This document shows positions 1-64,000 of a DNA stretch of 64,000 nucleotides, piece by piece. The position numbers were made by a program, and so were the translations under genes. The stretch covers positions 3,337 through 67,336 of the forward strand of contig NW_003314439.1 in NCBI RefSeq assembly GCF_000143415.4. Direction: 5' to 3'. Origin of the DNA: Selaginella moellendorffii (taxonomy: Eukaryota > Plantae > Lycopodiophyta). The stretch's first letter is position 1. The number at the start of each line of letters is the position of its first letter. Under the pieces are notes generated by a model. The model saw only the letters and a program-made list of their open reading frames with translations, was not told the origin of the DNA and made no database searches.

Positions 1-1069
1 ATTTGATGTACTCTAATATATATAGCTCCACATGAAGCAAAAGGCTTTTGGAAGTGAACATCAAATTGCATTATTAACTCAAATAATTTTTGACAAAAAT
101 AATACAATTGCTAGAGGCATTATTGTAATCATCAATATATCCAAATGTACACTGCAAGATGTCTAAGAAAAAGCTCCAATCCATATGGGTTGCTATGCTC
201 AAATTATTGTACCACTACAATGCTATTTTTTAGGGATATATGGGAAACTCATGCAAACACTATACATCATTTTAAAAATGATAGGTAGTAATCATTGTAA
301 AGTGATCAAATTAATGGTATATATCATCCCACGGATTCTCATAAAAGAATTCTAGCCAGATACAAGGATTGGTAACAAAAGTAGGAGGAGTTACGTCACA
401 CACCATAAATGCCACTATCATTTGAGTTTGATTGTTTAATTGTAATTGTATAGCATTAAGAAATTGCATGAATTGATGTTCTAGAATCAAAAGAGGAGGA
501 ACCTATTACTCTACCATGAAAATAAATGATAATAAGTAAAAGAAAAGAGAAGAAAATGAAAAATTATTTAAAGAACAAAGATTTAAATGATGCAAAAGTT
601 ATATCTAAACCAAAAACATAAATCCAAGCACTTTTCAAGGATAATTAGAGCTACCTTTCATTTCCACCAATGTGAATGCATAAAATATAAAAATCTGCAT
701 ATTTGATTATACAGAAGCGAGTGATTTGAATTAAAACCAATCAGATTGACTACTAAAATCCCACACACTAATAATAGTATACAACATCATAGCCATAGTA
801 TGTCACACATTAAGATTTTTATTTTTATTGAAAACTATAATAACATATTTTATTTCTAAATTTTTAACTTTTTAAAAGTTTGACTTTTATTATACATTTA
901 GTTTTACTATTATTATTTCAAAATAACTGTAATATTAACTTTCTAGTAATGGATAATAACTATATAAACGCTCAAAAGACAAGTTTGTTCATTTATAATT
1001 TTTTAGCCTCAATATTTTTAGTGCATGAATGATAAGTAAAAGAAAATATCTTACATTTTCTTATTAAAT

Positions 1070-1440
1070 AAACGAGTTTACTTTTTTCCACAAAATTCTT
1101 TTAAAGAAGAGATCTTAGTTAGAAGGCAAGAGAGGAATCAAAAGAAAAATGTGGGAGAGATGCTATCTCAGCTTGATACCTGGTGTTGGACTCTCCGAAG
1201 AGAAGTGCAAAGCGAGAGAACAGTTGTGTCTCGCAAATAAACCTCCACCTCAATAAAGAAACAATGTGTGATCTCTGCAAGTCTTTGAGTCTATCTCTTG
1301 ACGTAAACCCAGAACTTAATCTGCATCGATCCACTGCAGATTCTTTTTCGACGCCTGTTGGCATGTCCCGCCTTGACACTTTCCTCCATCATTGGGATAG
1401 AATCCCGCAAAGAACAGCCTGCCAGAAACTTACAGATCTT
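1070..1440 (-). pseudogene. Degenerate fragment of the 3' end of the DExH helicase gene
   Basis: Blocks match the helicase gene at 6790-6890, 7090-7170 and 7400-7485 (e.g. gagagaacagttgtgtctcgcaaataaac; tgtcccgccttgacactttcctccatcat), with large internal deletions. Confidence 0.8.
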
Positions 1441-2169
1441 ATAAAACTCCCTCCGTCCTCGAATCCATGCCCACTCCACCACCCCTTGGCCTCCTGCTTC
1501 TCCTCAGCGCCCTTGATTCCCTCCCACAAGTCTGGCTGAACGGGAAGCCAGGCACCGCCAGGAGCAGTCCAATCCTTCAAGTTCTTCCAAGCAATTTAAG
1601 GCATGTTCCCGAAAGATAAACATACTTTCAATCGTGATTCGAAACGTTCTTTTCTTTTGCCTGCCCTTCCAATTTCATCACAAATTTCGTGTGGCTATGG
1701 CGGGCTATGTGGGGAGATTTGATAATCCGCAATAGTTCGTGCAATCTCTTGCTCCTCTCAATGATCGGATGTAGAAATTCATATTTCTGCCACGTGGCCC
1801 TAAATGTGTAACTTCAGACCACTATTTTATACATATATGTACACATTATTTTTAATTTAGGGTTCATCTCAACCTAAACTTTGCATCAAAATGAAAACAC
1901 TGGTTTAGGGTTTAGGGTCTTCAATCTTTTATCTTAAAATCACACCAGGAAAAGGTTTATTGTGTGATCATCACTTTATTGCATTTTATCCATAGTGTTT
2001 CTTCCTCCTCACTTGCTCCGTCTAATATCAATGATTGTTACACTAGGAGAGAGACAGCATGATGGAGCAATTGAAAAGGACAAAGCTAAAAAAAAGTAAA
2101 AGTGAATCATCATTCAAACTTTCTAATAACTAAGCTAACCAAAGTCGAAGATACCTTAGTTAAAGAGAG

Positions 2170-4347
2170 AGGTCTCGCAAATAGACCGACCTTCTTTCCA
2201 CCTGCGATGGAGGAGCAATGCATGATCTTGTCACAGAGAAAAAGGAGAGGGACTTTACCTTTTCGAGGAAATGCTGAAACTCTTTCACTCTGGCGGATTC
2301 TTTTCCGAGGCCACACCGTTGATTCAGGGCGTTGGTGACACTCTTCTCCATCATCGTTGCCACACAGAAGAATGTTAGCCTGCCAGAAATTTAGAGCTTA
2401 TGGAAGGAAAATGGTGCTATTAGAAGCTCGTCCTTGGCCCAACATGCTAACAGCAGTGACCTCGAGGTCTAGGCATGACATGAAAGCTGGAAAGCAAGCA
2501 AAGAAAGGTTGAAAGCTGGAACCTTGGAAATGAAGCCAATGTCTCTGAGAAGCTTGGCAAACTACAGTCGCATTTCGATGCCAGTTTATCAATTTTCCTT
2601 AAACGATTCGAGCTAGTTGAGCACGGGCATACTTAAAAAGCTCGCATCACAAAACTGTCTTGCAGCCCTTGCTCCTCCCTGCAAGAGGAGACGTAGAACG
2701 CTAAACCCTGAGAAATGAGCCGTGCACCATACATCATCATCTACATGGAAGTAAGGTTAGTTCAATGAGAAACAACCGGTTTAGCAGTGTTGCTAGCTTG
2801 CCAATGTGTATGTCCATTGGGAGTGCTGCTAAATGACTGCCTAATGGAAAATAGCGTTACTTCCATGTAGATGCTCACGGAAGAAGAATATCTAGATATT
2901 CTTCTTGTGTGAGCGCTCCATACATGCTTAAAAGTATGAGAGATTTCTGTACCTCGCGAAGAATGGACAGTGCACTCTCCACAGCTTCGGTCTTGCATGG
3001 ATCCAATGCCTGTTGTGACATTACATACATTACATGTGCTTACATGTAATGTTGTGACATTACATGTGCTTCTGTGAAAGCAACGACGCTTACCTTCTCA
3101 AGTTCTCCACCAGAAAGAAGCTTGATTTGCAAACAGAGTTCTACCAAAGGAGCACGGAGGATCTCTGGCAGCTGAAGTACTCGAATCAAAGAACAGAGTC
3201 AAAGAAAAACGCCATTACCTGAAATGAACACATGAGTTCATTGAAACGATTCTCTGTGTACAAACAGTAGCAGTTCCCATCTTTCACTCGTCCGGCTCGT
3301 CCTCTGCGCTGCCGCACATTTGTTTGTGATATCCATGAGCTTCTCAAATATCTGATAATGCATACAAATGAGACGGGATATCCTGGTGCCCTTTTCGTGT
3401 TTCTTCCGGTAAGTCCACCTGGTTTCTTACCATTCTTTGCTGTTTTGATGATAGGGAATGCTTAAAATACTTCAGTTATTCGATCGTTTAATGGTACCCA
3501 AAACACTCAGTGGTGATTGGCTTTCAGTTCTGCAAGTTACCATATGTCATTCTAGATTGTATTGGCCACAAACAATTGCAGAAACAAGTAGATTGTCGAA
3601 AGCACAAAGAAGATACCCACATGCCCAGTGCTAAGCATCTTGAAAAGGAAATTTTATACCTAATACAGATAAAATCAGAGAGAGAGATAGAGAAAATCAA
3701 ACACCATACCAGACTTTTCCGAGTGTTTTCAGAATAGTTGCGATAAAGTGATTCTTTATAGAGAGGATTGACTGGCCTGCTTTCAAGTATCCAATCTTGG
3801 CGTCCTCTATTCTTGTCACACATTTTGAGAGGCCCTCTGCAGAATAAGATTAGCCAAACACTGCTTACATGAACTTTATCATGTGATGAATAATTCTGCA
3901 ATGCTGCTAGATGACAAATAGAAGGTCTGCAGAGGATAAGTGCGGCCCGTGGCAGCCACCACAGGACTAGAAAATGTCTCTAACATAAGAATCACTTTTA
4001 AGTGGGTTCATTTTGTCCTCGTTTCTCTTTGCCACTAAGTCTCGCAACAGACTGATTAAAAAATCACCCTACACAGGTTTAACAATGAGGAACATCCATA
4101 AGCCACGTACCAAAACCGTCCGTTCGTAACAACCTGGGTCACTCTAAGAAAGCTTAGGAATTCCCCATGAACGACGCAAACGTACCGCAAGCCTCCGAAG
4201 CAATATGCCAGAAGAAAAAGTGTGTGTCATCAGTCCTGAAAGGCATGTCGTTCCATGTAGATTAACAAGAACCCAAAACCTTACAGCAAGTCGACGAGGT
4301 TGTGTGCAGACGATCTTACATGAGCTACCTTGACCGGCAGCGATCAT
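2170..4347 (-). pseudogene. Deletion-riddled duplicate of the DExH helicase gene (matches about 7155-10331)
   Basis: Colinear near-identical blocks including intron sequence, ending at tgagctaccttgaccggcagcgatcat (also at 10307-10331); frameshifts and stops throughout. Confidence 0.9.
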
Positions 4348-5003
4348 GTTGCCCCAGAAATGCGAATTCTGGCATTGTGCTCCAAGTGAGGGGTGAGCCA
4401 GGCTCACCTCCGAGAGCTCTAGGATTTTTTTTGTTCACGTCTTCATGCTGTAAATTTTTTGGGCTCGGCGGGCCTCCACGTGGCAAAGGAGCTCGTGCGG
4501 CTCGTTGATGGTCAAGAAGTAGAGGATGGCAGTCCCGTTGATTACGATATGTTCACTCGGATTGGCCTTGGCATTGATCCTGCTCGATGATGCTATAGAG
4601 TCTTGCGGCCACGACTGCGTCTTCGCAAGAATGTGGGCGACTTGTGTGTCAGCTCCACCACAATAGTTTCCATTAAGTGGCAATGGAGTTGCTTCTCGCT
4701 CTGGATTTATGGGGAGTGGAGCTTGGGCACAAACATATCACGAAGAGAGAAGTTTCATGCTCTTTGGAAGACCGTGTAAACAGCTAATGAATGAATATTG
4801 CCCTTCATTCATTCATATATTATTTACAATGGTCTTACACAACCTCCCATGAGCATGATTCAAGTATGCAACTGTCCTCTTCCCTTGGGCAGGGCGCTGG
4901 GTCGATCTTCCTGCCGTGCCGGTGAGTGTTATGTTCTATCTGTTACTACTAAATAATAAATAATATACTAGTAATAGTACTCTTCATCTGAGGTCACAGG
5001 CGA

Positions 5004-5671
5004 TCAAATAGCTTTACGGCTCTTCTGGCTTAAACGCATTACAGTATAGTCTTCGTGCCCCCATTTATCAATCCAGTATTGGATGTTATGCTCGCGGGTA
5101 GTGAATGGCAAAGCCCCTGAAAAGATTGGCCTCATATAAACTGTGTCCATGACCACCTCTTCTTTGTTATAAGGGTTGACACGGATCCTGCGACAACTGG
5201 CTTGCCTCCAGCCAAATGGTCCATTCCCAATCACCTGGAACTTATGTTTTTCACCTAAAATAATGTCCATTTGTGAGGTACTTAGATTGATTGCAAGGAG
5301 TAGAATATACCTGGAAGAATCTTAACGTAGCCTTCATCTCTTAACTTGTCCTGGAAGAAGATGACAGTGCTCAATGCCCAACCAGCTGCAGTACTAGCAT
5401 ATGAAATCCCAGAAATGGTTGCAGCTGCTGAAGTAATTGCAAGGAGTGCTGCAGTGGAGAGCCCAACCACTTCTACAACTCCATTTGCTACTAGAACGGC
5501 TACCAAAGGAGATGCTGCTCCAGCGGTGGCAACTATGGTGGAGATCACAGCAAAGGCTGTTACTACCCACTTGGCATATTTGAAGAAAATTTTGTCTTCC
5601 TCCACTTGGACCATGTAGACATCTGAAGTGTTGTTGTAGATCTCAATGTAGGAAGGAAGGAAGAGAGCCAT
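5004..5671 (-). CDS. Two-exon 203-aa hypothetical protein with a long central hydrophobic Ala/Val/Gly stretch (exons 5671-5311 and 5254-5004)
   Basis: ORFs 5282..5671 and 5004..5270 join in frame across a phase-1 GT-AG intron (ILPG|EKHK). Confidence 0.75.
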
Positions 5672-6609
5672 GGTTTACAAATGAGTGAAGAAGAGGTCGG
5701 GTGTTGGAGAATCGTTCGTGAATTGCTTCGCCATGGTCTGGTCTTTATATTGGTTCAATCGATTGACAGAGAAAATGTGGAGGTCCCTGACAATATATAA
5801 CCCTACAAGATGGAATCTCTTTCTAAAATAAAGCATTTCCTAGAGGTCCCATACCACTTGCAGCAAATATACATGTTGATATCACAGACGATTTGGAAGG
5901 ATGGAGAGCCTATCCACATTACTAATGGGTAAGCTCTGGCGGCCGCCTTTCTCCTTCCACGTGGCATTTGACGGCGCCCTGTCAGCATAGGCGGAGCTTC
6001 ACCGGCTATGGCCAAGATCCGGTTTAGATTCTGGGGATTTGTCCAGGTGGGACAGCACATATCAAGATTAAGAAGCAAGTTTTTCTTTTTTTCTCTCAAG
6101 ACGAAGAAGAAAGCTACATCCCTGATGGAGAGGAGGAAAACGAAGTTACTGCTAGTGCTAAGTATTGATTTAAACAGAACTGTCCCTTTTAATTTTTTCT
6201 TTCTTTTATCTTTGTCCAGATTCAAGTTTTCTAGTTTGGCAGCAACAGGAAGCATCAGCCCCCGCCGCATTGTTCGCATTGCCCACGAAAAGGAGTGAAC
6301 TTTATTCTCCCATTATTATTTATACTATTAAACTTTATTCGATAAAGTGGTATGTAATTAGTGCGTAATTGTTACTATGTATGCCCAAAAAAGGGCCATA
6401 GAGGACGATTCTATGCTTCATGTGGGATCATGGTGGAGGATTAAAAAAAACAAGGGAATACAAACTGGCTCTAATTAAGAAAATATCTTAAATTTAAGCT
6501 GTAATTCATTAATTAATCAATTCTGCTAACTGATATAAATTTTAAATTAGTTATAATAAAGCTTATTAAATATAACTTAACCTGGTCGAGGAACCATGAC
6601 ATGGTGAGC

Positions 6610-6700
6610 TCTATCTTTATCCAGTCATCCACAGCCTGGGATTTAAACCTTACACGAATATTTCTATCTCAGAACTACCTGGTGAGAAGCGCAAAGGGAG
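6610..6700 (-). pseudogene. Micro-fragment copy of helicase 3' exons
   Basis: atccagtcatc..gatttaaacc..tacctggtg..gagaagcgcaaagggag matches 7010-7143 in condensed form. Confidence 0.65.
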
Positions 6701-6756
6701 GGTGTAAACTTTGTTCCTTTTGTTTATAATTCGAGTTTAGTTATAATTAAACCTGA

Positions 6757-9700
6757 TCACTGCTCCACTAAAACGAGAAGTTTGAGCACCGAGTTTACTA
6801 CTTCTTTTCCACGAGCTGATGACAATCCCTGCAAAGAAAGAGATCTAGTGATCGTAAGATAGAGGAATCAAAAGGACAATGTGGAAAAAAGCTAGAAGCA
6901 TCAAAAGGTTCTTTCCTGAGGTGATTTGGTCAGCTCGCTGAGTAGCAAATCCAGTGAAGACCGCAGCTCTTTGAAGAGCACAGCAGTTCGCGCTGGAACG
7001 TCGATCTTCATCCAGTCATCAACAGTCGCATATCCAACCTGTGATTTAAACCCAGTAAGAGATTACATGCGAATATTTCCATCCCTGCAATACCTGGTGT
7101 TGGACTTTGATGGAGCCACCAAAGAGGAGAAGCGCAAAGGGAGAGAGAACAGTTGTGTCTCGCAAATAAACTCTACTTGTTTCCACCTGCAATGAAGAAG
7201 CAATGCGAGATCTTGTCACGGAGAAATTGGACAAATAAAAAAGAGAGGGACTTGCCTTTTCGTGGAACACCAAGAACGGGTGCTGAAACTCTTTCACTTT
7301 AGAGTTTATGGAGGAAGGATGAACGTAGACTTCACGGCGGCCATCGGTCCACCGCGGATTCTTTTCCGACGCCAGACCAGCGCGTTGATTGAGGGCGTTT
7401 GCGTGTCCCGCCTTGACACTTTCCTCCATCATCGTTGCCACATTGGGATAGAGTCCCGCACAAAGAACAGCCTGCCAAAAACTTCCAGAGCTTATGGAAA
7501 AAGAAATGGTGCTACTAGAACCTTGATGACTGATGCAGATTGAGCATTCTGGTTGAACGGCTGGTTTATCTCGTCCAGGCACTTATCAATGTCCGCAGCC
7601 CGGTAATCGACCTGGAAAAACGAGTTGCAATGATAAGAAACTTGAAAAGCCGGAACCTTGGAAATGAAGCCAATGTCTCTCAGAAGCTTGGCAAACTGCA
7701 GTCGCATTTCCCTGCACAACACGATGCCAGTAGTTTATCAATTTTTCTTAAAAGATTAGAGCTACCTCAGCATGTTTAGCACGGGCATACTTAAGAAACT
7801 CGCATCACAAAACTGTCTTGCAGCCCTTGCGCCTCCCTGTAAGCAAGTCTGATGAGACAAAGGAAGATGTAGAAAGCTAAAACCTGAGTAACGAGCCGTC
7901 TCCAGTTTTCATAAGCCGCAACAATGACCAGGTGATCAGACTGTCTACCAGACGCGATAGTACTTTTCTCCGCTGCTGTGTCACCAAATGCGTGTTTAGC
8001 TCGTTCAGCAGCATCTCTCTGTGCGTGGAGGGGGTCAGCTGGCATAAAAATGATTTGTGGAATGGAATACCTGACCAAGAGGGGCGACGAAAGGTGACTT
8101 GTGACTCAAATAAGCAGCTATGGTTAAAACTGGACTTAAACAGCCAAGGAGTGCGCCATACAGCAACATCTACATGGAAGTAAAGTTAGTTCAGTCAGAA
8201 ACAATGTAACAGTGCTGCTACCTTGCCAATGTGTACGTCCACTGGGAGTGCTGCTAAATGACTGCCTAGTGGAGTAAGATATTCTTCTTCTGTGAGCGCT
8301 CCAACCTGCGTATCAGATCAATACATGCTTAAAAATATGAGAAATTCGTCTACCTCACGAAGAATGGACAGTGCACTTTCGACAGCTTCAGTCTTGGGTG
8401 GATCCAAAGCCTGTTGGCACCAGATTAGGTTGTTCTGTGAAAGCAACGACACATACCTTCTCAAGAAACGAAGCCACATTCTCCACAGAAAGAAGCTTGA
8501 TTTGCAAACAGAGTTCCACCAAAGGAACACGGAGCATCTCCGGCAGCTGAAGTGCTCGCATCAAATAACAGAGGGTCAAAGAAAAATTGCATTACCTGAA
8601 ATGGACGCATATGTTTATCGAAACGATTCTCTGTGTAGAAACAGTAGCAGTTCCCAGCTTTCACTCGTCCGGCTCGTCCTCTGCGCTGCCGCGCATTTGC
8701 TTGTGATATCCAGGCCTCCATCATGCGCGACATTCTCTACAAATGCTATATCAGTATGAGACTTAGCACTGGTGCCAGGTATTACCCGTCGGGGTTCAAA
8801 ACGATTTTCTTTGTGCTTTCCACAATCTATGACGTGAACAACGTCTTCAATTGTCACGCTTGTTTCTGCAATATTCGTGGCCAGTACAATCTACAATGCA
8901 ATTGTTAGAATGACAGGGTAACTTGCAGGACAAAACGGTTTCTTACTTTGCGAATTCCACGTGGAGGCACTTGAAAAACTTTTCGCTGGTCTGCTGGAGC
9001 AACCGAGGAATGCAACGGCAAAAGCCACTCAGCTGCAGGACCACTGAATGTTTTCAGTACCATTAAACGATCAAGTAACTGAAGTATTTCAGGCATTCCC
9101 TATCATCAAAACAACAAAGAAAAAATTAGAGACGGTAAGAAACCAGGTGGACTCACTGGAAGAAACACTAAAAGGGCACCAGGATCTCCCGTCTCATTTA
9201 TATGCATGATCAGATCTTCGAGAAGCTCATAATCAATCACGTCCTCATTGACGTTCGCCTAATGCAGGTAAACTCAGAGAGAGAGATAGAGAGAACAAAA
9301 ACCATACCAGATTTTTCCGAGTGTTTTCGGAATACTTGCGATAATGTGATTCTTCGTAGAGGGGATTGACCGGCCTGCTTTCAAGTATCTGGTCATCACC
9401 CCATCCCATGCGGGCCAAATCTTGCCGTCCTCTATTCTTGTCAACCACATTTTGAGAAGCCCTCTGCAGAATAGCATTAGCCAAACACTGCTTACAATGT
9501 TTTTATGAACCTTATCATGTGATGAATAATTCTGCAATGCTGCTGGATTATCAGATGAGAGACGATATTCCAGTTTCTCGTATATATCCTCCAAGTAGAA
9601 GGTCTGCACAGGATAAGTGCGGCCTGTGGCAACCACCACAGGACAACCTCCAAAGTACTGAGAAAATCTGTCAGCATCCAGTGTCGCAGACCTGCATCAA

Positions 9701-12700
9701 GCGAAAAAAGAATGTTAATGTCTCTAATGACGCGGTGTACACTAACATCAGGATCACTTTAAGTGGGTTCATTTTGTCCTCATTTCTCTTTGCCACTAAG
9801 TCTCGCAACAGACTGATTAAAAAGTCACCCTGAAACCAAAACACAGGTATAACAATGGGGAACTTCCATAAGACACGTACCAAAACCGTCCGTTCGTGCA
9901 CCTCGTCGACAACAACGTGTGAAACATCACAAAGGTCTGGGTCACTCTAGAACTCTTAACGGAGTTAGAAACTCCCCATGAACGACGCAGACTTACCGCA
10001 AGCCGCCGAAGCAATATACCCGTTGTGCAGAAGAAAAGGCGTGTGTCATCAGTCCTGAAAGGCATGTCGTTCCAGCCGAAATCATATAAAAAAAAGTTAC
10101 CATTACCATGAAGCATCCAGACGAACTTGATATCCCACTGTACTTCCTGCTTCCCCGGGTCCTGCCTCGCATCGCTCACTTGCCACTCGTTCAGAAACTG
10201 AAATAGCCTGGTAAACAAACACAAACGCATTTATCAGCTCTATAGCTTAACAAGAACACAAAACCTTACAGCAATTCGACGAGGTTGTGTGCAGATGATT
10301 TTACATGAGCTACCTTGACCGGCAGCGATCATATCATCCAAGATGTACTGTGGCACCTGTACTAAAAATGCATAAACTCTTTATCTTACAAATTGAAGTC
10401 ATTACCTGAGTGGTTTTCCCACTTCCCGTTTCACCGCTTACTACGAGAACATTGCTCGTAATCAAGTGTTGGAGAATTGTTTCTTTAACTGACGCTATAG
10501 GTAGTGAATGACGCGCAGACAGCATTGCCTTTCACCACAGAACCAATTTCATTGAGGCACATAAACAGCTACCTGTACCTGATATTTTTTGTCTTTCAGT
10601 TTTCTTTCCTGAATGAGCTTCAAATGACTGCTGACAGCGTCATGATCTGCAAGGACTCGTGTGTTAGCCAGATCCTCTTGGTAACATGGACTTACTTGTC
10701 TGCCTGAAACTCTTGCGCTCACGAACGATGACAGGCGGTTGGAAAGGTTTTGAAGTGCTCTCCGTAGTACGTACAGCCTCGTCAGGAGAAACTCTTGGTC
10801 TTTCAGACTCAAGAAGAGAGCTGATAAAATCATCTCTAGTTTCAGTGTTGCCTTCCGTTGCCATTTTCCCTGCACATAAAACGTAGATATAATTCACAGA
10901 AATGGAAGGACATAAGAAACTTCCACCTTGCTCATGCCAACGTAGCCACATTGATCGAAAAGGTTCTGCCAACTCAAGGTATATAGGTGCTTCGGGAAAT
11001 AATGAAAACAAGCTCCAAGTGGCCACAGCATCTTGTGCCTCCTGAACGAGACAGCGAACACCATAAATAGTTGCAGGTCTACTGAGAAGAAGTGAAAAAC
11101 AAACCGAAACTGTGCTGAAAAGATCCGCGTCTGGAAAACTAAACGTTACTGGACCGCCGCCTTTCTTTTGTTTTCCTCGTCCCACTCTTGGACGGAATAC
11201 CGTTATCGCATAGTTGTAAGCACCTTGTTGAGCAGCTAGCTTTTCAAATTTAGGAGCTTCCCATCCATTTTTCTGGCAATATTGTTGAAGAATTGCTCGT
11301 GGAAATTTCTGTGGTTCATTAACTGCCTTTAACAGAGAAGCACCGTGAGTAAAAAAAGGAGAACGTTATGTTCTTACCTTTTTACGTTTGCTTTTGTCAC
11401 CACGGGAGTCTTTCATTCCCCAGGGTTTGATCTCCTCTTTCTTTTGCAATTTGAGCAGCGTCTGAGGAATGGTCACAGCTTGCGCAGATTCTTCGTCAAA
11501 CATTCCACCTAGATTTTCCTCGTCTTCCACGGCTTTATCATCAGAATGTTCCGTCAGCTGTTGCTTATTCTCAGAAGCACGGCCAGCGTCCACAAGCGAG
11601 CTTTCTTGATCAATAGTAGCAATCGGAGCAACTTGATCCTCGCTCGGTTGAACACTTGCAGCCGCTTGATCCTCGCTCGGTTGGTCAACTGAAGTCGCTT
11701 CATCCTCGATCGGTTGATCACTTGAAGCCGTTCGAACCTCCACAGAAGAAACTAAATCGTCTTCATTTAGCCCTGAGAGGAAGATCGTCAGCCGTATTCG
11801 TGCGTAAAACCTCATACCAAGTGAAAGCATTTTCTCCTTGAGATCTCTAATGGTCTTCCCTGCCTCGCTCTGACGTTGCTTGTCTTCTCTCGCCTTGGCT
11901 TCTGATGCAGCTTGTTTTGCAGATACAAATGCCAGTGCAATTTTCTCTGCTGAATCAAGTGGATTGTTCTACGTGATAAATATATTAGACGCTGTTACAC
12001 GTAAAAAGCACTTACTCTATGTCGGGAAAATTTGCCATCCACGCGCTCCTGTTCTTTCAACAATTAGAAAGACAGGCAAAACATTCAAGCAGTACCTCCC
12101 AGTCTGAAAGATCGCTCTGACTGTCGTCTTCTTCCTCCTGAAGTCACAGCTTAAACGCATTCACAAAAACGATCTCTTACCGTACCTCCTCTTGTTGAGC
12201 AACATATTGCCGTATCCAATCTTTGTCAGCATCGTTCTCTGAGGTTTTTCGCTTCTCCTTGGCATTAAGTTGCAAGAGATCTGTAAAATCGCTCTTTTCT
12301 CTGATGCTTTCGGAGGATTTACTTGAATCGCCTTGAGATGATGCCAAGACCTGGACAGAACCCCCTGGGGAAAACGCATTTAGCTCGACAAGGCAAAGAA
12401 AATTTGAAAGGCTCCACCTTTATCATCTACAGAGAATCCGGTACTAAACTTTAGAGGCAGCTCATTCGGGTGAATATTAAGACAAAGCCAATCCAATGCG
12501 GTCTCCAATGTAGCGTTGCTCTGGAAAAAATCACAAATTTTTTTTTAAAAAATGAGAAGTTTTCTCAGCTTACCAGCGGAATGGCGGCTAGAGCAAGCTC
12601 GATCTGCTCAGCAGTGAATCCCTCATTCCCTAGACTATCATAAATCTTCCTCAGCTTCTTCACAGCCTGCTTCTTATCGACGATCTCGCCGCCGCTGGAG

Positions 12701-12798
12701 CTTGATTTCGAGGCGACATTACCGACGATCCGAGAGAGCGCCTTCTCTTCCTCTGCAGACAAACGCACCAGTGCCACGCCTCTCTGCTTAGGCGCCAT
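6757..12798 (-). CDS. DExH-box RNA helicase, DHX29/DHX57-like (plant DExH7/DExH4 type), multi-exon
   Basis: Walker [36 protein letters not shown]2/OB region (SDHL, VYVHPSS) and an N-terminal UBA-like segment; starts MAPKQ and ends LVLVEQ*. Confidence 0.93.
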
Positions 12799-12905
12799 TG
12801 GCATAAACCCTAAAACTCAATATTTGCTGGGGAAGAGTATCGAACGCACGACCAGTGGAGCACAGCGATTTTGTTTTTAGGTCGCGGGAGGACGAGGAGG
12901 GAGAA
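12799..12905. promoter_or_regulatory. About 107-bp bidirectional promoter/5'UTR region containing a telo-box
   Basis: Divergent ATGs at 12798 (-) and 12906 (+); aaaccctaa at about 12805-12813. Confidence 0.6.
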
Positions 12906-14156
12906 ATGGCGAGCTCTTTCCTCGCGACGCCATCGCGGCATCTCGTCTGCTCTAATCTATCAGGTAAGCAAGATTTCTCTCGCCGCATTTGCAATCCTCC
13001 GTCGATCGTTCGATCGCTTCGCTTGAAATAAGAGCAATATTTCGCAGCGCGAGGAGTTAAATCTCTTAGAACAGGAATCCAAGCTCGTCCTCTGCACAAT
13101 CTAGGCAAACTAAGGTAGATTTTTTCTTCGATTTCTAAGGACTACGAGCTCGATCTTTTTCTTTGTTCGTTCTTCTAGTTCTACATGGAAGAAAAACGTA
13201 GACAAGGCACAATGGAAGGCTGTTTTACAAGAGGACGCTCCCTACGCAGTGGCAATCGGTGCTTGTGTTTTGAGCTCTTTGGTTCTACCAAGTGGACAAA
13301 CCAAGCCCGATGGCAGTGTTTTTGGTCCAGACGATGTTCGCTACGCAGCAATGGGGATTATAAGTTTCATTCCTTTGTTCGACTGGCTGGTAATCTCTTT
13401 TGTTCGTTCTTTGTTTTTCTTTATCGAACTTATGAAGGTCTTCTTCTTTTCTTACTATGAACTTAACTGTCTTGTTACTAGGCATGGGTATTTGCGTGGC
13501 TTGATACAAGCAAACGAAGATATCTCGTCTTCTCGATAGTTTATCTTGCTCCCTACCTCAAGTGAGAACCTGTCCTTAGTTTACTTCGCTGACTTGTGAT
13601 TGAAAACGATGCAGGAGTGGGATGTCTTTGTCGACAGATGATAGCTGGTTACCCCTAGCTAGTGTACTCGCATGTATACTCCATGTCCAGGTCAGTCGGC
13701 TGTCGTTTTTATCCTTTCTTCTTTTACAAAAGAGCTTGATATTTTCTCTCCATGGGCTCCAGCTTGAGATTGCTGTGAACAACCAAAGCTTGGAAGAAGC
13801 GCAGATAAAGGAGAACATCACAAGGATGCTGTTTGAGAAAACCAGAATAAAAGAGCTGCGGGACCGGGGCACTGGACTTCTCTCGAGGCTACAAAATCTC
13901 GCCGAGCAATCCGCCGTAAGAACTTTTCAGAAGCTAGTCACAAAAATGTCTTCTGCTTCTTCTTTTGTTCTAAATTCGCTTCGCCTTGCCTAAACAACAT
14001 CTTGCTCGTCACTTGCAGCATGCAGAAAAGCCAGAAGACTTCGAACATGAAGCCACAAACAACGAGTTTGAGACATGGGACGAGAAGTTCTTGCACAAGG
14101 TAAAGAAGAACAAGAGAGACGAGGTCGTAGACAGCAGTGAAAAGGCCAAAGAATGA
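12906..14156 (+). CDS. Conserved plant membrane protein of unknown function, probably plastid-targeted, multi-exon
   Basis: Ser-rich N-terminus MASSFLATPSR; spliced core RYAAMGIISFIPLFDWL|AWVFAWLDTSKRRYLVFSIVYLAPYL|..SWLPLASVLACILHVQ|LE; last exon contains WDEKF. Confidence 0.75.
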
Positions 14157-14687
14157 GTGTAGCTACCGACACACGACACACGACTGCGAATATAAATAAG
14201 GTATACCTTTCAGCTTTCATCACTGGGCCCTGAATCTTTTAGTGTAACGCACTTTGCTCCACTCAGAAGCGAGCGTGAGCGCATGATCGCCTTTCAGAAC
14301 GGGTCCTCAAGGTACGAACTAGTTTTCATTATCTTTGCATTTTGCGTGGTTAAGGTCTAGTTTGGAGGAGTCGTGCTTTCGTGGCTTGACTGAGACGTGC
14401 TGTCATTTTCCAACAAAGAGTGTTGGGTTGTCTTCACACCTTCCCGTCCTGTGACTCTGCTTGTGTGCCGCTCACCAGCCTGTGGATATTGACTCTTTTT
14501 TTCTTTAATTCCTTGAATTCCAGACTAGTTTCTTGGATTTATTCCAAACAGATCGATCGATGTACAGTAAGATACTATAACTCGGTCGTCGTTGAATTGA
14601 AACACCACCCTCTTGTTTCCTTGTGCATGGTAAGTGTGTGTATGATCTGTGTGTGTATCTCTGTCTTCATTCTTTGTGTGACTGTTT

Positions 14688-16367
14688 TCACGCGCTCTTG
14701 TTCGACTTTTCTACGTCTATCACGAATCGGTATCTGACGTCGTTCTTTTCCAGCCGCTTCATCGCCTCGTTGATGTAGTCGAAAGTTACCGTCTCGATCA
14801 TACACTCGATCTTCTTCTCGGCGCTAAACTCCAGCATCTCTTGCGTCTCCTTCATGCTGCCGACAAAGCTCCCGGCGATCATACGTCGTCCTGGACACAA
14901 GCCACAAGTAAGTTTCTTGTCTCTCTCAAACCATTTAAACTTTTCTCTCGTTCTTACCCAGGAGGATATTAGGAGCCACGAACTGTAGAGGTGCCGGAAC
15001 AACTCCAAGGAGAATGAACTTGCCATTCATTCCCAAGAGAGGCAAGTACATATCCAGCGGATGAGGAGCTGGAATGGTGTCGAGGATATAATCCAGGGAT
15101 TGAGCAGCAGCCTGATCGTAAAATACAAACATCCAGAGAAAGAGGTAAGCATCAAGCAGCAGAGACAAGAAAAGAATTCGAGCCAGACGAGACGAGAAAA
15201 CTTACTGCCATTTGCTCCGGATCAGTGCTGACCAAGAAGTCGTCCGCTCCCAGAACTTCTCGGGCCTCCTTCTCTTTGCTGCGAGAAGTGCTAATTACCG
15301 TAACGTGGAGACCGAATGCTTTGGCGAACTTGACTCCCATATGCCCGACACCGCCGAGACCGAGGATACCACACTTCTTTCCAGGCTCGGTCATTCCAAA
15401 GTGCTTCATCGGGCTGTAGACCGTGATCCCGGCACAGAGAAGCGGAGCTGCGGCGTCGAGTGACAGTCCCTCTGGAATGGTCACCACGAATCTGGAAAGA
15501 AAAGATAGCTCCCGGTCAGGAACGAGGAAGAATTCGCAGGAAAAAGCTATGGAGCTCAAGAACAGTGAAAGAGACAGGGGATGAAAGTGGGGACGAGAAT
15601 ATGGGTCTCGGCATGAAGAACTTTTGGGAAAACTTGGTAGCGGCGACGTGACAAGAACTTGGAAGACTTTCGACCGAATCTTTGTCACTTAGAACTTTGT
15701 CGGAGGAAACTTGGAGAACTCTTTCGCTGGAAAAGTCTGGGAAGAACTTGAAGAACAAAACTTGGAAGGAAAAGGAGGATTTTTCTTCTTGCCTTTGATC
15801 GACAACCATGAGATCGGCAAATCCACCCTGAGTTGGCTCGCCATCGGGGAAGACATCGTTGTAGGTCCATCGCTTTTTCGAGCAGTACTGCTCCATATCC
15901 CCGGTGCAAGCATTGCAATCCTGGCAAGAACCAACGATGCATCCGACGCCGACGCAATCGCCCACCTTGAATCTCTCCACGCCGGCACCGACTTTCGTCA
16001 CGGTTCCCACCACTTCGTGCCTGGAATCAAACCCAATTCCATCGATCGATCAGTTCTCGCAAGGAATTCGATAGAAAGAGGATTTCATACCCGGCAACCA
16101 TTGGGTATCGCGACATTCCATAGTCGTTCTTGAGCTGGTGGAGATCGGTGTGGCAGATTCCACAGTAGAGCACTTTAATCTCCACGCTATCGGGATCCAC
16201 TTCCCTGCAAGAGCACGAAATTCTCATCTCGCCAATTCGATCCACTCGCGCTCGACAGGGAAATGGAAGGAAAAAAACCTGAGAGGGAATTCGTATGGCG
16301 AGAGAATGCCGGAGCCGTCGTGCGCGGCCCATCCGTGCGCTGTTCGTGGCGATTCTAGGCTGCCCAT
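14688..16367 (-). CDS. CAD: Cinnamyl alcohol dehydrogenase (class I, lignin type)
   Basis: MGSLE start, CGICHTD, spliced GHEVVG, structural Zn motif CxxCxxC-x7-[21 protein letters not shown]-terminal [10 protein letters not shown]. Confidence 0.95.
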
Positions 16368-16825
16368 CTCCTCTCTCTCTCTCTCACTCGGGATTATCCT
16401 TCTCGCTCGATCCAAACGATCGATCGCTCACCTCTCGAGAGCTCCCCCCCAGCCGAAAACTTTTATAGTGTTGTCCAAGGGCGCATCCTGGCCGTCGGCC
16501 TCCCGCGCATCGCCACCGTTGATAATGGTTTCGGTCAAAATGCCGTCACCCCACCTACCAATCTTAAGCATAATTTGTAGTATGAAACTAGGCCTAAGTA
16601 AGAAGCTGTCAATATAAGTAAGACGTTGTCAACTTTTCTTGCTAGCGAATGGGTGCTGAGCGAATACCGAGAAAAGTAAACTTAAGAACGAATTTTGTTT
16701 CAATCTGGTTTACTTAGGGTTTAGGGCAGACTTTTAAAAAAGCATATTCTTGACAATATCCGCTAAGAAACCCTAAATCAAATTGTCTCTTAAAAGGAAG
16801 AACCCTAAACTCCTTTTTGCCCGTT

Positions 16826-17621
16826 TCACTTCTTTCGCTTCTTGGGAGGCTCCTCGTCTTCGTCATTGTTATCTTCCTCGTCTTCTTCGTCTTCCTCGTC
16901 ATCTTCCTCCTCCTCGTAGGGCTCATCCCCATCGTCCTCCTCCACTTCTTCTTCCTCGTCCTCTTCTCCTTCCTCTTCCTCGTAGCTTGGGTCGTCGCCC
17001 CCTCCGGCTTCCTCCTCCCCATCGCCGCCGCCGCCGCCGCCGCCATCGCCATCCTCGTCGTCGTCGTTCTTGCCACCGTCGTCCACGTCCGAGCTCTCGC
17101 GCCCGCCATTGTCTTCGTCCTCGTCGCTGTGATCGTCCTCGTCGTCCTTTTGGGTCACCTCACACTCGGATCCAGTCTATGAACCGATCAAAGTTAAAAT
17201 CAAATCGAGAGCCCGATACTGTGGATTACCTCTTCTTCTCCATCGTTGTCCTCCGTTAGCTTCGATGATGACAGAGATGGTTCCTCCTGGGAAGAATCAA
17301 AGAAGAAATCGTTGTTAAATCGCTAAAGAACTCAAGGATAGATGGATAGACTGATACCTCCGAAATGTCTGGACCCATGCTAGTATCGTCATCTGCAAAG
17401 AAAGGCATAAAAAATTCTCATGGTCACAGTTTCTTATGTAAGAACAATCATAGAAACCAAAACTTTGATCTATTCTATCAAACTCACCTGGAAGCGAGGA
17501 GAAGATTGCCGCTGGAAAACTGGAAAAGAATCGTTTAGAGAAGATCTGGGAAGAAGAAATTACAGTACCTTGTTCCATCGATGCCTCGGAGCTCCAGAAG
17601 CCTCTTTCCAACCAGCGCCAT
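16826..17621 (-). CDS. Highly acidic D/E-rich protein with a C-terminal NLS (PPKKRKK); about 5 small exons
   Basis: Small exons splice in frame (MALVGKRLLELRGIDGT|SFPAAIFSSLP|DDTSMGPDISE|EEPSL..|TGSECEVTQKDDED..PPKKRKK*); start codon uncertain. Confidence 0.7.
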
Positions 17622-18308
17622 GGAAACGAATCGCTGCTAGAAGAACACAAAAGAGAGATCTAAGGAAGGAATGTTTTTCTTTCTGGCCTGCAAAGAACCG
17701 GGATCGTCAGGAGAGAAACAGTCTTTCAATTCAAGCGCCATTCAGCAAGGAAACACGAAGCCACGAAGAGGAACAAAGACGACGAGGAACAAAGAGAAGA
17801 CGAAGAGTAGCAATCCAGTGTAGCCATAGCCGCCGAAGCAAAACCCTCACTAAACCCTACCACTCGCGGCCTCCCGAGCTGCCAAATGCGAGGAAAAAAC
17901 CGAGATCTAACGCGCGGATGGGGAGAAAAGGGAGGATTTGAGCTACAAGGCCCGCGACGCCATAGCCGGGAGGAGGAAGACGAAGCTGCCCGCGCTGCCC
18001 GTAAAATAAAAGAACCCGTCAAAAATCTCCTCCCACGCCCTGGGCTGCCCGAGCGGGCACAAACATTAACGTTGGTAACTGACACGTGTCAGCCAGATGC
18101 GCGGATGGGCAGATCGCAGCCGTCCGTGTCTCCAAGTATCTAAACTCGGAGTCCGGGAAAATTGGAGGGGTGTTTTATTTAAGATTAAACATAAAACAGA
18201 CTTAACGGAAGCCCAATCCTGAGCGTTGAATGGCGAACGGCTGGGATCTCGGCAGTTCTTAGGGCTCCGAGAGAGTTTAGGGGTTTGTTGACTGTGGCGA
18301 GCTAAGCT

Positions 18309-19381
18309 ATGGCTGGAGCGGCCCTCGTCTTCGCATTCGTGGCGCTGCTCGGCGCCGTGGGAGCGCTCGCGGATGCCAGCAGTGGCGCATTCCTTCTCCT
18401 GCACAAGGAGGTGCAGATCAAGCGATTGAAGCCTGGATCGGAGCGCATCACTGTCTCGCTCGTCGTTCACAACGCGGGATCCACGTAAGTAAGAAAAACC
18501 TTGAGCTAGGTTGGAGGAATCGGCCTGGGATTGCTCGATTATATTTTCGATCTGATTGGATTGAATTGCATGACTTTGTTGCTTTCTTGCACTGATTGAT
18601 AGAAATTCTCTGCCCTGGGATAGAGTTTGATCGCTATCCAGATTCTTACGATTGGAACGTTTGCAGCACAGCGTATGATGTGAGCTTGATCGACGATTCG
18701 TGGCCCAGTTCTTATTTCAATGTCGTGTCCGGGGACACATCCACAGCATGGGAGAAGCTAGAAGTGTAAGTTTCAATGGTTGTTTTTTTTTTGCTTCTCC
18801 TTGGAATTTTTTGTAGAACTCACACTGTTTTGCAGTGGAAAGTCCCTGCAGCATTCGTTTGTCTTGGAGCCCAAAACCAAGGGTTCGTTTCAAGCCGCTC
18901 CCGCGGTCGTGAAGTATCGCGTGGCGGCCAAATCAGCGCTACAGGTACGTGTTCTAGAGATGATAACTTCGAGAGCATTCGTTGTCTTGGAATTTTCGTC
19001 GTCGTGATGGTTTGTACATTGTGATGATCAATCAATCAGGAAGCATGGTCTACTCCACTGCCGCCGCTGGACACTCTCTCCGACAAACCAAGTGGGATCA
19101 AATACGATTTCGTAAGTTTTTAAAGCTTTTCTGGTCCTCGTCCTCTGCTACTAAAGTACTGCTTACTTGCGATTGTCTCCCGTACAACAATCTCACACGC
19201 AGATCAAGGTAGATTTCTTCCGTTCCTCTGGAGCTTTTCTAACACCTTACTTCTTCCCGTCCAGAACATCGCGTTGAAATACGGCCCTCTTGTGTCGGTG
19301 CTTTCCATCGTGGGGATCTTCGTGTACCTGATGGTGGCTCCTTCCAGCTCCAAAAAGTCCAAGAGCAAGAAGCGCCGCTAA
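18309..19381 (+). CDS. SSR2: Translocon-associated protein subunit beta (TRAP-beta)
   Basis: Signal peptide; VHNAGST|TAYDVSLIDDSW; HSFVLEPK; AVVKYRVAAKSALQ|EAWST; TM segment KYGPLVSVLSIVGIFVYL; basic tail KKSKSKKRR*. Confidence 0.92.
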
Positions 19382-19723
19382 GAAAACAAGTATGAGGAAA
19401 ATCTCAAAACTCTCAGTAGCAAGCACCATCACATCCTCTCGGGAAAACTCAAGCTCTTGAGCGTTTTGACATGAGTGACCATCAACTTACCTGAAAAAAC
19501 ACCACTTTGAATTTAAGTCCTGTTTTCCTACACAGTACTATAACTAGCTAAAGTCTCTCTATGAAAGCTCTCTATCACTGGCCAGTTTATTGCGAGCTAG
19601 CGCAGAATTGCCTTACTGCGAAACAAAAAGACGCGAAGTTAGAAGAAAGCGAGTGAATATGTCAAGAACAACGAAGAAAAGAGAGACTTTTACCTACAGT
19701 CTTGGACGAAGCTGATCCCTGGA

Positions 19724-22264
19724 TCACCAGTAGTCACCGCAAGAGCACGTCCCATCCTTGGCAAAGTGGTGGAACCGCCGGTTATCGCGCACGATGATCT
19801 CTCGTTGCATCACCTTGGCGTAGAGCTTGGACGCGGTGTGGCAGTCTCCACACACTCGCAAGTTCTTGATCACTCTCAGTGGCTGCCCCGGCGGCGTGTT
19901 CATGTGTCCGTAAGCCATCGCCAGCCTCTCGCTGTGGTACCACAGCAGCCTCTCCTTCTTGTCCTCTGGAACGTCGTGAAGAACGTATCTCGTGTCGGGG
20001 ATGTATCCATCCTTCTTGATCAGCGCGGTGATCCTGTCCACCTCGGCGTAAATCTCCCTCGTGTGCGGGTGCGAGCGATCGCCGGCCACGAACCCATGCA
20101 CCGTGTTCTTGATGCTGATCATACTCTTGCCGGGCTCTTTCTTGATCCCCCTGTCCGTCATGAGCTTCCTCACGCGCTTGGCCTCCTCCCATCTCGCCGC
20201 CACCCTGTGAGCTCCGGTTCCCAGCGGATCAAGCTTGTTGTTGATCTTCATGATGATCTCGCCCACGCGCTGCGTCCGCGGAGCATCGTTCTGGGACTTG
20301 CAGCACTCGAGCAGCGCGAACCAGATGATCTCGTTCACCTGGAGCGGCACCATCCGGATCAGGTCTTCGGCCTCCTGGAGGTAGCCTTTCCTCGCAACCG
20401 TGTCCACCAGAGCGACGTAGTGCTCCATCTCCGGGACCAGTCCATAGTCGAACTTCATGTCCTTGAAGTAGCGGCCAGCTTCCTGGAGGTGACCACCGTA
20501 AGCACACGCCGTGAGGATGTCCACGAACGTAACTTTGTCCGGCATCACCCCGTCCTGCTGCATCATCCTGGCCAGCTTGAGCGCTCGATCGCTCTCGTCC
20601 TTCATTCCCAGGATTCCAATCATCGCGGACCAGGCCGCGACGTCGTGCTCTTCCGATGATTCAAACGCCAACTTGGTCTCGTCCAGGCAGTCGCAGCGAG
20701 AGTACATGTTAACCATCGCGTTCTTCACGAAGATGTCCTCGTGCTTGTCGTACTCCATAGCCGTGTAGTGCAGAGCTTTGCCTTCTTCCACCTCTCGCGC
20801 TCCGGCACAGGCCGTGAGGCCATAGCCGAGAGCGAACACGTCAGGCTCCACCCCCTTTTCCAGCATGTCGTGAGCAATGTCGATCGCGTCCCTATACTGG
20901 TTGAGAGCCAGGTATCCCTTCATCATTGCCGAGAACACGGACACCTTCTTGTCCTCGATCGCGTCGTAGCACACCCGAGCAAGGATCATACTTCCAAACT
21001 TCTCCGCGAACATGTTGATGATCGCGGTCCCGACTTTGGCGCTCAGCCCAATCTTCTCCTCGACTAGCCTCTGGAGCTTCTTGGCTTCATCCACTGTAAT
21101 GTTCCTGGATTTCTGAGCGACGAGAACGTAAGTATCCTCGTCCGGCGGCGCTCCTTCCTTGGCCATCACATCTAAGATCTGGAGCACCGCGTTATACTTC
21201 CCGAGCCGGCAGTAGGCCTCGAGCATCGTCGTCCAAGCCTTCACATCTGGATTCTCGATCTTGTCGAAAGCATTGCATGCCTCCTGGATGCTGCCAACTT
21301 TTGCATACATTCTCATCACCGCAAACTTGACTTCTGGATCCGAGTCGAAACCACCATCGACGAGGAGCGAGTGGACTTTTCTCGCCTCCGCGCCATCACC
21401 CAGTCCCACCGCAGCTTCCATTGCAGCGAGCAGAGAAGCCTTGTCCGGAACCACGGACTCTCTCCTCATGTAGTAGAAGAGGTCGAGAGTGTCAACGTAT
21501 TCCTGGTGCTCGGTGCAAGCTGCTAGAATCTGTGCCCAGGCCGCAACGTCCTTGTTGGGAAGTTTTAAGAACGCGTCGATCTTACTTCCAAGTTCTGCAA
21601 GCTTGCGACCCGCGGGCTCCTCGGAGATGTGCCGGGGGATGATGAAGAACTTCCCCCACATCCCCGGAGGAATGGGAGCCGTGTGTGGAGTGTAAACTGG
21701 CGGCGGCACTCCACTGACTTGCCTGACGGTCGGCAAGGGCGGAGGAGTGTAGGCTGGAACAGCCACGGCGCTGGCCTGCCTGATCGTCTGCTGGAATGGA
21801 AATTGGACTTGCATACACTGGCGCCATCCTGGAAAATCCAAACGAAGAACACCAACGTTTAGAACTTGAAAAATCTAGAGAACTTCTAGAAGATGGTAGC
21901 ACAGAATCAAAATGGCAGAGCAAGCAAACGAAATCAAAACGGGCAAGCAAAGGAAATCAAAATGGTAGAGCACGCAAAGGAAATCAAAGTGGTAGAGCAA
22001 GCAAAGGAAATCCGTGTGCCCACGGTAAGAAACGCTAGAAATGGAAGATCTACAAGCAAATGCTGCTTCATTCCGCTAGAATGCGACACTGGCCATCCTC
22101 TAGACCTCGAAATCCATGCCAATCGACCCTGGCAGCAGCAGGCATTGCCCGCACCGCCTATTTCCATCACAATCCCGGCAAGAAAACCTGGACAGTGCGC
22201 TACAAGCTCTAGCGGCACACATACCTCGCAAGCCAGCCCTGATCGCGCCGCGCGCCTGCCTCAT
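19724..22264 (-). CDS. PLS-class PPR-DYW RNA-editing factor (exon 1 22264-22225, exon 2 21828-19724)
   Basis: PPR repeats, PG box, HSERLA, CGDCH and terminal DYW; a 13-codon leader exon joins in phase 1. Confidence 0.93.
21905..22012. repeat. Short degenerate tandem repeat (about 30 bp) in the intron of the PPR-DYW gene
   Basis: gcaaaggaaatcaaaatggtagagca-like unit recurs 3-4 times. Confidence 0.6.
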
Positions 22265-22392
22265 TGCCCGGGCGCCCTCTCTCGCGACTAAAACCCTCGC
22301 CTAAAACCCTGGAACGCGGCGTTTTAGGGTTTATGCGATAAAGATATACCCTAGGTGGGAGTTTCAAATAGAAAGATCTTATAACCTTTAGG

Positions 22393-24554
22393 CTACCAAT
22401 AATCTCCGCAAGAACACGTCCCATCCTTCGCAAAGTGATGAAACCTCCTGTTATCCCTCACGATGATCTCCCGTTGCATCACTTTCGCAAAGAGCTTCGT
22501 CGCGGTGTGACAATCGCCGCAAACTCGCAAGTTCTTGATGATCCTCAGCGCCGTCCCTGGCGGCGTCGTGATCGATCCATACGCGATCGCCAGCCTCTCG
22601 GAGTGATACCACAGCAATCTCTCCTTCTGATCCTCCGGAACATCGTGAAGAACATACCTCGTGTCGGGGATGTATCCCTCCTTCTTGATCAGATCGGTGA
22701 GCCTGTGGACCTCCTCATACGTTTCCTTGGTGTGAGGATGCGATCGATCGCCCGCGACGAAGCCACGAACGTTGTTCTTGACGCTGATCATGCTCTTCCC
22801 GGGCTCCTTCTTGATCGCCCTCGCCGCGATGAGCTTCCTCACTCGCTTGGCATCCTCCCACCTCGCGGGAGCTCTTCCGCCAGTGATCATCCCGCCACCG
22901 CCCAGAGGATCAGTCTTTGGATCCAGCCGCATGATCACGTCCGCGCAGCGATTCGCGCGCTCCATGTCGTTGTAGCTCCGGCAATTCCCCAGCAGCGAGT
23001 GCCAGATCCTCTCGTCCCACTCCTCCGCTGCCATCGCCCGGATGAGCTCCTCCGCCAGCGCGAGCTCTCCTCTCCTCCCCAGCGCGTCCGCCAGGCAGCC
23101 AATGTGCTCCCTCTCGCGCGCCAGCCCGTGATCCACCGCCATATCCACGAAGAACTTCACCGCCTCCTCGATCATCCCGGCGTGCGCGCACGCCGCCAGC
23201 ACGCCCACCATCGTCGCGCCGCTGGGCCGCCACCCATCCTGCTGCATCCTCGCCGCCATCGCCACCGCGCCGCGAGGATCGCCGTGCCGCCCCAGCGCGG
23301 CGATCATCGCCGACCACGCTACTGTATCCGGCCTCTCGATCTCGCCAAACACCGCGCTCGCGTCCTCCATGGATCCACACCGCGAGTACATGTCCACCAG
23401 CGCGGTCCTCACAACGTCGTCGCGGTGGAGGCCAAGATCCATCGCCGAGCAGTGGAGAGCTTTCCCTTCCTCTAGATCGGGGATGCTCGCGCAGGCGCTG
23501 ATCGCCACCGCGAGAACGAGATTGTCCGCCGCCACCCTCCTCCGGATCATCTCCTGGAAGATCGCCAACGCCTCCCTCGGCTGCTTGTTGTTCGCGTAGC
23601 CGGCGATCATCGCCGTGTAAGCCGCGACGCTCTTCTGCGAGATCTTGTCGAACGCCTCCCTCGCCAGGATCATGCTCGAGAACCGCGAGAACATCCCGAT
23701 CACTGCAGTGCCGATCCTGGCGCTGGCGTCCAGGCTGCGCTGCTGCTGCTCGCTCGCCAGCGCCTGGATCTTCTTGCCATCTTCCAGCGCGAGGTTCTTG
23801 CAAGTATCCAGGATGGTGATGAACGTCACCTCGTTGGGCTTCACTCCCTCGGCCTCCATCCTCTCCAGGATTTGCATCACGCTGTTGAAGCTCCCCAGCC
23901 GGCAGTAAGCTCCAACGAGAACAGTCCATGCCGCCACTCCCGGCTGGTCGATCCGATCAAACGCCCGGCAAGCGTCCTGGATGCTTCCGATCCTGGCGTA
24001 CATCTTCACCACCGCGGTCCCGACCATCGAATCTCTCTCGAGCTCGCGATCCAGTACCATCGAGTGGATTCTCTTCCCCTGCGCGATATCTCCCAGCCCG
24101 ATCACCGAGTCGAGCACCGTCACGAAGCAAATCCTGTCCGGCACCACGCCTTGCTCGCGCATCCGATCGAAGAGGTCCAGAGCTCCAATGTAGTCCCTGT
24201 GCTCGTTGCAAGCTGCCAGAATTTTCGTCCAGGAGACCACATCGCTGCTTGGAGCTCGAAGAAACGCCTCCAGTCGATCACCCAGATGATCCAGCTTGCT
24301 TCCCGCGGTCTGGGACTGGATCCTGTACTGCTCCGCCAGGACATTCGCGGTGCCATACTTCACTCCAGGAAGAAAAGTCGAGATCAGTGGACTAGAGAGA
24401 ATTTCTGGCCCAGTCGAGACCCCTCTCGATCCCTGCTGCTGCTGGCACTGCCGGAGAAATCGCCCTGGAAAGAGGAATCAGTAACAATGCAGCCCAATTG
24501 GAGTCTCGTGATCTTACCCAGCAGCCCAGCAGCAGTCGATCGCGCTCGTTTCAT
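22393..24554 (-). CDS. PLS-class PPR-DYW RNA-editing factor, tandem paralog (exon 1 24554-24518, exon 2 24464-22393)
   Basis: PPR repeats, HSERLA, CGDCH and terminal DYW; a 53-nt phase-1 intron follows [12 protein letters not shown]. Confidence 0.93.
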
Positions 24555-24621
24555 CGCGAGGAAAAACCCTTAGGGTTCTTCATAAACCCTGGCCCCGCGC
24601 CTGGCGATTCGAACCCGAGAC

Positions 24622-25980
24622 TTAGTCCTGGAAGTCGAAGAAGCTAAAGACGTAGCTCTCCTCCTCGCGCTTCTCCCTATCCCAGCCAAGGATTCTCTCG
24701 TGGATCTTCGCCATCGCCCTCTGCCCATCTCGCCCCGGCCGGCTCGATCCATAGGCAGCAACCAGCTTCTCGCGGATGGCGTCGGAGATTTCCACCCGGT
24801 TCCTCACCAGCAGCGCGTGGATCATCTTGCAATCCTTGAGCCCGGGGCTGGAATCCAGCGCCAGGAGGAAGCTCTCTCTGTCCGGGACGATCTTGCTCAA
24901 ACACATCCGCGTGAATCCCTCGAGCGCCTTGATCCGGTGTCCGTGAGTGAGATAGGCCCGGATCATCGCGTTCCAAGCCTGGAGATCCTTCTTATGAATC
25001 CTCTGGAAGATCTCCACGGCTTCGTCGAGGGATCCACAGCGAATTCCATACATCCTTACGAGCTCCACTGCCAGATCGCGGCGGAGATCACAGCTGCTGC
25101 TGCTAGCGCACGAGTGGATCAACCTCCCGATCGACAAATCCTCCGCGCTGCGGCAAATTCCAAGCGCAATCCGGAAGCTGGAAGGATTGAGCGGCATTCC
25201 CTCCAAGATCATCACTCTAAACATCCCCAGCGCCCGCGATAGATCCCCGTTCCTGGCAAACGCCTCGAGGCAAGCGTTCCACACCAAGACCCTGTGAAAT
25301 CTCTTGACGCGATCGAACGCCTGGACGGCGGCCTCGATCTCGCCGCAATTGGAATACATCCCGATGAGCGAGATCGCAACCCCGGCGTCAAGATCATACC
25401 CGCAGCGCCGGATCGTGTCGTGGAAGAATCGCCCCAGGGAGAGATCGCGCTTCATCCCAGCGGCCTCCACGGCCATGGCGAGCATCGACGGATCGGCCTT
25501 GAACGCCTTGAGCCGCGCGAGGTGGAGAATCTTGAGCGCCTCGTCTGGATCCCCGGCCGTGACATAGGCGCGCATGATCGCGGTGAAGGAGAGGACGTTG
25601 TGGCTGCCGAGGCCATCGAAGATCCGGCGCGCCTCGCCCGGATTCCCAAATGCCGCGTACATGAAGACGAGATCGTTGCCGACGAATCGCTCGGCCTCCA
25701 TCCGGCTCCGCCGGATGTGATCGTGGACCCTGGCGCCCTCGGCCATGGCGCGCAGCCGCGTGCACAGCTGCAAGACGTGCTGATAGGAATCCACATCGAA
25801 CGGCTCGTCCCTGGCATCGATGATCCTGAGAAACTCCTGAAGCTCCCGGAAATCCTCGCCACGGCTCTTCCTCCGCGCATTCCCTGCATCGTCATCCTCC
25901 TCGTCTTCTTCGAGCTTCCCGGCAGCGATCAATCGCGCTCTAGTCCTGCATGCCGCGGCCGCGGCCCATCGCCGGAGCAT
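24622..25980 (-). CDS. PLS-class PPR protein without a DYW domain
   Basis: 452-aa intronless ORF with PPR motifs (LVFMYAAFGNPGEARRIFD, AWNAMIRAY) and an Arg/Ala-rich targeting peptide. Confidence 0.88.
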   Translation of the reverse strand: MLRRWAAAAACRTRARLIAAGKLEEDEEDDDAGNARRKSRGEDFRELQEFLRIIDARDEPFDVDSYQHVLQLCTRLRAMAEGARVHDHIRRSRMEAERFVGNDLVFMYAAFGNPGEARRIFDGLGSHNVLSFTAIMRAYVTAGDPDEALKILHLARLKAFKADPSMLAMAVEAAGMKRDLSLGRFFHDTIRRCGYDLDAGVAISLIGMYSNCGEIEAAVQAFDRVKRFHRVLVWNACLEAFARNGDLSRALGMFRVMILEGMPLNPSSFRIALGICRSAEDLSIGRLIHSCASSSSCDLRRDLAVELVRMYGIRCGSLDEAVEIFQRIHKKDLQAWNAMIRAYLTHGHRIKALEGFTRMCLSKIVPDRESFLLALDSSPGLKDCKMIHALLVRNRVEISDAIREKLVAAYGSSRPGRDGQRAMAKIHERILGWDREKREEESYVFSFFDFQD

Positions 25981-26199
25981 CCAACCCGCGGAAGAACCCT
26001 AAAAACAGAGTTAAAGGAAGGACCCTAAAGGTAAGGGAAGAGCCCTAAAAACAGAGGTAAAGGGCGAGAAATAGTTTCAAATAGAACATTCCACACGAAT
26101 CTAGGGTAGGCAAACTTTAAACGACACGTGAACTAATGAAGTAATGTGGAGATAACATATAATTTTAGTAGATTGGTGTTTGCTATGGGGAAGCCACAA

Positions 26200-27089
26200 A
26201 TGGCCCCTGCTGACTTGGTACCCAGACGAGGAGCTGGTTGCCGTGGTGTCTAACACGCTCCTCCCTCGCCACTACACCCACTGTCCTCGTCGCCCTCAGG
26301 CCTCATCTGCGGCCTCCTCGACGACTTCGACTGGTGCTTCCGCGCCGCAGTGTGCAACCCGGTCACCGGCCTTCAGTGCATCCTTCCCGCCTTGACGCTG
26401 CCCATGGATGCCTCCATCGGATACCAGGACTGGTCATACAGACATGGCCAGACGAGGTTGCAAGTGCGAGGTGACGATAGCCGGTTCTGGGTCCACATCC
26501 TCCACACAAACGTTGGCGAGCATGGCCACCACCACCTCCACACCTTCGACTCGAGCACCAACGCTTGGGAGTTGACGTCGCGGGTGAGTTTGCTTTCTGG
26601 GATGGCGGGCTCAAGGCCTACGACTGGAGCAGCGGCGAGTGGAGCGGGGTCGGCATCTCTGAGCAAGGCAAACAGGGCTTGCTGGTGTTTCCCAAGCCAG
26701 AGGAGTTGGCCGGCTACACTTACTGCCGTGCGTTTCCTTTCCGCTCTGGGCCGAGGATCATGGTGGCCGCGCTGTGCTGCATTGACAACACCGCAGCCCT
26801 AGGCAGTCGGATGGATGATGGGGGGCTGGCGCTGCTGGAGGTCGACCATGAGAGTGGGCTCCTGAAGGCGATCAGTGGTGTGGTGGTGAAGCAGCTTCAT
26901 GACTATCGTGGGGACAATGTTCCAGAATACCACTTGCAATGGTTTACTGCGGGCGTCAACCTGCTTGTTTCCTTGGACGACTTTTACTTCTTATGGCCTG
27001 TGGCTTTCGACATGAGGCGTCATGAATTCCCAAGAAGCTGTGGCCACGTCCGACCGTGCTGCATTTACACCCCTTTAGCTCCGCAATAG
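26200..27089 (+). pseudogene. Frameshifted F-box-associated/kelch-like gene remnant
   Basis: GLICG..AVCNPVTG..LP, HTFDSSTNAW and AYDWSSGEW lie in different reading frames; no F-box N-terminus seen. Confidence 0.5.
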
Positions 27090-27484
27090 CGTAGTTGAAG
27101 TATTTTTGTAGTATTTTGTAGTATGCTTGTGGGATCAATGAAGTGTTGATCAAAATTTGCTGAGATGCTCCACGAAGTTATCAAAGTCATCACACATTCT
27201 TGAAAACGTCTGATCTTCACTCCACATTTTGCAAAGAGGGTCAAGTTTCTGCCATCGAAAGCCTGCCTGAAATGGAAGATATGCGAGGATGCTCTGGCTT
27301 TCGAGTATCATTCCAGGACAGCTCGAAGCTTGTATTGTGTGAGTCTTGCATAAACTTTTGGATCTTTGACAATGCAAAAACTTATCACAGAAAAGAGTGT
27401 ATGCCAAGCACGAAATCCTGAAGCTAAAAACAAAAGAAAAACCATGAGGAAATACGACACGGGGTCACATAGAAATATTTTGGT

Positions 27485-28430
27485 CTAGGGGTTTGGATTC
27501 GCTATTGTAGGCGCTGGGGGATCTTGAGGCGGAGTCCTTTGATCTGCAAGAATTGTTGTCAAGTCCGAGGAGGAGTTTGAAAGCTGTTCAAGTGCCGAAA
27601 CGGCTGAGGAAAAGTTGACAAGGCGAACCTCGGTATTTCTTGCAGCTGAACCAGCTCCTTGTGCGTTCATCCCCGTTAAGAATATCACTCTCTCTGAAAG
27701 GCCTCCCAGCAGCGACAAGCCTACTTGCGTCGTATCGCAATAGTAATAACCATGTGTCGCTGCGAGTGTCCGCTGTGCTCCAAAACCACGTACTTGTTAA
27801 GCCGCCTCCATGCCTTTGAAAATAACCGCAACTAGATCCCCAGGAGGCACCAGCGGCGTCTCCAGAACGAACAGGAGGCTCTGTAGTGACACGTCGTACA
27901 AGTTGTGCATGTCCCTCTGGAGCTGGTGAATGCATAGTTGACCTTGGTGCTGGCGGACAATAGTGGCGGCATTTTGAAGTCTCTCGTCTTTGCCATCCAC
28001 CAATATACTCGGAAAATCTCCCATGCTTTGTGCCAGATCGCAGTTACTTGCAAGAGGATCCTCAGAACAGCCTTATCTCTTTCTTCCTCCAATTCATGAA
28101 AACGGGATTCAGACGGCACTATCGCTGCCTCATGGTGACTTTGATAGTGGAATTCGATGACAAAACGGATAAACTCGGACTCCCATAAACCCACGTTCCA
28201 CTTGGCTTATCAGTTGCAGATAGTCTTTCTGCAAATCGAAATACTGATCCACAGCCCTTTGATCCAGTGGAGATTTTTCATCGACTGCAACCGTTGCTGT
28301 CCATTCGAATCCACTGCTTTCCGGTCACCCATCCTCTTAAATTCTGGAGAAATGAAGAACAAGTTTGAGTCATAAGCACGCTTTTTATGTAGCATTGTTG
28401 ACATATTGCCAAATGTAATTAATTGCACTT
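27485..28430 (-). pseudogene. Unidentified decayed coding remnant
   Basis: Several overlapping coding-like ORF pieces broken by stops and frameshifts; family not recognised. Confidence 0.3.
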
Positions 28431-29559
28431 TCGGTAAATGTCAATGCTGGCATCAGGTTACAATCACAATAAGAAACAGAATGTTGGTTAGAGATAAGAA
28501 AATAGCATCACAAGAGTGAATGAAACAACATTCGTCCACTTAGCCAGAAAGTCCCAGCATTACGTAAAGCACTGCATGCGCTTTGTTTACACTTTTATAG
28601 CCAACCTGCAGCAAATGCTTAGCAATGCTAATCTCTTCTCTTTGTTCTTCATGGTTGAAAGATCCAGATCCACCTAAATGAGAAGTGATACGCTGATGAG
28701 ATTGACAAAGGTAGCACGTGAAAATGCCAGCTTTCATAAGAGGCATGAAAAGAATGCAAAGATTTCTTGGGTTTGACAGAACCCCATGAACTTTGAGGAG
28801 CTTAATCATTTTAGTGGAGTGGTTTCTTAATTTGGATATATTCATTTTAAAATTTCACACGTTAGAACTACCTCAAATTCCTATTACTAGCCTGGACCAC
28901 TATTTACCAGTGTTCCATTTACTATTGGACCAGAGTTACCTAAACCTACCAAAATTCTTTTGGCATTATCCATTTTGAATACACAGATTTCCCCCTCTTT
29001 AGTTTTCCTCAACTTTTAACATTAGATAGCACTTTTTATTTATTATTCTCTAAGAGATTAATATCTTGGGCTTTATTTAATACCTTTATGATATTACATA
29101 TTACTTCTTTGGTGTTTAAGGTGTTTAAGTGTTTTAATAATGTGTTTTCTTGAACAATAAGCATTTTTTATGAGACATTCACTATATTGCAACATAAACA
29201 ATTTATCTCTCAAAATATATATTTAACCTTCTTTTTATCTCAAAAATAAATCTCAAAAAGTTAATTTCCAACAATCCAATCAATTATACCAAAATTTTAT
29301 TTAATTACCTCATAATTATCAAATCCTACCACTTATTACTGATACTTCTACGCCTCCATAGATATTTAGTCAAAACAATCAAATCTTAGATTTTTTAGTT
29401 TACGTTATGGGCTTTATGGGTTTTAGGAGTTCTTGTAAATAATTCAACTTCATCTTTCCTTGAGATATTTGCTACAATTGCTTCAAACTCTCTTCCAAAA
29501 TCAAGATTCCCTCAAGAACAAACTTGTCTGCAAACAGAGTTCTTAGCTTCCATGCGATA

Positions 29560-30620
29560 GCCATCGCTGCCCAAAAGTTTGCTGACACGGACTCATCTTT
29601 TATCGAGTTTGTGGTCCGGGTGTGAGCATGAAGGAGAACGGACCATTCACAACTTTCGATCGAGCTTCCCATTTTCAAGTCCATCACTCTCTCCAGTCTC
29701 ACTGGACACGCAGGGTGCCGGCTCGGGTACACATGCTTGATATCTTGACACATTTGCGTGCTGCCTCTACATTTATGGGGAAATTTCAAACACGATCAGT
29801 GAGCAATTAGACATATCATGGGGAATTCATTCAGCACTGTTTTACTGGATGAGAACGTGGAGAAGTTCTCCGTCCCGAACTAGAGGGTGCATGGAAGCTC
29901 CATCCTAAACTTGCTGCAACGGCCGGAAGTACGTACAAGAGCGAGATGTTTACTACTGGCAAGCTATCTCCGCCGGTGGCACCAATACGATGAATCTCTG
30001 ATATCCTTGACGGACTTGGTGGCTATGCTGCTGCAGGGCTCACTGGTGCAGCGGCAACAATGGACAACCACCATCGTCACTGCACATACACATTTGCTGG
30101 AGTTTGCTCCATCCTTCAGTATCAGTGCTCGCATTCTCCCAGAATGAGCTGCAGCAGCTGAGGAGCTTTTAAAGAGTCTCAAACTTGGACATTCATGTCA
30201 CAGGCCAGAATGACAGCTCGTTTCCGTTACCTGGGACAAAGTCACATTCTCGGCTGCGTCGGACTCTCCTTTGGGACTTACAATGGAGTTGCTGCTCAAG
30301 TTCATTCCTATGGCGGCAGAACCAAATCAGCTAAAGACGTAGAGCTTCCTATCGCAGAACCAAATCAGCTAAAGACGTAGACTCGTTGGTTCCTGGCACG
30401 ACATCCTTGCCATACACGAACGCGGCGCTCATCTATGCGTCGCCAGAGGATATCACGTCTACTCCTGCTAAAGCCTGGAGAGCCATGGAAGACAAACAAA
30501 GGCAAGGAACCAAGTCTTTTTTGAAGAGATTTTGAGACGTTTTCTGACTGGTACACGAACTACGAGTATGGAAGCTGGACAACGTCTTACTGGAGTTTAG
30601 GGGCCAAGGGAATGTCGTGA
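29560..30620 (+). pseudogene. Unidentified decayed coding remnant containing a 26-bp direct repeat
   Basis: GC-balanced island next to AT-rich DNA; agaaccaaatcagctaaagacgtaga occurs twice (about 30318 and 30356). Confidence 0.3.
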
Positions 30621-30996
30621 AAGAGGTAGAATCCTTTTCAAAAATATTAAACTGAGAGCGCTTTTATCACTGCAAGCACTGCAGGGTGAAGAAGAGGATT
30701 TTTGGCTGCCAGAGACTCACTATTGGAGGTAAGATCAATAGCTCTTTGCTTCAGGTCTTTGCTCGCCTTTCAGTTCTGTGTGATAGCCCAGCTATCACAA
30801 AAGAAAAAAATTCTTCCTTCGAGCTTCCCGCGGAGCATCCGAACCCTGCGGAAGAACCCTAAAAACATAGTTAAGGGAAGAAGCCTAAAGGTAAAGCAAG
30901 AGCCCTAAAAGTAGAGGTAAAGGTAAAGCCTAAAGGTAAAGGCCAAAAGGAGAATAAAATAGATGCGCATTATAGGGTTCTTCTTTGGCTTAAGCT

Positions 30997-33177
30997 ATGG
31001 CGCTTCCCAGTGAGAAGATCGATCGCTTGACAGTGCTCCATGGCGCGATCGTCGTCACCATGGATGGCGATCGAAATGTATACGCTTGCGGCGGCTTGGC
31101 GATGCGCGGTGACAGGATTATTGCTGTTGGGGAGGATCAGGCGATTCTGGCCGATTTTGCGAGCGGTGCGGACGACATTGTCGATCTCTCTGGTCGTTTG
31201 ATCATACCTGGTGAGCTCCATTTTTCTCTCGGTTTCTCAAAATTTTCGCGGCGCGATGGGATCGGCCAGGGCTCATCAACACTCACGTACACACATCGCA
31301 GCAGCTCGGCCGGGGAATTGCCGATGATGTCGATCTTCTCACCTGGCTCCACAAGCGCATCTGGCCATACGAATCGAGCATGACGGACAGCGATTCTTTT
31401 CTCTCCACTTTGCTCTGTGGGATAGAACTCATTCGATCTGGCGTAAGTGAAATCTTCTTTCTTTGGTTTTGCTTTGCCCCTTGTTTCTTCCTCCCATGTT
31501 TCTGCCTTAATTCACGGGCTTGTTCTTCGTGTTCTTTGATGCGATCAATCACTTTCCAGGCATTCTTTCGTTTTCTTTGTGATCTTTCACATTGTTCTCT
31601 GTGCTGGATTGTTTGGTTTGGATTGTTTATATGCTTCTTTGCTGTTTATCAAACTTCTCCGATCTCTTACAGGCTTCGCATTCTTCTTTTAGCTTTGATC
31701 TCTTACAAGAGAACTTTGCATGTTGCTTTGTCAGGTAACTTGCTTCGCTGAAGCTGGCGGACAGCATGTACCGGCCATGGCTCGAGCAGTAGAGCTTCTG
31801 GGAATTCGTGCGTGCTTGACACGCTCAACGATGGACTCTGGGGAAGGCTTGCCGAGCTCGTGGGCAACCGAGACAACTGACTCCTGTCTCACGGTTTGCA
31901 AACCCGAGCTTTCAAGCTTATTTCGTTGGAATGATTTTCTTCTGGACTTACACAGGCCCAGGAAGAGCTATACAAGAGTTTAAATGGTAGTGCTGGGGGG
32001 CGTATACGCGTGTGGTTTGGTTTACGACAGATTATGAACGCTACCGATGCATTGCTGCTGCGTACTAAAGAAGCTGCCGACAAGTATAACACTGGAATAC
32101 ACATGGTATGGAAAACTGTCATTTTGTTCCTTTTGGTGATTCAAGTATGGCCGTGCACAGCATGTTTCAGAGATTCCTTACGAAAACGAGTACGTTATCA
32201 AAACAAGGGGCGTAGAGAACGGCACGGTCACCCATTTAGACAGGATTGGCGTTCTTGGTGAAAATCTCTTGGCTGCACATTCGGTATGGATCAACGAGGG
32301 CGAGGTATGTGTGCAAGTTTGAAATTTTCGAGTGCTGGAAACAAAACTGTGTGCTCTTCTACAGGTCAAAATGATGGCAAAATCCGGAGTTAAAGTGTCA
32401 CATTGTCCTGCTTCCGCTATGCGCATGCTGGGATTTTGTCCCGTTCAAGAAATGCTAGAGCAAGGTGTTTGTGTCTCCATTGGAACAGATGGTGCTCCCT
32501 CAAACAACAGAATGAGCATGGGTTTGTATCGGTTGTTGTGCTACTTGACTTGATTGGCACTGATGTCATTGGCGATTTTTGCAGTGGACGAGATGTACTT
32601 AGCGTCCCTGATAAACAAGGGAAAGCTGGCTCACACCAGAGGAACAACTGATCCCACTGCATTGCCAGCGGAGACGGTTTTAGAAATGGCTACCATCAAC
32701 GGAGCCAAATCCGTTCTGTGGGACAATGAAATCGGCTCTATAGAAGTCCACAAAAAGGTTGCACTTAAAACTTTTTTATTTTTTTTTCTTGTGAATTAGC
32801 TCTGACGATGTTCACAGGCTGATTTTGTAGTGATCAATCCACAGACGTGGTCGATGGTACCTCTCCACGATCCGTAAGAAACTCGTCAGATTTCCTCAAG
32901 CTCAAAGGCTCTTTTCATCTCTCTCGTTTTTCAGGATTTCGAGCCTCGTTTACTCGATGAGGAGCGAGAACATTGAGTCTGTGATCTGTGACGGTGTCTG
33001 GATAATGCGTGACCGAAAGATACTAACAATCGAAGAGGTATTTCATTTGTATTAACTTACAGAAATCCTACACACATTTTCCAGGCCACAATTCTCAAGA
33101 CTGCGGCTCAGGCTGCCCAGGAGCTGATCCATAGAGCTGGAATCCAACTCCCGGAAAGAATGAAAGTCACGAAATAA
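30997..33177 (+). CDS. Atz/Trz-family metal-dependent amidohydrolase (MTA/SAH or 5'-deoxyadenosine deaminase-like)
   Basis: IIPG|LINTHVHTSQQLGRG (HxH), GIHM|HVSE, AAHSVW, HCPASAM, GTDGAPSNN, EMATINGA. Confidence 0.92.
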
Positions 33178-33236
33178 ATCTCAAAAAGAAAAGTAAGCAT
33201 TTTTGTTCTCCAAAACTTACAAGATAGTTGTTTAGA

Positions 33237-33521
33237 TCAAGTGCATGCAAAGCCCGGTGGAACGACCAGGCTGCAAGCAGCGATATACGTCTTCACTCTC
33301 TGGGCCATGACTGTCCCTTCCAGCAAGCTACAAAAGCAATCCAGGCTGAGGCTTCTCACGGCGACGCAGCACTGACTGGTTGGAGAATCGAGAGCTTTGC
33401 CGTCATCGATGCAAGGGAGAGATTTCTCGGGAAGATCGGGATCAGTGCAAGCCCCTCCCGCCACGACCAGCAGCGCCAAGAGAAGAAACGACACCTTGAC
33501 GAAGAAGATCAGGCCAGCCAT
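33237..33521 (-). CDS. Non-specific lipid transfer/prolamin 8-Cys-motif protein
   Basis: Signal peptide followed by a C..C..CC..CxC..C..C pattern. Confidence 0.85.
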   Translation of the reverse strand: MAGLIFFVKVSFLLLALLVVAGGACTDPDLPEKSLPCIDDGKALDSPTSQCCVAVRSLSLDCFCSLLEGTVMAQRVKTYIAACSLVVPPGFACT

Positions 33522-33769
33522 TTTCTTACACACCACCTTTCTTTCACTGACCTTGGTTTTGGCTTTGTCCTTCCAAGATTTATATCGAAACGTTCACAAG
33601 AAACATGGAGGGCTCTTAGGTGAGTTGTAGATAAGCCTTGGCTTTGTCTTTTTACTGTATTTGTAGGATCAGTCTTTCCTGGAAGATTTCTCATTCGAAG
33701 TCAATTGGAAAAATGATCATCTTGTGTTTCTCCAGCCCATTTTTTCGATATCTTGACAGTGTGAACAGC

Positions 33770-34460
33770 TGCTTGATCCATGCATCCGGTCAGCATCTTT
33801 TCATCCTTGAAAGTGATCAGAATTGCTGTGGGGCTGCTCAAAACTGCTATTGACTTCGTTGCTCAAGAGATCGAGATCAAAAGCTTCCTTGTTCTTCTTT
33901 TTCTTCTTTGGAAATCCAAGTCATTTTCTTAAAAAAGTTACAAATTTTATATGGATAACTTTTCACTATATAATAGTTTTTCATTGGGAAATGAATAAAT
34001 CAGAGGAATGTCAACTTATCCTTCGTTATCCCGCATGATCTCCTGCTAGATTCCTGATGAAGTCATGGATAAGAACTCTGGAGCCTGGAACAAAACGTCA
34101 ATCGGATTCTCCCCGCCAATCGAGATATTTGCTCAGCAAACCAGGGATGATCTCTCCAACTTTGTCGACCACCGAGAAAGACATCTTTTGATGTTTCTCT
34201 AAGTCCCACCAGGTCAAGCACACCATCACATCAGTCAACGATGGTAAAAATTTGTGTGACCGAGTCAACGCTATTTTGTAGAGTTGAACATGTTTAACTT
34301 TCCCATGCATTTTCGTGGCTTCCAACAGGTGAAAGCTGTAGCCAAGAATTCTGTTGAGCAGCACATTGCTGGTGGAGCTTATGTTTAAGAGAACGTTGCC
34401 CAAACTCAGGACTTTGTGTGATGTTACTCTTCTTCAGAGGAAGTGAAAATGGTGTGAATT
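33770..34460 (+). pseudogene. Decayed upstream duplicate of the SABATH methyltransferase gene
   Basis: Blocks match 34815-34960, 35185-35235 and 35680-35760 (catccttgaaagtgatcagaattgc; agcctggaacaaa; atgtttaagagaa). Confidence 0.8.
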
Positions 34461-34702
34461 CTAGTGTGATAGAGATGGCTGGAATTTGGATGGATATCTT
34501 GAAAACCAAAACTCCAAAAGATACCAATTGAGTTTTTCTGAAACGCGGAATTTGTGACTTCTGTGGCCCACTAAGAAGTCGATGTTTCCTAAATGATTTG
34601 GATCACTCTTCCTTTGCCAAGCATACAAGTGTGTTCGTTTCATTTATAAAGAATCTTTCTATGTAGTGTTGTAATTCAAGTTGTGCATCAAGATTAAAGA
34701 GG

Positions 34703-35830
34703 ATGCAAGGCGGCTTAGGAGAGGATAGTTACCATCAGAATTCAGCCCTTCAGGCTCAGAGCTTCAAGACTGTCCAGCCCACAATCAAGGAAATCATGGC
34801 AAACAATACACTCTTGCTTGATCCATCCTTGAAAGTGATCAGAATTGCGGACTTGGGCTGCTCAAACACAATCCACGCCATAGACTTTGTCACCCGAGAG
34901 ATCATCCAGCTGAGAGATCAAAAGCTTCCCTTTTCTTCTTCTTCGTCTTTGGAAATCCAAGCCATTTTCTCGGATACCACTGCCAATGACTTCAACACGC
35001 TCTTTTCTAAAGTTCCACATCTCCAAGGCGAGCCATACTTCTTCAGTGGAGTTCCCGGATCATTCTATCACAGACTCTTTCCTCGCTCTTCCATCCACTT
35101 TGCAATGACAAGCCATGCATTGCACTACATCTCCAAGGTAACACCTCGTTCTTTCAAAGCTCAAGCTAATCATGCTCGTCTCTTGTTAGATTCCCGATGA
35201 AATCATTGATAGAAACTCCACAGCCTGGAACAAAGATACCATGGTTGTCGATCGGTTCTCTCCACCAGCAGCACTCGAGGCCTTTGCTCGACAAGCTAGC
35301 GATGATTTCTCAAACTTTCTCCAGCACCGAGCTCAAGAAGTTGTGAGTGGAGGCATCCTTGTTACCATGTTTCCCATTCGACTCACTCAAGAGTTGATCA
35401 CAGTTGATCTTACTCTTGCCCTTGAAGCATCATGGAAGGATCTCATACAAGAGGTGAGTTGACTTTCGCGGTCAATATTTGACCGTCAAATTTTGTTTAG
35501 GAGCTCTTGAGCCAGGAAAGTTTGGACACCTTCAATCTCCCAACATATGTTCGCAGCATAGAAGAAATCCAGGAAGCACTAGAACCAGTAAAAGAGTATT
35601 TCAAAGTGATTTACTCAGCAAATTTCACATATCCTCAGCCAGATCCCAAATCCTGGAATGCTACTGCAGTAGTGAAGAAGTGGAAAGCAGTGTTAGGGCG
35701 TGCAATTGGGCAGCACATTGGCAATGAAGAATTGGTTGAGCTCATGTTTAAGAGAATGGTGGCAAAGATCACGACCTTGACCATTCCCCTTGATGTTATA
35801 TTGCTTGTTCTCCAAAGGACTGAATTATAA
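34703..35830 (+). CDS. SABATH-family SAM-dependent carboxyl methyltransferase (exons 34703-35137, 35190-35453, 35501-35830)
   Basis: MQGGLGEDSYHQNSALQ, RIADLGCS, NDFNTLF, GVPGSFYHRLFP, FLQHRAQE, DTFNLP. Confidence 0.93.
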
Positions 35831-36324
35831 AGAAACAAATGAAACTATCCATCTTGAAACTTACCAATAGTCTTTGATTTGTGGAGAATTATACTCCACT
35901 TTTAGATAAATGTTGGCTGTTCACTCATATAAAATATTCCTCTTAAGTTAGACTAAAGTACTATATAAATTGAAAACCTTTACACCAAAGTCTTGTCGCA
36001 TTTAGTTAGTAATTTTTCTTCTTCTTGCAATTTAGTGGAATTTTTGGTAGATATAAAACATATGAAAATAAAAAAAACTACCATCAAATTCTGCAAAATG
36101 TTTATGAATTGTAAGGTACAAACAATTGTGTTCTATTTTGTAACTTTTATACACAGTAAATTTAAAAAGTGATATTATTTTTATTTAAATATATCGCACT
36201 ATCTAGAAAATCTTGACAAAACAAGTTAATCCATAATTAGAGTGTGCACTTCAACTACTTTTATGTTCAACAGGTTATTTTCACCCTTAAGTATATTGTA
36301 TGATATATGAAATATATTTATAGT

Positions 36325-36500
36325 TGTGAGGGCCAAGTGTACGGCTACGATGCCATATACTAATATTAGCATAATGGGATTTTAGTAGCCATCGGATTGA
36401 TTTCAATTTGGACCACTCATTCCTATATATAAACTAGAGTTTTTGGGCTAATTGATATGCATATTTTTTGTATTCCCTTTCCATATTCCAAGCACTCACA
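36325..36500 (+). repeat. 5' LTR of the gypsy element
   Basis: tgtgagggcc...gcactcaca; direct repeat of 42470-42645. Confidence 0.95.
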
Positions 36501-39500
36501 TTGGTGGAGATAAGGGGCACCTTTGATTGTCCCTGAGGAATGCTTAAATTTGGGATTTTGGTTTAAATCTAGCTTTTTGCATTGTCTAGATCTATTATTT
36601 CTTTCTACTTTTTTTTTATCATTTCTCTTCTTTTGCTCTTTCTTTTTCATTCATCTTCATAGCAGATCAGCAATCTCCTCTTTTGACTCTAGAGTAGCAA
36701 TTGGTCCAATTGTTTAATGCTATGCGCTTGCAATTGAATAATCAAACTCAATTGATAGCGGCATTCACAACACGTGGTACAACTCCTCCTTCTCTTGGTG
36801 CCAATCCTCGCATTCAGCCGGAGTTCTTTCGCAGGAATCCTGGGGATGATGTGTACTATTGGTTCAATCACTTCACAGTGATTGCCATATATTATTCTTG
36901 GGATGATGCTCAACGTTTGCATGAGTTTCCCATGTGTCTCCAAGGGACAACATTGCAATGGTATAATGGTTTGAGCACAGCCACTCGTGGGGATTGGAGT
37001 GTTCTTCCAGATGTCTTCAAACGTGCCTTCGGCCATGTCGACGACTGTGATGATGCCTTCCAACAATTGCATCGTCTTCGCCAAAGGCCATCTGAGTCGG
37101 TGATGCAATTTGGCATTCGTTTCTAAAGTCTTTTGCTTCTTGCGAAGCCTGTCGGAGCGGATCAAGCTAGGAATGTTGTGGCCAGCACTTCGTCAAGATC
37201 TTGTTAGACTTATGCATGCACTTGCTCCTGCCACCCTTGACGATGCTCTTCGCTTGGCACAACGTTATGAGACGTCGCCTCTTCCACTTCTCGCTACATG
37301 TCCTTCAGCTCCACTTCCTATGAGTGATGGTCCTGTTCCAATGGAGGTTGATGCTGCTACTGCTCGAGTCCAAGGACAAGGGCGAAAACGTGGTCGTGGC
37401 TGTGATGTTCGCTAATGAAGTTGGTCATACTTATCGGCGTTGTCGTGTTTTCCAAATTGGTGACCTCCATTTCCTGGATGGAGACCTTGGCGTTAGCAAC
37501 ATCCCATTGGTGTTGTTGTAGTGGAAGGTTTGGACACCGAGATGCATTCGGGAAACGAAGAGTTGTGTGAATAATAGAGGGACCTTGCGCGAATAAGTCA
37601 GTGACCCCTCCATTTTTCTTTCAGGAGTATCATCAAGGGGTTCACTCGGCAATGGTTTATCCAGTGTTTACTTTCTAAGCTCGTTTTTATAACAAGTGGT
37701 CTCCTATTATTCTCTCCATGTTGGTTGATACAAGTTTGAGTTTATTTTCTATTGCTCAACCTGTTGCCACATGTTGTCGTCTACACTTGCATTGTGCAGC
37801 GGAACTAGTTTTCATTCCTTATGGCAACAGCTGTACACATGCATGTCCACGGGATGAGACAGACCTAGTTGTGCGTGTGGGCGATCTCGAGCTTGAGTTG
37901 CAGTCGTTGCGGGTGGTGCCAAGTCAAGCTTTTAACTTCATTTTTTGTATGGATTGGTTGTAGCACAATCATGCCAAGTGTGACTTTGAGGCTTCTCCCC
38001 CTTATCTCATACTTCCTTATATTTTATCCATTCCTCTCACTTCTGTACCTTTTTGTCCCTCTACTTGTACCTCTCCTTTCATTACTTTTGTTCCCCCACT
38101 ATTTCCTCCTATGTTTCTATCTTGTTCTACTCTTCCCTTTTCTGATCCCTCTGACAATCTTTGTGTTGTAGCAGTGGACCAGCTCATGAAAGAGTATTTT
38201 GAACTCTTTGAATTTGACCTATCGTCTGGGGCTAAGATTGCCACATGTCATCCAATTCCAACCGGAGATGCTCATCCAATCAAGGTTCCCATTCGTTGTC
38301 GGTCACCCAAGAAAATCAAGATTATGCAAATGTCAAAGAGATGTTGGAGAAGGGTGTTATTTAGAAGTCGCGGAGTCCTTGGGCATGTGAACCTCATTTT
38401 GTGACAAAGCCTGATGGGAGTATTCATTTCTGCATCAACTATCATCCGTTAAATGAAGTAACGATCCCAGATGTGTACCCTCTTCCTCACACTGCTGATC
38501 TCTTGGATCGTCTGGGGCGCAGTCGTTGGTTCACTAAACTAGATCTTGCTTCTGAGTACTGGCAAGTACCGATGGCTGAAAAAGATATTCCTAAGGCTGT
38601 TTTTTGTACACCATTTGGTTTGTACGAGTTCTTCGTGATGCCGTTTGGTTTGAACAATGCTCTAGCAACTTTCTAGCAGATGATGGACGGGGTTTTTTGT
38701 GATATGCTGGAGGTGACTGCTGACTTCATTGATGATGTTTTGATCCACTTGGAGGGGATGTGGGAGGAGAACATTCATGATGTTTGTAAAGTGTTGGATC
38801 GGCTATGTGACGTTGATTTAAAGCTGAAGTGGTCGAAGTGTGTGTTTGGGTCCAAAGATACAACTTATCTTGGGTACCGTATTTCTCGTGAGGGTTTGCA
38901 AATTGATCATGACAAACTTGTGGCTATTCTAAAGTTCCCTACTCCGAAGTGTGTGAATGATGTGCAACGCTTCTTGGGCAAGGTGCAGTATCTCGGTTGT
39001 TTTGTGGATCATCTTTCTGATCACATTGCACCATTGCAAGCATTGATTTAGTCATCAACATCATCTTTCATCTGGTCTCCAGATTGTGAGCAGGTGTTTG
39101 GGGATTTCAAAGAGCTATTGATGACTCCTCCAGTTTTGGCATATCCTGACTACACTCGACCTTTTATTTTGCATGTGGATGCTTCTGATATTGGTCTTGG
39201 AGGTGTGTTAATACAAGAGAGCTTGAGTGTACCTAGTCAGCGCCATCCTATTGTGTATATAAGCTGTACATTACAACCAGCGGAAATGAACTACTCCACA
39301 ACAGAGGAGTGTTTAGCAGTAGTTTAGGGTTTCGAGAAACTTCATGCATATCTACATGGTTCTTGAATGTTACTTGAAGGTGATCATGCTGCTATTACTT
39401 CATTATTGAAGTGGAAGAACCTGGTTGGTTGTACTACTCGATGGGCTTTGAAGCTTCAGATATATGATTTTGATGTTATTCATCGTTCAGGGAGTTTTAT

Positions 39501-39852
39501 GGCTGATGCTGATGCCCTTTCTCGAACTCCTCTTCCTTCTCCATTCTCTTCTCATGTTTCTGACAAGCCTGTTGTTCTAGCCTCTGTGGATTTTCTAGAC
39601 GAGGATTTTGTGAGAAGCTGCGCAGGTTTTTCTATTGGCTGGAGATGCGACGTGATATTATTTAGTATGTGCATAGCTGCGTTTGGTGCCAAGCTTGTAA
39701 TACTCCCCCTTGGGCTGCAGAAGGATGGTTGGAGTCAATTGCAATTTCCCGTCCATTTGAGTTGGTGGCCGTTTGATCTTATGGGACCTTTTCCACGGTC
39801 GACTGTTGGTAATGAGTATATTATTATTGCTTCTGACTACTTGACTCGTTGG

Positions 39853-41586
39853 TGTAAGCGACTAATTTTTCCATTATACTTTAGTCACTTAACCACACCT
39901 TTGACCACTTGGAGGAGTCTCATTCACAACCTTCTGAAGTCCAATTCAGGACTTGGGACTTGCTAGCCTCGAGGATGGCATCTATGCCACTCATCCCTTG
40001 CACTTAGTCCAAGTGCTCCACATGTCCGGTCCCAAAACCGACACCCAAAGGTACCACTGACATATCGGCCCGTTACGCTAAGGCCATGCCCATTCACCTT
40101 TGCCGCACTAGTGGTCCAATACCACTTGCATCACAATCCCGTCTCTCCAAGACTGGGCCAACCATCTGTGAGTGGTCATCCCAGATCCACTCCTTAGCAT
40201 TGTTAGGATGCCTACCGACAAGGGGAACAGCTTTCCCCAATATCCCTCTGTCAGTCCCCGCTAGGTCCCTTTTTGCCCTTGGCTGTGTTTGCCAACACTG
40301 CCACTGGGTCGAGGCCCACAGGCTTGACCACTAAGTCCCATGGTCCTCTGGGACTTCCTCACCACATGACCATATCCTTGGCCACCACACCAAAGGACTG
40401 CTCCTTTTCCTTTCTATAGTCTGGGACTTGGGGACAACACTTCAGAATACTGTGGCCTTACGCGAGCCACTTGGGTACTCTCCCCGCCTTCCACCTTTGG
40501 GTGCTCTAGCCATGGGCTTAGAGCGAGGTTCCGTTGAGCCACGCCTGGTATCCAAGTAGGTAGTGCCACCCACACTTGGACTGGGAGCATCGGCCAGTCG
40601 ATCTCTCGGGGGAACTAGAGCCGGCTTTTGAACACTTCACCAAGCTACCCCGCTTGTTGGTCTGTATTCACTCTAGTCTTGTATTTCCCAGTGGTCAGTT
40701 CATCACCCAACACTAGGTCTGGCCCTTCCTAGGCCAAACTGGCCTTTCCTAGCCAAACTGGCTCCACTGCAGTCCTCCCCCTTACTATACTTTTGGAGCT
40801 CACCAAACCCCCCAGGGTCTAGGAGACGAACGCTTTGGGCTTTCACCCTCTCAGACTCGGACTCGGACTCGGACTCGGACTCGGGCTCGGGCTCGGTCTC
40901 GGTCTCGGCCTCCGCCTCGGTCTCGGTCTCGGTCCCGGTCTCAGCCTCGGTCTCGGTCCCGGTCTCGGTTTCGGTCTCGGTCTCGGTCCCGGTCTCGGTT
41001 TCGGTCTCGGTCCCGGTCTCCGTCTCGACCTCGGACTCCATCTCGGGTCCTTCTCGGACTCCATCTCAGATTCCATCTCAGGTCCATCTCGGACTCCATC
41101 TCGGTCCATCTCGGACTCCATCTCGAACTCCATCTCGGACTCCACTTCGGACTCCATCTCGGACTCCACTTTGGACTCCACTTCGGACTCCATCTCGGAC
41201 TCCATCTCGGACTCCACCTCGGACTCCACCTCAGACTCCATCTCGGACTCCAACTCGGGTCCATCTCGGACTCCATCTCGGACTCCACCTCGGACTCCAC
41301 CTCGGACTCCATCTCGAACTCCAACTCGGGTCCATCTCGGACTCCATCTTGGACACTTCTACGTGTCATGTGTTGGTCCTTTTGGGTCCCTTTTTGGAGT
41401 CTCACTTATTGCTCGCTTCGTGCTTGTTCCTTGAGCACTTTGTTGGGAGTTCCACTCCCACTCTCGACCTTCCAAGTCGAAGCTTTTAGTCCAAACGTGT
41501 TACGCTCGTTTGGCTTTCGCTTCGGCCACTACCACGTGGCACCCTTTCCAGCTCCACTTTGGGGCCTAGGGATTTTGTGTCTCATA
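39853..41586. mobile_element. Nested 1734-bp insertion, probably a solo LTR, inside the gypsy integrase
   Basis: Perfect 5-bp TSD GTTGG (39848-39852 and 41587-41591); ends TGTAAG...TCATA; removing it restores DYLTRW|VEVSAL. Confidence 0.9.
40850..41352. repeat. Compound minisatellite, (CTCGGW)n changing into (CTCGGACTCCAY)n
   Basis: 6-bp and 12-bp tandem units directly visible. Confidence 0.95.
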
Positions 41587-42469
41587 GTTGGGTGGAAGTT
41601 AGTGCTCTTGCTAGCGCCTCTGCAACTGCAGTTAGATACTTCCTCCTCAATCGAGTGGTGTTCCAGCATTCTTGTCCAGAGCGGATTCTTTCGGATAATG
41701 GTCCTGCATTTATGGCTGAGGCATTTCATGTTTTGACGTCTTGGTTGGGGATACGCTACACTTTCACAAGTGCTTATCATCCACAATTAAACGGTCTGGT
41801 GGAATGGCTCGTTCGGACATTCAAGGGGATGATTGCAAAGTATGTGAACTTTCAGCATTCAGATTGGGATGGTTATTTGCCGTCTCTTCAGTATGCATAT
41901 GTCATAGGGGTGCAAAGTTTTGTTGGTGCTTCACCATATAAACTTCTATATGGTCATGATCCAATATTACCAACGGAGCTGGGTTTACCTTTGCGATTGC
42001 CACGAGCTACCGATGCTAGGTTATAGGATCAGTATTTGACGAGCATTCTTCCAGTTATCCGAGTAGAGTCTACCTAACATTTAGGCCACGTACAAGTGGA
42101 ACAACAATGGCGGTACAACTCTCATCATCATCCACCTGCAGAGTATAAAGTGGATGATTTGGTGTTAGTTTATTTTCCCCATCTTACGATACGTGGTTTA
42201 TCTAAGGGGCTCCTTGTGCAATGGAAAGGACCGTATTGGGTGTTGCGGCAAGTTGGACCATAAGTTTATGAGGTTCGGCATGACGTCTAGCAGGCCGATC
42301 CTATAAAGATTGTGCATGTGCAACGGTTGAAATGCTTCATAAAAAAGGATCAAGAGCAGTTAATACCACTTATAGATCCGTCGATACCTCCTCTTGACGT
42401 TCCTCTAGATCCTGGCCTATCTTCAAGAGAACCTTGATAGTCTTCCATTATTTTGAGAGGAGGGGATGA

Positions 42470-42645
42470 TGTGAGGGCCAAGTGTACGGCTACAATGCCG
42501 TATATTAATATTAGTGTAGTGGGATTTTGATAGCTATCGGATTGGTTTCAATTTGGGCCACTCGCTCTTATATATAAGTTAAGGTTTTTGGGCTAATTGA
42601 TATGCACATTTTCTGTATTTCCTTTCCATATTCCAAGCACTCACA
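42470..42645 (+). repeat. 3' LTR of the gypsy element
   Basis: Follows the PPT; about 88% identical to the 5' LTR by manual alignment. Confidence 0.95.
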
Positions 42646-42948
42646 TAGATAGATATATATTTATACCTATATAAAATATATAAAAATTTAAATTATAATA
42701 AAGTAAAATTTAATTTAATTTAATACATAATAAAATATATGCTAAAAATACTTTGAAAGACTTTTATACCCTTTGAATACACCTTTTTTTAAAGGTTTTT
42801 TTTAAAAATGATATCCTCAGGAATCCATCCAAGTTCTAAAAACATGCTCAACATATCAATTATTTACTTTTTCATATCTAATTATTTTTTCTCTTTAAAT
42901 TTTATCAATTTAAAATAAAATAAAATATATAATTTATAATAAGTTCTT

Positions 42949-42969
42949 ACACACACACACACACACACA
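42949..42969. repeat. (AC)n microsatellite
   Basis: Run of acacacac... Confidence 0.85.
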
Positions 42970-43728
42970 GATATATATATGAAATAAAATTCTACCATTA
43001 GCAATAAACTAGTCCAATGAAGTGCTGCTGAATATTATAGTTTCTACCCAGTTATTTCTAGCTTGCAGTTACAAAAGTATAAACCATAATATATGCTATA
43101 GCTCATTATTTGGGCTAAATCGAGGGAAGTACTATTTCCATTTATTTTCTTGCATTGACCAACTTGTATTTTAGTTCATGTGAGATACACAGGCCCTGTG
43201 CAAGAAGCACGATATCTACCGAAGGGAGCAACCACCAAAGTTCCATTCATGTTGGCAATGCAAATGCTGATAACAGCAGAAACAGATTTGGCCCCGCAGG
43301 TTGCTATCAAGTTATCATCATAATACGTGCTCATCATTAAGTTTGAGCACATCCCTAATCCACCACACATGCAAACCCAAAGTTAACTACAAAAGCAAAT
43401 TTCTTATAATTATACTCACTGCATTTGCTTGTTGAATTGCCTAAACTAAAATGAACACCAGAAGAGCAAATACATATAACATTCTCTGAGATTTGATTTG
43501 ATAATATACTGTTTACATTGATATTAACAGTCTTAATTTTCTGGCTGATTTTCCGAGGATTTTTGTGTGTAAATTTTACATAACAATGACAACGCTCCAA
43601 ACCAATGAACGAACACAGGCCATGAAATATTCTTGGAATAGTCCCTTGGTTCGTGAATTAAAATTTTAAAAAATAGCGTATATTCTAGTAGTATCGTTGG
43701 AGGTTTTTCATTTGGTCGATCCAGGGCA

Positions 43729-45963
43729 ATGCAGCTTCTCCGGGCGCTATGGCTTCTCTCTGCGCTGCTGTTGCTACTCCTATTGCCGCTTGGGATTCAC
43801 GGCTTGGAGAGCGTCGATCGCGATGCTCTAGAGGAAGAGGATTTGGATCTGGAAGACGAGGATCTCGACACAGTGGAAGGCCCCAGGAGCGATGTGGCTA
43901 TGAATTTCGTGGCCGATCTCACAGATGAGAGCGCGCCGCGCGTGATTTCGTCGCGGGAGTATGTTCTTCTTCTAGGGTACGCGAGCTGGTGTAGCAGGAG
44001 CGCGGCGCTGCTGCCGGAATTCGCAGCAGCAGCATTGGATCTTGCTGGCTATGGCGATGGCAATGGCGCCATTGTCTTTGCCAAGATCGATGCCATTGCG
44101 AATCCAAAGACCGCCAAGCTCTACAATATCAAGGGATTCCCGACAGTGCTCTTCTTTGTCAATGGATCTGTCCAGCAAGCATACTCGGGAGGTGACTCTA
44201 AGTCGGTAAATTTTCCTCTTTCTCGTTCTTTTTGTTCTTCCTCTTTCATGCTCTAAACTAAAAAGAGATTTTTCTGACCAGGGAGGAGATTATCGACTGG
44301 GTGAGAAAGAAAACTGGCTCGCCAGCCTCTACAGTGGTCTCAACGAAAGACGCGGAAAATTTTCTCGCGAATAGTTCTGTCATTGTGGCCGGATTTTTCG
44401 ACAAATTTGAGGTGAGCTTTGTCCTCCTGCTTACGTAGTTTGCTGGATTTATCAAGTTTTGTCCAGGGAGATGACTACAAGAGCTTTATCGGAGCTGCAA
44501 AGCAGGAAGTTGGCACACCGTTTATCCAAACAAACAGCCTCAATGTGGCGCAGACATTTCATTCGAGTATTCGTAAACCACCGATGGTGTGGATACAGAA
44601 GAATGAGCCCGAGTTTTATGTTCCTTTCGGTAAGACCAATTCTCAATCTTCATTCTCAATCGAGACAAATGCTTGTTTCAGATGGAACTTTTAGTGCACA
44701 AAATCTCCTGGATTTTGTCGAGCTCAACAAGTTCCCTGTCGTTGTAAGGATGACGTCTAAGAATGCTGCCAGAATAAACTCCAGTCCTCTTAAGCTTCAG
44801 GTTTGATTGTTTTTTTCCTTTGCGTGTCATTTTCAAATCCCTGTGCAGGTGTTACTGTTTGCAAATGAAATCGACGTGAAAACTGTGTTGCCTCTGTTTG
44901 AGGACGCTGCAATGGCATTCAAGGGCAAGGTACTGTGCTTTGAGTCTGTTAAAAAGTTCTTGAGAGCTAGCTTATCCTTTCGCAGTTGATCTTTCTCGTG
45001 GTAGAAAACAGTGACATAGACTTTGCAATGCCATTTCTCTCGATGTACGGGGTTCAACCTGAGAAGCCTGTTGTGAGTTTTGATCTCGTTTTGTCATTTC
45101 ACATTGTATCTAATACGGCCGTACAACAGATCGTTGCCTTCAACTATGACAATGGCCAAAAATTTCTTCTGGAGGAAGATATCAATCTGCAGAACATTCT
45201 GGTTCGTAATGATAGTATATTCACGAAGTGTTGCATTTCTAACAGCATTGTATGTCCAGGCTTTCTGCCAGAATTTGTTGTCTGGAGATCTTACACAACA
45301 CTATAAATCAGAGCCTATCCCTTCCAAGGTACTGAGACTTTAATCGTGGTTGTCTTGACGGTCGTGGATTTGTGCAGGACGAGAGAGATCTACGAATTGT
45401 TGTTGGGAAAACGTTCGAGAAGATTGTTCTTGATGATTCCAAAGACGTCTTTCTCCAGGTTGGATGTTTTCTTATTTTTACGTCCACTCTTTTGTCTAAG
45501 AGGCTCATGCTTTCGATCACAGATAACTAGCCCATGGTGCGGAATGTGCGAGACAGCCAACAAAACAGTAGCTAAACTCGCGACGTTTTTCAAAGGCATT
45601 CCATCCCTTGTCATAGCGCAGATTGACGCATCTTCAAATGAGCACCCCAAGCTAGAGGTAATATTTTCAAAGTGTAGCCTATTCTTGTTTCTCACCTTCG
45701 TTTTTCCCTTGATAGGTGACGACTTATCCAGCATTTTTGTTCTACCCCGCGGGCCAGAAAAACCAACCTGTAAGTCCAATTCCCTTTTACAAACTCGGTG
45801 TAACTCCTTGCCACAGATCACCGCTCACGCAAAGACAAACTTAAAAGGCCTGGTCCAGTTTGTGAAGAAACACGCAGCCATTCCTTTTGCAATGCCAACG
45901 ACACAGCACACCAAAACCAAAACGAGCTCTACATCATCACCCCCTGATAAAGACGAGCTGTAG
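43729..45963 (+). CDS. Protein disulfide isomerase-like protein, PDIL1-5/1-6 type
   Basis: Signal peptide, acidic segment, active sites WCSRS and WCGMC, KGFPT, KSEPIP, C-terminal KDEL. Confidence 0.93.
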
Positions 45964-47284
45964 CGAAAACTCCAACGCTGCAATGTGGTAAATAGCAAAG
46001 CTGCTCTCCGGTAAGACGAGAGAAGCGGTAAGCTAAACGACAAGCATAGCTTTTTGTTTCTTCCAAGCTTGAACAGTGGTGTGAGTTACTGCTAAACACT
46101 TACTTCCAGAGAACGCTTACTTCAATTTGTTTTTAATTCCTCCAGAAGAAGCATGATAGTAAACTCCCGAGCATGCTCGCGTACAGGAGCTCGAGTCGCT
46201 GCTCAATCAAAGGCTTTTGCAGTTCACTGCATTCGCAAGATTAAGGACTTCGTCACAGCTGCGAAGATATAAGGTGTCCGAGATAATGGCTTGGATCTCC
46301 AATGAGGAAGAAGGAAACTTCTGATATCTTTCAACCTCCATAACCTTCAGCATAAACATTTAAGAACATATAGCCTCCAATCGTTAGAGACAAAAGCCTT
46401 ACCACACTGTGCTTATCAAATCTTAATGAAGGAAAGTTTTGCTCTAGCTCCAATGCTGCTTAGTTGAGGAGTGCTTGGCAGTGTCACCATAGCTTCCACA
46501 AACGTCCCTCCCATTGCCCCTTTTGCCAGTCGACCGGGATTTAGAAGCAACGTAGTGAGCTTCTCTGTGCGTGGCTAGCTTCACACCAGGCGTGTAGCTT
46601 AAAGACTGCAAAAGAAAAACCACGAAAATCACGTCAGTGAGATACTTGAAACTTCTACCTTGACGAAAGGGACCAAGTCCGACGATAGAACGATGATATC
46701 TGGCGTGCAAGGGAAGTCCAAAGCGCTGGGATTGACAGCGAGGTTCAAACAAGTGCCTAAAGCTGGCGGAAACAATGGATAAAAGCTGGACGAAAAGCAA
46801 TACAAGAGTCAGTGTTAAGGTAGATTTTTGGAGCAAGCTTTTGATACCCTCTTTGGCCAACAAGCTGTGCTCCCAGCCTCGACATTCTATCGCTGGAGGT
46901 GCCCGGTGGATTTCGAGCCGCTTCTTCACTGCTTAGATGTCGAAGGATATCTGTTGTGCAGCAGCCAATGGATACCTCATCCAGGCGAAACACACTTGGA
47001 TTCGGCAGTAGAGATATCTGGAAAATGCGACCAAAACTTAGTCTGAGAAAACAGATTTTTTAGGTACCTGCTGGGATGAATCTTCAAACATGAAACTATT
47101 AAAAGGAGGCTGCCAGCAGGAAAAAAACAAAAGTTAAGAGATTGAGAAACTCATCGGTGAGAGTACCTGAGGAAAAATTCGATCGTGAAACACGTCGCGT
47201 GTGGAGGGAATCAGTATAACCCTCGCCCCTGCTCCTAGAAACTGGCAGTAATCCTCTAGCTATACACATTGAGAAACCGTGAAT
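45726..47284. repeat. Segmental duplication copy A (PDI 3' end plus POLA2 3' end)
   Basis: Near-identical to 55474-57015. Confidence 0.95.
46416..47284 (-). pseudogene. POLA2: POLA2 pseudogene, 3' part (continues at 50380-50631)
   Basis: Duplicate of 56141-57015 with an 11-nt frameshifting deletion near 46577; interrupted by an insertion. Confidence 0.88.
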
Positions 47285-48054
47285 GGCCAAATAGGTGCGT
47301 TAGTTTTTGCGTTTCTTTTGTTTGGTTTGTGGATTGCCAAAGTTTTACTTCGACCGAGGGAATTTCTACGACTTCACTTCCTTGGGTGTGTGAGTTTGTT
47401 TTTTGCTCTAGATTGTCATCTGATACTTCCCTTTCGTGTTTTACAGTGAGGGAGCTCGATGTTCCGGGTGTGATTCACGAGAGGAAAATCTATCCTTTCG
47501 AGTTTTCGTCAGTGGAAATGCAGGCTCAGGTATACATTCACGGCTTGGATATTTTTTGTAATGGATTGTTTTGCCAGATATGTTCTTAAGGTGACTATAA
47601 CTCGCAGCTACGTACCTAAGATTGTGGAATACTGGGTAATGAGATACTTGTGGAGAAACATTCATCGCTCTTACGCTTTGTTTTTACCAGGTTCAAAAAC
47701 TTCTAGTGCACCCCGACGTGAACAACAGTATCAAGGTGAAAACTTCGATAATTTTCTTTTTAAAAAAGGTTTTTCTCTTTGTCGGCATCGAGGATTGCTT
47801 GCATATCGAATACGAGTACAGTAAGAGCAAGTGCGTTTCGAATACGTGGAAACATGCTTTGTGTCAACTGAGCGTGAGTGCTTTTTCTGTGCCAGATTCC
47901 ACTTAAAGGATGTAATCGTCGGGAAGATTTACTTTCTTCTGGTCCGCATATCGAGATTAGAAAGTGCGAGTCGACCGGCTCAGGTGCCAACGCTTACAAC
48001 AAAAGTGAAACACTTGCAAAGTTCGAAATCATGGATGGAGTGCCTGTCCGTGGT
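47285..48054 (+). pseudogene. VPS26: VPS26 (retromer subunit) fragment, middle exons with introns
   Basis: GQI|..YFDRGNFYDFTSL|VRELDVPG..YPFEF..YVLKVTI..NNSIK..VGIEDCLHIEYEYSKSK|FHLKDVIVGKIYFLLVRI..ETLAKFEIMDGVPVRG. Confidence 0.9.
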
Positions 48055-48064
48055 GAGAACTTCA

Positions 48065-48348
48065 AGTCTTCAAGAGCATCGGATCTCAGCACAGACGTGT
48101 ACACGCACCTCTGCTTTGCGTTCGCGAGTGTCAACAGCACAACTTTCTGGGTGGAAATCCCGGTGGAGAACATCGATATCGCGCGACAGTGTACGAGCCT
48201 GGTCAGGAGCAAGAATCCGCTCATCAAGACCCTCCTCTCGATAGGTGGCGCCGGGGCCAACACGACGTTCTTCTCGCAGAGGGCGAGCAACAGTTCCAGC
48301 AGGGGCGAATTCGTGCGGAGTAGCATTGCCTTGGCACGAAGTTACTGG
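48065..48348 (+). pseudogene. GH18 (class V) chitinase fragment
   Basis: YTHLCFAFA..KNPLIKTLLSIGG..SRGEFVRSSIALARSY; ends before the catalytic DxDxE motif. Confidence 0.85.
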
Positions 48349-48504
48349 TAAGTTAACACTATCTTCCGGAGTTCTTGGAACAATAGATCTAACTTTGTGT
48401 GATCACTTTCCGGCATGGGTACGAATCACCCATTCGTACACGTATACACGCCACATCAACAGTGACATGTCATCAAAGATTAGAGTTAGGGTGGCACATT
48501 AGCA

Positions 48505-49864
48505 GTGGGAAATGGCATGTGTGTGTGCGTCAGATGTAGTAGCAAGGGCGCTAGAAAAGAGGAAAAGCTCAGAAGTAGAAGAAAAGCAGATTGTCCAGCT
48601 TCTCAATGGTTTCAAGCTCAAAAACGACAAAAAAGTGGAGGCAAAACAGGAATTGAAGGACTGAATGAAGGATTCAAGCACACAGTTGTAAGGTACCTAC
48701 AAGTAAGTGCGTCAGGGGTTGGCCATGGGCCCTTTATTGTTGCAGAGACTGTGTCCTATGGCTCTTGGGAGATCTGGTCTCTTTCAATGGAGACTTGTTG
48801 GAGATTAAGATTCTTTTACGAGCTCAAGGGAGGAGAGTTTGGGACAGTTTATCTCTTCGGTGACCCTTCCAGTTTGCATGAGGCAACAGCTTCGTGGTTT
48901 GTTCTAGAAGTGGCGGAACAAGCAGCTAACTTCTTTGTGACTCATTTTCCAGCAAAGGATGTGCCAAGGTTCTGTGAATTGGTATTTGTTGTAGGCAGCA
49001 CCACTTTTAAGTTAGTAAATGGATCTCACAAAGAACTAAACGTCCTTTTCGAATATATCTAACTTGAACACTTTGGTGCAAAGGGCATTAAGGATGTGGT
49101 GAATAAGATGGGGACACCCAGTCTCAATTGCTATGGATCCTTGGCCGGAAGGGCTGGCTTGGGCGCACTGCCAAGTGTGGGGGATGCACCCGGGGTCATA
49201 ATCAACAATTTAAAAGGGTCTGGAAGACCTAGTACCTATTAGCAGAGTACTTAAGGTGTGCTATCAAGGTTGTATACAAAAATAAGAATGTGGAAACGCT
49301 CAAAGCAAAGTGGGAACAAGTTAGATGCCATTTGGCGGTTGGGATTAAAATTGAGTCAAAGAGAATTTCAAATGCTCTACATGTCAAACTTAATTGCTTC
49401 TGGAAAGAAGCTAAGAAGAGGCTCAAAAACAGTCCGAAAGTGTGCTCCAAGGATAATAGAGACAAATTCCATTTGAAGTTCCTGTTGAGCTAGTTGTTTG
49501 CAAATGTTGAGCCGAAGCATGACTTTCTCGTGGAGTGGGATCTCTATGAACTCCAAAAGCACATTATGACTGCCCTCTTCAGAGAGTACCAGGGGAACAA
49601 GATCATTATTGACGGGCTGCCAATGAACCCCAAGATCGATGACAAGCTTTATTGTAGCTGCTGGGGGAGAGACGATGGGAGAAAAATGATTCTCTATGAC
49701 AATGCCAAGGTAAGTTTTCATTATAATTGCTAGAACTAATTCTTTGGTTTTTGCAGTGTAAGGTTGGATGGTACCATTTGGATTGTGTGGGGTTTGCGGA
49801 CGATGAACCACTTGATGACGTCATCTTCTACTGTCAACAGTGTCTAGCTATAATGTGGAAGTGA
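48505..49864 (+). pseudogene. Decayed Uma2-like nuclease-PHD finger gene
   Basis: GPFIVA..CWRL..GDPSSLH, VVYKN..LAVGIKI and VEWDLYELQKHI align with the 51232-51957 protein; followed by LYCSC..MILYDNAK|CKVGWYHLDCVG..YCQQC; contains stops and frameshifts. Confidence 0.75.
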
Positions 49865-50109
49865 GGCGAGGACTCAAAATACACTGAAAATTCGTTCCAT
49901 GCATAGGTGGCGGAGATAGATATGATCAAAGAGTGAAACTCTATACTTCTTCCTAGAAAGACAAACCTTAATGTTCTGAACGTACATGATAAAAGCACAT
50001 TAGCCCTAGATGCTTCGAATATTCTCTATTTCTGTGAGCTAGAGTGCGAAAGAGCAAGGGCACGAGAGGGCGGCAGCAATGCAGAGCCTCTTCGTGGGAG
50101 CATTTGGTC

Positions 50110-50372
50110 AGCTGTGTGTCATCTCGATCGATCTCTCCGACATGGAGTCACGCAAGCAGGTCTGAACTGTGCCTTTGCTCTTTCTTAATCTTTGGTCTTT
50201 CCCAGGCGAGCATCAAGAAGGAGAATGGCCAAATAGGGATGGTTACTGCCGTGTTACTGGCGAGGGTGGTTGGATCATCCTTGTTTCCCAATTTTTAGTA
50301 ATTCTTTTTTTTCTGTTTAGGTGCGTATCGATCCCCTTCCCGGCCGGAAATCGAGCATCAAGGACTGAAATA
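50110..50372 (+). pseudogene. VPS26: VPS26 fragment, N-terminal exons
   Basis: CVISIDLSDMESRKQ|ASIKKENGQ..|VRIDPLPGRK..EHQGLK with GT-AG introns. Confidence 0.8.
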
Positions 50373-50379
50373 CTCTACC

Positions 50380-50631
50380 AACTCTATCAGTGATTCCCTG
50401 CTTGACGTGGGGATGCTCGGCATCAAAAAATAGTCCCATCTAGCAAAAGAGAGAGTAGAACACATGAATATCCATCTATATAAAATTCTCTCACCAGCAA
50501 TAGAACGTTTGGTCTTTTATTCCTAGCGTAGGCTAGTAACTCCATCAAAGGCTCAAACGAAAGGTTGTCACTTGTTGTAAAAGGACCTGACGCAACAATC
50601 TATAAACGCAAAGATTAGTCAGCCTCACTGC
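50380..50631 (-). pseudogene. POLA2: Displaced internal piece of the POLA2 pseudogene
   Basis: Near-identical to about 57089-57341. Confidence 0.9.
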
Positions 50632-51231
50632 AAATGGAGGATAGTAGGGATTGTGGCGTTTGAGAGTTCGACCCCTCGGTGGACTGTGAATGCCGCAGCC
50701 GGGCATTTGGTGCGGAGACGATCTCAGAGGAGGGCGGGTTCCAGAAGAGCGATTTGGCGTCGAGGAGGGCGTCGCTCTTAGCATTGGAGTGGGAGGTGAT
50801 CGCCGCGGGGCTGCAGGAGGCAGATTTATGGACGACCTTGGAGAGATTTGACAGAGACCTGGAGCAAGTTGTGAACTTGGTCGTACCAAACAACGGAGAA
50901 AACACGATCTAACTAGGAAAAGCAAAAGCAGAAGCTTACCATTTATCTAAGGGTACTACGCTGCAGCCGCGAGCCAACCTTGTGCTGGACCATTGCGGAG
51001 GCGAGGTGATGAGCTCAGCAGGGTGGCAGTCGTTCTTTTTGTTTGGAACGCAGAAGCAAAGAGCTCCAGACACAAAGCTCAGTTGGGTTTTGCTCTCTCG
51101 ACACTTCCTAGTTCTTCTCCATGCCACAAATCTCTGTCGTGCAAGTCCAACCTATCCTCTTTCCTCTCTTGCAGCAGCGTATTGCTAAGATATTTTTGCT
51201 CGATCTCACTTTTTGATTGAAATTCTAGGAT

Positions 51232-51957
51232 TTACAGCAGAGACTCCTGCTCAAAAGCTTGACGCTCTTGCTCGATCATACGAACTATATACTGCTGCAA
51301 CCAAAACAGATCAAACTCAACGTAGTAGTCACCCTTCACATCAGCAGTGAAAGACGACACTGGAAACTTCACCACAAAGAGCTCTCGATTCTGCTCGTTG
51401 CAAAACTCAGGCCCAAACTGGATCTCCATCGCATCGTTGCCTCTCTCCCTGGCTACAAACGTAAACTCGTCACCAGGCCGCGCAATCTTCACCCCGATCG
51501 CCACCAAGCAGCCCGACTCCACCCACAGATCCAAAACCTCCCTTAAAACTTCCAGTGGCTCGTTCTTGTACGCCACCTCCAACACCGCCCGCGCTGGCTG
51601 CGCAAGCGACGACCCAGAGAAGAAGCAAGCGTCCGGTTCCTTGTCGCCGGAGATGGTCCGGAGGCGAGATGCTCCAGCGCCAGTGATCACTTGTGGAAGA
51701 GAGGCTAGACCAATGCCCGGAATCTGGATGATGTGAAAGATGATGGAGCGCTCTAGCGCAGATGACACGGTGCTGTGGACTATTGACGGATCCCCATAGG
51801 CCAAAACCTCACCCCTCCTGTACTCTAGCCTCCAAGTCGAGTCGCAGCTACACATCCAGGCGTGGTACACCACCCATGGGACATTTGTGGCCACGAGAAA
51901 TGGCCCCGGCTGCCCTCTGCTGTAGGCGGCAATCGCTTGCTTCGATAAACCGTCCAT
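51232..51957 (-). CDS. Intronless Uma2/DUF820-like PD-(D/E)XK endonuclease-fold protein (241 aa from the ATG at 51957)
   Basis: RLEY..GE, PS..H, KEPD and VLEVA motifs in the order typical of Uma2-family proteins; uninterrupted ORF. Confidence 0.75.
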   Translation of the reverse strand: MDGLSKQAIAAYSRGQPGPFLVATNVPWVVYHAWMCSCDSTWRLEYRRGEVLAYGDPSIVHSTVSSALERSIIFHIIQIPGIGLASLPQVITGAGASRLRTISGDKEPDACFFSGSSLAQPARAVLEVAYKNEPLEVLREVLDLWVESGCLVAIGVKIARPGDEFTFVARERGNDAMEIQFGPEFCNEQNRELFVVKFPVSSFTADVKGDYYVEFDLFWLQQYIVRMIEQERQAFEQESLL

Positions 51958-51979
51958 GAAACCCTTAAGTTTTAGGGTT

Positions 51980-52162
51980 ATGGCGAGTGAAGCTCGACTC
52001 AAGGGGAATGGCCCATTCCAGCGGGGGGAATTCATCGACGCATATCATTGCTACAAAGTCAGCGCCAAACTAACTGTCATGGAGGAGAATTCATCGGCTC
52101 TTACTTTTACCCTCTCCAACGCATACTTAGAAGTGGGAAATTCTTTGCATTCAGGCATGTAA
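51980..52162 (+). pseudogene. Truncated TPR-protein N-terminus
   Basis: MASEARLKGNGPFQRGEFIDAYHCY..LSNAYLEVG resembles a TPR motif; stops after 60 aa. Confidence 0.45.
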
Positions 52163-52186
52163 CGCTCTTTCGATTGACAGGAAATC

Positions 52187-52240
52187 TTTAGGGAGAAAAG
52201 AAAGGGTTTAGGGTTTAAACCCTAAACCCTAAATCCTAAA
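52187..52240. repeat. Head-to-head plant telomeric repeats forming a 28-bp perfect palindrome
   Basis: agggtttagggttt/aaaccctaaaccct at 52203-52230, with flanking degenerate units. Confidence 0.85.
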
Positions 52241-52775
52241 CGATACAAGGCTCAGTCTTGGCGTTGTAGTCAACAAAAAGCGGGAGATGCTGTTCAGATG
52301 GAGGTCTGTGGATTCTGACTTGGAGCGTGAGATCCAATTCGGAACTGACTCTTGTCAAAGTTCCCAGGGCTTCGTCTACACGTTCCCAGCTCATTACTTC
52401 TCTATGGACTTGCCGGAGGGCTCGAGCTTTACATTCGACCTGTTTGACCTTCAACAACACGTCTTGTGTAAGCTCGACCAGCAGCTGGCTGCAAACCGTG
52501 CAGACATCGAGTCTCCACTTGTGGATGCGGCTCTGTACCGCACCATCTGTACTTGCAAGAAACGGGAGAGTGATCGAGGCAAGGTAATCACGTGCTGCTA
52601 CAGGGATTGTGACATCGTAAGGTTTCATTGCGAGTGTGTTGGAGTAAGCTCCCAGGGAGAGCTCCCGTACCCCTGGTTCTGTGACAACTGCGATCAAATC
52701 CGAGAGGACATCAAGGAACACGTAAGCAGGCAGGAGAAGAAAGAAGCTGGGCGAGATAAAACTTATCACAAGTGA
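52241..52775 (+). pseudogene. 5'-truncated Uma2-like nuclease C-terminus fused to an intact C4HC3 PHD finger
   Basis: EIQFG..C..FP..F..FDLFDLQQHV matches the C-terminus of the 51232-51957 protein; followed by CTC..CCYRDC..FHCECVG..WFCDNC. Confidence 0.75.
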
Positions 52776-52893
52776 TGCAAGTGATGGAGATTTTACTCCT
52801 TTGTTCTGGTTCTAATTGAAAGCTTACATTCTTTTCAACTACTATAAGTTTCATTCCCATTAGGGAGGTTTTCATTTGTTTCTCCAGGCGCTG

Positions 52894-55460
52894 TGTTAGA
52901 GCCACGTGGCGTACAGCCACCTGGCTTGAGTTGCATTCCTTCAGTTTAGGGCTTTCTTAGTTTTCTTTCCCATCCTGTGTGAGATCCATCCCAGGGGATT
53001 GTTCTGGGAGTGTTCTCATTCTCTATAGAGTGCTAGGCCATGAGGCTTGGCTTCTCTCATCATGGTATCAAAGCAATAGGTTAGATTTTTTATTTTTTTT
53101 TGGTATGAGTAGTGCCATAGATGCTAGGACAGGATGGCGTCTTTTTCTTCCTCCAAAGACATGGAGCAGTTCGATGGGACAAATCATCTTGCCTGGAAAG
53201 AACGTGCATAATTCTGGTTTATGAGGTGGGGATTCTAGCCTGTGTTATCTGGATTGAGAAAATGCCCGTCCAAAGACAATGATATACAGATCCATACAAC
53301 AAGTGGAAAGACCTGGATGCTAGAGCAAATGGAGCATTAGGAGGAGGACTTGGCCCTCTCTACAGTGTCCACGTGAATGTGGAGAAGAGTTGTACTGAGA
53401 ATTGGAAGTCAATTTGTGAAATTATGGGAGTGGACCTGCAAGAAGATGTGGGCGTGATTCTTTGTCGCAGTGAGCTATACAGTCTGGAGCAGTAGCCACA
53501 CAAGCGTGTGCATCAGGGATCCTGGTATCATCAGGGATCACATTCATCCCTAGCATCCAAGTCTTTCCACTCGCTGTATGGATTTGTGTCATCATCATCC
53601 TTGGATGGGCATTTTCTCAATCCAGATACCACAAGCCAGAATCCCCACCTCATAAACTAGAAGTGTGCACATTCTTTCCAGGCAAGGAAATTTTTCCCAT
53701 CAAACTGCTCCATGTCTCTGGAGGAAGAAGACAACGCCATCCTGTCCTAGCATCTATGGCACTGCTCATGCCAAAAAAAAATATAACTTATTGCTTTGAT
53801 ATCAGGTTCAGATACCAGAGGCTTGGACTGGGCAACGTCCACACATGGATATCTTATGGCAGTTTGGCTGTCTAGCTTTTTCTCATGTTCCTAATGAACT
53901 ACACAGGACATTGGATGTTAAATCCAAGAAGTGTGTATTTATGGGCTATAGTGATGAGCAGCGAGGATACTGACTCCTTCATCTAGACTCGGGAAAAGAG
54001 TTTGTGAGTTGAGATGTCATCTTTGATGAATCTCATGTGTATTTTCAACGTCACAAGGATCCAGGAGTTCCTTCTACAGGTTTTCTTTGTGGAGAAAGTA
54101 GGGCGAGCTCACAGCCTGTTTTCTTTCATCCATGGGAAGATGAGGAGGATGATCCTCTACCTCGACTGAGGTGGTTCCTGATCCTGAGCCCAGGAACGTG
54201 ATCAGGCTCTGGAGCTCGTGTCACAGCAGAGGTTGAAGCCCTGGCTGTGCTTATGCTCCAGCTGCAGGGGAAGCACAATATACCTGAACATGAGGATATG
54301 GTTCCTGAACCTGTGCATCACCGAGATCCTGATCTTATCCAGGTTTTGAGCCGCTCTGGTCGCCCTTTAACCTATACAGCGAGGGGTGGAGCTTATCAGT
54401 GAGAGCAAGCTGAGAAGCGAGCACGAGCAGCTGCTAGAGCTTCTTACATCAGAGTCGAATGGCTATATTCACAGCAGCAGAGGTGAAGATTCCTGCATGG
54501 GGTGATGCTATTGATGCTGAGATGTGAGCTCATGCAACAAATGAAACCTGGTATCTTCCTGATGAAGTTCCTGACAATGCTAATGTAGTTTCGACAAAGC
54601 TACTTTTCTGCGTGAAAGCTGGACCTTCAGGAGAAGTGCAGCGCTTTAAAGCTAGGCTTTACTCAGATCGAAGGCATAGACTTTACAGAAACTTTCAGCC
54701 CGGTCGTGAAGATGGCTTTTATCAGGCTGTTACTTGCTTTATGATCTTTATGTGGGGCAAATGGATGTGAAGACTGCATTTTTACATGGAGAAATTCCTG
54801 AGAAGGTTTACATCCAGCTCCTGACAGGCCTCGATCCGAGCCAAAGGATTTATCGGCTGAAGAAGGCTTTATACGGCCTGAAACAAAGTCCACGCATCTG
54901 GTATAAGAAAATTGATTCTTTTCTGATTTCTCTTGGATTCCAGAAAAACCATGCCAACTCAAACGTTTATATGAAGATTGAGGATGGTGCCTTGGTCATT
55001 TTGGCCTTGTATATGGACGATGGTATCTTTGTTTCCAACAACAGAGATCTTCTTGCTGAAATCAAGAGAAAGCTAGGAGCCCAGTTTGAGATGCAAGATC
55101 TTGGCCCCGTGCACACTTTCCTTGGGATTCAAGTTCAGCGACCACAGCCAGGACTTGTGACACTCTCACAACGAGCTTTGACAGGGGCAGCACAAGAGGT
55201 GAGCTGGCTTCGTGAGCTTGTAGGGAGTATGCAGTTAGGATAATCAATTGGTGATTGCTCTTTATGAGAATTTAAGATATCACACCAAGATGAAGCATAT
55301 ACAAATAAAATACCACTACATCATACATCAGAGAACAAGTGATGGGAGGAGAGTTGACACTTAAAAGTACATGGCAACTGAGGACTAGGTTGCTGATATA
55401 TTCACTAAGGCTCTTCCACCTATTATTTTCTGCAAACATCTAGAAGTGCTTGGAGTATGC
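52894..55460 (+). mobile_element. Degenerate, rearranged Ty1/copia retrotransposon lacking a 3' LTR
   Basis: Probable LTR tgttag..tcatca (52894-53062); tRNA-Met PBS tggtatcaaagc; KCVFMGY; RT motifs QMDVKTAFLHG, KALYGLKQ and LYMDD; RNase H ADIFTKALP. Confidence 0.92.
53063..53804. repeat. Inverted repeat with arms of about 265 bp (53063-53331 and 53541-53804)
   Basis: The second arm is the reverse complement of the PBS plus gag start (gtgccatagatgctaggacaggatggcg / cgccatcctgtcctagcatctatggcac). Confidence 0.92.
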
Positions 55461-55473
55461 GACCTGTCCTTGC

Positions 55474-55693
55474 ATCCAGCATTTTTGTTCTACCCCGCAG
55501 GCCACAAAAACCAACCTGTAAGTCCAATTCCCTTTTACAAACTCGGTGTAACTCCCTGCCACAGATCACCGCTCACGCAAAGACAAACTTAAAAGGCCTG
55601 GTCCAGTTTGTGAAGAAACACGCAGCCATTCCTTTTGCAATGCCAACGACACAGCACACCAAAACCAAAACGAGCTCTACAGACGAGCTGTAG
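55474..55693 (+). pseudogene. Duplicated 3' fragment of the PDI gene, ending TDEL
   Basis: Matches 45726-45963, with an internal deletion before GACGAGCTGTAG. Confidence 0.9.
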
Positions 55694-56140
55694 CGAAAAC
55701 TCCAACGCTGCAATGTGGTAAATAGCAAAGCTGCTCTCTGGTAAGACGAGAGAAGCGGTAAGCTAAACTACAAGCATAGCTTTTTGTTTCTTCCAAGCTT
55801 GCACAGTGGTGTGAGTTACTGCTAAACGCTTGCTTCCAGAGAACGCTTGCTTCAATTTGTTTTTAATTCCTCCAGAAGAAGCATGATAGTAAACTCCCGA
55901 GCATGCTCGCGTACAGGAGCTCGAGTCGCTGCTCAATCAAAGGCTTTTGCAGTTCACTGCATTCGCAAGATTAAGGACCTCGTCACAGCTGCGAAGATAT
56001 AAGGTGTGTCCGAGATAATGGCTTGGATCTCCAATGAGGAAGAAGGAAACTTCTGATATCTTTCAACCTCCATAACCTTCAGCATAAACATTTAAGAACA
56101 TACGAATCGTTTGAAACAAAGTCTTACCACGCTGTGCTTG

Positions 56141-59055
56141 TCAAATCTTAATGAAGGAAAGTTTTGCTCTAGCTCCAATGCTGCTTAGTTGAGGAGTGCT
56201 TGGCAGTGTCACCATAGCTTCCACAAACGTCCCTCCCATTGCCCCTTTTGCCAGTCGACCGGGATTTACAAGCAGCGTAGTGAGGTTCTCTGTGCGTGGC
56301 TGGGACTCGTCTAGCTTCACACCAGGCGTGTAGCTTAAAGACTGCAGAAGAAAAATCATGAAAATCGCGTCAGTGAGATACTTGGAACTTCTACCTTGAC
56401 GAAAGGGACCAAGTCCGACGATAGAACGATGATATCTGGCGTGCAAGGGAGGTCCAAAGCACTGGGATTGACAGCTAGGTCCAAACAAGTGCCTAACGCT
56501 GGCGGAAACAATGGATAAAAGCTGGACAAAAAGCAATACAAGAGTCTGTGTTAAGGTAGATTTTTGGAGCAAGCTTTGATACCTTCTTTGGCCAACAAGC
56601 TGTGCTCCCAGCCTCGACATTCTATCGCTGGAGGTGCCCGGTGGATTTCGAGCCGCTTCTTCACTGCTTAGATGTCTAAGGATATCTGTTGTGCAGCAGC
56701 CAATGGATACCTCATCCAGGCGAAACACACTTGGATTCGGCAGTAGAGATATCTGGAAATGCGACCAAAACTTAGTCCGAGAAAACAGATTTTTTAGGTA
56801 CCTGCTGGGATGAATCTTCAAACATGAAACTATTAAAAGGAGGCTGCCAACAGGAAAAAAAAACAAGTTAAGAGATTGAGAAACTCATCGGTGAGAGTAC
56901 CTGAGGAAAAATTCGATCGTGAAACACGTCGCGTGTGGAGGGAATCAGTATAACCCTCGCCCCTGCTCCTAGAAACTGGCAGTAATCCTCTAGCTACACA
57001 TTGAGAAACCGTGAATTGGTAGACAGCAACATATGAAGCAAAGAGTACGAACCCGTGTCGTTATCTCCTCTTGAAATACATGAGATAAAACTCTATCAGT
57101 GATTCCCTGCTTGACGTGGGGATGCTCGGCATCAACAAATGGTCCCATCTAGCAAAAGAGAGAGTAGAACACATGAATATCCATCTATATAAAATTCTCT
57201 CACCAGCAATAGAACGTTTGGTCTTTTATTCCTAGCGTAGGCTAGTAACTCCATCAAAGGCTCAAACGAAAGATTGTCACTTGTTGTAAAAGGACCTGAC
57301 GCAACAATCTATAAACGCAAGGATTAGTCAACCTCATTGCAAGCATTCCATGCAGACCATGTGTAGCGGTTGTGGTGTCTGGGTCTTCACTGTAAGATCC
57401 GTTGCTTGCCTCTTTGCAAGAGGATTATCATCCGGCGCCGAATGAGGAGGAAGTGGTAAAGAGTAAAAGATCCGGCTAGCAACAAGGCAATGCCCGCTCG
57501 GATTGTGTCCTTCCACCACAAGTATCTGGAATGCAAAATCGCACTTTGCGACGATAAAAGAAAACTCGAGTACCTGGCCCGGGAAAAGTGAAAACTGGCT
57601 TATCTCACGAAGATCCAAACGGACTCGATGCCCCCCAGAGTACTCAACGCTGTTTTAAGCTCTTGTTAGTGAAACAAGCTTAAACGAAATTAGAGCTCGC
57701 ACCTGCCTTCCAGCAAAACAGCGTTGGGATCTGCTTCTTCTGTATCGTAGCAAACTCTTCCAACAACGAGAATCTTTTCCTGAAACCATACGTCGATAAA
57801 ACTTGGAGCCATCACATACAGGTAACTCACCTGAGATGCATAGGCAACATGCTGCGACAGCGGCACAGATTCGTATTCTGAAAATGCTTGGACAAACTTT
57901 TTGATCCTTCTCTCGAGTTCGTTGAACTGCAGAACAAATTTTCAAAAGGACCGAACCTGGAAATAAGGGAAAACATTACCCTGCTTTCGACTTGATCAGC
58001 CATGTATCTGCAACCTGGCTTGAGCCCAGTGCTAAGCTCCTCGAGCTGACACCTTCTTACGTCTTTCAGCTTGCGTAGAACCAGATCTTCGGATTGCTGG
58101 ATATCATCCACTGCACTCGAACTAGCGTCGGGAAGGTGATCGTTGAAAACAAACTGGACAGTGCACTTGGTTGTACGTTGGCTGAAAGGCGTCGTCGGAC
58201 TGGGAACTTGTCTGGGAGTGACTTTAACCCGTGGTTGCGGCGGCGTAATGTATTGAGCTTCTCGAGAGCCTACCACTTTGTTGGGCGTCTTGCTATCCAC
58301 AAGCATTGCATCGCCAGTGAAGAATCTGTCCCGCTGTGATAAGTAAGCGTCGATAGAAAAAAAAGAGAACACGAACACTCTTACGTATCCAAATCATCCT
58401 TAGTGTAGATGTGCACCCCCCCATGCTCACGAATGAAATCGTTTCGCTGCTGAGTTTGTAGAAAAACTCGAAACTTGTCGATGTGAGAGTTTAGTAGTGT
58501 ATTTTTCTCCAGCTGCCTGAATCCATCCAAGCATTAGTATTCGTTTTTCCAAAGGGAAACAATTTGTCAACAAACTGAGGAATGAATCGTTATGAGAGCA
58601 TAAACACGGAAATAAAAAAAGGGAGGAAGAGACGAATAAAACAAACAAGGAACACTCTCACACAAACAAAAGCAAGGAAATCCACACAGTCACAAAAGAA
58701 TAGAGTGAAAAGAAATCCAAGGAAATCCACACACACACTCACAAAAGAATAGAATGAGCAAGGCACACGAAGGAAGAAGATCCACACACACTACTCACAC
58801 ATAATGCGAGGGAGAAAACCACTAGGAAAGAAGAAACTCACGAGTTGAGGTAGAACACCTCCCAGTGCTCCACTAGAGTCGAGGGCTTCAATCCAAAGCT
58901 CGAGCAAAGCGACACGCCTAAAGGAAGAAAAAAGATCCAACACGATCATGAGGAGAATGTAGCTACACTGGAGCGCACTTACATTGCCGGATGGTGTCCG
59001 CATTCTCCAGCGCGAAATTATTCTCCTGGAACACGCGCCCAATCTCTTCCTCCAT
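56141..59055 (-). CDS. POLA2: DNA polymerase alpha subunit B, multi-exon
   Basis: MEEEI..LKPSTLVEHWEVFYLN, SLFPGQ|ILVVEGHNPSG, GPF, LPNPS, SFYPLFPP, VNPGRLAKG..GGTF. Confidence 0.92.
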
Positions 59056-59073
59056 CGCGACTTCTTGAAAACC

Positions 59074-59367
59074 CTAAACCTCTCTGGGGAGCTTGTGGAT
59101 CTTGTCTAGGGCCTTCTTGGACGCCCCGGCGTCTTGGAGTGGAATCGCCTTGGCAGGATCGCGCCGCGCCATGGCCATCTTCAATGCGTCCTCCGCGGCC
59201 TGGAGATCCTTCTCTCGCGACGAACGCGACGGCGATAGCTGGGTTTGGTCCCCAGCTGCTAGCGCCAATTGCCGGTTGGCTCTCATGGTCTCCGATGCCG
59301 CAATTGCCCTGTCGATCGCGCGCATTAGCGCATCTGGATTGGGGATCGCGCCTCCTCCTCCAGACAT
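59074..59367 (-). CDS. Putative 97-aa Ala/Arg-rich small ORF or uORF directly upstream of POLA2
   Basis: ATG-initiated, GC-rich ORF that looks helical; no recognised family. Confidence 0.35.
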   Translation of the reverse strand: MSGGGGAIPNPDALMRAIDRAIAASETMRANRQLALAAGDQTQLSPSRSSREKDLQAAEDALKMAMARRDPAKAIPLQDAGASKKALDKIHKLPREV

Positions 59368-59493
59368 CGCGGAGTTCTTAGGGCTCGAAGCTCGCGTGGC
59401 AAGGTATATACCAGGCGAATCTAGGCTTCTCTCACGTGGCATGCGTACCAACCACCGTCTCGACGCTCAAGAACACGAGCAGCATCTCCAGCC

Positions 59494-61456
59494 ATGGCGA
59501 TGCTCGCGAGGATTTTCACGAAGAAAAATCCTGACGCGGGTGGTGGTGAGGATGAAGCACCAAAAAAGGTAGTGAAAGCTTTTCTTCTTCGTGTTTTCGC
59601 TACATTTTTCTTTTTCTTCTGGGCATTGAGTTTTTTCGTGTGTGCCAATGCAGAGACAAACAATGCTCGCTAGAGTTTTCACGAGAAAAGCAGCTGCTGA
59701 GAAGCCTGTTATACCCTCAAAACCCAAGGTCGGTTCTTTTGGCTCTCTGGAAATCTCTAAACCTCCGATCGGATGTTCTTCTTTTCTTTTCTTTTCTTTT
59801 TTCGTTTTTTGGTTTGCAGGTGTGGCTTGGGCAGTGTAAGATCGAGGAGTTTGAGCTCGGGCGTGTCCTGGGGACTGGCAGCTTTGGCCGCGTCCAAGTA
59901 GCACACCACAAGGCCAACAAGCAAGTTTGTGCTGTTAAGTCTTTGTCAAAGGCGTCTATTGTCAAGACAAAGCAGGCATGTGAACACTCCTTCCGTGATT
60001 AGTCATGTAAACAGGTTCTGTTTGTTTGGTATTTAGACTTTCAGCGTCTGATCGTTTTCACAGGTTGCTCATGTGATGGCAGAGAAGAACATTCTTCAGA
60101 GGCTTGACTTCCCGTACATTGTTAATCTGCTGGGATATTGCCAAGACGACAGATGTGTCCACCTCGTCATGGAATACGTTTGCGGGTAACTTCTTTTTCT
60201 TTTTTAGCTGAGAAGCGTTCGATCCAACTGTTGATGAACAGCGGTGAGTTTTTTACTTATCTTCGCCACACGGGTCGATTTGATGAAGCAACATCTGTAA
60301 GTGAAAATGATGTCTAGGATTTTGAAGTGGTGGTGGCCATCTCAGTTCTTCTTTTAATATCTTTTCAGAGATTCTATGCTTCTCAAGTTCTTCTCGCCTT
60401 CGAACATATCCATGGAATGGATATTATCTATCGTGACTTGAAGGTTCTTGCGTGCGTATGTCGCTAGTGATTATATTTCTAACATGTGGATGTACTCAGC
60501 CTGAAAATTTGCTTCTTGACGAGAAGGGAAACATTAAGATAGCCGACTTTGGTTTTGCAAAGCAAATTGACAGAAGAACGTATACTCTATGCGGTATGTG
60601 GTTTGCAAACTTGCCGTAACTATCTTTAACTATCTCTTTTAAGGACTTTGCAACAGGAACGCCTGACTATTTGGCTCCAGAGATCATTCTCAACAAAGGT
60701 CACGGAAAACCTGTTGACTGGTAACGCTTGTTTTTCAGTTTTTTTTCTCTCGCAAATAATCATAAGCTCACTAAGCTTTCCTTCAGGTGGGCCTTTGGCG
60801 TTTTGATTTACGAGATGCTCGCAGGGTATCCTCCATTCTACGATGATGGTTAGCTCTCGAATAACTCACATAAATTCATCAAAACGGTATACATGGCGCG
60901 TCAGTTTTACTCATTGTATCATATAAACCCGCCATGGTGGTTGCAGATGCTATTGGAACATATCAGAAGATCTTAGCGGGTAAATTACAATTTCCAGGAC
61001 ACTTTTCTCGCAGGCAGGTTTCTTTTAATCTACTATCACTTCCGCTATAGGATTGAGCTCAATTGTAGATATCCTGCAGTGCGAAGGATCTCGTAAGAAG
61101 GCTTCTCACTGCAGATCTCACCAAGCGGTACTGCAAGCACTCATTATTCCGTTGACGCTTACATTGTCTTTTTACAGGATTGGGTGTCTGAAGGATGGTG
61201 TGGATGAAATCAAAAATCATTCTTGGTTTGCGAACGTGAAGTGGGACAATGTCCTTGCTAAAAAGGACACTCCACCAATAAGGCCGAAAGTAGCTGTATG
61301 TGTTTATTTTCTCATTTAGACTTCGGTACGATCTATGCATGGACACTGCAGGGCTTGGATGATACAAGCAATTTTGAGGACTATTCGAAGCTGGAGCCGA
61401 TGCACCATGAATTCGAGCTATCAGCGGAAGAGCAAGAACTGTTCAAAGACTTGTAA
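59494..61456 (+). CDS. cAMP-dependent protein kinase catalytic subunit-like (PKA-C) kinase
   Basis: [14 protein letters not shown]|PENLLLD, DFGFAK, RTYTLC|[22 protein letters not shown]|W, GYPPFY, DLTKR|[25 protein letters not shown]. Confidence 0.92.
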
Positions 61457-61690
61457 GAGATCATTTTTTGGTTTCTGTGTTTTGTTTGTACAAATTGGCA
61501 AATTGCTGCTCAACCCGTACTTAGCTGTTGGGAGTGATTGCACCAAAAAAAAAAAACGTGCTTGCTTCCTTCCTGTTAGTACTGGTGGTCCCGTGTACGC
61601 AACGCAACATCTGCTGGCCTAATTGGGATATGTGCTCGTAAGCTTTGCTTTGCATTATTGTTATCATCTTTTTCTTGTTTACTAAGTTCT

Positions 61691-63079
61691 TTAATCGATA
61701 ACACAGCTTGCACGGGCAAATCCAACTCGCGACCTTTGGATATCGTATTCGACCCACAAGTTCTGTTGCTGATAGTTCCCAATGACGTTAACGGGATTCG
61801 GTCCCCCATCTTCGAACGCGAAACACATCTTAACATGATTCTGGAACCGGGCAACAGGGAGAAGAACACCGATGGACGGGATTCCGATCGTAACTCCGTC
61901 TTCGAAAACCAGGGACAGAGACGGAAGAGTCCGATGAAGCTCGTCAATGTCGTCGTTGGAAACTTTGAAACAGGTGCCGAGGTCACCGAAAGAATCTCCC
62001 TCGAGATGTTTGAGACTCGGCGGCCGATGTTTCAAGAATGCTTCTCTCAGCTGGCTATGGAAAGGACGCACAAAACTTGAGAAACTGGAGCCAGAGTCGA
62101 GAATGACAACGGAACCCCGTGGTAAGAACACAAGCTCGTGGCTGTTAATACTCACTCCTTTCAGTGCTACGTGATAGAACTTCCTCTGGAGCTCGGAGTT
62201 TGTGAGAGCAACGGACGTGTACTGAACTTGCTCGTGAGGGAGCTCTGCGTTCCCGAAGAAAACAACGCCGGTGGAATTCAAGTGCGAGCTCCTGTCGGGA
62301 AAGCAGTGAGAAAACTTCCAACCAAACCGCTGGCCGAGCTGCATTGGAAGAGCCATCTTTCCAGCATTTAAGCCCAGGATACCAGACGCTCCAGTCGGAA
62401 CGAGCTCCAAGTCGCCCTGTGCGCAGCCGAAAGCAAAGTCCTGCACAGTTACAGGTTTTCCTCCGACGACTGTCTCCATTATGAGAGTGTCGGTCGACAA
62501 GCTCCCGTAGCTGAAGCTCCCGTCTCCGTAGAAGGCAGCGAACTGGCACTGGCTTCCTCGAGCGCAGTAAGCGTAAGTTCCTTGGCTGCTGTTCGAACAT
62601 AGCTGACTGTTGTTACAGGTGACTGGCCTGTACGAGGCTGAGCGAGCAGCGTCGTAGATGGTGTCTACTGAAGGAGCACAGACCTTGCAAGGCAGACACT
62701 GGAGCCAAGTCAGCTCGCTGCCCGTGTCGACGATGAGGATGGCTTCCTGGCCCGGCGAGCCGAGCTTGATACTTGTGTAGTACTCACCGAATTTCCGTCC
62801 GAGAGTGGTGGTGGAGCTCCGGAGGGCCGCGGGGTTCTTCGTGTGCTGCTGAAAGATGTGAGCGGAGTATGGAAAAAGAGACTTTTGAGCAGCGGAGCTG
62901 GGACTGGGATTGGCTTTCACTCGGGATTGAGGTGCTGCGACATGGATGGCTTTGAATCCGATCCCTCCGCCTCGAGCGGCGGAGTCTCGCAGCACCAACT
63001 TGGCATCGATCGAAACAGTAGCAACGGGAGAAGCATCGGAAATCCAGCACAGTAGCAGCAGCAGTAGCAGGATCATCAT
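61691..63079 (-). CDS. Secreted A1-family (nepenthesin-like/atypical) aspartic protease, intronless
   Basis: Signal peptide MMILLLLLL; catalytic DTGS and DSGS motifs; IGNYQQQN. Confidence 0.95.
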   Translation of the reverse strand: MMILLLLLLLCWISDASPVATVSIDAKLVLRDSAARGGGIGFKAIHVAAPQSRVKANPSPSSAAQKSLFPYSAHIFQQHTKNPAALRSSTTTLGRKFGEYYTSIKLGSPGQEAILIVDTGSELTWLQCLPCKVCAPSVDTIYDAARSASYRPVTCNNSQLCSNSSQGTYAYCARGSQCQFAAFYGDGSFSYGSLSTDTLIMETVVGGKPVTVQDFAFGCAQGDLELVPTGASGILGLNAGKMALPMQLGQRFGWKFSHCFPDRSSHLNSTGVVFFGNAELPHEQVQYTSVALTNSELQRKFYHVALKGVSINSHELVFLPRGSVVILDSGSSFSSFVRPFHSQLREAFLKHRPPSLKHLEGDSFGDLGTCFKVSNDDIDELHRTLPSLSLVFEDGVTIGIPSIGVLLPVARFQNHVKMCFAFEDGGPNPVNVIGNYQQQNLWVEYDIQRSRVGFARASCVID

Positions 63080-63694
63080 TGAGGAGCGGAGAGGAGATCC
63101 AGGGCGCTTCTCGAAAGCTCTCGCTGGCGGGACTTTTATGTTCTCCGCCAAATGGTTGGCAACAAAGGAAGGACTTTGGGACCCAGAAGAACACGTCCGA
63201 GGCTTCCAGAATCAACGTTTCAACTAACTCGGCAGTGGTAAGAGCAGTGAAGTAAGATCGCTCATACTTAATGCGCTTGTGTCGTGTTCTCTGTTCTAGG
63301 AGCCTACGAGTTTGGATCGAATTCGTTAGCAATCTGAGAAAGATCCCAGGTAAGAAGTAGTCAATTGGATCTGCTCGTTATAATGTGTGATTGGTTTTTT
63401 TTTTTTTTTTTCAAGCGAAAAATAAGAACGAAGAGAGGAAGAAGAAGAGAAGAAGAAGAGAAGAAGCGAGCTCTGGACATTGGATTGGAATGGTGGAAGT
63501 CTCCAAATTTGATGCTATAGCCGACACTATAGAATGGAAGTCTCCTTTAAATTGTTTACTGGCATTGTTATGTATGGAAGTCTCTTATCTCGCTATAATG
63601 AGGTGTTCTTTCATGTCAATGGGCCACATTAGGGTTTTCAAATGCCGCGACGAGGAAGAGGAGGTAAGGGAGGGAGCTCGATTCGTCCTCGGCC

Positions 63695-64000
63695 ATGGCA
63701 GATCGGTTAGTCGCGGCATTATTGCCTTGTCCAGTGGCGGCGTCTTGCTCGTCTTCCGCCGCGCCAGTATCGTCGTCGTCGCATTGTTGCCTAGTTGCCC
63801 GGTCCAATTCGCATCGCAATTGGACTCGCTCGTTGCGCTTGGATCGGTCGTCGTTGCAGGGCCAGAGATTGGAGCTCCTGCAGTGCTGCTGGCAGCGAAG
63901 GACGAGATCTCGGCTATTAAAGGTACTGTTTGATTGTGTGTTGGTGGACTTGGTATGGTTTTTATCCTTTGTTTTCTCTTTTCCAGGTGAATGCCGCGAG
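63695..64000 (+). CDS. 5' end of a gene with a plastid transit peptide, continuing beyond the window
   Basis: Ser/Arg-rich MADRLVAALL..RLLK, then a GT-AG intron, then VNAA. Confidence 0.55.
   Translation, partial: MADRLVAALLPCPVAASCSSSAAPVSSSSHCCLVARSNSHRNWTRSLRLDRSSLQGQRLELLQCCWQRRTRSRLLKVLFDCVLVDLVWFLSFVFSFPGECRE

What the first reader, a model, noticed from the sequence alone, without database searches (positions are those of the whole stretch)
47285..50379. Circularly permuted 3.1-kb insert in the POLA2 pseudogene, a possible eccDNA integration
POLA2 copy A breaks at 47284 and resumes at 50380, losing about 75 bp relative to 57016-57088. The insert begins in the last codons of a VPS26 exon (GQI|gt) and runs through the downstream VPS26 exons. 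It ends with the upstream VPS26 exons, stopping in that same exon at ..PGRK.EHQGLK, only a few codons before ELLGQI. Joining the two insert ends would nearly rebuild the exon. Inference: a DNA circle was opened within VPS26 and captured at a double-strand break. An alternative is a segment copied from a tandem array spanning one repeat unit.
Basis: partly seen in the sequence, partly recalled or inferred. Interest (0 to 1): 0.75.

Follow-up and report, generated by a model that had tools for sequence, protein, structure and literature searches.

The report
Rotated 3.1-kb gene-fragment insert, spikemoss
A dead, duplicated piece of a DNA-polymerase gene in the spikemoss Selaginella moellendorffii is split by 3.1 kb of foreign gene fragments in rotated order. 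This is the scar expected when a small DNA ring is captured during repair of a chromosome break; the ring's source could not be found.

Summary
POLA2/PDI copy A (45726-47284 and 50380-50633) matches copy B (55474-57342) at about 95-98%. Copy A carries 3095 bp (47285-50379) where B has 72 bp.

The insert reads, on the + strand:
- the end of VPS26 exon 3 (GQI|gt) and the downstream VPS26 exons;
- one GH18 exon;
- a nearly whole Uma2-like nuclease + PHD gene;
- the VPS26 start codon, exons 1-2 and the start of exon 3 (..PGRK.IEHQGLK).

By comparison with plant VPS26 proteins, about four codons (IELL) separate the two insert ends. The introns are kept, and all pieces are dead.

The junctions look like break repair. 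There are no terminal repeats, no target duplication and no Helitron ends. Target DNA is lost, short microhomologies are present, and the right junction carries a small templated patch.

Ends this close on a 3.1-kb unit are about 1% likely if a linear tandem array were copied, so a circular source is the best reading (about 0.6). Whether the ring was cut and ligated or copied once around is open; a 15-nt repeat at the left junction leans towards copying.

This scan has noted similar permuted inserts elsewhere in this genome. The mechanism is known from cattle, yeast and human, so this is a new member of a known kind.

The parts
45726..47284 (-). Copy A, left arm. It holds the tail of the PDI gene (+ strand, ends in KDEL) and the 3' part of a truncated POLA2 copy (- strand). 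It is duplicated at 55474-57016.
   Evidence: Self-BLAST gives 95.0% identity. Thioredoxin Pfam hit upstream.
47281..47295 (+). Left junction and 15-nt exact repeat GAATGGCCAAATAGG. GAAT is also the POLA2 sequence in copy B. GGCCAAATAG|g is the VPS26 exon 3 end plus the first intron base. The same 15 nt occur at 50223-50237 in VPS26 exon 2.
   Evidence: 2 exact matches, 0.09 expected even when 2 mismatches are allowed.
47285..48049 (+). VPS26 from the last 10 nt of exon 3 through the exon ending ..MDGVPVR(G). Short GT-AG introns are retained. Several frameshifts and deletions are present, e.g. loss of the IKIKxM codons near 47950.
   Evidence: Pfam Vps26. tblastn with plant VPS26 proteins.
48050..48345 (+). 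Internal junction J1 (48050-48064), followed by one GH18 (class V chitinase-like) exon that ends at a gtaagt splice donor. The frame stays open across J1.
   Evidence: Pfam Glyco_hydro_18 at E = 1e-12, profile positions 10-104. No further GH18 homology downstream.
48346..48544 (+). Start of the GH18 intron plus unassigned DNA. It contains internal junction J2.
   Evidence: No Pfam or Rfam match. Homology to the closest Uma2-like paralogue starts at 48545.
48545..49864 (+). Uma2-like nuclease-fold gene with a C-terminal PHD finger. The gaps in homology at 49075-49244 and 49709-49757 are read as likely introns. There is an in-frame stop at 49491-49493.
   Evidence: 25-29% identity to the window's other two family members. 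About 70-84% identity to the C-terminus of SELMODRAFT_430862. PHD Pfam match at E = 7.6e-4.
49865..50078 (+). 214 nt between the stop of the nuclease-PHD gene and the VPS26 start codon. A possible third internal junction (J3) lies here.
   Evidence: Read directly from the sequence. No repeat or RNA match.
50079..50370 (+). VPS26 exon 1 (from the ATG to 50161), exon 2 (starts at 50207, with a deletion of about 16 nt) and the start of exon 3 (50321-50370, VRIDPLPGRK / IEHQGLK, with a 1-nt deletion).
   Evidence: tblastn with plant VPS26 N-termini. Three-frame translation.
50366..50379 (+). Right junction. TGAAATAC equals copy B 57072-57079; its TGAAA overlaps the VPS26 codons for LK, giving 5-nt microhomology. 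It is followed by the 6-nt patch TCTACC, which replaces the 9 nt ATGAGATAA of copy B. With the next AA, the patch is the reverse complement of B 57016-57023. Alternatively, ACTCTA is a direct copy of B 57090-57095.
50380..50633 (-). Copy A, right arm (POLA2 3' half). It is duplicated at 57089-57342. The homology ends sharply at 50633.
   Evidence: Self-BLAST gives 97.6% identity. Boundaries shown.
55474..57342 (-). Copy B, uninterrupted. It is part of the full-length POLA2 gene, which continues to the right. 57017-57088 is the stretch missing or replaced in copy A.
   Evidence: Pfam DNA_pol_E_B (56141-56866) and DPOA2_OB (57334-57618). Alignment.

Best explanation
A chromosome break in the redundant, truncated POLA2 fragment (copy A) was repaired by capturing a small circular DNA of about 3.1 kb.

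The ring was a mosaic of three dead gene pieces:
- the 5' two-thirds of a VPS26 gene with its introns;
- one GH18 exon;
- a Uma2-like nuclease + PHD gene.

Either the ring was broken once inside VPS26 exon 3 and its ends were joined to the break, or a broken POLA2 3' end primed DNA synthesis on the ring by microhomology, ran about one lap and returned to the other POLA2 end. In both versions the joining was microhomology-mediated, polymerase-assisted end joining, which lost 55-72 bp of target and left a small templated patch.

Shown here: the rotation, the junction sequences, the lack of transposon ends, the retained introns and the dead state of all pieces.

Inferred: the ring itself, how it was built and which joining route was used.

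The insert has no function. It is a repair scar in neutral DNA.
For: - **Rotation:** VPS26 residues about 73-215 lie at the left of the insert and residues 2-70 at the right, on the same strand. The two ends fall in one exon about 4 codons apart.
- **Odds against a linear source:** for a 3.1-kb unit, independent start and end points would fall within about 17 nt of each other only about 1% of the time (my arithmetic: 2 x 17 / 3100).
- **Repair-type junctions:** 72 bp of copy B are missing or replaced. There is no target duplication and no terminal inverted repeat. No CTRR/TC Helitron end or end-joint was found in or at the insert. The right junction has 5-nt microhomology (TGAAA) and a 6-nt patch matching flanking POLA2 sequence.
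- **DNA origin:** the DNA keeps short GT-AG introns and an intergenic stretch, so it came from DNA and not RNA.
- **Neutral target:** copy A lacks the POLA2 5' half, which is present only beside copy B.
- **Precedent:** rotated order as the footprint of circle-mediated duplication is described for cattle, yeast and human (PMC7188851). Chimeric multi-locus circles exist in plants (PMC10462705).
- **Organism:** the window is Selaginella moellendorffii. ORF 51232-52035 is 100% identical over residues 24-267 to SELMODRAFT_431954.
Against: - No donor locus was seen. None lies in the window, and the rest of the genome could not be read (look-up of encoding contigs closed). The linear order of the source and any ring-closing junction are therefore unknown.
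- The insert has two or three internal junctions between unrelated genes, and their origin is unexplained.
- The VPS26 piece is so decayed that the exact bases at the opening cannot be rebuilt.
- The 15-nt repeat and the complex right junction indicate template switching, which could also act on a chromosomal tandem array.
- Only one assembly was examined and no reads were checked.
- Earlier scan follow-ups on other loci warn that a tandem duplication plus later rearrangement can mimic circles.
Confidence: 0.6

Rival explanations
1. No ring was involved. The break was repaired by microhomology-primed copying (of the SDSA or MMBIR type) from a chromosomal tandem array of the unit [VPS26 5' part - GH18 exon - nuclease-PHD]. 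Copying started in one unit and ended in the next.
For: - Template switching is suggested by the 15-nt repeat (4 nt of POLA2 plus 11 nt shared by VPS26 exons 2 and 3) and by the patchwork right junction.
- This genome is rich in local duplications (and scan notes).
- Members of the nuclease-PHD family occur in clusters.
Against: - Start and end would have to fall about 12 nt apart modulo one unit by chance, which is about 1%.
- No such array lies in the window.
- An array of this kind would itself shed one-unit rings by recombination between units, so it is not a clean alternative.
Confidence: 0.2
2. The structure arose stepwise. Two independent insertions of different parts of the same VPS26 region landed at exactly adjoining points, or a non-rotated insert underwent a later tandem duplication and two deletions.
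For: The locus has been hit repeatedly. A 1.87-kb duplication flanks a 4.84-kb spacer holding copia pieces and two more nuclease genes. Copy A also carries about 9 other indels relative to copy B.
Against: - It needs two or three events with base-precise coincidences. The same argument is made in PMC7188851.
- No leftover duplicated insert sequence is seen.
Confidence: 0.07
3. A transposon (a Helitron or a Pack-type element) carrying captured gene fragments inserted here.
For: The insert is a co-oriented mosaic of intron-containing gene fragments. That is typical Helitron cargo, and Helitron capture is reported as common in this genome by scan notes.
Against: - There is no 5'-TC or 3'-CTRR end with a hairpin, at the ends or as an internal end-joint.
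- There are no TIRs and no target-site duplication. Instead there is a 55-72-bp target deletion with microhomology and filler.
- The insertion is not at an A|T dinucleotide.
Confidence: 0.04
4. The structure is an assembly artefact, with chimeric joins in the draft two-haplotype assembly.
For: Only one assembly was read. The public Selaginella draft merges two haplotypes (my own knowledge). A 96% twin of the neighbouring gene lies on another scaffold.
Against: - It would need two false joins that happen to frame one rotated unit.
- The 8-nt POLA2 island and the templated patch at the right junction look biological.
- The flanks diverge from copy B by about 4-5%, including right up to the junctions.
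Confidence: 0.04

Closest known systems
eccDNA-mediated (circle-mediated) duplication or translocation, described for cattle colour sidedness, yeast and three human cases (Takahashi & Innan 2020, PMC7188851)
   Same: A single inserted block has an internal order that is a rotation (efghij|abcd) of the natural order. Its two ends map next to each other. It was inserted at an unrelated site without transposon hallmarks.
   Different: - The donor locus is not identified here. The rotation is read from the exon order of one gene instead of from a donor-recipient dot plot.
- The ring is a mosaic of three unrelated gene pieces.
- The host is a lycophyte.
- The junctions carry microhomology and a templated patch that hint at copying and not simple ligation.
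Filler-DNA or ectopic-sequence capture at plant double-strand breaks, and T-DNA integration junctions (review PMC8395108; a role for polymerase theta is from my own knowledge)
   Same: Deletion of target bases, 1-5-nt microhomologies and short filler templated from nearby sequence.
   Different: The captured DNA is 3.1 kb long and circularly permuted. Classic filler is tens to hundreds of bases and co-linear with its template.
Chimeric eccDNA in Arabidopsis epigenetic mutants (PMC10462705)
   Same: Circles are built from pieces of different loci, so mosaic rings do exist in plants.
   Different: Those circles are transposon-derived and were observed as free DNA. That paper says re-integration is poorly described outside cancer cells, yeast and cattle. 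Here only the integrated scar is seen.
Helitron gene-fragment capture
   Same: A co-oriented chain of intron-bearing host gene fragments. Helitrons also pass through circular intermediates (my own knowledge).
   Different: No Helitron termini, hairpin or AT target were found, either at the ends or as an internal end-joint.

Membership tests
Circle-mediated (eccDNA) permuted insertion | The inserted block is a rotation of the natural order, and its two ends map to adjacent positions. | tested here: met
   VPS26 exon order: exon 3b through the exon ending ..PVR(G) on the left, exons 1 to 3a on the right, same strand. The ends are about 4 codons apart.
Circle-mediated (eccDNA) permuted insertion | A linear donor locus can be identified, with the ring-closing junction visible in the recipient only. 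| not testable with these tools
No near-identical annotated protein was found.
Circle-mediated (eccDNA) permuted insertion | The insertion junctions are not made by a transposase or integrase. | tested here: met
   No target-site duplication, TIR or LTR. The target is deleted, with microhomology and filler.
Microhomology-mediated or templated end joining (filler-DNA repair) | Loss of target bases, short microhomology at the joints, and filler templated from flanking sequence. | tested here: met
   - 55-72 bp of target are lost.
- TGAAA (5 nt) is shared at the right joint, and T or GAAT at the left.
- The 6-nt patch matches flanking POLA2 in inverse orientation (8 nt with the adjoining AA) or direct orientation (6 nt).
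- The chance level for the patch is about 4% by my estimate, so it is suggestive only.
Helitron | A 5'-TC end, a 3'-CTRR end preceded by a hairpin, and insertion between A and T. | tested here: not met
   The ends read AAT|GGCC and TACC|AACT. A scan for CTRR+T[C/A] with an upstream stem of at least 6 bp found nothing on either strand.
TIR transposon / Pack-type element | Terminal inverted repeats plus a target-site duplication. | tested here: not met
   No inverted repeat joins the two ends, and the target is deleted instead of duplicated.
Retrocopy (processed pseudogene) | Loss of introns, a poly(A) tail and a single transcript as source. | tested here: not met
   Short GT-AG introns are retained. 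Two genes and an intergenic stretch are present. There is no poly(A) tract.
Vps26 (PF03643) and Glyco_hydro_18 (PF00704) fragments | A significant profile match. | tested here: met
   The 157-aa ORF piece scores 34.4 bits against Vps26 (cut-off 27) and 48.8 bits against GH18 (cut-off 29.6). Both are fragments, and the VPS26 piece is frame-shifted, so neither is a working gene.

The most novel reading that the evidence does not exclude
Small mosaic DNA rings may be a recurrent route of gene-fragment shuffling in Selaginella, with the Uma2-like nuclease + PHD family travelling on such rings or even provoking them.

This insert brought in one family member and landed 0.85 kb from two distant relatives. 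Those relatives themselves sit in a 4.84-kb insertion flanked by a 1.87-kb duplication. The scan has logged dozens of 'permuted' notes in this genome.
Probability: 0.07. Interest if true: 0.8.

Novelty: new member of a known kind. Interest (0 to 1): 0.45.

Why it matters
Base-resolved scars of re-inserted DNA circles are well documented in only a few animal and yeast cases. The plant literature I read calls re-integration poorly described (PMC10462705). This locus gives readable junctions in a lycophyte, in neutral DNA where nothing was selected. It therefore reports on the repair mechanism itself: target loss, microhomology and a templated patch.

As a single event it changes no gene and is of modest interest. 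Its value would rise if a genome-wide count confirmed that such rotated inserts are common in Selaginella. That would make ring capture a measurable source of gene-fragment mosaics that are usually credited to Helitrons.

Tried and rejected
- **Donor in the window:** sensitive blastn and tblastx of the insert against the rest of the window found only a distant nuclease paralogue.
- **Protein searches for a near-identical annotated copy:**
  - The 190-aa nuclease piece gave no word-search hit.
  - The exhaustive representative search gave SELMODRAFT_430862 as best, at only about 70-84% identity and with no VPS26 or GH18 attached.
  - The VPS26-GH18 piece hit only plant VPS26 fragments at 81% identity or less and no chimera.
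- **Transposon ends:** no TIR, target-site duplication or Helitron signature. There were no Rfam hits and no tandem repeats in the insert.
- **More GH18 beyond the single exon:** none found.
- **Coding status of the lost POLA2 stretch:** short pieces gave no Pfam or PDB match. Its coding status rests on the open minus-strand frame and on my knowledge of POLA2.
- **Antisense VPS26-tail-like match at 52517-52660:** E = 0.003 with composition statistics off and two stops. It overlaps a real PHD-coding frame, so I judged it chance.
- I did not build or search a joined or spliced VPS26 model, or a model of the joined insert ends.
Full report
**Organism and setting**

The ORF at 51232-52035 (- strand) is 100% identical over residues 24-267 to SELMODRAFT_431954 of Selaginella moellendorffii. 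The window is therefore spikemoss DNA, not human. Earlier scan notes had said the same.

Self-comparison shows a 1.87-kb segment present twice:
- copy A is 45726-47284 plus 50380-50633;
- copy B is 55474-57016 plus 57089-57342.

Identity is 95.0% and 97.6%. There are about 84 substitutions and about 9 indels over 1.85 kb.

The segment holds the last exon of a PDI-type gene on the + strand, ending in KDEL. It also holds the 3' half of POLA2 on the - strand. Copy B runs on into the rest of POLA2 (Pfam DNA_pol_E_B at 56141-56866 and DPOA2_OB at 57334-57618). Copy A stops sharply at 50633.

Between A and B lie 4.84 kb. This spacer contains two more Uma2-like genes, a 196-nt inverted repeat and copia pieces.

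**The observation**

Copy A carries 3095 bp (47285-50379) where copy B has 72 bp (57017-57088). On the + strand the insert reads as follows.

1. GGCCAAATAG|gtgcgt, which is the end of a VPS26 exon (GQI).
2. Exons for ..FYFDRGNFYDFTSL, VRELDVPGVIHERKIYPFEFSSVEM.., RYVLKVTITR....NNSIK, VGIEDCLHIEYEYSKSK and FHLKDVIVGKIYFLLVRI..IEIRKCESTGSGANAYNKSETLAKFEIMDGVPVRG. They are separated by short GT-AG introns.
3. With the frame still open, a GH18 exon at 48064-48345 that ends at a gtaagt donor (Pfam GH18 E = 1e-12, profile 10-104; Vps26 profile 201-237).
4. About 200 nt of unassigned DNA.
5. A Uma2-like nuclease-fold gene with a PHD finger (48545-49864).
   - It is 25-29% identical to the two neighbouring family members.
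   - It is about 70-84% identical to the C-terminus of SELMODRAFT_430862.
   - It has an in-frame stop at 49491.
6. 214 nt of spacer.
7. The VPS26 start codon at 50079, exon 1, exon 2 (ASIKKENGQIGMV..) and the start of exon 3 (VRIDPLPGRK, a 1-nt frameshift, IEHQGLK).

Plant VPS26 proteins read ..IDPLHGKKVEHNGVKIELLGQIE|LYFDRGNFYDFTSL. The insert therefore ends at ..GLK and begins at GQI, four codons (IELL) apart in the same exon. The rotation is real.

Partial plant gene models that read through introns on either side of the ELYFDRGNFYDFTSL exon indicate that the intron after GQI is a conserved position.

The VPS26 piece is dead. It has a deletion of about 16 nt in exon 2, a 1-nt deletion in exon 3, a phase mismatch after GQI, a scrambled stretch after SVEM, and loss of the IKIKxM codons.

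**Junctions**

*Left junction.* POLA2 ..ACCGTGAAT is followed by GGCCAAATAGgtgcg. Copy B continues ..GAAT|TGGTAGAC.

The 15 nt GAATGGCCAAATAGG recur exactly at 50223-50237 in VPS26 exon 2 (KENGQIG). Eleven of these can be explained because GQI occurs twice in VPS26. The extra GAAT, which is POLA2 sequence, matches with a chance of 1 in 256.

*Right junction.* VPS26 ..CATCAAGGAC is followed by three elements:
- TGAAATAC, which equals B 57072-57079. Its TGAAA is also the VPS26 codons for LK, giving a 5-nt microhomology.
- The 6 nt TCTACC, in place of B's ATGAGATAA.
- POLA2 again, from 57089 onward.

With the following AA, TCTACC is the reverse complement of B 57016-57023, the bases just right of the left breakpoint. 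Alternatively, ACTCTA is a direct copy of 57090-57095. I could not find a simple snap-back priming scheme for the patch, and I estimate its chance level at about 4%. I treat it as suggestive templated filler.

Transposon hallmarks are absent. There is no target duplication, no terminal inverted repeat, no Helitron end or end-joint, no poly(A), and no RNA gene or tandem repeat in the insert.

**Interpretation**

Loss of target bases, microhomology and filler are the marks of end-joining repair of a chromosome break, as known from plant filler DNA and T-DNA junctions (PMC8395108). The retained introns and the intergenic DNA exclude an RNA origin.

The key feature is that one contiguous 3.1-kb block starts and ends about 12 nt apart in the same exon. 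If a linear tandem array had been copied with independent start and end points, this would happen about 1% of the time (2 x 17 / 3100). A ring opened at one point, or copied for one lap, gives it directly. This is the footprint used to call circle-mediated duplication in cattle, yeast and human (PMC7188851). Mosaic circles made from different loci have been seen in Arabidopsis (PMC10462705).

I therefore favour capture of a mosaic ring of about 3.1 kb (confidence about 0.6).

Cut-and-ligate versus copy-one-lap cannot be settled. The 15-nt repeat is explained if the POLA2 3' end (GAAT) annealed at exon 2, copied 11 nt and re-annealed at the exon 3 copy of the same 11 nt. The patchwork right junction also points to a switching polymerase. 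I lean slightly towards copying.

**What is missing**

- The source was not found. Nothing in the window resembles the insert.
- Protein searches found no near-identical annotated copy of any piece and no VPS26-GH18 chimera.
- The two or three internal junctions are therefore unexplained: J1 at 48050-48064, J2 within 48346-48544, and possibly J3 within 49865-50078. One of them may be the ring-closing joint, or all may predate the ring.
- I did not build or search a spliced or end-joined VPS26 model. Exons were compared singly by reference.

**Rivals**

- Copying from a chromosomal tandem array: 0.2.
- Stepwise events: 0.07.
- Transposon cargo: 0.04.
- Assembly error: 0.04.

**Context and novelty**

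This scan has already logged many 'permuted' notes in the same genome. They include a 28.5-kb insert in a UGT gene, a 6.9-kb two-donor insert in a POLH copy and a 1.5-kb AlaRS fragment. I did not check any of them. Some follow-ups warn that a tandem duplication plus rearrangement can mimic a circle.

This locus is thus another instance of a known mechanism, with unusually legible junctions and in a plant lineage where I found no published case. It alters no working gene.

One oddity remains. The insert delivered a Uma2-like + PHD gene next to two distant relatives of the same family. That suggests a local donor cluster or, less likely, that this family travels with such DNA.

Noticed in passing
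window 45726-57342: The 1.87-kb PDI-tail/POLA2-3' segment is duplicated around a 4.84-kb spacer (50634-55473). The working PDI gene uses copy A and the working POLA2 gene uses copy B. This looks like a large insertion flanked by a long duplication of the target. The boundaries are sharp.
   Followed up: partly
window 52205-52241: A head-to-head cluster of plant telomere-type repeats (GGGTTTAGGGTTT / AAACCCTAAACCCTAAATCCTAAAC) lies between the two divergent Uma2-like genes. Similar telobox pairs occur at 1904 and 16713. They are probably promoter teloboxes.
   Followed up: partly
window 52236-52775: Both strands are open over about 490 nt. The + frame encodes a Uma2 C-terminal part plus a PHD finger. 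The - frame is used by the public gene model SELMODRAFT_431954 as its N-terminus.
   Followed up: no
window 53088-53283 and 53591-53786: A 196-nt inverted repeat pair (88% complementary, 307 nt apart) lies just upstream of copia integrase/RT fragments (53663-55243; RVT_2 E = 3e-37).
   Followed up: no
window 40839-41354: A GC-rich array with a 12-nt period (about 30 units) reads as Glu/Thr/Ser-rich repeats on the minus strand.
   Followed up: no
window 2501-4347 vs 7635-10332; 19726-20197 vs 22395-22866; 36325-36501 vs 42470-42646: Further local duplications at 81-94% identity, one with an internal inverted piece (3335-3514 vs 9230-9040).
   Followed up: no
window 50337-50350: The near-palindrome TTCCCGGCCGGAAA (core CCGGCCGG) lies 15-28 nt upstream of the point where the VPS26 sequence of the insert ends. 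It is a conceivable fragile site for opening of the ring.
   Followed up: no
window 52517-52660 (- strand): A weak match (E = 0.003, two stops) to the missing VPS26 C-terminal tail (SPYELTPTH..RYFKQQEI..), antisense to the PHD-coding frame. Judged to be chance.
   Followed up: partly
P0068 (SELMODRAFT_430862, 332-kb contig): The closest relative found for the insert's nuclease gene is the C-terminus of a 1242-aa fused gene model. The first about 980 residues of that model are four copies of a Pro/Ala-rich repeat of about 190 aa.
   Followed up: no

Follow-up and report, generated by a model that had tools for sequence, protein, structure and literature searches.

PHD fingers of the ING family (ING4, ING3, ING5 and ING1) are readers of H3K4me3, where the aromatic cage seen in ING structures combines a Tyr before the first zinc ligand (C1) with a Trp before the His. 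We know of no Uma2 member with biochemical evidence, so that the 'nuclease' label for this fold rests on structure and motif. Uma2 is a likely solo toxin according to one description, with its paralogous genes grouped in cassettes (PMC2701414), and a published survey gives the family as bacterial only (PMC3424549). Crinkler (CRN/CR) effectors join an N-terminal ubiquitin-like header to restriction-fold 'toxin' domains, as the part of PMC5289972 that draws on Zhang et al. 2016 describes them.

Given these systems, we analyzed a cluster of Uma2-like loci within a 64-kb stretch of the Selaginella moellendorffii genome, referred to here as the window. The cluster consists of three significantly related loci that are homologous far above chance (Table 1). 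The initial annotation had placed three mutually homologous loci at these positions and had left significant pairwise alignment among them to be established, which BLASTP now provides for locus 1 versus locus 2 (E=4e-10) and locus 1 versus locus 3 (E=7e-9). Searches by tblastn with the paralogue P0005 as query return 9e-77, 4e-13, 4e-11 and 2e-8 across the locus pieces, where 4e-13 belongs to locus 3. In a six-frame translation of the whole window, a family HMM matches locus 1 (1e-72), locus 2 on three separate frame pieces (4e-29, 5.5e-9 and 5e-4) and locus 3 (9e-10), with no matches outside these loci. All motifs originally listed (GPF.VA, GDPS..H, KEPD, LEVA, V.YKN and FDLF.LQQ) were found. 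The window probably holds a small paralogue cassette that belongs to a eukaryotic branch of Uma2/DUF820, a family with the restriction-endonuclease (PD-(D/E)XK) fold, with locus 1 alone still live, loci 2 and 3 reduced to dead former PHD-fusion paralogues and the fusion itself a relic.

Table 1. Features of the Uma2-like cluster, in coordinates of the window
Feature	Position	Strand	Remarks
Locus 1, stand-alone Uma2-like PD-(D/E)XK gene	51232..51957	-	Intact, intronless, 241 aa
Locus 2, pseudogene that fused a Uma2-like domain to an ING-like PHD (leader, then nuclease-like domain, then two-exon PHD)	48512..49864	+	HMM, lesions
Locus 2, N-terminal half of nuclease-like domain	48652..49059	+	GPF.VA, GDPS..H; KELN replaces KEPD
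Insertion of ~190 nt interrupting locus 2	49057..49243	+	Missing from L001 and L006
Locus 2, C-terminal half of domain and PHD exon 1 (from 49650)	49254..49709	+	IKVVYKNK replaces LEVAYKNE
GT-AG intron, 47 nt, within locus 2 PHD finger	49710..49756	+	gtaagt...tttgcag; frame preserved
Locus 2, PHD exon 2 and TGA stop	49757..49864	+	C4, WYH motif, C5, C6, C7
Locus 3, 5'-truncated relic (last ~85 residues of Uma2-like domain, linker, PHD)	52248..52775	+	HMM, tblastn
Locus 3 PHD finger, ING-like (C-x-C start), complete C4HC3	52548..52691	+	Regex match

Structural comparison bears out the Uma2-like fold that had been proposed for locus 1. An AF2 model built from a 79-sequence alignment reaches a pLDDT of 95.2 and a pTM of 0.90, and Foldseek ranks 1-7 against the PDB are all Uma2/DUF820 structures (1wdj, 3ot2, 6okh, 9y1l; E 1e-6 to 1e-3). 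Superposition with VIA-align gives Z scores of 16.9 (1wdj), 15.7 (3ot2), 14.1 and 11.5 for members of this family versus 8.7 for the next structure, with 137-170 residues aligned at 2.4-2.7 Å. At the level of profiles, Pfam Uma2 (PF05685) scores locus 1 at 13.4-13.7 bits (E ~0.05), which does not reach the gathering threshold of 27, and P0004 at 11.8 bits, with no Uma2 matches in P0005, P0003 or P0002. Uma2 is the sole Pfam family matched repeatedly among the relatives (6 of 79, best E=2.2e-6).

Inspection of the motif layout in locus 1 reveals GDPS..H at a helix start, K-E-P-D ahead of core strand 2 and E-V-A in strand 3, followed by N-E and G-x-K. In the model, D109 sits ahead of strand 110-114 and E127 within strand 124-130, and both residues are ~90% conserved. 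Within the 79-sequence set, conservation is complete for H61 (76/76) and high for D56 (69/75), K106 (62/71), D109 (61/69), E127 (62/69) and E133 (63/68), with K157 at 48/64. Locus 1 retains all family-conserved polar residues, i.e. D56, H61, K106, D109, E127, N132, E133 and K157. Locus 1 has Ala where (D/E)xK would have its canonical Lys (E127-V-A), and our guess is that K106 or K157, both conserved candidates, might stand in for it. From fold and residues together, we infer that the locus 1 product may be a metal-dependent nuclease or phosphodiesterase.

The reading frame of locus 1 is open for 241 codons from an ATG at 51957, and the earlier description of an intact gene with PS..H, KEPD and LEVA motifs is confirmed. 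A longer 267-aa ORF from 52035 was considered as an alternative start, for which the starts of the paralogues give no support. Gene model SELMODRAFT_431954 (P0001) includes the locus as its C-terminal portion, with identity to residues 128-373, and the locus begins directly at the first helix of the domain without a header domain. Six intact stand-alone paralogues show dN/dS values of 0.17-0.44, and the intact copies are deeply diverged (dS 1.2 to >4); locus 1 thus appears to be kept by purifying selection. Two contigs from run X1 span 51247-51962 at 98-99% identity and, because they carry 4-7 mismatches, may stem from an allele or paralogue, while the RNA status of the contig-yielding runs is a guess, which limits what they say about expression. 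Some 12% of the data from each of two RNA-seq runs contains about one read pair for the locus, and locus 1 is at most weakly transcribed.

Locus 2 had been called decayed, and the damage exceeds that description. Its 45-residue, Cys-rich leader, in which no Pfam domain was found, starts with an ATG at 48512 and is separated from the domain by a frameshift near 48655-48664. An in-frame TAA lies at 49060-62, where the ~190-nt insertion begins, and an in-frame TAG at 49491-93 falls inside a conserved block. Two related copies, one in L001, an unlinked paralogue, and one in L006, a syntenic block on another scaffold, are broken as well. The blastn alignment of locus 2 with L001 is interrupted at 49056/49244, where L001 is contiguous from 10905 to 10915, and short contigs from run X5 stack over the insertion to a depth of up to 23 versus ~2 elsewhere; the insertion is probably a dispersed repeat. 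Three conserved acidic residues of the nuclease-like domain are gone (D109N, E127K and E133K), of which D109N is common to L001 (KEPN) and L006 (KESN). The C4HC3 zinc-ligand pattern fails in locus 2, where ligand C3 is replaced by Y (MILYDNAK), whereas L001 and L006 keep C (MILCDN). The intron inside the finger is also present in L001. Relative to paralogues, the locus-2-type copies carry substitutions spread evenly over codon positions (32/31/39; 48/35/38) and 27-48 gap columns. No RNA-seq reads fall on locus 2.

Locus 3 is, as first described, 5'-truncated with a complete C4HC3 finger. Its HMM match is limited to positions 185-284 of a profile of ~290, its ORF is open from an ATG at 52287, and the family HMM finds the upstream part of the domain nowhere in the 64-kb window. 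No RNA-seq reads fall on this locus and no predicted protein resembles it, while its syntenic counterpart in L006 carries a stop and a frameshift.

Sequence matches in the PDB uphold the assignment of both fingers as ING-like. The locus 3 finger best matches ING4 (2pnx, E=7.6e-5), then ING3, ING5 and ING1, and exon 2 of the locus 2 finger matches the PHD fingers of CFP1, PHF8, ING3, PHF2 and ING1. Neither reaches the Pfam PHD (PF00628) gathering cut-off of 24, with 19.9 bits (E=7.6e-4) for locus 2 exon 2 and 11.7 bits for locus 3. Alignment with ING4 places I, V and R of locus 3 where ING4 has Y, M and W, and locus 3 fails the aromatic-cage pattern because I and R align with the ING4 Y and W. 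The locus-2-type finger, judged by alignment, retains Y, M and W in line with the H3K4me3 cage (YCSC, GWYH).

An exhaustive profile search returns 79 family matches, with E down to 4e-10 for fungal proteins and with Selaginella, Adiantum and Mycena as the named sources. The family occurs in ferns, many fungi, other eukaryotic contigs and one giant-virus-like contig (P0019), which also bears a C962R-type primase, TFIIS, TFIIB and DUF5755, and is not restricted to plants. Among ESM Atlas models, the look-alikes of locus 1 belong to fungal clusters that match residues 1-228 at TM 0.71-0.79, with feature scores of 0.94-0.95. In the tree, Selaginella and fern sequences interleave in one clade (SH-aLRT 87), with fungal sequences in a separate clade.

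At least three Selaginella lineages, those of the locus-2, locus-3 and P0011 types, once had the nuclease-PHD fusion as a genuine architecture of spliced genes. The P0011 type is represented by L003 and L007, which keep the nuclease-like domain and have a broken PHD; because their PHD lesions differ, their common ancestor had an intact finger. This recurrence, together with the cage residues of the locus-2-type finger and an intra-finger intron that shows a mature eukaryotic gene, would be expected if the cluster, or the family elsewhere, encodes working nucleases tethered by PHD to H3K4-marked nucleosomes, whether as a chromatin-targeted toxin, a defence or a selfish nuclease. We nevertheless consider such an activity unlikely. 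Each of the PHD-bearing copies inspected (loci 2 and 3 of the window, L001, two in L006, L003 and L007) has either its nuclease part or its finger broken; the conserved D109 is N in all three locus-2-type copies, and locus 3 lacks the catalytic part as well as the cage residues. An intact fusion is found neither among the loci inspected nor in ~89 family proteins (including two later additions, one a twin from the same cluster and the other a stand-alone protein of 257 aa), none of which shows the PHD pattern. The proposal in the initial annotation of a working chromatin-reading nuclease is thus not supported for this cluster, where both PHD loci and their L001 and L006 counterparts are dead, loci 2 and 3 have no RNA reads and the locus 3 cage is missing. 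That is to say, one intact gene of the Uma2-like restriction fold stands beside two broken paralogues that had a PHD finger, and the proposed chromatin-guided nuclease is therefore a decayed relic here.

Two further readings are more improbable still, and about equally so. Were the copies carried by a mobile element, transposition of a transposon-borne nuclease, and not gene duplication, would account for the cluster along with its pseudogenes. A ~1.4-kb locus-2-type unit does recur on a second scaffold, where nucleotide identity is 81-85% and homology stops ~180 nt either side of the gene; compared with its syntenic copy the region is rearranged, with fragments of retroelements and pseudogenes on its flanks, and bacterial Uma2 genes are sometimes linked with mobile elements (PMC3424549). 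The ends of this unit, however, carry no terminal inverted or direct repeats, and eight paralogue loci have no adjoining transposase or integrase but ordinary plant gene neighbours (among them MIF, SMC, ADH, ABC, FtsZ and GH32 genes). The deep divergence of the intact copies under purifying selection and the interleaving of fern and Selaginella sequences, as for old paralogues, also argue against cargo. Alternatively, the plant domain might be catalytically dead and serve as a nucleic-acid-binding or protein-interaction module, in which case the PHD and ubiquitin-like fusions would be chromatin or ubiquitin-signalling adaptors. The missing canonical Lys, the loss of D109 throughout the locus-2 lineage and an early description of Uma2 proteins as possibly 'uncharacterized DNA-binding proteins' (PMC1274311) are consistent with this, but ~90% of the 79 diverse relatives, locus 1 among them, retain D56, H61, D109, E127 and E133, as expected of a metal-binding active site, and neutral decay affects exactly the lineage without D109.

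In the reading we favor, a live Uma2-like gene next to dead fusion paralogues, the ancestors of loci 2 and 3 had gained an ING-like PHD finger at the C terminus of a Uma2-like domain. In the locus-2 lineage, the junction is spliced, with the intron lying within the finger, and the residues of the H3K4me3 cage are retained; the fusion may have targeted the protein to chromatin. Loci 2 and 3 would then have died, leaving the fusion as a relic in the window. Many paralogues, pseudogenes and the gain of accessory domains (PHD here, ubiquitin-like in another paralogue) fit birth-and-death evolution of the family, a pattern that, together with the relatives in ferns, fungi and a giant-virus-like contig, seems closer to conflict or 'solo toxin'-type nucleases than to housekeeping enzymes.

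Comparison with bacterial Uma2/DUF820/COG4636 proteins (PF05685; TT1808 1wdj, Ava_3926 3ot2, 6okh, 9y1l) reveals a fold shared with locus 1 over nearly the whole domain, the same motif order (G-D-P..H-type helix start, P-D before a strand, E-V-x in the next) and a like occurrence as multi-copy paralogue cassettes (PMC2701414). In contrast, sequence identity is only 11-18%, locus 1 exceeds the bacterial proteins by ~50 residues and has an additional helix at the N terminus and a long one at the C terminus, and the family described here is eukaryotic, with introns in some genes and PHD or ubiquitin-like fusions. Fungal proteins annotated as 'hypothetical' or 'restriction endonuclease domain-containing' (Ascomycota and Mucoromycota ESM Atlas clusters; Mycena P0034 and P0037) match locus 1 structurally over its full length and share the conserved residues of the plant family, although they form a clade separate from the plant sequences and those inspected have no PHD or Ubl fusion.

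The Selaginella fingers share with ING PHD fingers the C4HC3 pattern, the C-x-C start and the C-D-N-x-x-C / W-(F/Y)-H / C-V-G signature, but here the finger is joined to a nuclease-fold domain and not to the N-terminal domains of ING proteins. Unlike Crinkler effectors, the loci in the window lack a header domain as well as any NTPase or kinase partner. The likeness to Crinklers lies in the restriction-fold domain as a modular, rapidly diversifying unit and in the paralogue P0014 elsewhere in the Selaginella genome, where a ubiquitin-family domain stands N-terminal to the Uma2-like domain.

The initial annotation had described three mutually homologous Uma2-like genes in this stretch, and their relatedness holds across three lines of comparison. 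Locus 1 aligns with locus 2 at E=4e-10 and with locus 3 at E=7e-9 in BLASTP, the Selaginella paralogue P0005 used as a tblastn query matches all pieces of the three loci, and a family HMM applied to the six frames of the 64-kb window matches only loci 1, 2 and 3. The motifs that had been cited for these genes are found in the loci. The 51232-52035 ORF (267 aa) contains a domain identical to SELMODRAFT_431954 (P0001, the gene model that contains locus 1), and four more S. moellendorffii proteins match this ORF with 54-96% identity. For the start of locus 1, the first Met of the paralogues is homologous to 51957 and not to the upstream ATG at 52035.

Features of the Uma2-like cluster and of its surroundings
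Feature	Position	Strand	Description
Locus 1	51232-51957	minus	Uninterrupted 241-codon gene
Locus 2	48512-49864	plus	Pseudogene with several lesions
Locus 3	52248-52775	plus	Profile positions 185-284 only, then C4HC3 finger
Locus 2 insertion	49057-49243		~190 nt
Locus 2 finger intron	49710-49756		Canonical GT-AG, 47 nt
Locus 3 finger	52548-52691		Complete C4HC3 finger
Antisense ORF	52236-52769	minus	177 codons, opposite the locus 3 coding strand
POLA2-like fragments	50380-50633		Two exon fragments, 97% to L006 2889-3142
Vps26/glycosyl hydrolase ORF	47878-48351	plus	Single ORF: fragment of Vps26 (E=1.5e-8), immediately followed by one of glycosyl hydrolase family 18 (E=1e-12)
SH3-like fragment	53845-53973	plus	Retroviral/retrotransposon polymerase SH3-like domain fragment, E=2.7e-13
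GC-rich block	19724-25980		56-60% GC vs ~45% elsewhere; three long minus-strand ORFs (705, 656 and 452 aa)

To describe the fold of the intact member, locus 1 was modeled with AlphaFold2. A first model, which drew on 8 sequences only, was discarded (pLDDT 49.8), and an alignment including the 79 relatives found by exhaustive profile search gave a model with pLDDT 95.2 and pTM 0.90. Inspection of the Foldseek results reveals that the best seven PDB matches are all Uma2/DUF820 structures (1wdj, 3ot2, 6okh, 9y1l), in agreement with the Uma2-like fold that had been proposed; VIA-align returns Z = 16.9, 15.7, 14.1 and 11.5 over 137-170 residues at 2.4-2.7 A, with the next match at 8.7. PDB sequence searches with locus 1 and with the family profile returned nothing useful. 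Uma2 is the only Pfam family that recurs among the relatives (6 of 79, best 2.2e-6), and locus 1 itself scores far under threshold on Pfam Uma2. Judged from the predicted structure and the Pfam results, the family is structurally Uma2-like, yet a distinct and divergent branch, and the fold assignment is confirmed.

The polar residues that stay conserved in the 79-sequence alignment are D56, H61, K106, D109, E127, N132, E133 and K157 in locus 1 numbering, where H61 is invariant and locus 1 keeps the complete set. In the model, D109 and E127 appear to occupy the PD and (D/E)xK positions of the superfamily; the canonical Lys is absent and its substitute is only putative. Locus 1 is predicted to be a metal-dependent nuclease. 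Homodimer prediction gave a score of 0.57 versus 0.52 for the control, which counts neither for nor against a dimer. Pairwise dN/dS among six intact stand-alone paralogues, locus 1 included, ranges from 0.17 to 0.44 (dS 0.05 to above 4), and these stand-alone genes, which sit among ordinary plant genes, are under purifying selection. RNA evidence for locus 1 is weak: in two raw RNA-seq runs, ~12% of each of which was read, about one read pair falls on locus 1 and zero reads fall on loci 2 and 3, and contigs of another run, only guessed to be RNA, cover 51247-51962 with 98-99% identity.

Locus 2 is decayed, as had been claimed. A frameshift near 48655-48664 separates the leader from the domain, a TAA stands at 49060-62 where the insertion begins, and a TAG at 49491-93 lies within a conserved block, while the conserved D109, E127 and E133 are replaced by N, K and K and the third zinc ligand by Tyr. 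The insertion is missing from the paralogues at L001 (an unlinked locus-2-type copy) and L006 (a syntenic block on another scaffold), and no further copy was found in the window or the fetched loci. Short contigs of run X5, mapped onto the window, cover the insertion at ~ten-fold higher depth, and the insertion is probably a short dispersed repeat. The PHD finger is divided by a canonical intron that is also found in L001; the fusion was therefore formerly a mature spliced gene. Differences between locus 2 and its paralogues are spread evenly over codon positions (32/31/39 and 48/35/38) and indels are many, a pattern that indicates neutral decay of the fused, PHD-bearing copies.

The part of the profile that locus 3 covers leaves it without the catalytic part, consistent with the 5' truncation and complete finger that had been reported. 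Its finger finds its best matches in the ING4, ING3, ING5 and ING1 PHD chains (E=7.6e-5), and at the positions of the Y, M and W of ING4 it carries I, V and R. The locus-2-type finger retains Y, M and W and matches the fingers of CFP1, PHF8, ING3 and PHF2, such that the PHD-chain matches of both types confirm the ING-like assignment. A word-indexed protein search with the locus 3 ORF found nothing similar in the protein database. JGI models P0001 and P0002 take the antisense ORF as exon 1 of the locus 1 gene. This ORF has no Pfam match, and dN/dS against L006, 1.39 antisense and 0.63 sense on 11 substitutions only, lends no support to its being coding. The exon is probably an annotation artifact, drawn on a frame that stayed open across from what was once coding sequence.

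To find an intact nuclease-PHD fusion, copies outside the window were read. L006 (scaffold GL377604, adjoining POLA2) carries the same three loci in unchanged arrangement, where the locus-1 type is intact, the locus-2 type contains three stops or more, and the locus-3 type is interrupted by one stop and a frameshift. L001 carries three stops along with a deletion in PHD exon 2. The multi-exon RefSeq genes for P0011 and P0085 (at L003 and L007) form a third PHD-bearing lineage, in which an intact Uma2-like domain is followed by a PHD remnant with different breaks in each copy. The nuclease-PHD architecture is therefore real and recurrent, but damage to either the nuclease half or the PHD half was seen in every copy that could be read. 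The PHD pattern is absent from all fetched family proteins; word-indexed protein searches returned only close Selaginella paralogues, and their 99-315 aa length range may hide longer fusions. A plant Uma2-PHD protein did not turn up in the literature searched. The initial annotation had raised the possibility of a chromatin-reading nuclease. That the cluster works as one is not supported, and the functional claim is downgraded to a relic, as the nuclease-PHD genes in the window are dead; work on a "histone-guided nuclease" would have to start from an intact member found elsewhere. A Cys-rich N-terminal start (M-A-C-C/V-G/C-V/A-S-D-V) is common to the locus-2 type and the P0011 type (window 48512-48540, L001 about 10360, L003 4001) and is lacking in stand-alone paralogues; it might serve in lipidation or targeting.

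The surroundings of the cluster are rearranged. Window 44000-58000 is syntenic with L006 but inverted; it holds additional POLA2 pieces, and several of its segments share an end at L006 13601. Identity to L006 is uneven, ~97% around loci 1 and 3 and 77-89% across locus 2, by which locus 2 may lie on a segment with a separate history. RNA-seq reads on the POLA2-like fragments carry three fixed mismatches, a minus-strand CT..AC splice (50440-50494) and loose ends that continue into other sequence. These reads therefore derive from the genuine POLA2 gene at another site, and the window copy is a fragment. The Vps26/glycosyl hydrolase ORF looks like a chimeric pseudogene patchwork, and the SH3-like fragment marks a retroelement relic just downstream of the cluster. 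The window also holds a GC-rich block.

The eukaryotic Uma2-like family has members in a lycophyte and in ferns, in many fungi and on one giant-virus-like contig. The relatives with a named source belong to Selaginella, to the ferns Adiantum capillus-veneris and A. nelumboides, and to Mycena fungi, and look-alikes in the ESM Atlas are fungal clusters (Ascomycota, Mucoromycota; TM 0.71-0.79 full-length). An intact member, P0019 (275 aa), is encoded on a 16-kb ENA metagenome contig (L010), whose dense, intron-free gene content (C962R-type primase, TFIIS, TFIIB, thioredoxin and DUF5755) makes it look giant-virus-like. Another relative lies on a 1.26-Mb eukaryotic contig. IMG/VR viral contigs yielded no relative and BFVD only generic PD-(D/E)XK matches, so a single metagenomic contig carries the giant-virus link. 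A quick maximum-likelihood tree has one clade (SH-aLRT 87) in which sequences of Selaginella and of ferns are interleaved, which suggests that the paralogues predate the lycophyte-fern split; the Mycena sequences and a group with the virus-like contig fall outside that clade.

A transposon origin of the copies is unlikely because they are without terminal repeats or transposase and their neighbors are ordinary genes; a repeat search at the boundaries of the locus-2 unit found no terminal repeats. Origin of the window copies from an NCLDV island was rejected, since the neighbors are plant genes and the family is not among the two NCLDV-like families that Maumus et al. describe in Selaginella (PMC4083422). 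A conflict or defense role is inferred from the birth-and-death dynamics of the family, its cassettes of paralogues and its shuffling of accessory domains.

Uma2/DUF820 is among the largest uncharacterized nuclease-fold families of bacteria. The analysis shows a well-defined eukaryotic branch, for which the structural model is of high confidence and the set of conserved residues is clear-cut. It provides a testable handle on Uma2 protein function, and the ING-like PHD and ubiquitin-like fusions hint at a nuclear, chromatin-linked role. A broader reading, which we consider rather improbable, is an old, diversifying Uma2-like family of seed-free vascular plants with living intact fusions elsewhere in the Selaginella genome or related species, comprising H3K4me3-reading PHD or ubiquitin-like fusions, conflict or defense use, and possible giant virus or fungal exchange. 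If true, a eukaryotic nuclease would be directed at marked chromatin for genome conflict or defense, and the window would show where a birth-and-death system that is still active leaves its dead copies.

Comparison with known systems extends to one further gene. The multi-exon P0014 gene (L004 4001-5456, S. moellendorffii GL377566) encodes a ubiquitin-family domain (E=3.5e-16) at the N terminus, which a linker joins to an intact Uma2-like domain, and its nearest relatives are fern proteins; its JGI model extends into the adjoining SMP/C2 gene. This architecture is reminiscent of the "Ubl header + REase" of Crinklers. The main PD-(D/E)XK survey gives Uma2 as bacterial only (PMC3424549). Bacterial Uma2 has been called a probable solo toxin whose paralogues are arranged in cassettes (PMC2701414), a parallel to the conflict or defense role inferred for the eukaryotic family.
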